A stretch of DNA of 32,000 bases from contig NZ_CP011034.1 in NCBI RefSeq assembly GCF_001465295.1, positions 30,001-62,000 on the forward strand. Direction: 5' to 3'. Under the pieces are notes generated by a model. It was not told the DNA's origin. It saw only the letters and a list, made by a program, of their open reading frames with translations, and searched no databases. The position numbers and the translations under genes were made by a program. This stretch comes from Pseudoalteromonas translucida KMM 520. GTDB taxonomy: Bacteria; Pseudomonadota; Gammaproteobacteria; Enterobacterales; Alteromonadaceae. Positions 1-32,000 of this stretch are shown here, one piece after another; position 1 is the first letter of the stretch; each line of letters begins with the position of its first letter.

Positions 1-1
1 G

Positions 2-514
2 ATATGCCCACAATGTGGTTCAGAGCTAGTGATCCGCAATAGTAAATCAGGCCCATTTTTAGGCTGTGCCAGCTACCCCAAGTGCGACTTTATTCGACCG
101 CTGGCGCACCACGATAGCAGTGAAATAAAAGTGCTAGAAGATTCCGCATGTCCACAATGTAGTAAGCAGCTGGTGGTAAAAAATGGCCGCTACGGTATGT
201 TTATTGGTTGTACTGGGTATCCAGAGTGTCATTACATCGCGAATGAAAACGAGGCAAAGCAAAATGAAGAGCCATTACCTAGTTGCCCTAAATGTAAAAA
301 AGGCCGTTTAGTTTCACGTAGTAATAAATTTGGTAAAATATTTTATTCATGCGATTGCTACCCAAGCTGTAAATATACGCTGAATAATAAACCGGTTGAG
401 CAATCGTGCCCAGAATGTAACTGGCCACTGCTGATTGAGAGAAAAATGGCTAATAGCACTGTGTTACAATGCCCACAAAAAAGTTGTATGCATAAACTTG
501 CAGCCACTGAATAA
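2..514 (+). CDS. yrdD: Topoisomerase-type C4 zinc-finger protein (YrdD family), 5' end cut by the window edge
   Basis: The frame is open from nt 2 (ICPQCGSELV precedes the track's GTG at 29), so the true start lies upstream of the window. It has repeated CPxC...GCxxYPxC zinc-ribbon units like the TopA C-terminal fingers. The synteny yrdD-tsaC-aroE-yrdB-yrdA matches E. coli. Confidence 0.8.
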   Translation: MCPQCGSELVIRNSKSGPFLGCASYPKCDFIRPLAHHDSSEIKVLEDSACPQCSKQLVVKNGRYGMFIGCTGYPECHYIANENEAKQNEEPLPSCPKCKKGRLVSRSNKFGKIFYSCDCYPSCKYTLNNKPVEQSCPECNWPLLIERKMANSTVLQCPQKSCMHKLAATE

Positions 515-538
515 CGTTTAAAACTCCTGGAGACGATT

Positions 539-2054
<1,516 letters not shown>

Positions 2055-2072
2055 GGCTTCTTGTGTAAGTAT

Positions 2073-2098
2073 AAAAGGCGCTATGTAGCGCCTTTTTT
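2073..2098. terminator. Bidirectional rho-independent terminator between convergent hemF and the truncated haemoglobin gene
   Basis: AAAA-GGCGC-tatgta-GCGCC-TTTTTT. The GC stem is flanked by an A-run and a T-run, so it can terminate on either strand. Confidence 0.7.
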
Positions 2099-2115
2099 GT
2101 ATTTAGTGTTATGCG

Positions 2116-2565
2116 TTAATGCTGGTTAATCATATGGCTCGCTAGCTGTCCAAACGATTGCTTTAGGCCTTCTCGAAGTAATGGATTATCTACTTCAAGG
2201 TCTAATGTTTTATTCATGCAGTACATCCATTGGTCGCGCAAGTCTTGATCAATGGCAAAGGGCATATGGCGTTTACGCAGCATAGGGTGGCCATGTTTTG
2301 CTACAAATAGGTCTGGACCACCTAACCAGCCAGATAAAAATTCAAAAAACACTTGGCGAATTCTATCTAATGGCAGAGGATGCATATCATATAACGGTTT
2401 AGCGTATTCATCTGTGGCCATAATATCGTAGAATCTATTTGCAATAGCGAGTGCACCTGCTTCTCCACCTAGTATTTCATAAGGTGTTTTTTCTGGTGTG
2501 GGTGTTTGCTCTATTGTAGCGGGCTTAGATTTTGAAAAAAGTCGTTTAATCATATTATTTATCAT
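2116..2565 (-). CDS. Group II (2-on-2) truncated haemoglobin, GlbO/YjbI type
   Basis: 149 aa. The YEILGGEAGALAIANRFYDIM opening and the HPMLRKRHMPFAID...RDQWMYCM segment are characteristic of trHbO proteins. The start is uncertain: ATG at 2565 or at 2553, and neither has a clear SD. Confidence 0.85.
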   Translation of the reverse strand: MINNMIKRLFSKSKPATIEQTPTPEKTPYEILGGEAGALAIANRFYDIMATDEYAKPLYDMHPLPLDRIRQVFFEFLSGWLGGPDLFVAKHGHPMLRKRHMPFAIDQDLRDQWMYCMNKTLDLEVDNPLLREGLKQSFGQLASHMINQH

Positions 2566-2607
2566 CGTTAATAGGCAGTGTTACTACTGCAAAGAGGTTG
2601 CTTTAAA

Positions 2608-3432
2608 ATGGACAAATATGCGGTTTTTGGAAATCCAATAAAACATTCAAAATCCCCCGCGATACATAAACAATTTGCTATCTCTTTAGGTGAGCAAATC
2701 GACTATCGCGCAATCTTAGCACCTATCGATAACTTTGAAAAAACAGTATCGAATTTTTTTGCTCAAGGCGGTAAGGGAGCTAATGTAACTATGCCCTTTA
2801 AAGAACAAGCTTTTGCAATGGCAGATGAGCTCACACCATTAGCTAAAATTGTCGGTGCAGTAAATACTTTAAAAAAGCAAACAGACGGCACGTTACTAGG
2901 TGATAACACCGACGGCATCGGCTTTGTAAACGATCTGCTGGCAAATAATGTCAGCATTACTGGTAAACGTATTTTAATAATAGGCGCAGGCGGGGCAGCA
3001 AGAGGGGTTGTTTTACCCTTGTTGGATCATCAGCCACAGGAAGTTGTTATTGTTAATCGTACCGCCGAAAAAGCACAAAATTTAGCAAAGTTGTTTGCGC
3101 AACATGGCAAAGTGTCGGGTTATGGTTTTAACAACCTACCAGAAAACGATTATGCGCTTATCATAAACTCCACCTCTAGCAGTATGAATGACGAGCTTCC
3201 AGCACTTGATCAAAAACATATTACTAACTGTGAAGTAGCGTATGACATGTTTTATTCATTGCAAAACACCATTTTTATGAATTGGGTAGCGCAGTATAAT
3301 AGTAATACTAAACTATTGGATGGCAGTGGTATGCTAGTTGGTCAGGCTGCCCAGGCATATTATGTATGGCGTAATAAAATGCCTGCAATATTACCTGTCG
3401 TTAATGCACTAAAACAGGGAACACTTACATGA
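2608..3432 (+). CDS. aroE: Shikimate dehydrogenase
   Basis: AroE motifs are present (FGNPIxHSKSP, Gx[23 protein letters not shown] Rossmann motif). Start chosen at ATG 2608 ([10 protein letters not shown]) with AGAGG at 2592-2596, not the track's GTG at 2578. Confidence 0.93.
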
Positions 3433-3683
3433 ACCAAGCAATACAATTTATAGATAGGCTAGAATTTAGAGAGCCAGCGCACCAATTAGTCTTTTTTGCA
3501 CAAGTAAATGGCATGCTGGTGGAATGTATTATTGCAGTAAGTAGTTTAGGTTTGACCGATGAAAGTCATGCAACAAGTTACTTTGAAAAAAATCGTTTTG
3601 ATTACGAAGAGCGCGCCGAGCAACTTATCGAAGATGAAAGTTACAACTCGGCAGGCCAAATAGAAGTCAGCTTAATTAGCTAA
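3429..3683 (+). CDS. yrdB: YrdB-like small protein (DUF1488)
   Basis: 84 aa. The N-terminus MNQAIQF matches my memory of E. coli YrdB. ATGA overlap with the aroE stop indicates translational coupling. The position aroE-yrdB / yrdA is conserved. Confidence 0.8.
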
Positions 3684-3687
3684 GTGC

Positions 3688-4227
3688 TTATATAACGTCG
3701 TCACTTAAGTACTCATTTTTAAGCAGTACATAGTTATCCGCAGATACTTTTAAAAATGTAAGCTCTTGCTCGGTAAGCGCTCGGGCTTGCTTAACTGGGC
3801 TGCCTACATATAAATAACCAGACTCCAAACGCTTATTTGGTGGCACCAATGACCCCCCGCCAATAATCACATTATCTTCAATAATGGCATTGTCCATAAT
3901 AATTGCGCCCATTCCCACCAATATACGGTTACCTAACTGACAACCATGTAACATAACCTTGTGCCCAACCGTTACATCATCACCAATAATAAGCGGATAA
4001 CCTTCGGGGTTACTTTTGGTTGCTCGCGATAAATGCAGCACGCTACCATCTTGTATATTAGTACGTTCACCAATGCGTATATAGTTTACATCGCCACGGG
4101 CAGCAACTAACGGCCACACGCTGCTATCATCACCCAAAGTAATATCGCCAACCAATACCGATGATTCATCTATATAAACAGACGCATTAAATGAAGGGGT
4201 AACACCTTTATAAGAACGGATTGTCAT
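3688..4227 (-). CDS. yrdA: Gamma-class carbonic anhydrase family / hexapeptide-repeat protein (YrdA type)
   Basis: 179 aa with left-handed beta-helix hexapeptide repeats (GDDVTVGHKVMLHGC, VGMGAIIMDNAIIEDNVIIG). Lies adjacent to the rrn operon, like E. coli yrdA next to rrnD. Confidence 0.88.
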   Translation of the reverse strand: MTIRSYKGVTPSFNASVYIDESSVLVGDITLGDDSSVWPLVAARGDVNYIRIGERTNIQDGSVLHLSRATKSNPEGYPLIIGDDVTVGHKVMLHGCQLGNRILVGMGAIIMDNAIIEDNVIIGGGSLVPPNKRLESGYLYVGSPVKQARALTEQELTFLKVSADNYVLLKNEYLSDDVI

Positions 4228-4390
4228 ATCTGCACCTTTAACTAACAGTTATATTAAATTATGAGTGTAACAGCAGAGCTTATTTAAGTGCCACAAAAGC
4301 AGTAATTGTTTATAAAACTATCAGTTTTAGGCGCTTTAGGTCAGTAACTGAGCGAACGTCATTTTTTTTTAGTTTTTCAGTAAAAAATGC

Positions 4391-4418
4391 TTGCGTAAAA
4401 TCTGCGGCTCCCTATAAT
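4391..4418 (+). promoter_or_regulatory. rrn promoter P1 (sigma-70)
   Basis: TTGCGT (4391-4396), 16-nt spacer, TATAAT (4413-4418), then the GC-rich discriminator GCGACCCC. An A/T tract at 4361-4390 looks like an UP element. The architecture mirrors E. coli rrn P1. Confidence 0.75.
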
Positions 4419-4527
4419 GCGACCCCACTGAGAAGGGAAACGCCGAAGCATAGCAAGGCACGAACTACTTAGAGAGTTAAATAAAACTTCGGTTTTAAAT
4501 TGTCGAAAGAAAGTTTAAAACAAAGTG

Positions 4528-4555
4528 TTGACTCGAAAAATAAAGGATGTATTAT
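4528..4555 (+). promoter_or_regulatory. rrn promoter P2 (sigma-70)
   Basis: TTGACT (4528-4533), 16-nt spacer, TATTAT (4550-4555). These are the same hexamers as E. coli rrnB P2. It lies about 135 nt downstream of P1. Confidence 0.7.
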
Positions 4556-4587
4556 ACGCATCCCTTGAGACGCTAAAGCGACTCAAA

Positions 4588-4600
4588 CGTTCTTTAACAA
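4588..4600 (+). promoter_or_regulatory. Leader boxA antitermination element
   Basis: CGTTCTTTAACAA matches the boxA consensus TGCTCTTTAACAA at 11 of 13 positions. It sits in the rrn leader downstream of P2. Confidence 0.7.
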
Positions 4601-4607
4601 TATAAAG

Positions 4608-4627
4608 CAATCATCTGTGTGGGCACT
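4608..4627 (+). other. 5' strand of the 16S processing (RNase III-type) stem; partner at 6390-6409
   Basis: CAATCATCTGTGTGGGCACT (4608-4627) is complementary to AGTGTCCACACAGATGATTG (6390-6409), with a single G-U position. The two strands bracket the 16S gene. Confidence 0.75.
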
Positions 4628-4829
4628 CGTACAGATTGAGTTCTAACAGCCAAACTACTTACTCTTTATGGGTAATTAGCGAGGCAAAAAAATTAGAGTC
4701 TCAATTGAAAACTGAGTGACCAACAGAAGTAACTTATTTATAAGTTGCTTCGGCACAGTCAATTCAATATCGAAAGATATTAAAATAAATTCAGAATTCA
4801 TTGAGCTGTCGAAAGACATAAAACTTTTT

Positions 4830-6364
<1,535 letters not shown>

Positions 6365-6440
6365 TACGATTTAGAACTTATTTGTTCGTAGTGTCCACAC
6401 AGATGATTGTTAATTGTAAAGAGAACAACACTTATTGTTT

Positions 6441-6517
<77 letters not shown>

Positions 6518-6628
6518 CTTTACTCCCATACATCGTTATGGAATATCTCGTTTAGTAAACTAAACGTCGATTTCCCACGCCTTGCCTGGAAGCAAAGTCG
6601 GTATACAAACAGTAAGACCAGCATATGT

Positions 6629-6704
6629 GGGGCTATAGCTCAGCTGGGAGAGCGCCTGCCTTGCACGCAGGAGGTCAGCAGTTCGATCCTGCTTAGCTCC
6701 ACCA
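6629..6704 (+). tRNA. alaT: tRNA-Ala (anticodon TGC)
   Basis: 76 nt, GGGGCTATAGCTCAGCTGGGAGAGC...CTTGCAC anticodon loop...GCAGTTCGATCCTGC...CTCCACCA, with the G3:U70 identity pair. Located in the 16S-23S spacer. Confidence 0.97.
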
Positions 6705-6793
6705 CTTTACTTCTTAAAAATAAATATTCTTTATCGGGTCATAAACGACCTGAGAATGAAGTGTGTTTAATTTTGAGAAGTTTTTATTTCTCT

Positions 6794-6806
6794 TGCTCTT
6801 TAAAAA
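6794..6806 (+). promoter_or_regulatory. Spacer boxA antitermination element
   Basis: TGCTCTTTAAAAA matches the boxA consensus at 11-12 of 13 positions. It lies upstream of the 23S gene, as in enterobacterial rrn spacers. Confidence 0.65.
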
Positions 6807-6934
6807 TTTGGAAAAGCTGATAATAAAATTCTGATGAATACATTGTATTTATCAAGAGTTTTCAAAAGTAAAAAAAGAATGGTAGCAGTACCATTCAGTG
6901 CCATTTAGTTAACTCTTATGAGTTGATTGATTGG

Positions 6935-7009
6935 TATCTACTTTAGTATTCAATATTGACTTCTGGCGAAGTTAAACTGTCACACAACAAAGACCCGTTT
7001 GGGTTGTAT
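6935..7009 (+). other. 5' strand of the 23S processing stem; partner at 9899-9960
   Basis: TATCTACTTTAGT (6935-6947) pairs with ACTAAAGTAGATA (9948-9960). AACTGTCACA and CGTTTGG..GTTGTAT upstream of 23S pair with TGTGACAGTT and ATACAAC..CCAAACG downstream. This forms a long imperfect helix enclosing the 23S gene. Confidence 0.7.
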
Positions 7010-9898
<2,889 letters not shown>

Positions 9899-10043
9899 AC
9901 AACGCCAAACGCGTTTTATGTGACAGTTCAAGCAAGAAGTTAATATAACTAAAGTAGATATTACTGAAGAACGACTTAAAAAATATTATCAGATATTTTC
10001 CAAATTCAGTTAATTTGTAGTAATACGAATTAACGTCCTAATT

Positions 10044-10161
10044 TGCTTGGTAACAATAGCGTTTTGGACCCACCTGATCCCATGCCGAACTCAGTAGTGA
10101 AACGAAACAGCGCCGATGATAGTGTAGCATTTGCTATGTGAAAGTAGGACATTGCCAGGCT
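10044..10161 (+). rRNA. rrf: 5S ribosomal RNA
   Basis: TGCTTGGTAACAATAGCG...CCCACCTGATCCCATGCCGAACTCAGTAGTGAAACG...GTAGGACATTGCCAGGCT is collinear with E. coli 5S. The ends are good to within about 2 nt. Confidence 0.95.
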
Positions 10162-10172
10162 CCAAATTGTAG

Positions 10173-10204
10173 AAAGCCCGAATCTAACGATTCGGGCTTT
10201 TTTA
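10173..10204 (+). terminator. rrn operon rho-independent terminator
   Basis: GCCCGAATC-taac-GATTCGGGC followed by TTTTTT, immediately after the 5S gene. Confidence 0.85.
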
Positions 10205-10463
10205 CGTCTGCAGAAAAGTGGAGTTTGGGTGAATAATACACACTCAATATACACTAAAGTCTCTCATGTAGGTCGGGAGAGCAACGTGACTACCGACGAT
10301 AAAGAGCTTTAAAATAGCTAAGGAGACTGTAGCCTTTAACGAGTCGTTGTATTCTCAAGCTAGAAATTCATTTTTAAAATCATTTTGTTGCAATTTCACT
10401 GTTGGTTTAATAAGTGACCTGTGTAAAACTACTGAGGTTAATTCAGTAAATCAGGTGACATGA

Positions 10464-11396
10464 ATGTCAAATATTAAAGCTTGGAAACTTATCAGCCTGT
10501 TTTGTTTGTTTGCGGTGCTTATGGGTTGCCAATCTAAAGAAGAGCAACTGCAAAAAACAATTCAAGAATCGATTAAAAAAGCGGAGGTTGAGCTATCACA
10601 GCTAGGTACTGCGCTTGATAATGGTAGTTTGCGAAATGCATTATTACTTAAAGAATACGGTGTTCAGCTTAAAAATCAGCAACCAGAACTTTCAAAAGTT
10701 GTTGATGTAATTACCCTTGACGCCACTCGTCAAGGTGCACTTTACAGTGGTTTAACACAGCGACTTAAAGATATTAAGGGCACCTACCTTATTCCTCCTT
10801 ACGAAGATACTTTGCACAGTATTGATTTATTGCGCGAAGCTGCAAAGCCTACGCTATTCTCAGATGCGTTAACCGATCCTATTAATATGCTTGCGGATAT
10901 GTCTAAAGGCAATTTAGCGCGTATTGGTGCTATTAGTCAGCAAGCTGAAGGCGCTGGAGTTGGTAACCAAATGGTGGGTAATCCTAATTATGGTAACTGG
11001 CAATCTAACAGCAATGGTACTAGCTTTTGGCAATGGTACGGTATGTATCGTATTTTAGGGGATGTATTTAATCGTGTTGAATATGGTAGCTGGAGCCGAG
11101 GTCGTAAATATAGTTATTACAATGACTACGGCCGTTCACGTTACTCAAGCCCAAAACAAATTAAAGCGCAGAGCACGCTAGAAACACGTACGCGTCAATC
11201 ATATCAACGCCAAGGTAAGCAATTTACTAGCCCTTATGCGAGCAAAAAAACGGGGGCGTCAGGCTTAAGCCGAAGTAGCTACACACCACCTAAAAGTCGC
11301 AGTAGTTATTCTCGTTCGAGTAGTTACAGTAATAACTCGGGCTCAGTTCGTAACAGTGGTAGTAGAACCTCTCGTGGCGTGAGCCGTGGTAAGTAA
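10464..11396 (+). CDS. Lipoprotein with helical N-domain and Ser/Arg/Tyr-rich low-complexity tail; possibly a distant YjfM/DUF1190 analogue
   Basis: 310 aa with a signal peptide plus lipobox (AVLMGC). AGGTG SD 6 nt upstream of ATG 10464. The C-terminal ~140 aa is compositionally biased (SRSSYTPPKSRSSYSRSSSYSNNSG...). First gene of a tightly spaced plus-strand cluster. Confidence 0.75.
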   Translation: MSNIKAWKLISLFCLFAVLMGCQSKEEQLQKTIQESIKKAEVELSQLGTALDNGSLRNALLLKEYGVQLKNQQPELSKVVDVITLDATRQGALYSGLTQRLKDIKGTYLIPPYEDTLHSIDLLREAAKPTLFSDALTDPINMLADMSKGNLARIGAISQQAEGAGVGNQMVGNPNYGNWQSNSNGTSFWQWYGMYRILGDVFNRVEYGSWSRGRKYSYYNDYGRSRYSSPKQIKAQSTLETRTRQSYQRQGKQFTSPYASKKTGASGLSRSSYTPPKSRSSYSRSSSYSNNSGSVRNSGSRTSRGVSRGK

Positions 11397-11422
11397 AAGA
11401 ATAAAGTTGGAGTTAGAGTAAT

Positions 11423-12322
11423 ATGTATGAATTTAATGGAATAACTATGTGGTCACTGCAAGCGCTGGCGATTGATTTTGCAATTATTGTTTTGCTGTTT
11501 GTGAGTCTTAAATATATTAAGGGTTGGGTATCTAACCTGCATGCTAATGATGAAATTACTGAGCGTGATAACTTTGCATTTGGTATTAGTTTTGCTGCGG
11601 GTTTAGTTGCATTGGCGATTGTGCTTACTGGTGTGAGCAGCGGTGCTTTTGCGGTGTCATTACAGCAAGAAGCTCTGCAAATGCTGGGCTATGGTGCACT
11701 GGCTATTTTACTCATTAAGCTTGGGCATTTCTTTCAAGATAAAGTTGCGCTACGTAAAGTGAGCTTACATAGCGAAATAGTTAAAGGTAACGTGACAGCG
11801 GCTGTTATCGACTTTGGCCACGTTGTTAGTGTCGCCATTGTAATTCGCTCGGCATTGCTCTGGGTGGCTACCGACGGCTGGCATGGTTTACCTATTGTGG
11901 TTGCAGCTTTTGTTATTGGTAGCCTAGTGTTGTTGGTAGTGAGCCAATATCGCGTACAGCTGTTTAAGCGCACCAATAAAAGTGGTGATTGCTTACAACA
12001 AGCAATTATTGATGGCAACTTAGCTGTGGGTATTCGTTATGCCGGTTTTTTAATTGGCAGCGCATTAGCCATTACCGCAGCAACGGGTATTGCGCCTTAC
12101 GTAGCCGATAATATTAATGCGAGTTTGTTGTACTGGGCTATTAGTGCAGTAGTTAGTTTACTGGTATTTATTATTTTGCATTTAGTGACAATTAAAATAA
12201 TTTTATCTGGCTGTGATATTTCAGATGAAGTGAACCGTCAAAAAAATGTGGGTGTAGCCGCGATTTCTGCAGCGTTATCATTTGCGGTAGGTATAACTAT
12301 GGCAACACTATTAGGCGCATAA
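11423..12322 (+). CDS. Polytopic membrane protein with repeated DUF350 (YjfL-like) units
   Basis: 299 aa and very hydrophobic. It carries three DUF350-like signatures (ERDNFAFGISFAAGLVALAIVLTG; VKGNVTAAVIDFGHVVSVAIVI; IDGNLAVGIRYAGFLIGSALAI). Lies 26 nt after the lipoprotein gene and 4 nt before the next gene. Confidence 0.7.
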   Translation: MYEFNGITMWSLQALAIDFAIIVLLFVSLKYIKGWVSNLHANDEITERDNFAFGISFAAGLVALAIVLTGVSSGAFAVSLQQEALQMLGYGALAILLIKLGHFFQDKVALRKVSLHSEIVKGNVTAAVIDFGHVVSVAIVIRSALLWVATDGWHGLPIVVAAFVIGSLVLLVVSQYRVQLFKRTNKSGDCLQQAIIDGNLAVGIRYAGFLIGSALAITAATGIAPYVADNINASLLYWAISAVVSLLVFIILHLVTIKIILSGCDISDEVNRQKNVGVAAISAALSFAVGITMATLLGA

Positions 12323-12326
12323 TCGA

Positions 12327-14048
12327 GTGTCATCAACTATAAAAAGCCCAAGTAAATTTAGTTTACTTGGGCACGATATTTTACTTATTACCGTTATGGC
12401 TGTACTCGCAGGGTGTGGCCTTATTTATGAATACTTACTGTCTCATTATGCGGGGCGGGTACTTGGCTCAGTAGAAAGCGCTATTTATGCGATGATCGGC
12501 ACTATGATAGTCGCAATGGGCATTGGCGCATTTTTAGCGCGTTGGTTTAAAGATGCATTTACCGCCTTTGCTTGGCTAGAAAGTATAATTGCTTTGATTG
12601 GCATGGGCTGTATTTTGGCCATTGCCGGCGTTATTGCTGTGAGTTATTCGCTGCCGCATATGTTTTCGAGTATTTTTAATTTGCCTCCCGACGTAGTACT
12701 CAATGGCTATGTATTTCAAAAGCTACAAGAGTGGTCGCGTTTTTTACCCTATGTATTTGGCCTTATACTTGGCTTGTTTATTGGTATGGAAATACCGCTT
12801 ATCGCGCGTATTCGTCAGCATGTTTATGGTCGTTTTTTAGAGAATAACGCAGGAACAATTTATGGTGCCGACTATATAGGTGCCGGAATTGGCGCGGCTA
12901 TTTGGGTTAGTATTATGTTGTCTATGCCCATAATGCAAGCAGCTGCGTGGACTGCGCTGTTTAATATAATTGCAGGGCTTGCCTTTTTATGGCGGTATCA
13001 TACCTATGTACGCTTTGCAAAGCTGTTATTAGCGTGTCACCTGTTATTGCTAGTATTATTTGCGTTTATATTGGTATTAGGCAGTAGCTGGATGGATAAC
13101 TTGAGCAATGTTTTATACAAAGACAAGGTTATTTATTCCCAAGCCACTAAATATCAACATGTGGTACTAACCGAGCGGTTAAGTAAAAATCAGCCACAGC
13201 CAATAACCGATTTATACTTAAATGGGCGCTTACAGTTTTCTAGTGTTGATGAGCAAATATATCATTCAATGTTAGTTTACCCGGCTATGTTGGCGTCAAA
13301 TCGTCATGAGCGGGTACTGATCATTGGTGGTGGCGATGGGCTGGCACTTAGAGATGTTTTAAAGTGGCCGGTGAGCAAAGTAACCCTGATTGACCTTGAT
13401 GGGCAATTGCTTAATTTGTTTGGCCATAAAGACGCTGAGTTTACTTCGCCTGAAGATATTAGCCAGCGGTTGTTAAGCCTTAATAGCAAATCTATGCATG
13501 ATCCGCGTGCAGATATTATTGTTGGTGATGCCTTTTTAGAAGTTGAAAAGTTGCTCGACCAGGCAAAGCAATTTGATACTATTTTAATTGATTTACCGGA
13601 CCCTAATCATCCCGATTTAAATAAAATGTATAGTGATTACTTTTATAATCATGTACGCCAATTACTAGCACCAGATGGAGCAATGGCGGTGCAGTCAACC
13701 TCGCCTTATCATGCTAAAAAAGCATTTTTAAGTATTGCTAAAACGGTTAAAGCGGCTGGATTTGAATATGTAGAACAGTATCAACAAAACATACCTTCAT
13801 TTGGGCAATGGGGCTGGACTATAGCTACTAAAATGGGGCAATCGGCTAGTGGGCGAATTAACGATGTAACCGCAATGCCGATACCATCAAGGTGGATCAG
13901 TAAAGAATATTTACTGGCTAGTTTTGTTTTTCCGAATAATTATTTTGAACATGTTAAAGATATTGAAGTCAATAGGTTAGGCTCTGGTCAACTGTACGAT
14001 TATTACCGTACAGCATGGCAAATAGAAAGCGAGTTGTATAAAAACTAA
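12327..14048 (+). CDS. Membrane-anchored spermidine-synthase-like polyamine aminopropyltransferase (about 7 TM segments + SpeE-like domain)
   Basis: 573 aa with a GTG start 4 nt after the previous stop. The N-terminal ~255 aa has about 7 hydrophobic helices. The C-terminal domain has SpeE-family motifs (YLNGRLQFSSVDEQIYHSML, VLIIGGGDGLALRDVL, ILIDLPDPNHP, LAPDGAMAVQSTSP). Confidence 0.85.
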   Translation: MSSTIKSPSKFSLLGHDILLITVMAVLAGCGLIYEYLLSHYAGRVLGSVESAIYAMIGTMIVAMGIGAFLARWFKDAFTAFAWLESIIALIGMGCILAIAGVIAVSYSLPHMFSSIFNLPPDVVLNGYVFQKLQEWSRFLPYVFGLILGLFIGMEIPLIARIRQHVYGRFLENNAGTIYGADYIGAGIGAAIWVSIMLSMPIMQAAAWTALFNIIAGLAFLWRYHTYVRFAKLLLACHLLLLVLFAFILVLGSSWMDNLSNVLYKDKVIYSQATKYQHVVLTERLSKNQPQPITDLYLNGRLQFSSVDEQIYHSMLVYPAMLASNRHERVLIIGGGDGLALRDVLKWPVSKVTLIDLDGQLLNLFGHKDAEFTSPEDISQRLLSLNSKSMHDPRADIIVGDAFLEVEKLLDQAKQFDTILIDLPDPNHPDLNKMYSDYFYNHVRQLLAPDGAMAVQSTSPYHAKKAFLSIAKTVKAAGFEYVEQYQQNIPSFGQWGWTIATKMGQSASGRINDVTAMPIPSRWISKEYLLASFVFPNNYFEHVKDIEVNRLGSGQLYDYYRTAWQIESELYKN

Positions 14049-14060
14049 TAAAACATGGTT

Positions 14061-14107
14061 GACATAATATGTCGGCCATGAGAATCTTAACTCAGACATA
14101 ATATGTC
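14061..14107. promoter_or_regulatory. Two identical 13-bp palindromes GACATAaTATGTC (14061-14073, 14095-14107); candidate operator pair
   Basis: These are exact repeats 34 bp apart centre-to-centre, in the 79-nt gap upstream of the yjfI-like gene. The first is embedded in TTGACA (14059-14064). With flanks, the two sites are mirror images: TTGACATAATATGTC and GACATAATATGTCAA. Confidence 0.5.
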
Positions 14108-14127
14108 AAACGACAAAAGGCAGAGAC

Positions 14128-14541
14128 ATGGAATTAAATGAACTTTCAATAAAATTAGCTTCTTTTGAAACAGAAGGCGCTAACTTTGAGTCTTTCTTGA
14201 TTGCTAATCCAGGTGAGCAAGATGTATTACAAGTCATTGTTGATGAAAATGATGAGCTTCCAATTTTTGTTACGCAAACACAAGAGCAGTTATTATGCAT
14301 TAGCTACTTGTTTGACGAAGACGAAGTTAAGCAGGAATTACGTAACGAGTTAAACGAAACATTACTACGTTTAAACGTGCCAATTCCATTAAGTGCATTT
14401 GCTAAAATCGATAATAAATACGCGATTTTTGGTGCACTGTCGGTAAATTCATCATTAGATGACATTACCCACGAACTAGTGACATTAGCCGATAATGCTA
14501 TTGATGCACTAGAAGCCGTGACCATGTATTTAAACGATTAG
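14128..14541 (+). CDS. yjfI: YjfI-like protein (DUF2170)
   Basis: 137 aa and acidic. The segments QLLCISYLF and PLSAFAKIDNKYAIFGALS..SSLDDI..EL..L resemble my memory of E. coli YjfI. It lies immediately upstream of a PspA-family gene, as in the E. coli yjfIJK order. Confidence 0.65.
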   Translation: MELNELSIKLASFETEGANFESFLIANPGEQDVLQVIVDENDELPIFVTQTQEQLLCISYLFDEDEVKQELRNELNETLLRLNVPIPLSAFAKIDNKYAIFGALSVNSSLDDITHELVTLADNAIDALEAVTMYLND

Positions 14542-14565
14542 TAGCGATTTAGTGGAGTTAAGATT

Positions 14566-15258
14566 ATGAGTATTTTAAAAAAATTATTTACAGCAGTACG
14601 TGGCGGCGCTCGCGAAGCAGGCGAAGCAATTGTAGATAAAAACGGTATCCGTATTTTTGAGCAAGAAATTGCAGACGCACAAAATGCTTTGCACCGTGCT
14701 AAAAAGAGCCTAACAGAAGTTATGGCGAAAGAAATGCAAACTAAGCGTAAAATTAGCGCTGTAGATGCTTCTATTGCTGAGCATGAAGCTTATGCTGGCC
14801 AAGCGCTGGAGAAAGGTAATGAAGCTTTAGCATTAGAAATTGCAGAAAAAATTGGCGAGTTTGAAGCTGAAAAAGCAGAGAACGAACAAGTATTATCTGG
14901 TTTTAGCAATCACATTGTAGCGCTTAAACAGCAAGTTAAAGAAGCTGAAAAGTCGATTAAAGAAAACCAACGCCAGCTAACTATGGTTAAAACCACAGAA
15001 AGCGTGCAACAAGCTACCATGGCTGTAAACAGCACATTAAACACTAACAGCTCGTCTATGACATCGGCTCGTCAATCGCTTGAGCGTATTAAGCAACGCC
15101 AGCAAGACCGTCAAGATCAGTTAGGTGCAGCTAAAGAGCTAGAAGCCGATGTAAACGGCGACGATTTAAAAGCGAAAATGGCAGAAGCCGGAATTGGTGA
15201 CAGTAGTCCAAAAAGTGCTGATATTTTAGCGCGTATTAAAGCCAAGCAAAATAGCTAA
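14566..15258 (+). CDS. yjfJ: PspA/IM30 family protein (YjfJ type)
   Basis: 230 aa. The opening MSILKKLFTAVRGGAREAGEAIVD..GIRIFEQEIADA, the long coiled-coil body and the C-terminal DLKAKMAEAGIG..S..ADILARIKAKQ parallel E. coli YjfJ. GGAG SD upstream of ATG 14566. Confidence 0.85.
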   Translation: MSILKKLFTAVRGGAREAGEAIVDKNGIRIFEQEIADAQNALHRAKKSLTEVMAKEMQTKRKISAVDASIAEHEAYAGQALEKGNEALALEIAEKIGEFEAEKAENEQVLSGFSNHIVALKQQVKEAEKSIKENQRQLTMVKTTESVQQATMAVNSTLNTNSSSMTSARQSLERIKQRQQDRQDQLGAAKELEADVNGDDLKAKMAEAGIGDSSPKSADILARIKAKQNS

Positions 15259-15276
15259 TAATTACGTTCATATTTT

Positions 15277-15313
15277 AAAAAGGTAACCAGGCTTTAGCTT
15301 AGTTACCTTTTTT
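15277..15313 (+). terminator. Rho-independent terminator/attenuator between the PspA-like and YjfK-like genes
   Basis: AAAA-AGGTAAC-(14-nt loop)-GTTACCT-TTTTT, 19 nt after the yjfJ-like stop. Confidence 0.6.
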
Positions 15314-15333
15314 GCTTAGAAGGCAGCCTTCCT

Positions 15334-15972
15334 ATGTTTAATTTTTTCAAATCTAAAAAAGAGCCAGAGCGTCAGCTTAATCATGCCAGTGAGCTTAAAA
15401 AAGGTGACATGTTTACCGTCATCGATTCATTTGCTTATCCTGCGTGGTTAAAAGGGCAAACTCTTCGCGTTATTGATATACAAACTTATCAGTATCAACA
15501 CAGTAGTGATACTGAGTTTGTGTTGGAAAGTGACAGCGGCCAAGTGGTATTTTTACAAATAGAGCAAGAAGATGGCGAGCAATGGGCTAACTTTTCTATA
15601 AAAGTACAACGTGATGAAGTAGAAGATATATTTGGCCTTGATCAGTTTGCGCGTATTTTTGATGAAGAGTCGTTAACGCATATCACAGTGCAAAATATAC
15701 CAGAGCGTTTTACGCAGTTTTTAGCTAACAGCTATCAGCAAAGCGAATCGCCATTTGTGTGTTATTTTCATAATAAAGACTATCGCAATCAAGCTCTTCC
15801 ACGTTATGAGCAAGAAGGTGGTGAGCTGTGTGAAATGATTTGTTTAGAGTCTGATGATAAAGGCTTTGGTTTAAATATTGAGATTTGGGATGGTGGCGAA
15901 ACCGAAGTCTCGCTTACCTTAACGCGACCAATTACCGACATTGTTGACTTGTTTCCAGGAGACGCTAAGTGA
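15334..15972 (+). CDS. yjfK: YjfK-like protein (DUF2491/DUF4178-type)
   Basis: 212 aa. The N-terminal LKKGDMF..ID...Y....L.G..L.V.DIQTY.Y.....EFVLESDSGQVVFLQIEQEDGEQW pattern resembles the beta-rich domain found next to PspA/DUF350 genes. Its position after yjfJ matches E. coli. The family call comes from memory and synteny only. Confidence 0.55.
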   Translation: MFNFFKSKKEPERQLNHASELKKGDMFTVIDSFAYPAWLKGQTLRVIDIQTYQYQHSSDTEFVLESDSGQVVFLQIEQEDGEQWANFSIKVQRDEVEDIFGLDQFARIFDEESLTHITVQNIPERFTQFLANSYQQSESPFVCYFHNKDYRNQALPRYEQEGGELCEMICLESDDKGFGLNIEIWDGGETEVSLTLTRPITDIVDLFPGDAK

Positions 15973-16289
15973 GTGATGCTAAAGAAAAGTGGTTACGCCA
16001 AGAGCAGGCAGTGCGTGCCACGCAAATGGCATTTGATCTAAGTAGCGAAGTACAAAAGTCGATAAAAAAGCAAGCGATTGATCAAGAACTAACACCCTCA
16101 GATATGATACGCAAAATACTTGGTTTAGATGTAAAGTCGAAAAAAACCCGACAGCGTTTATCGTTTAATTTAAACGACGATGAAATAGCACAGCTTGCAA
16201 GCCGTTTTGATGTACAAAGTGACGACAAGCGCGTAGTAAAGCAACGTGTTGCAGAACTTTTGATTGCTCATACAAAAAAAATTAAGTAG
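15969..16289 (+). CDS. Small basic protein with two ribbon-helix-helix-like units (putative DNA-binding)
   Basis: 106 aa with a GTG start overlapping the yjfK-like stop (GTGA) and AGGAG 7-8 nt upstream. Two segments have a beta-strand/helix/helix pattern: MAFDLSSEVQKSIKKQAIDQELTPSDMIRKILGL and RLSFNLNDDEIAQLASRFDVQSDDKRVVKQRVAELL. The fold assignment is inference. Confidence 0.6.
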   Translation: MSDAKEKWLRQEQAVRATQMAFDLSSEVQKSIKKQAIDQELTPSDMIRKILGLDVKSKKTRQRLSFNLNDDEIAQLASRFDVQSDDKRVVKQRVAELLIAHTKKIK

Positions 16290-16344
16290 TTTTATGTTAT
16301 AGACGCTATGCCCTTAAACTAAAACGATAAAATAACGAGTTGCC

Positions 16345-16530
16345 GTGAATATAATTTTAATTGCTTACTTACTAATTTTTGCATTATTTGGTACTGCGGC
16401 AAGCTACTTTGTGCGTTTTATTTATGCGTATTGGGTGCTTAATAAAATGCCAATGCACTATATTATTAAGGCGGGGATTTGTTTAGTAATGGTGGTAATT
16501 ATTTCAGCGTTAATCCCATATTTAGGATAA
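16345..16530 (+). CDS. Hypothetical small two-TM membrane protein
   Basis: 61 aa with two hydrophobic helices. GTG start with a weak SD. The last codons lie inside a hairpin. Coding status is uncertain. Confidence 0.35.
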   Translation: MNIILIAYLLIFALFGTAASYFVRFIYAYWVLNKMPMHYIIKAGICLVMVVIISALIPYLG

Positions 16531-16539
16531 CGCTGAAAT
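16501..16539. terminator. 12-bp-stem hairpin between convergent genes (possible bidirectional terminator)
   Basis: ATTTCAGCGTTA-(15 nt)-TAACGCTGAAAT. On the plus strand it is followed by TAAATTGTTTG. It lies 17 nt beyond the stop of the minus-strand lipoprotein gene. Confidence 0.4.
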
Positions 16540-16555
16540 TAAATTGTTTGCAGCA

Positions 16556-16960
16556 TTATTTTATTTCAAAAGGTTGGCATTGCTGATTAATACACAGTGA
16601 TTGTACTTCAAGCACTGATGGGCAGTCAGTTAAGCCTTGTGCCTTATTTAGCGTGTTTTCTTGTGCTGTTATTTGCTGTGCAATCTGCTCAGCTTGTTCT
16701 TGTTGGGTATTAAGTGTTGAGTACACAGCATACTTACTTGGTCCACCGCACGCACGCGCACCTACTTCAAGCACTTTACATTGAAAGCTAGCTGTACAGC
16801 TATTGTTACTAACAATATCGTTAAGTTGACTATTAAGACTCGCTAAACTCGTTCCGTGATCATTGCTTGACGATGTTGTGCTAGCACAGCCGCTCAGTAA
16901 CAAAATACTAGTAGCAATACTTACAACTGATAGTTTAATTGCTGATGGCAAACAACTCAT
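16556..16960 (-). CDS. 6-Cys lipoprotein, paralogue B (uncharacterised family)
   Basis: Start chosen at ATG 16960 (MSCLPS...) with AAGGA SD. Lipobox LLLSGC. The C-terminal domain C-x5-QC-x8-RACGGPSKYAVYST...C...C-x4-C is shared with the upstream gene. Confidence 0.8.
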   Translation of the reverse strand: MSCLPSAIKLSVVSIATSILLLSGCASTTSSSNDHGTSLASLNSQLNDIVSNNSCTASFQCKVLEVGARACGGPSKYAVYSTLNTQQEQAEQIAQQITAQENTLNKAQGLTDCPSVLEVQSLCINQQCQPFEIK

Positions 16961-16970
16961 AACCTTATCC

Positions 16971-17483
16971 TTAAAATACACTTACTGCTGAGCCTTCAAG
17001 TTTAACACATTTATTTTCTACACACTGCGTGCTTGGCGCAGTTAAATGCTGGCAAATACTGACCATTTGATTTTGTGCATTATAGTTACTTTCAAAGGTA
17101 GTGATTTTTTTACTTAATGCAGTGACTTGCTCAGTTGTTGCTGTTGTCGTTGAATACACTACATAACTACTTGGGCCGCCACATGCTCGGCTACCTACAG
17201 CTTCTACTTGGCACTGCGTACTGCTATCACATTGTTTATTAGCAATGAGCGTATTTAATTCATTTTTAGCTGCTTTAATGTCATCAAGAGTAACTGCTTT
17301 CATGGCAGTATTTGATAGTTTTTCGGCTGGGGTATGTAATTCTGCTTTGTTACTTTTTTGCAGTTGTTGCTGCGATGGCGCTGTTGTTTCGCTGGCAGTT
17401 GTTTTTTCTGTTTCTGCTACGGGGTTATCTAAACAAGCGGTTAAACACAGTGGTAAAAATATAGCTAGCAATGTAGTACGCAT
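16971..17483 (-). CDS. 6-Cys lipoprotein, paralogue A (uncharacterised family)
   Basis: Start chosen at ATG 17483 (MRTTLLAIFLPLCLTAC, lipobox LTAC) with AGGA SD, not the track's longer ORF reaching 17567. The domain is C-x5-QC-x8-RACGGPSSYVVYST...C...C-x4-C. There is a 10-nt gap to paralogue B. Confidence 0.8.
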   Translation of the reverse strand: MRTTLLAIFLPLCLTACLDNPVAETEKTTASETTAPSQQQLQKSNKAELHTPAEKLSNTAMKAVTLDDIKAAKNELNTLIANKQCDSSTQCQVEAVGSRACGGPSSYVVYSTTTATTEQVTALSKKITTFESNYNAQNQMVSICQHLTAPSTQCVENKCVKLEGSAVSVF

Positions 17484-17596
17484 AACAAATCCTGATAGTG
17501 GTGAATTATTCACCACTATCATACACTGTGCATTTGTTACGGCAATAAAAACTCTATTATCAAGCAATTAAAGCCGTTATTAATTACTGTGAATAT

Positions 17597-18973
17597 TTAC
17601 AGCCCGCCTTGGGTTAACTTGCTGGGATTGAGTAGCTTTTCGAGCTCGCTGCGCGATAATTCGGTTTCTTGCTCGGCAACATCAATAATTGGGCGAGCTT
17701 CTTTATATGCTTGTTTCGCTATTTTAGCTGCTTTCTCATAACCGATCACCGGATTTAGCGCGGTTACTAAAATAGGGTTTTTAGCCAATGCCTTATCAAT
17801 ATTTAGCTGATTTACTGTAAAGCTAGCAATGGCTTTATCTCCCAGCGCTTGGGCGCTATTGGCGAGTAACTCTATACTTTGTAAAATATTATAAGCAATT
17901 ACCGGCAGCATTACATTTAGCTCAAAATTACCTGCTTGGCCGGCAACGGTAATTGTAGCGTCGTTACCAATTACTTGGGCGCTCACCATAGCTGCTGCTT
18001 CGGGGATCACAGGGTTTACTTTGCCGGGCATAATAGATGATCCGGGTTGCAGTGCTTCAAGCTCTATTTCACCTAAACCCGCTAATGGACCAGAGTTCAT
18101 CCAGCGCAAGTCGTTGGCTATTTTCATTTGCGCTACAGCAAGTACTTTTAATTGCCCTGAAAGCGCGACAATGGCATCTTGCGAACCAATATTGTAAAAA
18201 AAGTTACTGCTAGGAGTAAATCGAATCCCTACGTTGGCACTGAGATTTTTAGCAAATAGCGGTGCAAATTGTGGATCGGCATTAATACCTGTTCCTACAG
18301 CGGTGCCACCTTGTGCTAGTTCGCAAACACGCTCTAGGCTATGCCTTATGCCAGCTGCAGCATGGTTAATTTGCGTTTGCCAGGCACTTAAAGTTTGCCC
18401 AAAAGTAACCGGCATAGCATCCATTAAATGAGTACGGCCTGTTTTTACTATCGCGCCAACTTCGGCTTTTTTATGTTCTAAATGCTGTGATAGTTTTTCT
18501 AGTGAAGGCAGTAATTCGTATACCACATTTATTGCGCTGCTCAGGGCAATGGCAGTAGGGATCACATCGTTAGAGCTTTGCCCCATGTTTACATCATCAT
18601 TAGGATGAATACTTTCATCACCTAGCCGGCTTGCTAAAGTGGCAATCACTTCATTGGCATTCATATTTGAGCTCGTACCCGAGCCAGTTTGAAATATATC
18701 GACCGGGAAATGCTCATAATGGCTACCATCAATAATTTCTTGGCATGCTTGCTCTATTGCTTTAGCTTTAGTTTTACTTAGGTGCCCAAGCTCAAAGTTG
18801 CTCTGCGCTGCAGCTTGTTTAATGTAAGCAAGGGCGGTTATAAACTGCTTAGGCATAGCTAAACCACTGATGGCAAAATTATTCACAGCGCGCTGAGTTT
18901 GCGCTTGATATAGTGCATTAGCAGGGACTTGTAGCTCGCCCATGCTGTCTGATTCTGTTCTAAACTGAGTCAT
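17597..18973 (-). CDS. fumC: Class II fumarate hydratase
   Basis: 458 aa from ATG 18973, with GAGGA 8 nt upstream. FumC-type motifs are present: GSGTSSNMN, HPNDDVNxxQSSND, GRTHLMDA, GGTAVGTG, KIANDLRW, GSSIMPGKVNP, GNFELNV, LVTALNPxIGYEKAA. Confidence 0.9.
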   Translation of the reverse strand: MTQFRTESDSMGELQVPANALYQAQTQRAVNNFAISGLAMPKQFITALAYIKQAAAQSNFELGHLSKTKAKAIEQACQEIIDGSHYEHFPVDIFQTGSGTSSNMNANEVIATLASRLGDESIHPNDDVNMGQSSNDVIPTAIALSSAINVVYELLPSLEKLSQHLEHKKAEVGAIVKTGRTHLMDAMPVTFGQTLSAWQTQINHAAAGIRHSLERVCELAQGGTAVGTGINADPQFAPLFAKNLSANVGIRFTPSSNFFYNIGSQDAIVALSGQLKVLAVAQMKIANDLRWMNSGPLAGLGEIELEALQPGSSIMPGKVNPVIPEAAAMVSAQVIGNDATITVAGQAGNFELNVMLPVIAYNILQSIELLANSAQALGDKAIASFTVNQLNIDKALAKNPILVTALNPVIGYEKAAKIAKQAYKEARPIIDVAEQETELSRSELEKLLNPSKLTQGGL

Positions 18974-19103
18974 AATATTTTTCCTCAAAAGGATTAAACC
19001 AGCGGCTGAGAATGCTAATTACGCACTCGCTTGGTAATTATTTATTGTAAGTAAACCTTGTACTCTATCTGTAGGCTGGCGTGGTAAATTACAAGGGGTA
19101 TTT

Positions 19104-19122
19104 GATAATAATTATCATTACA
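19104..19122. promoter_or_regulatory. Fur-box-like site in the fumC / DUF938 divergent intergenic region
   Basis: GATAATAATTATCATTACA matches the 19-bp Fur consensus GATAATGATAATCATTATC at 15 of 19 positions. It lies 131 nt upstream of the fumC ATG. Confidence 0.55.
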
Positions 19123-19264
19123 TCTTTGACTGCGTGTTTCAATGTAAAGAGCAATTATAAAAGTATAGATTAATTAACTGGCTTTAAAGCGTACATTAGC
19201 GCACGACAAAATACGCTAAATTTGCTTTACTGTTGCGCATCAGTATTTAACCTTGAGAGTAAAA

Positions 19265-19855
19265 ATGATTAAGCCATTCTCACAAGCGTGTGAAAATAAT
19301 AAACAGCCTATTTTAGCGCAGTTAAAATCTGTGTTAGCGAATGCCAAAACGGTGCTCGAAGTAGGCTCAGGTACAGGTCAGCACAGCGTGTATTTTGCTC
19401 AGCAGTTGCCGCATTTACAATGGTATAGCAGCGACAGAGCGATTAATCATGAGGGTATTAATTTATGGCACCGCGAGGTTAATTTAACCAATTTACATGC
19501 TCCCCTTGAACTTGACTTAAACAATGCGTGGCCAATTGATAAAGTGGATGCTATTTACACGGCTAATACTTTTCATATTGTAAGCTGGCAACTAGTAGAG
19601 CATTTTTTTGCGGGTGTAAAACAGCATTTAAATGACCAAGGCATAGTATGCATTTACGGGCCATTTAAATATAAAGGCGAGTTTACTAGCCAAAGTAATA
19701 ATGACTTTAATCGCTTTTTAATAGAGCGCGACCCACTTAGTGGTATTAGAGATTTTGCAGCAGTTGAGCTATTAGCAAAGCAAGCAGGGCTAACGTTACT
19801 AAGTGATATAGCCATGCCTGCTAATAATCAGTTACTGATTTTTAAACGGCAGTAA
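19265..19855 (+). CDS. DUF938-type class I SAM-dependent methyltransferase-like protein
   Basis: 196 aa from ATG 19265. The FSQACENNKQPIL opening and VLEVGSGTGQH (motif I) fit DUF938 proteins. The 3' end overlaps the convergent gene by 24 nt. Confidence 0.75.
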   Translation: MIKPFSQACENNKQPILAQLKSVLANAKTVLEVGSGTGQHSVYFAQQLPHLQWYSSDRAINHEGINLWHREVNLTNLHAPLELDLNNAWPIDKVDAIYTANTFHIVSWQLVEHFFAGVKQHLNDQGIVCIYGPFKYKGEFTSQSNNDFNRFLIERDPLSGIRDFAAVELLAKQAGLTLLSDIAMPANNQLLIFKRQ

Positions 19856-20971
19856 TGCGCTGCATTGATCTTTATAAATATTAATATGCTGGCGTTCACG
19901 TTTTAAGTAATCGTTAATTGCGTTGCTAAAGTCGTTATCAATTATATGGTGAGCTGAGTAGGTTAATACTGGGGCAAAACCGCGTGCTATTTTATGCTCA
20001 CCTTGTGCCCCTGAATGAAAACAGCTGAGGTTATGCTTTATTGCAAACTCAATCCCTTGGTAATAGCATAGCTCAAAGTGCAGTGAATCTACCTCTTCGC
20101 TTGCCCCCCAATACCGCCCGTACAGTGTATCTTCTCCTATTAGGCTAAGGGTTGCGGCAATAATAGCGTCCTCTTTTTTGGCTAGCATAATGACTAGCTT
20201 TTCGGCCATTAGCGCATGTAAAAGCTTAAAAAAGGGCATGTTTAAATAGCCTAAGTGGCCAGAGCGTTTTAAATAAGTACGTTGATAGAATTCGCAAAAT
20301 AGCTGCATAATTTCAGGCGTAATTTGCGTCCCTTGCAGCCATTCAATAGTAATGTTTTGTTGAGTTATTTTGCTACGTTCTTTTTTTAGTGATTTGCGCT
20401 TACGAGAATTAAGCGTATCTAAAAAATCGTCAAAGCATGTAAAGCCTTTATTAAACCACTGAAATTGCACACCCACTCTAAGCATAGCGTGCTGCAGTGT
20501 GAGCTGTGTTGCTTGGGCTAAGTTGCAAAAATTAACGTGCCAGCCAGACCAGCCTTGCTCTTTGCTGTGCAGGTTTAGTAACTCTGTGATGTATTCATAC
20601 ACTAAGCTAGGGTTACTATGCTCTATAGCAATACGGCTACCTTCAATAGGGCAAAATGGCACACCGCATAGCCATTTAGGATAGTACTCTAAGCCATGTT
20701 TCTCGTATGCTTCTGCCCAGGCCCAATCAAACACATATTCACCGTAAGAGTGGCTTTTTAAATAGCCCGGTGCCAGCGCAATAATATTTTCGCCCTCAAA
20801 AATAGCTAAGTGATAAGGCTGCCAACCACTTTGTTGAGTAACACACTGACTTTGCTCTAATGCGTATAAAAAAGCATGTTGGGTAAATGGCTCGTCGCCA
20901 AACAAGCGTTGCCATTGCGCTCGCTCTATTTGATTAATACTACTAAACCATTGATGCGAAAATGTCGCCAT
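19832..20971 (-). CDS. FemAB-like / BioF2-like GNAT-fold N-acyltransferase (DUF482 family)
   Basis: 379 aa. The N-terminal W..L......F..H.FL.ALE.S..V....GW.P.HL pattern and overall length match my memory of the family usually annotated as 'peptidoglycan biosynthesis/recognition' GNAT. There is a 2-nt gap after the hydrolase gene. Confidence 0.7.
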   Translation of the reverse strand: MATFSHQWFSSINQIERAQWQRLFGDEPFTQHAFLYALEQSQCVTQQSGWQPYHLAIFEGENIIALAPGYLKSHSYGEYVFDWAWAEAYEKHGLEYYPKWLCGVPFCPIEGSRIAIEHSNPSLVYEYITELLNLHSKEQGWSGWHVNFCNLAQATQLTLQHAMLRVGVQFQWFNKGFTCFDDFLDTLNSRKRKSLKKERSKITQQNITIEWLQGTQITPEIMQLFCEFYQRTYLKRSGHLGYLNMPFFKLLHALMAEKLVIMLAKKEDAIIAATLSLIGEDTLYGRYWGASEEVDSLHFELCYYQGIEFAIKHNLSCFHSGAQGEHKIARGFAPVLTYSAHHIIDNDFSNAINDYLKRERQHINIYKDQCSALLPFKNQ

Positions 20972-20973
20972 TA

Positions 20974-22365
20974 CTACTTACCTTGTGCGTGTTCTACGTT
21001 TTTTATAAAGGTGCTTATTTGTTTTTTAAGCTCAGGAAAAAAGGGGTTATAGGTTAATCGTTGTAAGGTGGGGTATTGCTTTAAGTTAGCAGCTGTACGT
21101 TCTCCAAATTGCGGCGTTTTTGTGGTTTTACAGGTTTTATATAACTTTTCGCCGCCAATAAAACTGCCGCAATTACGATAAGAAGCGTTAATACCATAAT
21201 GCGGATTTTGTGGTGAGTTAACAATGGCAATATGCGATATACCATGGATTTTTAGACATGCCTCGCTGGCACACTGCGGATTTAATACTCTGTAATCTGC
21301 TGCAAAATTTGGGGGTAAAATAGCGCTGCTACCATAAAGCACTAAGGTATCGAGTTTTTTATAGCGACTTAAATTAGTATTATGTAATGCATTTAATAAT
21401 TTAAGGGTAGCATGGCTATCAATTGTCGCGTCAATATCGCTTATTACGCTAAATACAGGCAATGCCAAAGCTGGGCGCTTACTTAAATTTTTAATGCTAA
21501 CCAATGACATTGCATCATGTGAGGCTGCCGCGGCATTAAGTGGAAACGACTCATACTTGGCAAAATCAACATCGGCGTCTTTATCTATCCAATTTAAAAA
21601 AGGGATTAAATCAAGCCACTTGGCCATCCAACCTTGTTTATTATGCGGCTCAGAGCCCGGTGAAAACAACATAAGCGCCGTTATTTTTGATGAAAGCGCT
21701 TGCGTGATTGCATAGTCTATAAGTAGTGCCGCCCCCGTAGAGTAGCCCCCTAAAATAACCTCATCAAAGTCTTGTGCTGTGCGCTCTATAGCGTAACGCA
21801 CAGCTTGCTGCCATTGCTGTAGGTCTACATCTTGTAACGCACTAGCAGCGCTGCCGTGGCCAGGTAATAAAATAGTGCGTACGGTATAACCTTGCTGGTA
21901 ATACACTTGGGCTAAATCGTGATAGGTAAAAGGGGAGTCGGTAAGGCCGTGCACGAGTAATACCGCTTTTTTATTTTGTGGGTGTTTTAACTCAAAAGGA
22001 GCAATAATATCGGCAATAGTGGGATTAGGCTTACGGCTGCCTTGATTAACTAGTTGCTGATACGTTTGAGTAAACACAGGACATGGCATAGCAGCGCGAG
22101 GATTAGCTACGCTAATATACTGATACGCATGATTTAGGTAGCTGTTAAAAGGGGCACGCGCTTGGTAATCAAAATGCGCTTGGTGGTGCTCCTTTGTATA
22201 GCGTAATAGGCCTTGCTGTTTACTCTTTTTAATAAACTCAAAATCGTTTGCCTGCGTAATACAATTTTCAGCGACAGCTAAGTGAGGAAAAAAGCCAAGC
22301 ATACAAGTTAAAAATATTTTTAAAAATACACTATTATTGTTCATAAACCACTGCATATTGAGCAA
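20974..22365 (-). CDS. Secreted alpha/beta-hydrolase-fold protein
   Basis: Has an HG oxyanion region (LLVHGLTDSP), the nucleophile elbow GGYSTG (GxSxG), and an N-terminal signal-like segment ...FLKIFLTCMLGFFPHLAVA. The start is uncertain: TTG 22365, ATG 22356 or ATG 22344. All three overlap the kinase stop at 22334. Confidence 0.8.
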   Translation of the reverse strand: MLNMQWFMNNNSVFLKIFLTCMLGFFPHLAVAENCITQANDFEFIKKSKQQGLLRYTKEHHQAHFDYQARAPFNSYLNHAYQYISVANPRAAMPCPVFTQTYQQLVNQGSRKPNPTIADIIAPFELKHPQNKKAVLLVHGLTDSPFTYHDLAQVYYQQGYTVRTILLPGHGSAASALQDVDLQQWQQAVRYAIERTAQDFDEVILGGYSTGAALLIDYAITQALSSKITALMLFSPGSEPHNKQGWMAKWLDLIPFLNWIDKDADVDFAKYESFPLNAAAASHDAMSLVSIKNLSKRPALALPVFSVISDIDATIDSHATLKLLNALHNTNLSRYKKLDTLVLYGSSAILPPNFAADYRVLNPQCASEACLKIHGISHIAIVNSPQNPHYGINASYRNCGSFIGGEKLYKTCKTTKTPQFGERTAANLKQYPTLQRLTYNPFFPELKKQISTFIKNVEHAQGK

Positions 22366-25051
22366 GACACTCGGTTAGCTTAATTAGTTCAAGCGGTTTT
22401 GCAAGGTGTTGATTAAAACCAACCGCCTGAGCGTGTGCTTTGTCTTCGGGCATAACGTCGGCAGTTAAGGCAACAATTGGCAGTTCCTCAGCCGTTTTAA
22501 ATTGCCTGATCAGGGCCGTTGCTCTATAGCCATCCATTACTGGCATTTGGCAATCCATAAGCACTAAATCAAAATGCTGTTTTTTTATAATATTAACTGC
22601 AAGCTCACCATTTTCAACAACCTGTGGCACAATTTTTAGTGAACCAAGCATGGCTTTTATAACCATTTGATTAACTGGGTTATCTTCGGCCACTAAAATT
22701 TTTAAAGCGGCTATATTAGTATTATCTGTAGGTTTTATAAGGGGTTTTTGCGCTTTAACCGTCTCTATTTCTAATGTAAATGTAAAAGTAGAGCCTTTAT
22801 CAAGCTCGCTATGTAGCGCTATATTTGCATTCATCAACACACTAAGCTCTTTGGCTATGGTTAACCCAAGGCCGGTGCCACCAAACTGCCGAGAAGTAGA
22901 GTTATCGGCTTGAGTAAATGCATTGAATAACTTTTCATGTTGCGTTGCTTTTATACCTATTCCGGTATCAATAACCGCAATTGTTAGCTGTGCTTTATTG
23001 GGCGCAATAAGCTGCGTATCTACATTTAAAGTAACACTGCCAGTGTTAGTAAATTTAATAGCGTTACTGCATAAATTAAGCATTATTTGCTCTAACCGCA
23101 TAGGATCGCCAACAAACCAAGTGTCTTTAGGGATGTTGCTCTTTATTTTCCACACAATTGCTTTGCTTGCAGCGCTTTGTTCAAACATAGTATTAATGCG
23201 CTGAATAAGGGCGGTTAAATCAAATGGAATGCGTTCAAGCACTAGCCGTTTTGATTCAATTTTAGATATATCGAGGATATCGTTTATCAAATTTAATAAG
23301 CTTTTAGATGATGAATTTATTTTATCTAAATAACCAATTAGGGTATTGGCATCGTCTTCTTTACGGGTAAGCGAAGAAAAGCCAATAACAGCATTTAGTG
23401 GCGTGCGTATTTCATGGCTCATATTAGCTAAAAATTGACTCTTAGCCCGGTTAGCTAAATCAGATTGCTTTTTTGCTTGTGCTAATGAGTAAGTACGCTC
23501 TGCCACTTGGCGGGTAAGTGCAATTTGCTGCTGATTAAACAGCAATAAAATCAATAAAATTAATGAACATACAATTACTTGAAGTATCAGCAGCAGCAAG
23601 GTGAGTTGATTATTATGTTGGGCTAAAAAAGCATCTTTAAGTGCCAGTTTTACTATCCATTGTTGCCCACCAAAATCGACATTAAACGATATTAGCTTAC
23701 TGCCTTGTGCAACATTAAGATTGTTTGAGTTACTGTAAAATGCAGGTTTGTTTATATCTTCATAAATAGCAATCGAAAACATTTGAGACTGCTGCTCAGT
23801 AATGGCCTGCTTAATAATTTGAGGGACTAAAAATATGCCTGTGGCATAGCCTTTAATGGTTTCTTTTTCATTGGATTGAGAATATACAGGCGCAAACAAT
23901 AAATAAGCAGCATCAGAGTGCTCAGTTTGTACGAGTTGAATTATTTTAGTTCCCACTGGCTGATACTTTATTGCGGGATTAAGTAAGGATGCTTTGCGAT
24001 CTGGGTTTGAATAGACATTAAATCCAATGGCTTTTTGGTTGATATTAAACGGTGTTATATATTTTACAATAACGAGTGGATCGTTTGGCTCTAAAGGCTC
24101 ACCAACAACATCATAATGTAAGTTATAAATACTTGAAATTTCTTGAGAGAATGCTTGGCGTTGATGAGGTGGAATTTTTACATTCCATGACAAGGCTTTT
24201 ATAAATGAGTGCTTAGCAAGCAGGGTGTTGGCGTATTGATTAAAGTTTTGCTGGCTTAATGTTGGCGATGACTGAATTTGGCTAGCTAAACTTTGCACCG
24301 CAATAATGCTGCGATTAGTGTAGCGGTACAGGCTGTTTTCTATCACTTGTACTTCGCGCTCAGCAATTTTTATCGCATTAATACGGCTTTCGCTATCGTA
24401 TAATTGTGTGGTAGCCGCTACTGATACAAATAAAATACAACATACCGAAAGTGTCGGTAGTACCGAAATATTATAGTTATCAGACTTATCTGGTAGTAAT
24501 GAAAGTAAAAATGGAGTGGCAATTAACACCCCTAAAATATCACCTAACCACCAGTAGGTCGTGTTTTTCCAGTGATTATCTACACTGTACATTGTATTAA
24601 ATTGGCTTAGTGCAAACACGCCAAAATTAGCCGAAATTAAACTGACTAAAACACCAACAACAACAATAAAATAAATAATGTTTTGGCGTTTTTTAAGGCG
24701 CAGAGGGTGCCCTAACCAAAATTTTAATATTGCGGCACCAACCATGCCCTGCAGCACCACCCCAAAGGCAATATACATAGCCTCGTTTAATGAATTTCCG
24801 ACCAATACCATTTCATGAGTTGTATTAGTAAAAAAATTTAAATTAAATGCGAGAGCCGCTAAAAATAGCGCAGGAATAAATCGCCACCACCACACAAAGC
24901 AGCCAACTAAGGCTATGCCAGCGGGTAACCAAACAGGAATAATTTGCGAGTTAAAGGTTAGCTTGGTAAGTATTACTCCTACAAAAAAATAGGCTAAAGC
25001 AAAAGCAATGTAAAAAACACTAGAGTAATACTTGGAGTTAAAATTTTTCAC
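22334..25051 (-). CDS. Hybrid sensor histidine kinase / response regulator (MASE1 - CHASE-like periplasmic domain - HisKA - HATPase_c - REC)
   Basis: 905 aa. MASE1-like membrane N-terminus (IPVWLPAGIALV, WWLGDILGVLIATPFLL), a ~270-aa extracytoplasmic segment, and another TM. H-box FLANMSHEIRTPLNAVIG, N/G boxes (NLCSNAIKFT, DTGIGI, GGTGLGL), and a receiver domain (ILVAEDNPVNQ..DLVLMDCQMPVMDG..KP). Confidence 0.9.
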   Translation of the reverse strand: MKNFNSKYYSSVFYIAFALAYFFVGVILTKLTFNSQIIPVWLPAGIALVGCFVWWWRFIPALFLAALAFNLNFFTNTTHEMVLVGNSLNEAMYIAFGVVLQGMVGAAILKFWLGHPLRLKKRQNIIYFIVVVGVLVSLISANFGVFALSQFNTMYSVDNHWKNTTYWWLGDILGVLIATPFLLSLLPDKSDNYNISVLPTLSVCCILFVSVAATTQLYDSESRINAIKIAEREVQVIENSLYRYTNRSIIAVQSLASQIQSSPTLSQQNFNQYANTLLAKHSFIKALSWNVKIPPHQRQAFSQEISSIYNLHYDVVGEPLEPNDPLVIVKYITPFNINQKAIGFNVYSNPDRKASLLNPAIKYQPVGTKIIQLVQTEHSDAAYLLFAPVYSQSNEKETIKGYATGIFLVPQIIKQAITEQQSQMFSIAIYEDINKPAFYSNSNNLNVAQGSKLISFNVDFGGQQWIVKLALKDAFLAQHNNQLTLLLLILQVIVCSLILLILLLFNQQQIALTRQVAERTYSLAQAKKQSDLANRAKSQFLANMSHEIRTPLNAVIGFSSLTRKEDDANTLIGYLDKINSSSKSLLNLINDILDISKIESKRLVLERIPFDLTALIQRINTMFEQSAASKAIVWKIKSNIPKDTWFVGDPMRLEQIMLNLCSNAIKFTNTGSVTLNVDTQLIAPNKAQLTIAVIDTGIGIKATQHEKLFNAFTQADNSTSRQFGGTGLGLTIAKELSVLMNANIALHSELDKGSTFTFTLEIETVKAQKPLIKPTDNTNIAALKILVAEDNPVNQMVIKAMLGSLKIVPQVVENGELAVNIIKKQHFDLVLMDCQMPVMDGYRATALIRQFKTAEELPIVALTADVMPEDKAHAQAVGFNQHLAKPLELIKLTECLAQYAVVYEQ

Positions 25052-25125
25052 ATAAATCCCTGTACAAGTAATATTCCCAATTGAAAATATCAGTATAGCT
25101 AACAGTAAGTTATTTGCGGTATTTT

Positions 25126-25581
25126 TTACAATGGTAATTGTTTTTTGCTAAAAGACTGCTTTAATACCACGGTTGATTCTATATTAGCGATACAGCTTAA
25201 GCTCCCTAATTGATGCTTAACAAACTGCTCATAGCTTTCTAAATCATGCGCAATTATTTTTAGTAAATAGTCGTAACTTCCCGATATTACCGAACACTCT
25301 AGCACATGGGTGAGCTTTTCTACGTGTTGTTCAAATTGCAGGGCAGCACTGGCCGAATTTTGATTTAAACGTACAAATGCATACACCAAAACGTTTAGTT
25401 TAAGTGCCTTAGGGTTAATAGCAGCGTGGTAGCCGGTAATGATGTTAGCTTGTTCTAGCTTTTTAATTCGTCTAAGGCAGGGCGTATCTGAGAGGCTAAT
25501 ATGACTGGCAAGATCTGCAACAGACATTCTAGCGTTGGTTTGTAAGGCTATGAGCAATTGCTGATCTTTTTTATCGAGCAT
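25126..25581 (-). CDS. Lrp/AsnC family transcriptional regulator
   Basis: 151 aa. N-terminal HTH (LDKKDQQLLIALQTNARMSVADLASHISLSDTPCLRRIKKLE) and a C-terminal RAM/AsnC_trans_reg-type domain. Divergent from the 25719 operon. Confidence 0.9.
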   Translation of the reverse strand: MLDKKDQQLLIALQTNARMSVADLASHISLSDTPCLRRIKKLEQANIITGYHAAINPKALKLNVLVYAFVRLNQNSASAALQFEQHVEKLTHVLECSVISGSYDYLLKIIAHDLESYEQFVKHQLGSLSCIANIESTVVLKQSFSKKQLPL

Positions 25582-25718
25582 ATATAGATTCTTATTAATT
25601 ATTTTTATATTTGTAGTGATTATTGCTAATGATGTTAATAATTACTAATTTTTTTAGCGCTTTACCCTCATTAAACTCTGTTAGCATTTAGTGATAACTA
25701 TAATAACAGGAAACCATA

Positions 25719-26888
25719 ATGAGCACCCATACAGCCATTTTCGATCGATGGATAAGAGGCACCTTCCCACAGATAAATAGCGAGCTTGAGCAACTTTACT
25801 GGCAACAAGATGATAAAGCCAATGTAGAGGGAATAGGAGAGCCTTTAAAGCAGCAGTTAAAAGATGAAGGTAACGCGCTAATAAGTAATTTATTAGCGGA
25901 GGGGAATACCGATGAGGGGTTTGATAGCGCGTTTGATTTACTCGGTAATGTAGGACTTTTTATGGCGGCGTGTCGTCGTCATGAAATTACCGAGCCAAGC
26001 CGTGAGACCACATCGCCACTGGTCGAGGCGTCGGCATTGGCAATGCACATAGGTGCTTCTATTGGAGTAACGCCGCGCTTTGCGACCGCTCATTTAACCA
26101 CCCACAATAAAGCGTTAAATGGCACGTATAAACGCTTTACTAATTTACCCGACGAAAAATTATTTATTGATTACAACACCCAAGGTATTTTGGCATATAA
26201 ACGCGCCAGCGATGCATTATTAAAAATATTGCCATTAGGTATTTCGCACCCCACCTGTGCCGAGCTATTAAAAGTTGCAAAACAAGCGCTAATAGATGTA
26301 ATTGAATCGAATAATGCACTTTATACTCAGCTAGACACCGAGCGCTTTTTTAATTGTGTGCGCCCTTATTATAAACCGCATCGAGTAGGTAATGAGATAT
26401 ACAGAGGTGCTAATGCGGGAGATTTTGCCGGCATAAACGTTATCGATATGCTACTTGGGCTGTGTAGTGCCAACGAGCCAAGTTATTCACAAATGCTGGT
26501 GGATAAATTTTTATATATGATGCCAGAAGATCAGCAAATATTGCGCGAAGCAATGCGTATGCAAAGCTTTATGGATGACTTTTTACAGGCGCAGCAATAT
26601 AAAGACAGTGACTGGTTTAAATACCACGCAAAGCTATTTATTCAGGTGTGTAAACTACATGGTGACACCGCAATCGGTCATCACAATCAATTGGTCGAAA
26701 AATTTATTGCGCAACCGTCAAAGCAAATGCAGCAGCAACATATGAGTAAAGTAACAGCTAGTGGCCCACCATTACATGTTTTGCTCGATTCGTTAGAAAA
26801 ACTCCGTGATAAACGTGCCAGTGCCAAGCGCGACGATATAAAAACACGTTACGACGATATAAACTTGCTAAAACAGTGGATTAAATAA
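25719..26888 (+). CDS. IDO/PrnB-superfamily haem-dioxygenase-like protein (DUF1864-type)
   Basis: 389 aa. RPYYKPHRVGNEIYRGANAGDFAGINVIDMLLGL resembles PrnB RPFYEPIRVGG..Y.GPGA and IDO ...GGSAGQSS.... FLYMMPEDQ resembles IDO RRYMPPAH. The late GHHNQLVEKF is positioned like a proximal His. AGGAA SD. The call is from memory of these families only. Confidence 0.6.
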   Translation: MSTHTAIFDRWIRGTFPQINSELEQLYWQQDDKANVEGIGEPLKQQLKDEGNALISNLLAEGNTDEGFDSAFDLLGNVGLFMAACRRHEITEPSRETTSPLVEASALAMHIGASIGVTPRFATAHLTTHNKALNGTYKRFTNLPDEKLFIDYNTQGILAYKRASDALLKILPLGISHPTCAELLKVAKQALIDVIESNNALYTQLDTERFFNCVRPYYKPHRVGNEIYRGANAGDFAGINVIDMLLGLCSANEPSYSQMLVDKFLYMMPEDQQILREAMRMQSFMDDFLQAQQYKDSDWFKYHAKLFIQVCKLHGDTAIGHHNQLVEKFIAQPSKQMQQQHMSKVTASGPPLHVLLDSLEKLRDKRASAKRDDIKTRYDDINLLKQWIK

Positions 26889-26889
26889 G

Positions 26890-28014
26890 ATGAATCAACA
26901 CGATTTTTGTATGGCCGAAGGCTGTTATTTATTAAGCCACTCAGTAGGGCGTCCACTGAAAAATAGTCAGCAGCATTTAGCGGCGCATTATTTTTCGCCG
27001 TGGGAATCGTCAAATAAAGAACCTTGGCAGCAATGGTTACCTGCAGTAGAGCAATTTAATGCCGCGTTAGGGCAGTTATTTAATGCACCTAGCGAGCAAT
27101 TTTGTCCGCAAGTTAACTTATCCAGCGGTTTAACTAAGTTGTTAATGTCGCATCCGCGATTACAGCAAAAAAATTGCAAAGTGTTAATGGCACAAAGTGA
27201 CTTTCCAAGTATGGGCTTTGCGATGCAAAAAGCTTTGCCAAAATGTGCGCAAATAACATTTATTCCAGAGCATGAAAACTTAACCGATATTACCGTTTGG
27301 CAGCGTTATTTAACGAATAACATAGATTTAGTTTTTATCAGTCACGTATATTCAAATACAGGGGTGCAAGCCCCTGTGCACGATATTGTTGCTTTGAGTA
27401 AAAAAACGAATAGCTTATCAATCATTGACGTTGCGCAATCTGCAGGGGTTATACCGCTTGATTTAACCGCCTTAAATGCTGACTTTATGATTGGCTCTAG
27501 CGTTAAATGGCTATGTGGCGGCCCTGGCGCTGCTTACTTATGGGTTAACCCGCAACAAATAGCTATTTGCGAGCCTAAAGATGTTGGCTGGTTTTCTCAT
27601 CAAACCCCCTTTGAGTTTGATATAAATCACTTTGTTTATAACAAGGGAGCGCTTAAATTTTGGGGTGGTACTCCCTCAGTTGTACCTTATATTATTGCAG
27701 CCAATAGTATTGCCTATTTTGCCGCATTGGGAATTGATAAGGTTAGGTCACATAACTTAGCAATGCTTGCGCTTATTCAGCAACAGCTGGGTAAATATGT
27801 TGTATCGCCGACGCTGCAGCATCAATGCAGTGGTACTGCTATTTTAAACTTTAACATGCAGCAACAACATGTATTAAATGAGCTTAATAATGCAGGGATT
27901 AGTGTGGATGCGAGAAAGCTTGGTATACGAGTTTCACCGCATGTATATAACAGCGCCGATGCAGTACATAAATTTATAGCAGTTATAAAAAAAGCGATTA
28001 AGGTTGCTGACTAA
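26890..28014 (+). CDS. Kynureninase-family / class V aminotransferase-fold PLP-dependent enzyme
   Basis: 374 aa. GSSVKWLCGGPGAAYLWV resembles the kynureninase PLP-lysine motif YKYLNGGPG, and the YLLSHSVGRP opening resembles YLDGNSLG. ATG lies 1 nt after the upstream stop. Confidence 0.7.
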   Translation: MNQHDFCMAEGCYLLSHSVGRPLKNSQQHLAAHYFSPWESSNKEPWQQWLPAVEQFNAALGQLFNAPSEQFCPQVNLSSGLTKLLMSHPRLQQKNCKVLMAQSDFPSMGFAMQKALPKCAQITFIPEHENLTDITVWQRYLTNNIDLVFISHVYSNTGVQAPVHDIVALSKKTNSLSIIDVAQSAGVIPLDLTALNADFMIGSSVKWLCGGPGAAYLWVNPQQIAICEPKDVGWFSHQTPFEFDINHFVYNKGALKFWGGTPSVVPYIIAANSIAYFAALGIDKVRSHNLAMLALIQQQLGKYVVSPTLQHQCSGTAILNFNMQQQHVLNELNNAGISVDARKLGIRVSPHVYNSADAVHKFIAVIKKAIKVAD

Positions 28015-28486
28015 GCTGCTCTTTTTGCTGATTTAACGCCTCTATTTGTTGCTGTGCTTGCCCAATTAAAGCATCGTATGATTGTTTTAGGGCTGATGTT
28101 TTAGTTGCAATCGCATTGGCAATAGAGGAAGCCCCTAAACGATTTGCTTTATCTTGCGTCATGTAATCAATTTGCTGTTTTTTTTCTGTATATTGCTGCT
28201 GATATTGTTTAATAGCCAGTTTGTAGCGTTTTATATCGCGATTAATTTGCTGCGTTTTTAAGTAATCATCAACAGAGGTATCTGTAATTTTACTGTTTGC
28301 AGGTGTGTTGCTATAGGCTTTGGTAACATTAACATTTTTCAGCGTAATGGCTTGTGCGTTTAGAGCGCAGGGCAGCTGACTAAATGTAGGAACTCCTTTA
28401 ATAACGCATTTATACACAGTAATGTTTTCTGCCAAGCTAAAGGTTGGCGCGGTTAAGCAAATTGATAGCAATATAACCCGGATCAT
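27998..28486 (-). CDS. DUF4124-type secreted protein with Gln-rich coiled-coil tail
   Basis: 162 aa. A signal peptide is followed by VYKCVIKGVPTFSQLPC (DUF4124-like motif) and a Q-rich C-terminus. The 3' end overlaps the convergent PLP-enzyme gene by 17 nt. Confidence 0.7.
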   Translation of the reverse strand: MIRVILLSICLTAPTFSLAENITVYKCVIKGVPTFSQLPCALNAQAITLKNVNVTKAYSNTPANSKITDTSVDDYLKTQQINRDIKRYKLAIKQYQQQYTEKKQQIDYMTQDKANRLGASSIANAIATKTSALKQSYDALIGQAQQQIEALNQQKEQLSQQP

Positions 28487-28561
28487 AGTTAAACCTAAAT
28501 TGGCTTAAAGTTAAGCTAATCATGCCCTAAGTTATAGTTTGGTACAATTTGTTTAGTTTTA

Positions 28562-28627
28562 TAAATTTTAGGCACAAAAAAACCACAATTAAGTGGTTTA
28601 AATTAAGTATGGTGGAGAGGGAGGGAT
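28562..28627. repeat. 66-bp direct repeat, copy 1 (terminator hairpin + last 18 nt of tRNA-Ser)
   Basis: TAAATTTTAGGCACAAAAAAACCACAATTAAGTGGTTTAAATTAAGTATGGTGGAGAGGGAGGGAT is identical to 28746-28811 at 66 of 66 positions. The offset is 184 bp. Confidence 0.95.
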
Positions 28628-28745
28628 AGACTTGCTTACATCCATGTAATCAATCGCTACGCGACGCTTGCAGCGGCCCAAAATGTTCCAGACATTTTGT
28701 TGAACCCTGTCGAGGGATCTCACCCTCCCAATTTAGTATTGGTGT
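28610..28745 (-). pseudogene. tRNA-derived remnant: intact tRNA-Ser 3' end (18 nt) preceded by about 118 nt of non-tRNA sequence with degenerate T-arm-like pieces
   Basis: The minus strand reads ...GGAGGGTGAGATCCCTCGACAGGGTTCAAC...(perfect 7-bp hairpin AAAATGT-ctgga-ACATTTT)...CTATCCCTCCCTCTCCACCA. I could not draw a D-arm, an anticodon arm or a matching 5' acceptor strand. Confidence 0.4.
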
Positions 28746-28811
28746 TAAATTTTAGGCACAAAAAAACCACAATTAAGTGGTTTAAATTAAGTATGGTGGA
28801 GAGGGAGGGAT
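28746..28811. repeat. 66-bp direct repeat, copy 2 (overlaps the 3' end of the intact tRNA-Ser(GCT) and its terminator)
   Basis: Identical to 28562-28627. Confidence 0.95.
28760..28783 (-). terminator. tRNA-Ser(GCT) rho-independent terminator (duplicated at 28576-28599)
   Basis: Minus strand: AAACCAC-ttaatt-GTGGTTT followed by TTTT, 10 nt after the tRNA CCA end. Confidence 0.75.
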
Positions 28812-28886
28812 TCGAACCCTCGATAGAGCTACAAACTCTATACTCCCTTAGCAGGGGAGCTCCTTCGGCCACTCGGACACCTCTCC
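28794..28886 (-). tRNA. serV: tRNA-Ser (anticodon GCT)
   Basis: 93-nt class II tRNA: GGAGAGG-TG-TCC-GAGTGGCCGAA-GGA..CTCCC-CTGCTAA-GGGAG, long variable arm ATAGAG/CTCTAT, T-arm GAGGG-TTCGAAT-CCCTC, acceptor CCTCTCC-A-CCA. Confidence 0.95.
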
Positions 28887-28942
28887 AACGCATAACCGTT
28901 TATTTATTGATGGAAGTAAAAATTAAGCCACCAATATAAATG

Positions 28943-29033
28943 TGGTGGAGAGATAGGGATTTGAACCCTAGATAGGCTACAAACCTATGCCGGTTTTCAA
29001 GACCGGTGCATTCGACCACTCTGCCATCTCTCC
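28943..29033 (-). tRNA. serT: tRNA-Ser (anticodon TGA)
   Basis: 91-nt class II tRNA: GGAGAGA-TG-GCA-GAGTGGTCGAA-TGC..CCGGT-CTTGAAA-ACCGG, long variable arm, T-arm TAGGG-TTCAAAT-CCCTA, acceptor TCTCTCC-A-CCA. Confidence 0.95.
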
Positions 29034-29043
29034 GTGACGCAGA

Positions 29044-29072
29044 ATAATACTTAGGTCATACGCATGTGTAAA
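29044..29072 (-). promoter_or_regulatory. Sigma-70 promoter of the tRNA-Ser tandem
   Basis: Minus strand: TTTACA (29072-29067), 17-nt spacer, TATTAT (29049-29044), then the GC-rich discriminator CTGCGTC about 10 nt before the tRNA 5' end. Confidence 0.7.
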
Positions 29073-29167
29073 TAGCAAAAAGACTGTTTGCTTAAAATTT
29101 AGGCTAAAATGAGGTTTTTTTTGTAAATAAGGGGAAATAAAGACAATTTTAGTAAAATTAAATAGGT

Positions 29168-29226
29168 TGCAGCAAGCAGTGGGAGCTAAATAAGAAGCTT
29201 TATTTAGTGGTTGGGTGCTTGCTGCA
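29168..29226 (-). terminator. Long compound hairpin downstream of the 46-codon ORF (putative terminator or structured RNA)
   Basis: The outer 11-bp stem is TGCAGCAAGCA / TGCTTGCTGCA. The inner 8-bp stem is CTAAATAA / TTATTTAG around the loop GAAGCT. On the minus strand it is followed by the T-rich AACCTATTTAATTTTA. Confidence 0.45.
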
Positions 29227-29252
29227 CCGTATAAATAGTCATGGTTGTGTGA

Positions 29253-29393
29253 CTATTTATATTGAGCTGTGCTACCAAGAGCGAGTCTTTTACCGAAGCG
29301 ATTAAGCTTTGCTAACATTTTAGCTTTACGGTTTGTTGGTTTAACGGCAATGTGAGTAGCAGCTGTTTCATTTAATGTGTTAATTGGATTCAT
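29253..29393 (-). CDS. Unlisted small ORF, 46 aa, basic (MNPINTLNETAATHIAVKPTNRKAKMLAKLNRFGKRLALGSTAQYK)
   Basis: Translated by hand; it falls below the ORF-track size cutoff. ATG at 29393 is preceded by GGAG with a 7-nt spacer, and a TAG stop is at 29253. A strong hairpin lies 26 nt downstream. I recognised no family. Confidence 0.4.
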   Translation of the reverse strand: MNPINTLNETAATHIAVKPTNRKAKMLAKLNRFGKRLALGSTAQYK

Positions 29394-29892
29394 TACTTAA
29401 CTCCGAGTTGTGGTTGGTGAAAACGGGGGCATTCTGCCTCTTAATTGTTTAAAAATAAAGCGATAAAAATTGAGCCCGAAGCATTAGTTATTTTAATCTG
29501 AAAGGGTTTTATTAACCTGCCGTTCACTTGGTGGGGTTGGGTGTTTTTGCATTTTTATTCACGCCGTTAGTTTTTAAATCCCTTTTGTTGTGGGGTCTCT
29601 GTATTTGTTTTTATTTTTTAATGCGATAAAAGCAGGGTTTTTTGGTTATTTATTCAGATTAAATTATTTTAATTAAATGATTTTTTATGCTGTTTAATTA
29701 GTGTTTATAAAATTAACTTTATGAGCGTTAAAAAATTATCAGTAAAGTGCTAAAAAAAGTTGGTGTAATTCACTTTATATTTGCATTGCTTGGATGAGTT
29801 ACCATTTTTTTTAGCAAAATGGTGTTTTTAATAAAGTTGCTATTACTAGGTGTTATAACGAGCACTTGGCTGCCATTTTTATATTAACCAAT

Positions 29893-29925
29893 AAAAAAGC
29901 GCCTACTTTACAGTAGGCGCTTTTG
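29893..29925 (-). terminator. Rho-independent terminator of the EamA transporter gene (bidirectional shape)
   Basis: AAAAAA-GCGCCTACT-ttac-AGTAGGCGC-TTTT. On the minus strand the stem is followed by TTTTTT. It lies about 25 nt after the stop at 29949. Confidence 0.8.
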
Positions 29926-29948
29926 CGTTAGTTGCGTTAATAACGCGT

Positions 29949-30878
29949 CTAACTGGGGACAGAGCCTCTTCTAGCAACCGCTCTGTTTGCTAAAAAGGCA
30001 TTAATTCGTTTTGTTGGGGTAAGCACTATGGCGTTACCAAGTAGTACTAAGCTAAACCCTGCAAAGGTATTTGCGTGCCATTCAAAGCCTTCATAAAAGC
30101 TGCTTAGTGTTACCGCAACTAAAGGAAACAGTACGATGACATAGCTGGCTTTTTCGGGACCAATATTTTTTAACAGTGCAAAGTAACAAGCAAAGGCGAT
30201 TACAGTGCCAAAAATAGATAAGTACAATAATGACAGCCAATAGCTAGTAGGTGCAGTAAAATTAAATTGCACGTCGCTCATAAATACATATAAGGCTAAG
30301 CCAATGGCACTGTATAACATGCCCCAAGCATTACCTTGTAACACACCAATTTGTTTGCGTGAATTACGTACACTTACCATGTTTCCTAATGAAGCCACAA
30401 AGGTGCCGCCAAGAGCAAGTAGTAACCCGACGAATGCACTGTTACTCAAGTTGAGTTGCTGTAATTGTGGCCAAAACAGGCAGGTTATACCTAAAATGGC
30501 AAGTACAGCACCGGTATAAATTCGTTTTGAAATAGGTTTGCCAAAAAATAATCGGGTATTAACTATATTCATTACTAATAGCATTGAAAAAGCAATCGAG
30601 GTCATTGCAGAGCTAAGATGATTTTGTGCCCAGTAAAGCATTAAGTAATTTAGACCAAAGTTAAACAGGGCCAATAATACGAAAAAACCATGATCGACTA
30701 AATTAAATCGCATCTTGGGTTTTTTGTATGCCACATATAACCACATTAATAATGCCGCGATTGCAAAACGATAAAATAGCGATAGTTCAACAGCAATATC
30801 GCCTAGCTGAAACTCTATGGCCAACCAGGTTGAGCCCCAAATTAAAACAGTTGTTATATATAGTGCTGCACTTTTCAA
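29949..30878 (-). CDS. EamA/DMT-superfamily transporter
   Basis: 309 aa with about 10 TM helices in two EamA-like halves (IWGSTWLAIEF near the N-terminus). TTG start at 30878 with GGAGAG 5 nt upstream. Confidence 0.85.
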   Translation of the reverse strand: MKSAALYITTVLIWGSTWLAIEFQLGDIAVELSLFYRFAIAALLMWLYVAYKKPKMRFNLVDHGFFVLLALFNFGLNYLMLYWAQNHLSSAMTSIAFSMLLVMNIVNTRLFFGKPISKRIYTGAVLAILGITCLFWPQLQQLNLSNSAFVGLLLALGGTFVASLGNMVSVRNSRKQIGVLQGNAWGMLYSAIGLALYVFMSDVQFNFTAPTSYWLSLLYLSIFGTVIAFACYFALLKNIGPEKASYVIVLFPLVAVTLSSFYEGFEWHANTFAGFSLVLLGNAIVLTPTKRINAFLANRAVARRGSVPS

Positions 30879-30919
30879 TACTGCTCTCCAAAGTCGATTA
30901 AGCTGCTATTTTAAAGCTT

Positions 30920-30969
30920 ATCTGTATACTTACTATATACAGAAAATGAAATATGTAACCTATACAGAT
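30920..30969. promoter_or_regulatory. Three TATACAGA(T) motifs (one inverted, two direct) in the eamA / mocR-like intergenic region; candidate MocR operator
   Basis: ATCTGTATA (30920-30928, inverted), TATACAGA (30936-30943) and TATACAGAT (30961-30969). The last ends 10 nt before the regulator's ATG. Confidence 0.45.
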
Positions 30970-30979
30970 TGAGGGTGTG

Positions 30980-32000
30980 ATGATTTTAAAAGCGGTTAGC
31001 CATCAGGGGCATGAGTTTTTGTACCAGCAAGTTATTCAGCTGATCAGGGATATGAGTGCTCAACAGGCTTTATTGCCTGGAGAAAAGCTGCCGTCATTAC
31101 GTAAAATGGCTAGCAACCTCAATATAAGTATTCCTACGGTAAAGCAGGCCTATCAAGCGCTAGAAGATCAGGGGGTTATAGAGGCACGCGAAAAATCAGG
31201 CTACTTTTTAAAAGCCGTTAACATGGCAAGCAGCTTACCAAAACGGGTTAAGTTAAGCCGCGAGCCTGTGATTGTAAACAAGCAGGCGCTGATTGAGCAG
31301 GTATACACAGCCATTCATCAGGCCCATGTGGTGCCTTTTGGAGTAGCTAACCCGGTTGCTGCGGCACCAACCGATAAAGCCTTAGCCAGAAATATGCGCC
31401 GAGTAATGACACTTGCCGGTAGTAGCGCTATTAATTACGGGCCACTGGATGGTTATGCACCGTTAAAAAAGCAGCTTATTCATCGCTATTTAGACTTTGG
31501 CATTGGTATTAATATGGATGAAATGGTGATCACTAATGGTGCGCAAGAAGCACTGGCAATTGCACTCAAATGCGTAACTAAGCCCGGTGATGTAGTGGCC
31601 ATAGAGAGCCCTTGTTATCACGGAATTATAGAGTTAATAGAAAGTTTAGGCCTTAAAGCACTAGAAATACCTTTATGCCCAGATAATGGTATTTGGCTAA
31701 ACGATTTAGCGCAGGCGCTTAATGAGCACGATATTAAAGCGTGTTTATTTTCTACGGCTATTAGTAATCCGGTTGGTAGTTTTATGCCAGATGAAAATCG
31801 AGAACAACTGGTGGAACTAGTTGAAAGCCATAACGTAGTGCTCATTGAAGATGACGTATATGGTGACCTATACTTTACACCCAAACGAGGTACACCGGCT
31901 ATAGCGTATTCCAAAAAAGGCTTGGTGCTAAGTTGTTCGTCTTTTTCTAAAACGGCTGCCCCTAGTTATCGAGTTGGTTGGCTTATTGCGGGAAAATTTG
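30980..32000 (+). CDS. MocR/GabR-type regulator (GntR wHTH + aminotransferase class I/II-like PLP domain), 3' end cut by the window edge
   Basis: Translated by hand, since it is not in the track and has no stop within the window. It has a GntR-type HTH (LPSLRKMASNLNISIPTVKQAYQALEDQGVIEAREKSGYF), a linker, then an AAT-like domain with ITNGAQEAL, IEDDVYGDL and the PLP-lysine motif SSFSKTAAPSYRVGW. Divergent from the EamA transporter. Confidence 0.88.
   Translation, partial: MILKAVSHQGHEFLYQQVIQLIRDMSAQQALLPGEKLPSLRKMASNLNISIPTVKQAYQALEDQGVIEAREKSGYFLKAVNMASSLPKRVKLSREPVIVNKQALIEQVYTAIHQAHVVPFGVANPVAAAPTDKALARNMRRVMTLAGSSAINYGPLDGYAPLKKQLIHRYLDFGIGINMDEMVITNGAQEALAIALKCVTKPGDVVAIESPCYHGIIELIESLGLKALEIPLCPDNGIWLNDLAQALNEHDIKACLFSTAISNPVGSFMPDENREQLVELVESHNVVLIEDDVYGDLYFTPKRGTPAIAYSKKGLVLSCSSFSKTAAPSYRVGWLIAGKF

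Follow-up and report, generated by a model that had tools for sequence, protein, structure and literature searches.

A Pseudoalteromonas gene cluster orthologous to the Shewanella SO_3762-68 operon type, with PspA-type and aminopropyltransferase-like genes

Known systems related to the cluster

Operons that place a PspA-type membrane-repair pair beside a membrane-anchored polyamine-type enzyme are already known from comparative genomics. Ravi et al. (2024, mSystems, PMC11237479) defined a 'second major group' of CesT/Tir-PspA operons, reported its recurrent coupling with polyamine enzymes of the ATP-grasp or SpeE type, proposed a monitoring of polyamine concentration and gave an exact seven-gene string for Shewanella SO_3765. 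This string (SO_3762-SO_3768) encodes, in order, LipoSIG+Ctha_1186+low-complexity, YjfL/DUF350, TM+Spermine_synth, CesT_Tir-DUF2170, PspA, DUF4178 and RHH proteins. The locus described here (genes g1 to g7), found in a 32,000-nucleotide stretch of the Pseudoalteromonas translucida KMM 520 genome (the window), has the identical order and domains and is a Pseudoalteromonas ortholog of this operon type. A preceding sequence-only reading of the window had taken the system for an undescribed one, which the published string contradicts, and had supposed that no member has an experimentally defined role. Relatives do have experimental data, as outlined below; the operon type itself is described computationally only, in Shewanella oneidensis (PMC11237479).

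The yjfIJKLMC cluster of Escherichia coli encodes homologous YjfI (32% identity to g4, 3e-10), YjfJ (38% to g5, 9e-37) and DUF350 (YjfL, hhalign 93.8% with g2) proteins, a lipoprotein whose basic Ser/Arg/Gly tail shares an SRGG[FY]G-like motif with g1, and a polyamine-type enzyme. However, this enzyme (YjfC) is, like YgiC, a peptide-spermidine ligase, soluble and of the ATP-grasp type, and not an aminopropyltransferase, the lipoprotein has a DUF1190 ecto-domain and a tail ending in GG instead of GK, DUF2491 takes the place of DUF4178 as third cytoplasmic protein, the DUF350 protein is single (4 TM), and a g7-type gene is absent. Profile comparison detected no homology of g1 with DUF1190 or of g6 with DUF2491; thus, of the earlier idea that both clusters permute the same parts list, only the YjfI, YjfJ and DUF350 portion holds. 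The yjfIJKL genes have a reported connection with the thermal adaptation of E. coli (thermotolerant strains).

The bac operon of P. aeruginosa (PA3732-PA3729 and following) shares the dyad of DUF2170 protein (BacA) and PspA-like protein (BacB); the crystal structure of BacA (PDB 8Q8O) has a CesT-like fold, and mutations in bac affect the envelope, biofilms and the behaviour under osmotic shock (PMC10948618). In contrast, the bac partners are of the band-7/flotillin type, DUF350, SpeE and the tail lipoprotein are missing, and g4 reaches only 63.8 bits against the BacA equivalog cutoff of 300. Like the canonical phage-shock system pspF-pspABCDE, the locus encodes an ESCRT-III-type PspA/IM30 protein, whose N-terminus forms an amphipathic helix and whose presumed role is the maintenance of the inner membrane, but its putative regulator is the small g7-type protein and not a sigma-54 activator; PspB, PspC and PspF are not encoded within the 32-kb window. 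Finally, the actinobacterial DUF4178-DUF2617-DUF4247-DUF350-SpeE cluster (Mycobacterium tuberculosis Rv2597-Rv2601 type; an adhesin function is reported for Rv2599) contains the DUF350 and 7-TM SpeE core plus an exported or anchored partner, which in Gordonia (DUF4247) has a GK end like that of g1; it differs in lacking the YjfI-YjfJ dyad and in having an ecto-domain of another family.

Gene content of the Pseudoalteromonas locus

The seven ORFs, all on the forward strand within positions 10464-16289, were confirmed at their previously proposed coordinates, with gaps of 26, 4, 79, 24, 75 and -4 nt (Table 1). A strong intrinsic terminator beyond the end of the 5S rRNA (10160) is the 5' boundary, parting the cluster from the upstream rRNA operon. 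On the other side, it is uncertain whether the 61-aa ORF, kept only in the closest relative (L002), belongs to the cluster.

Table 1. Coordinates (window positions) of genes and sequence elements of the cluster
Feature	Position	Strand	Description
rRNA-operon intrinsic terminator	10176..10203	+	GCCCGAATC-TAAC-GATTCGGGC, then T6; sequence read
Leader block	10385..10432	+	conserved with nearest relative L002 (alignment)
g1	10464..11396	+	lipoprotein, 310 aa; signal peptide, LMGC lipobox, helical ecto-domain, basic tail
g2	11423..12322	+	DUF350 (YjfL-family) membrane protein, 299 aa; Pfam 8.8e-36
g3	12327..14048	+	TM-SpeE fusion; 7-TM domain ~10-262, aminopropyltransferase domain ~263-573
g3-g4 gap cis-element	14054..14107	+	twin perfect 13-nt palindromes GACATAATATGTC
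g4	14128..14541	+	DUF2170/YjfI/BacA-family protein, 137 aa; Pfam 9.2e-41
g5	14566..15258	+	PspA/IM30 protein, YjfJ type, 230 aa; Pfam PspA_IM30 1.1e-39
Intrinsic terminator or attenuator	15277..15313	+	A5GGUAAC...GUUACCU6, directly 3' of g5
Small hairpin	15319..15331	+	GAAGGCAGCCUUC; overlaps Shine-Dalgarno of g6
g6	15334..15972	+	DUF4178 protein, 212 aa; Pfam 7.8e-07, 29.8 bits vs GA 25
g7	15969..16289	+	small basic protein, 106 aa; overlaps g6 by 4 nt
Two-TM ORF	16345..16530	+	61 aa; 55 nt past g7

The cluster comprises two sub-modules, (i) g1-g3, of the envelope, and (ii) the cytoplasmic g4-g6, for membrane maintenance, followed by g7 as a putative small regulator. The profile searches and sequence features bore out five of the earlier family assignments, those of g1 to g5. 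The g1 product is indeed a lipoprotein with a low-complexity tail (Ser/Arg/Gly/Tyr-rich, net charge +20, C-terminus ...SRTSRGVSRGK) and an ecto-domain of the 'Ctha_1186' type of Ravi et al.; the protein gave no family match in Pfam or NCBIfam profile searches. In the case of g2 the DUF350 family was right, but not the triple structure, since the protein consists of two 4-TM modules (about 8 TM, from two Pfam stretches and hydropathy).

The YjfI-like g4 product also matches PDB 8q8o (5.8e-11), a solved DUF2170 homologue with a CesT/T3SS-chaperone-like fold (PMC10948618). The g5 product, correctly placed in PspA/IM30, covers positions 1-219 of the 220 of this profile and has the N-terminal amphipathic segment MSILKKLFTAVRG; its family and the phenotypes of relatives (P. 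aeruginosa bac, E. coli yjfIJKL) suggest a PspA-type function. It is not a canonical PspA equivalog, as for TIGR02977 it reaches only 13 of the 243 bits required. The g6 product had been considered YjfK-like (DUF2491), an assignment rejected by profile comparison with E. coli YjfK (4% probability). It is instead an acidic (net -21) DUF4178 protein, predicted to be cytoplasmic because it carries neither a signal peptide nor a TM segment, and shares homology with the N-terminal domain of DUF4178-TM-tail fusions from Firmicutes (hhalign 89.4%). The g7 product, whose family closes 31 of 44 related loci, may be a DNA-binding regulator, for which Ravi et al. (PMC11237479) use the label RHH; its best Pfam hints are NikA-like (E=0.021) and FitA-RHH (E=0.2), and neither a PDB profile search nor a Foldseek search with a model of pLDDT 72.5 gave a match.

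The aminopropyltransferase domain and its possible acceptors

The g3 product is, as proposed, a 7-TM and SpeE-like fusion (Spermine_synth, 1.8e-31; NCBIfam NF002956/PRK03612, 616 bits against a cutoff of 472). Q277, D308, Y312, H313, GGGDG334-338, D356, D401 and D422-x-x-D425-P are invariant across 28 diverse homologs, and every residue that binds dcAdoMet or acts in catalysis is kept. The best alignment of the protein with a solved SpeE reaches 2.5e-28, and its AF2 model (pLDDT 90.4, seven TM helices) resembles solved SpeE/thermospermine synthases (Foldseek TM-score 0.75-0.80), the best matches being long-substrate aminopropyltransferases. A class-1b AdoMetDC gene with an intact ESH motif adjoins the operon in 14 loci, which makes dcAdoMet the likely donor; the 32-kb window contains no AdoMetDC gene.

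Several observations point to a catalytic domain on the outer side of the membrane. The N-terminus and loops 2-3, 4-5 and 6-7 of TM-SpeE proteins hold 7.7 K+R, against 1.4 in the alternate loops, and the positive-inside pattern expected for an external catalytic domain is found in 105/105 sequences. All eight amine oxidases encoded directly 3' of TM-SpeE carry Tat signals, and the partner proteins are lipoproteins or have ecto-tails. The 310-aa catalytic domain is devoid of Cys in 41/41 Gram-negative-tier members (about 1% Cys in the TM domain, 1.7% in YjfI); however, this is weak evidence for the outside topology, because the cytoplasmic PspA and g7 proteins are Cys-poor too. We infer that the g3 catalytic domain faces the periplasm.

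One could regard g3 as an ordinary membrane-anchored synthase that converts free amines into spermidine, norspermidine or some longer polyamine; either this product itself would stabilise the membrane or the PspA module would sense it. Ravi et al. (PMC11237479) read the enzyme in this way, which agrees with their proposed monitoring of polyamine concentration, with the fully conserved canonical active site, with the NF002956 equivalog name ('polyamine aminopropyltransferase') and with the linkage of polyamine oxidase and AdoMetDC genes to the operon. We nevertheless consider it unlikely, as the predicted extracytoplasmic site and the Tat-exported oxidases do not suit a cytoplasmic polyamine supply, and the invariant GK tails described below are left unexplained. 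Moreover, such fusions, or the SpdSyn domain alone, reportedly fail to complement an E. coli speE mutant, and their host species are said to be without spermidine.

We favour, with moderate confidence, a reading of the cluster as an envelope aminopropyltransferase module combined with a PspA-type membrane-maintenance module, the operon type of Shewanella SO_3762-68. The 7-TM domain of g3 and/or DUF350 would supply dcAdoMet from the cytoplasm to the periplasmic catalytic domain, by a transfer resembling that of OafA or DltB, and g3 would aminopropylate an envelope-located acceptor instead of free putrescine, thereby changing the surface charge. The role of the YjfI-YjfJ-DUF4178 set would be to stabilise the inner membrane or to remodel it, either where this modification takes place or whenever the same stress acts, and g7 may control g4-g7 via the twin palindromes. 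In OafA/PatA (AT3-SGNH) and DltB-DltD, a polytopic membrane domain takes an activated group from a donor in the cytoplasm and hands it to a transferase domain outside, which modifies envelope polymers. The analogy concerns the mode of working and not homology, and the donor here would be dcAdoMet; to our knowledge trans-membrane transfer from dcAdoMet has never been shown, and we know of no precedent for dcAdoMet outside the cytoplasm, as a periplasmic aminopropyltransferase needs.

A candidate acceptor is suggested by the tails. The terminal G-K is invariant in 40/40 members of the g1 family, in 9/9 Firmicutes DUF4178-TM-ecto-tail proteins and in 42/42 DUF4247 proteins (e.g. ...RGGGSGxGK in Gordonia, resembling g1), with zero entropy at the final two positions and a variable remaining tail, and profile comparison found the ecto-domains of these carriers to be unrelated. 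In 58/81 loci a low-complexity tail protein with a GK end is encoded on the same strand as TM-SpeE and no more than 5 kb from it; none of the 81 loci has one beyond this distance. In a sharpened form of the favoured reading, which we regard as rather unlikely, this C-terminal Lys of g1 would be aminopropylated by g3 to a protein-borne triamine, and in the E. coli-type counterpart YjfC/YgiC would ligate spermidine to the Gly-Gly-COOH end of the DUF1190 tail. YjfM-family (32/32) and YgiB proteins do end in GG beside peptide-spermidine ligases (a sample drawn from Enterobacteriaceae only), the terminal residue fits the chemistry of each enzyme (amine for SpeE, carboxylate for ATP-grasp), and the g1 tail and the predicted g3 catalytic domain occupy the same membrane side. 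Lysines of diatom silaffins bear oligo-propyleneimine chains, but we know of no protein aminopropylation by a SpeE-family enzyme. In addition, YjfC/YgiC are cytoplasmic, yet their proposed substrates are exported. The idea is further weakened by TM-SpeE from 10 GK-less loci (ZnR-DUF4178/amine-oxidase subtype), whose pocket motifs are identical to the others, with no subtype-specific residue in the catalytic domain, which argues for a common acceptor other than the tail.

A ubiquitous acceptor, such as the primary amine of a membrane-lipid head-group (e.g. phosphatidylethanolamine) or peptidoglycan on the external side of the inner membrane, would fit this uniform pocket. It would also suit the fusion of the catalytic domain to a 7-TM domain with conserved intramembrane E85, E155, D182 and N213, and offers a natural tie to PspA-type membrane stress. 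The terminal Lys of g1 would then serve elsewhere, e.g. in L,D-transpeptidase attachment to peptidoglycan, as in Braun's lipoprotein, whose C-terminal Lys is cross-linked to this polymer. Against this proposal, which seems to us improbable, Firmicutes and Actinobacteria, from which we know of no Lpp-type tethering, likewise keep the GK end, and the close tracking of TM-SpeE by the GK tail is not accounted for.

Two sub-modules and their transcriptional punctuation

A census of 80 genomes, with loci anchored on the TM-SpeE gene, yielded 44 loci of a gammaproteobacterial tier and 36 distant ones. In the former the partners were lipoprotein (38), DUF350 (39), YjfI (36), YjfJ (35), DUF4178 (35) and the g7 family (31). 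This supports a coherent, polyamine-enzyme-linked PspA module (35-39/44 loci for the partners from lipoprotein to DUF4178), although not a new one, and agrees with the earlier expectation that both halves co-localise. DUF350 and TM-SpeE occur together in 33/36 distant loci, from at least 8 distant phyla, and the YjfI-YjfJ-DUF4178 set is joined to them in about 80% of the gammaproteobacterial loci. DUF350 plus TM-SpeE is therefore the near-universal, ancient core and the PspA dyad a lineage-specific addition, the reverse of a PspA cluster rewired around SpeE, as previously suggested.

The layout is shared with Shewanella loci having 52-54% TM-SpeE identity. Most Shewanella, however, carry a K+ channel gene (RCK-gated; it follows the last gene in 23/44 close loci), whereas Pseudoalteromonas has the 61-aa TM ORF instead, and the Pseudoalteromonas gaps are enlarged, with twin palindromes and a terminator. 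The first palindrome GACATAATATGTC (14061-14073) has TTGACA before it and is enclosed in a 12-bp hairpin (14054-14080), and the second occupies 14095-14107; five matches were observed against 0.78 expected, and the cores in the gap are kept in three Pseudoalteromonas species. This element may serve g4-g7 as an operator or as an internal promoter. The hairpin 3' of g5 (fold dG -20.2 kcal/mol) keeps its structure in L002 and L003 despite different stem sequences. The leader block may contain the promoter or operator of g1-g3, although a consensus promoter scan performed no better than on shuffled sequence. Because the terminator is conserved and the g3-g4 gap is structured, co-expression of all seven genes cannot be taken for granted, and the Pseudoalteromonas cluster appears to be transcriptionally punctuated as g1-g3 / g4-g5 / g6-g7.

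Taken to the extreme, the structured 79-nt gap with its promoter-like and operator-like elements and the post-g5 terminator could mean that g1-g3 and g4-g7 are unrelated operons, merely adjacent in this genome. Four close loci (L005, L006, L018, L019) have g1-g3 without the PspA half, and the two halves are therefore able to function apart; the YjfI-YjfJ pair likewise occurs without SpeE in E. coli and P. aeruginosa. Yet about 80% of the 44 close loci, in many genera, have the halves side by side and in one direction, with Shewanella gaps of 3-21 nt, and they stay together even where the order is permuted (S-I-J-K-R-channel-L-M in L010, L024 and L039); Verrucomicrobia, moreover, show an independent linkage of a CesT-like and PspA pair to DUF350/TM-SpeE. 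Mere adjacency is thus very improbable.

Taking into account the published string, the possibly new aspects of this locus are the invariant Gly-Lys end of partner tail proteins from three unrelated families, the predicted location of the TM-SpeE catalytic domain outside the cytoplasm, and the punctuation by twin palindromes and a terminator. The strictly conserved Gly-Lys end of the lipoprotein partner offers a concrete experimental handle on this operon type.

Gene content of the cluster and its described relatives

The cluster consists of seven co-directional ORFs, here g1 to g7, with intergenic distances of 26, 4, 79, 24, 75 and -4 nt, exactly as reported in the sequence-only reading. Upstream of it lies a complete rRNA operon, 16S-tRNA-tRNA-23S-5S, which ends with a strong intrinsic terminator; the cluster is therefore an independent unit. 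The g1 protein has a signal peptide, an LMGC lipobox, and a Ser/Arg/Gly/Tyr-rich tail of net charge +20, and forms a single HMM family with the products of the first genes of the Shewanella loci. The g2 protein is a DUF350 protein (Pfam 8.8e-36, in two stretches; about eight hydrophobic segments), in which we found two 4-TM modules and not the three originally proposed. The g3 product (TM-SpeE, a fusion of seven TM helices with an aminopropyltransferase domain) shares 91-93% identity with proteins of P. carrageenovora, P. agarivorans and P. atlantica. Its assignment to the aminopropyltransferases was upheld by the Spermine_synth domain (Pfam 1.8e-31), by the score against the NCBIfam equivalog NF002956/PRK03612 (616.1 bits, above the cutoff of 472) and by a match to the SpeE fold.

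The identities proposed for the two following genes were likewise confirmed. The g4 protein belongs to DUF2170 (Pfam 9.2e-41) and is 32% identical to E. coli YjfI (3e-10); with BacA of P. aeruginosa it shares the DUF2170 family alone (63.8 bits against equivalog NF050185, whose cutoff is 300). Located 24 nt downstream, g5 encodes a PspA_IM30 protein, matching PF04012 over almost its full length (1.1e-39; 136.8 bits vs a gathering score of 33.9; profile positions 1-219 of 220). This protein is closer to YjfJ (38% identity, 9e-37) than to canonical PspA (TIGR02977, 13 bits vs a cutoff of 243), and no match to sequences of solved structures was obtained at E<=0.01. The g6 product, in turn, had been taken for a YjfK-like (DUF2491) protein; it is a DUF4178 protein (Pfam 7.8e-07; 29.8 bits vs GA 25), which aligned with YjfK only at E 0.05 in BLAST and with an hhalign probability of 4.4%. 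For the small basic protein g7, proposed to be RHH-like, the family profile retrieved no significant hit from the PDB (best E=0.087, RpoH), a per-member Pfam scan returned only sub-threshold NikA-like and FitA-RHH hits, and a single-sequence AF2 model found no match in Foldseek. A tandem double-RHH architecture was rejected, with a half-against-half hhalign probability of 6%.

The cluster had been described as a permutation of the parts encoded by E. coli yjfIJKLMC, and homology to these parts was confirmed for YjfI, YjfJ and the DUF350 protein (YjfL vs the g2 family, hhalign 93.8%). YjfK (DUF2491, 3.2e-71) aligned with the g6 family at about 4%, and the YjfM family (DUF1190 lipoproteins) with the g1 family at 2.2%, so that both equivalences are ruled out at the profile level. 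Judged from these comparisons, only half of the E. coli parts list is homologous to the cluster, the remainder being positional analogy. The polyamine-type enzymes also differ: YjfC is an ATP-grasp peptide-spermidine ligase, whereas the cluster encodes TM-SpeE, and neither the window nor any of the 80 census loci listed yielded an ATP-grasp gene.

The operon architecture has already been published and its genes are routinely annotated. The "second major group" of CesT/Tir-PspA operons, as presented by Ravi et al. 2024 (mSystems, PMC11237479), has a gene string identical to that of the cluster: a Ctha_1186-type tail lipoprotein gene in first position (a likeness resting here on the signal peptide, lipobox, tail and shared HMM family), an 8-TM YjfL/DUF350 protein, a 7-TM domain fused to a spermine/spermidine-synthase domain, then CesT/Tir-DUF2170, PspA and DUF4178, with a final RHH transcription factor gene as an optional feature, the position held in our cluster by g7, a putative RHH protein. 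The E. coli-type variant with its ATP-grasp enzyme is covered by the same account, whose authors also point out that polyamine genes are repeatedly coupled to PspA-CesT/Tir operons; for the aminopropylation of "other substrates" they refer to Li et al. 2019. Experimental data also exist for several relatives. YjfC and YgiC of E. coli are peptide-spermidine ligases (RefSeq product name; Pederick et al. 2023, as cited in PMC11762307 and PMC12568646), BacA (DUF2170) of P. aeruginosa has a T3SS-chaperone fold (crystal structure 8Q8O), the bac operon of that species is linked with biofilm, rhamnolipid and osmotic-shock phenotypes, and in thermotolerant evolved strains of E. coli a promoter mutation leads to strong up-regulation of yjfIJKL. 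Because of this published work, the earlier claims that the cluster is undescribed and that none of its members has an experimentally defined role do not hold. The sequence-only reading was thus essentially right in what it observed and partly right in its interpretation; its claim of novelty falls, since the system had already been described.

Cis-elements and neighbouring genes

Positions in the window of the cluster, of its predicted cis-elements and of neighbouring genes
Feature	Position	Remarks
Intrinsic terminator closing the rRNA operon	10176-10203	strong; from a reading of the sequence
Cluster g1-g7	10464-16289	seven co-directional ORFs
C-terminus of g1	11364-11396	...SRGK
Candidate operator or internal promoter, whole element	14054-14107	g3-g4 gap (79 nt)
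Twin perfect 13-nt palindromes GACATAATATGTC	14061-14073 and 14095-14107	34 nt apart
Intrinsic terminator	15277-15313	directly 3' of the pspA-like g5, in the g5-g6 gap (75 nt)
Small hairpin over the g6 Shine-Dalgarno sequence	15319-15331	follows the terminator
61-aa ORF	16345-16530	two hydrophobic segments; 55 nt after g7
Tandem lipoprotein genes	16556-17567 (- strand)	141 and 198 aa; overlapping, convergent on the cluster
FemAB-like, alpha/beta hydrolase and histidine kinase genes	19832-25051 (- strand)	three co-directional genes
AsnC/Lrp-type regulator, PrnB homolog and aminotransferase genes	25126-28014	regulator divergent from the PrnB homolog gene

The palindrome located in the g3-g4 gap gave five matches in a search, against 0.78 expected. 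Its first copy is preceded by a perfect TTGACA and lies inside a 12-bp hairpin (z = -4.4), and the palindrome cores are kept in three Pseudoalteromonas species whose flanking sequences have diverged. The element is a candidate operator or internal promoter, and its palindromes may serve as the operator for g7. Since a sigma-70 consensus scan of the region performed no better than with shuffled sequences, we claim no promoter. The structure of the terminator in the g5-g6 gap is kept in other species, its stem sequences being different. These palindromes, together with the terminator and the hairpin behind it, punctuate the cluster into g1-g3, g4-g5 and g6-g7. The Shewanella loci, with intergenic gaps of 3-21 nt, differ in this respect from the Pseudoalteromonas cluster with its structured 79- and 75-nt gaps.

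The 61-aa ORF behind g7 is kept only in the closest relative (L002) and may encode a small membrane protein or be spurious. The paralogous lipoproteins encoded on the opposite strand share the Cys-rich motif C-x5-QC-x-V-x2-VG-x-RACGGPS-x-Y-x-VYS and have no family match in Pfam or NCBIfam. Further downstream are genes for a FemAB-like protein (500 bits), for an alpha/beta hydrolase, and for a hybrid histidine kinase of 905 aa, whose sensor domains are MASE1 and CHASE, followed by the region encoding a full-length homolog of PrnB (monodechloroaminopyrrolnitrin synthase family, 696 bits) and, after it, a class-V aminotransferase; this last region may represent a small pathway for a tryptophan-derived metabolite.

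Distribution of TM-SpeE loci

Using a 28-sequence TM-SpeE alignment as a query against one genome per GTDB species, we obtained a sample of at least 80 loci, which were annotated by iterated HMM searches starting from the proteins of the window and of E. coli. They fall into a close tier of 44 loci (>=48% identity; Pseudoalteromonas, Shewanella, Colwellia, Psychromonas, Catenovulum and many gammaproteobacterial MAGs) and a distant tier of 36 (<=35% identity; Firmicutes, Actinobacteria, Bacteroidota, Acidobacteriota, Verrucomicrobiota, Calditrichota and Alphaproteobacteria). Among the 44 close loci listed, the partners of TM-SpeE are the lipoprotein in 38, DUF350 in 39, YjfI in 36, YjfJ in 35, DUF4178 in 35 and the g7 family in 31. 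This co-occurrence bears out the proposed linkage between the g1-g3 and g4-g7 halves of the cluster and led us to reject chance adjacency among the loci listed. The gene order found in the window is the usual one in these close loci; three of them have a permuted order, in which TM-SpeE, YjfI, YjfJ, DUF4178, the g7 family and a channel gene precede the g1- and g2-family genes, all still contiguous, and four contain only the g1- and g2-family genes with TM-SpeE.

In the distant loci listed, DUF350 and TM-SpeE are kept together in 33 of 36, and the iterated HMMs detected no window-type YjfI, DUF4178 or g7 family in any of them. A CesT-like and PspA pair is independently linked to DUF350/TM-SpeE in Verrucomicrobia, including Akkermansia. 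The cluster had been interpreted as a PspA system rewired around a SpeE-like enzyme; because the distant loci keep the core without these window-type partners, the gene neighbourhoods are best seen as the opposite, i.e. a DUF350/TM-SpeE envelope core that recruited a PspA dyad.

Other genes are linked to this core among the loci listed. A class-1b AdoMetDC gene with an intact ESH processing motif occurs in 14 loci, and none was found within the 32-kb window; a literature search for speD in Pseudoalteromonas yielded nothing informative. In work by Li and co-workers, membrane-SpdSyn fusions reportedly occurred together with class-1b AdoMetDC, in hosts without spermidine, and failed to complement an E. 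coli speE mutant. A gene for an RCK/TrkA-gated K+ channel (Ion_trans_2) is linked in 33 close and distant loci, directly 3' of the g7-type gene in 23 of the 44 close ones (L004, L007, L012, L014, L016, L022-L041 and others), and is absent from the window and from the two other Pseudoalteromonas loci. A FAD amine oxidase gene is linked in eight loci (L052, L058, L072, L074, L076, L077, L080 and L081). In 19 loci (L003, L010, L014, L021, L028, L035 and others) genes for PAS-GGDEF diguanylate cyclases are no more than a few kb away from the operon, on either strand, which may be coincidental given the abundance of this family.

Enzyme topology and the acceptor question

All of the aminopropyltransferase motifs of g3 (Q277, D308/Y312/H313, GGGDG334-338, D356, D401 and D422-L-P-D425-P) are invariant in 28 diverse homologs, as are the polar residues E85, E155, D182 and N213 of the TM domain. 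The residues for dcAdoMet binding and catalysis (GGGDG, acidic ribose/adenine ligands, D-x-x-D-P) are thus present, also in an alignment with 1iy9. In the AF2 model (pLDDT 90.4, pTM 0.82) seven long TM helices run straight into the SpeE fold. Foldseek comparisons, dominated by the SpeE domain, gave TM-scores of 0.75-0.80 with solved aminopropyltransferases, the top matches being the triamine/agmatine aminopropyltransferase of T. thermophilus and thermospermine synthase.

With an odd number of TM helices, seven, the termini of g3 should be separated by the membrane. Lys and Arg residues, counted in 105 family members, average 7.7 for the N-terminus and loops 2-3, 4-5 and 6-7 taken together, vs 1.4 for the alternate loops; every one of the 105 sequences shows this bias, which persists when the N-terminus is left out (5.2 vs 1.4). 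Helix number and loop charge together predict an N-in orientation in which the catalytic domain is outside. This prediction is matched by two independent observations. The catalytic domain contains no cysteine in 41 of 41 members of the Gram-negative tier (their own TM domain, about 1%; the cytoplasmic YjfI, 1.7%), and all eight amine oxidases encoded after or near TM-SpeE carry Tat (twin-arginine) export motifs, several with a lipobox-like Cys. Searches for the experimental topology of Rv2601 and for the Shewanella locus tags SO_3762-65 gave nothing useful. A catalytic domain placed outside would require a route across the membrane for dcAdoMet, the presumed donor.

What such an enzyme might modify is hinted at by the protein encoded next to it. 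In 58 of the 81 loci listed, a protein with a Ser/Arg/Gly low-complexity tail, adjoining DUF350/TM-SpeE, ends exactly in Gly-Lys, and no ORF with such a tail end was found more than 5 kb from TM-SpeE in any locus listed. Entropy is zero at the last two positions, the preceding tail positions having H of 1-2.8 bits. The terminus is present in 40/40 members of the g1 family, 9/9 Firmicutes proteins and 42/42 Gordonia-type DUF4247 proteins. Its carriers have unrelated ecto-domains, namely the Ctha_1186-type lipoprotein (to which the "lipo2" of Verrucomicrobia is remotely related, 94.8%), a Firmicutes fusion and DUF4247. In the Firmicutes protein a cytoplasmic DUF4178 is joined through a TM helix to an ecto-domain and the tail, which also shows that DUF4178 inside and the tail protein outside belong to one another across the membrane. 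The DUF1190 lipoproteins YjfM (32/32 family members) and YgiB of E. coli, whose genes adjoin those of the peptide-spermidine ligases, end in Gly-Gly, and an SRGG[FY]G-like motif is common to these and to the TM-SpeE-linked tail proteins. The searchable literature yielded no account, for these systems, of the Gly-Lys terminus or of any aminopropylation of proteins.

In each case the terminal residue fits the chemistry of the enzyme: an amine for an aminopropyltransferase, and a glutathione-like glycine carboxylate for a ligase resembling glutathionylspermidine synthetase. This match suggests the tail end as the acceptor in either type of system. The invariant C-terminal Lys of the co-encoded exported protein would then receive the aminopropyl group from the membrane-fused enzyme, a proposal favoured by the invariance of Gly-Lys in three unrelated families beside DUF350/TM-SpeE. 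It also predicts a distinct acceptor pocket in the loci with such tails, and this prediction failed: TM-SpeE proteins from loci lacking the terminus (the ZnR-DUF4178/amine-oxidase subtype) have identical pocket motifs and no subtype-specific residue. For this reason we consider the tail Lys a rather improbable acceptor. Were it nevertheless the substrate, g1 would be modified in our strain, the DUF4178-TM-tail proteins in Firmicutes and DUF4247 in Actinobacteria, with catalysis outside the cytoplasm and dcAdoMet passed on via the 7-TM and DUF350 membrane parts. The E. coli-type yjf and ygi systems would also produce a polyamine-capped basic tail, by ligating spermidine to the Gly-Gly-COOH terminus, and this shared product would account for the presence of two non-homologous polyamine enzymes in one and the same slot. 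The complete scheme, in which the tail Lys replaces putrescine as substrate, catalysis is external, dcAdoMet crosses the membrane and E. coli reaches the same end product, is equally doubtful; if true, protein aminopropylation would be documented in bacteria for the first time, as would a use of dcAdoMet outside the cytoplasm.

Most likely, the cluster encodes an aminopropyltransferase module that modifies the envelope, coupled to a membrane-maintenance module with a YjfJ-type PspA. New here are the invariant Gly-Lys terminus, the predicted outward catalytic domain and the defined cis-elements, which together make the acceptor question directly testable. SpeE homologs fused to membrane domains number in the thousands, mostly alongside DUF350 and frequently alongside a PspA/ESCRT-III protein; the wider question is what they aminopropylate and why they are tied to the membrane-stress machinery. 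If a tail or an envelope component is the acceptor, these systems would represent a new class of envelope modification, with a bearing on antimicrobial-peptide resistance and on the heat tolerance and biofilm phenotypes already tied to relatives of YjfI and YjfJ.

What the first reader, a model, noticed from the sequence alone, without database searches (positions are those of the whole stretch)
25126..28014. Candidate non-canonical kynurenine-type pathway: Lrp/AsnC regulator divergent from an IDO/PrnB-like haem protein + kynureninase-like enzyme
The 389-aa protein lacks TDO (KynA) features. It does carry motifs I associate with the IDO/PrnB haem-dioxygenase superfamily: RPYYKPHRVGNEIYRGANAGDFAG..., FLYMMPEDQ, and a late GHHNQLVEKF placed like a proximal His. 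One nt downstream begins a 374-aa PLP enzyme with a kynureninase-like lysine motif (VKWLCGGPGAAYLWV). The divergent regulator is Lrp/AsnC-type, the same class as KynR, the kynurenine-responsive regulator of the Pseudomonas kyn genes. The locus therefore resembles kynA + kynU under a KynR analogue, but with the dioxygenase swapped for an IDO/PrnB-like protein. No formamidase (KynB) is present in the window. Bacterial IDO-like proteins of this type have, to my knowledge, no established substrate. The pair could act on tryptophan or on a different indole or aromatic amine.
Basis: partly seen in the sequence, partly recalled or inferred. Interest (0 to 1): 0.65.

Follow-up and report, generated by a model that had tools for sequence, protein, structure and literature searches.

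The report
Orphan IDO-like haem enzyme operon
A marine Pseudoalteromonas carries a conserved unit of an Lrp-type regulator, an IDO/PrnB-like haem enzyme and a kynureninase-like PLP enzyme; it is the counterpart of the Shewanella SO4414 gene pair, whose haem protein has a solved structure but, as far as I could find, no known substrate.

Summary
Three ORFs sit exactly where stated: an Lrp/AsnC regulator, divergent from a 389-aa haem protein, which is followed after one nucleotide by a 374-aa PLP enzyme.

- **Haem protein:** it is a full-length PF08933 (PrnB family) member. It is 73.6% identical to Shewanella oneidensis SO4414, whose crystal structures exist with and without haem. It keeps the IDO1-type Phe-Phe/Arg motif, the G-x-x-A-G loop, the loop serine and the proximal His.
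- **PLP enzyme:** its nearest solved relatives are kynureninases. It keeps most of their pocket residues. It fails the curated kynureninase model, and an invariant Val replaces the Tyr that precedes the PLP lysine.
- **Linkage:** the two genes are adjacent in 79 of 80 genomes from several marine genera. They are swapped in order in a distant clade and fused in one metagenome contig.
- **Regulation:** the promoter region holds a conserved extended -10 element and three Lrp-type boxes.
- **Missing parts:** no formamidase or TDO lies nearby.

The best reading is an amino-acid-induced, two-step oxidative cleavage of tryptophan or a close analogue. The substrate is unproven. This is a new member of a known, structurally solved orphan family, of moderate interest.

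The parts
25126..25581 (-). Lrp/AsnC-family transcription regulator (151 aa), divergent from the operon
   Evidence: Pfam HTH_AsnC-type 4.7e-15 plus AsnC_trans_reg 6.3e-19. It scores below the cut-off for true Lrp (111 vs 233 bits), so it is a paralogue. It is divergently adjacent in 65 of 80 genome loci and also beside distant family members (L086 34% identical, L139 32%).
25582..25718 (.). 137-bp AT-rich divergent control region
   Evidence: Sequence. Anchored comparison of 27 non-redundant upstream regions from several genera shows conserved blocks.
25586..25599 (.). Weak 'far' Lrp-type box next to the regulator's start codon (inferred)
   Evidence: It lies at the position of the conserved block GGt.aAatTca.TAaT (-95 to -80 from the extended -10) in the anchored comparison. 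The window's own copy matches poorly.
25614..25630 (.). Distal Lrp-type operator TAGTGATTATTGCTAAT (inferred)
   Evidence: It matches the conserved block TAgTGaAttTC.CTaaT, a near-palindrome AGTGAA/TTCACT. The block sits at a fixed distance (-66 to -49) from the extended -10 across genera.
25652..25669 (.). Proximal Lrp-type box TTTTAGCGCTTTACCCTC over the -35 region (inferred)
   Evidence: It matches the conserved block TTTTg.cGAtTTac.CTc at -27 to -10, which holds the highest-information columns of the anchored comparison.
25679..25687 (+). Extended -10 promoter element TGTTAGCAT of the operon (inferred)
   Evidence: A TGnTAnnnT element was found in all 27 non-redundant upstream regions compared, 37-59 nt before the start codon in 24 of them and 75-92 nt in three. 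The search itself selects for this pattern, so its presence is not independent evidence. The generic promoter scan found no good -35 partner, as expected for an activator-dependent promoter.
25719..26888 (+). IDO/PrnB-superfamily haem protein (389 aa), orthologue of S. oneidensis SO4414. Key residues: F210, F211, R215, G230-D235, H322, S348
   Evidence: PF08933 696 bits. It is 73.6% identical to SO4414, PDB 1ZEE/2NWB. The AlphaFold model (pLDDT 92) matches 2NWB at TM 0.95, PrnB at about 0.7 and IDO1/IDO2 at about 0.65. An AGGAA ribosome-binding site lies 7 nt upstream.
26890..28014 (+). Kynureninase-like class-V PLP enzyme (374 aa), probably translationally coupled. Key residues: S18, W46, F105, D180, Q183, V205, K206, C209, W234, T261, R347
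   Evidence: Aminotran_5 1e-27. The family profile matches P. fluorescens kynureninase at 1e-26 and human kynureninase at 8e-22, against SufS at 5e-19. The residue table covers 121 relatives. The gene is adjacent to the haem gene in 79 of 80 genomes.

Best explanation
This is a self-contained, amino-acid-responsive, two-enzyme catabolic module. The Lrp-type regulator binds three boxes in the divergent control region. In response to an amino-acid-like effector it controls an activator-type promoter with an extended -10 element. The haem enzyme binds an alpha-amino acid with an indole or aromatic side chain, most likely tryptophan or a close analogue. It holds the amino-acid moiety through R215, the GANAGD loop and S348. 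It then uses O2 at the His322-ligated haem to oxidise and open the ring, as IDO does. The product would be an N-formylkynurenine-type beta-aroyl-alanine. It passes to the co-translated kynureninase-like PLP enzyme, which cleaves the C-beta/C-gamma bond to give L-alanine plus an (N-formyl)anthranilate-type acid. No formamidase is part of the unit. The PLP enzyme therefore either accepts the N-formyl compound directly or relies on unlinked or spontaneous deformylation. Shown: the families, the conserved residues, the gene linkage and the conserved promoter blocks. Inferred: the substrate, the reaction order, the products and the effector.
For: **Haem enzyme.** It is a full-length PF08933 member. 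Its predicted fold matches haem-bound SO4414 at TM 0.95. A published holo/apo comparison uses 2NWB as the haem-bound and 1ZEE as the haem-free form (PMC3184988). The family profile reaches PrnB at 1.6e-24 and IDO1 at 2e-9. IDO1's F226-F227-x3-R231 motif corresponds to window F210-F211-x3-R215. IDO1's G-G-S-A-G loop corresponds to G230-A-N-A-G234. The IDO1 H346 and PrnB H313 position corresponds to H322. The loop serine or threonine that closes over the substrate carboxylate corresponds to S348.

**PLP enzyme.** Kynureninases are its best solved relatives. It is 23.7% and 22.7% identical to the bacterial and human enzymes, which are themselves only 26.1% alike. The equivalents of S36, W64, F129, D201, K227, W256, G281-T282 and human R434 are conserved in 121 of 121 relatives. 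The KYNU_C domain is detected in 12 of 16 relatives.

**Coupling.** The genes are one nucleotide apart and adjacent in 79 of 80 genomes while the flanks change. The order is inverted but still adjacent in a 43%-identical clade. One contig encodes a single fused polypeptide.

**Regulation.** The divergent Lrp gene is present in 65 of 80 loci and beside distant members. Conserved boxes and an extended -10 element lie in the control region. KynR, which controls kynABU, is of the same class and senses L-kynurenine (PMC4349456).

**Link to tryptophan elsewhere in the family.** A distant PF08933 member sits directly upstream of a trpS gene (254 bits against a cut-off of 177), with a TrpR-like gene nearby.
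Against: - The PLP enzyme fails the curated kynureninase model: 86.9 vs 246.4 bits here, and no relative comes near the cut-off.
- It invariantly has Val where kynureninases have Tyr226, Met/Ile for Asp132, Gln for His204 and Cys for Asn230. From my own knowledge, not checked here, Y226F cripples P. fluorescens kynureninase.
- From memory of Forouhar et al., PNAS 2007 (the paper is not held), purified SO4414 showed no dioxygenase activity on L-tryptophan.
- PrnB, the only characterised PF08933 member, is not a dioxygenase.
- No formamidase, TDO or transporter is linked in the window ORFs scanned or recurs in the 80 genome loci.
- In a soil-metagenome clade only 28 of 80 loci, roughly 40% of those with enough flank by my hand count, have the PLP partner next door.
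Confidence: 0.4

Rival explanations
1. Plain canonical kynurenine pathway. The two proteins would be isofunctional replacements for KynA (Trp to N-formylkynurenine) and KynU (kynurenine to anthranilate plus alanine), with a conventional KynB formamidase encoded elsewhere in the genome. Some database names already imply this.
For: Some sources name relatives 'tryptophan 2,3-dioxygenase KynA' and 'kynureninase'. IDO-type substrate residues are conserved, as are most kynureninase pocket residues, including the bacterial-type G-T pair. A KynR-class regulator is adjacent.
Against: The PLP enzyme fails the kynureninase equivalog cut-off and lacks the conserved Tyr and Asp. No kynB is linked in any of the 80 genome loci. 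From memory, SO4414 was reported inactive on L-tryptophan. NCBI's own pipeline names the two proteins only 'PrnB family protein' and 'aminotransferase class V-fold PLP-dependent enzyme'.
Confidence: 0.2
2. Non-dioxygenase chemistry in small-molecule biosynthesis. The haem enzyme would carry out a PrnB-like rearrangement or a MarE-like mono-oxygenation of an indole amino acid, possibly a halogenated or hydroxylated tryptophan common in marine habitats. The PLP enzyme would then process that product into a metabolite or signal, rather than the pair serving catabolism.
For: The protein belongs to the PrnB Pfam family, and PrnB is its nearest characterised structural relative after SO4414. Members of this superfamily perform varied oxygenations in natural-product pathways (PMC11791213). 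The divergent active site of the PLP enzyme suggests a substrate other than kynurenine. From memory, SO4414 lacks activity on L-Trp.
Against: There is no halogenase, no other tailoring enzyme and no exporter. Only the two enzymes and the regulator are conserved. Sequence conservation across genera is very high (70-90%), and presence looks chromosomal and core-like, which fits housekeeping catabolism better. The G-A-N-A-G-D loop resembles IDO1's G-G-S-A-G-Q more than the P. fluorescens PrnB loop.
Confidence: 0.2
3. The similarity to kynurenine enzymes is only at fold level. The PLP protein would be a C-S or C-Se lyase, or a transaminase of the SufS/CsdA/C-DES type, acting on a non-aromatic amino acid. 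The haem protein would be a redox or gas sensor or an accessory oxidase.
For: The SufS model scores almost as well as the kynureninase model (81.5 vs 86.9 bits) and hits 16 of 16 relatives. The D-x-A-Q motif (Q183) is SufS-like. Two family-specific invariant cysteines are present, C72 and C209.
Against: The N-terminal kynureninase-specific residues (S18, W46, W49) and the KYNU_C domain align only with kynureninases. No Cys lies in the loop after the carboxylate-binding Arg, R347-V-S-P-H-V-Y-N, where SufS carries its catalytic Cys (sequence). The haem protein keeps a complete amino-acid binding set like IDO and PrnB, which a sensor would not need.
Confidence: 0.07

Closest known systems
Shewanella oneidensis SO4414 (PDB 1ZEE apo, 2NWB ferric-haem) and its downstream PLP gene
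   Same: The haem protein is an orthologue: 73.6% identical over 383 residues, and the model superposes on 2NWB at TM 0.95. In loci of the S. oneidensis relatives, such as S. decolorationis L036, a PLP gene follows in the same arrangement.
   Different: The window is from Pseudoalteromonas. It has the divergent Lrp-type regulator, which the S. oneidensis-clade loci lack. Function is unknown in both. The only functional statement I know of, no Trp dioxygenase activity, is from memory.
PrnB, monodechloroaminopyrrolnitrin synthase (Pseudomonas; PDB 2V7I, 9DFG)
   Same: Same Pfam family and fold (TM about 0.7). The proximal His, the R-P-[YF]-[YF]...R-V-G motif and a carboxylate-binding glycine-rich loop plus loop serine are shared.
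   Different: Only 17-18% identical. No prnA, prnC or prnD neighbours. Partnered with a PLP enzyme and an Lrp regulator instead.
Indoleamine 2,3-dioxygenase IDO1/IDO2
   Same: Same superfamily: profile E 2e-9 and TM about 0.65. Equivalents of F226-F227-R231, the G262-A264 loop, H346-x-Q-[IL]-V-x-K-[YF]-I and the JK-loop Thr/Ser are present.
   Different: Does not hit the IDO Pfam model as a single sequence. About 14% identical. Activity on tryptophan is unproven.
Kynureninase KynU (P. fluorescens 1QZ9; human 2HZP/3E9K; TIGR01814)
   Same: Best solved relatives. The PLP Lys and Asp, the substrate Arg and the aromatic pocket residues are shared, and the C-terminal domain is shared at family level.
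   Different: Fails the curated cut-off (86.9 vs 246.4 bits). Tyr226 is Val, Asp132 is Met, His204 is Gln and Asn230 is Cys, all invariant or nearly so. The protein is about 40 residues shorter.
KynR (PA2082 / Bxe_A0736), kynurenine-responsive Lrp/AsnC regulator of kynABU
   Same: Same regulator class, placed beside genes for oxidative tryptophan breakdown.

Membership tests
PF08933 (PrnB / former DUF1864), SO4414-like subfamily | Full-length match above the Pfam gathering score | tested here: met
   696.2 bits against a cut-off of 27, covering residues 3-387 of 389.
PF08933 (PrnB / former DUF1864), SO4414-like subfamily | IDO-like all-helical fold matching the solved member | tested here: met
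   Model with pLDDT 92 and pTM 0.90. Foldseek gives 2NWB at TM 0.95 and rmsd 1.0.
PF08933 (PrnB / former DUF1864), SO4414-like subfamily | Proximal histidine ligand to haem | tested here: met
   H322 aligns with PrnB His313, and the motif aligns with IDO1 H346-LQIVTKYI. It is present in 15 of 16 diverse members.
PF08933 (PrnB / former DUF1864), SO4414-like subfamily | Binds haem | not testable with these tools
   The 73.6%-identical orthologue was crystallised with ferric haem (2NWB title; holo/apo pair in PMC3184988).
PrnB proper (pyrrolnitrin biosynthesis) | Close similarity to PrnB and a prnABCD gene context | tested here: not met
   Single-sequence E is only 1e-10 over residues 67-273, with 17-18% identity. 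No halogenase or prnC/prnD-like neighbour recurs in the 80 genome loci, and none was found among the window ORFs scanned.
IDO (haem dioxygenase acting on tryptophan) | Substrate-binding residues F226/F227/R231, the G262-A264 loop and the JK-loop hydroxyl residue | tested here: met
   F210/F211/R215, G230-A-N-A-G234 and S348 in the profile alignment to IDO1. R215 and G349 are invariant, and S348 is conserved in at least 90%.
IDO (haem dioxygenase acting on tryptophan) | Catalyses Trp to N-formylkynurenine | not testable with these tools
From memory, SO4414 was reported inactive (Forouhar 2007, not held).
TDO / KynA (PF03301) | Match to the TDO model or to TDO structures | tested here: not met
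   No TDO family appears in the Pfam scan. No TDO chain appears among 30 PDB profile hits at E up to 10.
Kynureninase (TIGR01814, EC 3.7.1.3) | Score at or above the curated equivalog cut-off | tested here: not met
   86.9 bits against 246.4. The best of 16 relatives reaches E 6e-28, still far below the cut-off.
Kynureninase (TIGR01814, EC 3.7.1.3) | PLP lysine, pyridine-N aspartate and substrate-carboxylate arginine | tested here: met
   K206, D180 and R347, each in 121 of 121 relatives. They align to K227/K276, D201/D250 and human R434.
Kynureninase (TIGR01814, EC 3.7.1.3) | Tyr immediately before the PLP lysine (Y226/Y275) and Asp of the F-P-x-D motif (D132/D168) | tested here: not met
   V205 in 121 of 121 relatives. 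Position 108 is Met in 113 and Ile in 8 of 121.
Kynureninase (TIGR01814, EC 3.7.1.3) | Aromatic-pocket residues (S36, W64, F129, W256, G281-T282) | tested here: met
   S18, W46, F105, W234 and G260-T261 are all invariant.
Kynureninase (TIGR01814, EC 3.7.1.3) | Kynureninase C-terminal domain (PF22580) | tested here: inconclusive
   E 0.13 for the window protein itself, but E up to 0.01 in 12 of 16 relatives, best 1.5e-8.
Cysteine desulfurase SufS/CsdA | Catalytic cysteine in the loop after the carboxylate-binding Arg; score above cut-off | tested here: not met
   81.5 bits against 475. The sequence R347-V-S-P-H-V-Y-N has no Cys. The position of the SufS catalytic Cys is from my own knowledge.
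KynR-type Lrp/AsnC regulator | AsnC-type HTH plus ligand-binding domain, divergent from the genes it controls | tested here: met
   Both domains are present. The gene is divergent in 65 of 80 loci.
KynR-type Lrp/AsnC regulator | Orthology to PA2082 and response to L-kynurenine | not tested
   No KynR sequence or operator was available. Knoten 2011 is not held.

The most novel reading that the evidence does not exclude
The pair is a formamidase-independent route. The SO4414-type haem enzyme would oxidise tryptophan, or a marine-typical substituted tryptophan that L-Trp assays would miss. The Tyr-less kynureninase-like enzyme would be a new hydrolase specific for the N-formyl or substituted ring-opened product, yielding alanine and an N-formyl- or substituted anthranilate. 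This would assign a first function to the orphan 'bacterial IDO-like' family and define a new PLP hydrolase specificity.
Probability: 0.2. Interest if true: 0.65.

Novelty: new member of a known kind. Interest (0 to 1): 0.4.

Why it matters
The SO4414-type haem protein has had a crystal structure since 2005-2006, yet I could find no demonstrated substrate. It sits between IDO, a major drug target, and PrnB in the haem-dependent aromatic oxygenase superfamily. The family is small: 333 clusters at 50% identity among 1.84 billion representatives. It is nonetheless highly conserved in abundant marine heterotrophs such as Pseudoalteromonas, Shewanella, Colwellia, Thalassotalea and Paraglaciecola. 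Knowing its reaction would add a branch to bacterial tryptophan or indole metabolism. It could also reveal a kynureninase variant that works without the usual catalytic tyrosine. The window adds nothing unique over the Shewanella locus. It does provide a version with the regulator and a clear operator and promoter layout, which makes induction experiments simple.

Tried and rejected
- **Literature.** No functional study of this family turned up. The key papers could not be read: Forouhar 2007, Shin/Wang/Liu 2021 and Knoten 2011 are not held.
- **PLP enzyme structure.** Prediction from a 16-sequence alignment gave a poor model (pLDDT 64). I did not use it for a fold search.
- **Motif discovery.** An EM motif search timed out. 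A strict-palindrome enumeration returned only AT-rich noise. Anchoring on the extended -10 element worked instead.
- **Further gene fusions.** Other odd-length representatives (P0266, P0267, P0292, P0307, P0336) are frameshifted or chimeric metagenome ORFs, not fusions.
- **Extra pathway genes.** I looked in 80 genome loci, 10 loci of distant members, 80 metagenome loci and one Novosphingobium megaplasmid. Nothing recurs with the haem gene apart from the PLP gene and the Lrp regulator. Soil clades sometimes have an MFS transporter, a SelO-like gene, amidohydrolases or a TonB-dependent receptor nearby.
- **Neighbouring hydrolase as formamidase.** I considered the alpha/beta-hydrolase at 20974-22365. 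I rejected it because its N-terminus looks like a signal peptide and it is syntenic only within Pseudoalteromonas.
- **Horizontal transfer.** GC content is unremarkable across the locus.


Full report
**Observation.** The quoted peptide motifs are all present. The upstream gene ends with TAA at 26886-26888, and a single base separates it from the ATG of the next gene. GC content is unremarkable across the locus. The surroundings are ordinary chromosome: an rRNA operon, tRNA genes, a hybrid sensor kinase and housekeeping genes. The closest relatives of both enzymes come from Pseudoalteromonas. The haem protein's best hit is 91% identical, and the PLP enzyme's best named hit is 81%.

**The haem protein.**
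- It matches Pfam PF08933 (PrnB, formerly DUF1864) over its whole length at 696 bits.
- Its best solved relative is S. oneidensis SO4414 (1ZEE, 2NWB), 73.6% identical over 383 residues.
- An AlphaFold model (pLDDT 92) superposes on 2NWB at TM 0.95. The PDB title of 2NWB is 'putative 2,3-dioxygenase (SO4414) ... in complex with ferric heme'. PrnB follows at TM about 0.7, then IDO1 and IDO2 at about 0.65.
- A published holo/apo comparison uses 2NWB and 1ZEE as the haem-bound and haem-free pair (PMC3184988).
- A profile of 16 diverse members reaches PrnB at 1.6e-24 and human IDO1 at 2e-9. It reaches no TDO.
- The residues that hold the amino-acid part of the substrate in IDO1 and PrnB are all present:
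  - F210-F211-x3-R215 corresponds to IDO1 F226-F227-x3-R231.
  - G230-A-N-A-G234 corresponds to IDO1 G-G-S-A-G. It also corresponds to the Gly210/Gly211 carboxylate site described for Flavobacteriales PrnB in PMC11791213.
  - S348 in T-A-S-G-P-P corresponds to the loop Ser319 of that PrnB and to the JK-loop Thr of IDO1.
  - H322-N-Q-L-V-E-K-F-I corresponds to IDO1 H346-L-Q-I-V-T-K-Y-I and to PrnB His313.

The protein very probably binds an alpha-amino acid above a His-ligated haem.

**The PLP enzyme.**
- It is a class-V fold enzyme (Aminotran_5, 1e-27).
- Kynureninases are its best solved relatives: 3e-20 for the single sequence, and 1e-26 (P. fluorescens) and 8e-22 (human) for the family profile, against 5e-19 for SufS.
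- It is 23.7% and 22.7% identical to the bacterial and human enzymes, which are themselves only 26.1% alike in the same alignment.
- It nevertheless scores 86.9 bits against NCBI's curated kynureninase cut-off of 246.4, and no relative does much better.
- A residue table over 121 relatives reproduces the published numbering of the reference enzymes, which validates the alignment.
  - Invariant equivalents are present for S36, W64, F129, D201, K227, W256, G281-T282 and human R434.
  - Invariant or near-invariant departures: Tyr226 is Val205, Asp132 is Met/Ile108, His204 is Gln183 (as in SufS), Asn230 is Cys209 and Asn35 is His17. There is also a family-specific Cys72.
- The kynureninase C-terminal domain is detected in 12 of 16 relatives but not significantly in the window protein itself.
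- There is no cysteine where SufS carries its catalytic one.

I therefore call it kynureninase-like but not a demonstrated kynureninase. From my own knowledge, unchecked here, Tyr226 matters for catalysis in the Pseudomonas enzyme. Its consistent absence suggests an altered mechanism or substrate.

**Linkage.**
- In 80 genome loci the PLP gene directly follows the haem gene in 79. The genera are Pseudoalteromonas, Shewanella, Thalassotalea, Colwellia, Paraglaciecola, Glaciecola and Simiduia. The divergent Lrp gene is present in 65.
- All-against-all clustering of neighbours shows that nothing else is shared beyond genus-level synteny.
- The Lrp gene is missing in the S. oneidensis group and a few others.
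- Among more distant members:
  - a 53%-identical one has the PLP gene downstream;
  - a 43%-identical one has it immediately upstream, so the order is swapped;
  - a 36%-identical one keeps a divergent AsnC regulator, with two RidA genes but no PLP gene;
  - a roughly 30%-identical one lies directly upstream of a bona fide trpS, with a TrpR-like gene nearby.
- One 2.8-kb metagenome contig encodes the two enzymes as a single 767-aa polypeptide. This is a single observation, so a sequencing artefact cannot be excluded.
- In a soil-metagenome clade only 28 of 80 loci have a PLP family member adjacent, roughly 40% of those with enough flank by my hand count. The coupling is therefore tight in the marine clade and looser elsewhere.
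- The whole family is small: 333 clusters at 50% identity in 1.84 billion representatives.

**Regulation.** I aligned 27 non-redundant upstream regions without gaps on a shared TGnTAnnnT element. That element is TGTTAGCAT at 25679-25687 in the window, and it lies 37-59 nt before the ATG in 24 of the 27 regions and 75-92 nt in the other three. The alignment reveals three conserved blocks:
- a proximal block TTTTg.cGAtTTac.CTc over the -35 region (window 25652-25669);
- a distal near-palindrome TAgTGaAttTC.CTaaT (window 25614-25630);
- a weaker far block beside the regulator's start.

This is the layout expected for an Lrp/AsnC-type protein that binds several sites and controls both divergent promoters. 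KynR, the regulator of kynABU, is of this class and senses L-kynurenine (PMC4349456). Whether the window's regulator is its orthologue could not be tested.

**Mechanism.** The best-supported reading has three steps. An Lrp-type regulator turns on the operon in response to an amino-acid-like effector. The IDO-like haem enzyme oxidises, and probably ring-opens, tryptophan or a close analogue. The co-translated kynureninase-like enzyme cleaves the product to alanine plus an aromatic acid.

No formamidase is linked, so the PLP enzyme may take the N-formyl intermediate directly. That would also account for its divergent active site.

Several points count against this reading:
- the failed kynureninase membership test;
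- the missing Tyr and Asp;
- my recollection that SO4414 was inactive on L-Trp;
- the non-dioxygenase chemistry of PrnB, the family's only characterised member;
- the partial linkage in soil clades.

Rivals are the plain canonical pathway with an unlinked KynB, a PrnB- or MarE-like biosynthetic role on a modified tryptophan, and a merely fold-level resemblance with a C-S-lyase-type PLP enzyme.

**Novelty and verdict.** It is a new member of the SO4414-type family. That family is already solved structurally, and some databases already label it KynA/kynureninase. I found no functional characterisation in the searchable literature, so the substrate question appears to remain open. Interest is moderate at 0.4. 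It is a well-defined orphan enzyme pair with clear experiments to run, not a surprise to specialists.

Noticed in passing
L081:313-2616: A single metagenome contig encodes the PrnB-like and PLP domains as one 767-aa polypeptide joined by a short linker (APNGKINK). A divergent Lrp fragment lies upstream. It could be a natural fusion or a lost stop codon.
   Followed up: partly
L088:4469-6783 and L089:1997-4311: A distant PF08933 member (about 30% identical) lies directly upstream of a tryptophan-tRNA ligase gene (TIGR00233, 254 bits against a cut-off of 177). A TrpR-like gene lies about 3.7 kb upstream. This looks like a separate tryptophan-linked branch of the family.
   Followed up: partly
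L086:338-3129: A 36%-identical family member keeps a divergent AsnC regulator. It is flanked by two RidA (enamine/imine deaminase) genes instead of the class-V PLP gene.
   Followed up: no
L010:9172-10295; L061; L072: In Pseudoalteromonas sp. RW-H-Ap-1 the PLP gene appears split into 284-aa and 117-aa ORFs, possibly by a frameshift. One Glaciecola MAG lacks the PLP gene next to the haem gene. Shewanella sp. HN-41 has a shortened PLP ORF.
   Followed up: no
window:27998-28486 (-): A 162-aa gene for a coiled-coil protein with a signal-peptide-like N-terminus and a weak DUF4124 match converges on the PLP gene and overlaps its last 17 nt. It is conserved there only in Pseudoalteromonas (33 of 80 loci).
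   Followed up: partly
window:22334-25051 (-) and 20974-22365 (-): A hybrid sensor kinase (MASE1-CHASE-HisKA-HATPase-receiver) overlaps by 32 nt a 463-aa alpha/beta-hydrolase whose N-terminus looks like a signal peptide. Both are syntenic with the operon only within Pseudoalteromonas.
   Followed up: partly
window:10464-16289 (+): A co-directional cluster encodes DUF350, a spermine/spermidine-synthase-domain protein, DUF2170, a PspA/IM30 protein and DUF4178. It resembles a membrane-stress cluster. My recollection that it resembles the E. coli yjf genes was not checked.
   Followed up: no
window:2116-2565 (-): A truncated (bacterial-like) globin gene lies between coproporphyrinogen III oxidase (1080-2054) and shikimate dehydrogenase (2578-3432).
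   Followed up: no
window:4829-10160 (+); 28794-29033 (-): A complete rRNA operon (16S, tRNA-Ile, tRNA-Ala, 23S, 5S) and a tandem pair of tRNA-Ser genes (GCT, TGA). The 80-aa ORF at 28697-28939 overlaps these tRNA genes on the opposite strand and is probably spurious.
   Followed up: yes
L171:7087-14109 (Novosphingobium megaplasmid NZ_CP117882.1): The only plasmid-borne relative (52% identical) has no PLP partner. It sits among three amidohydrolase genes, a cupin/CDGSH protein and a TonB-dependent receptor. The record carries no annotation there.
   Followed up: partly
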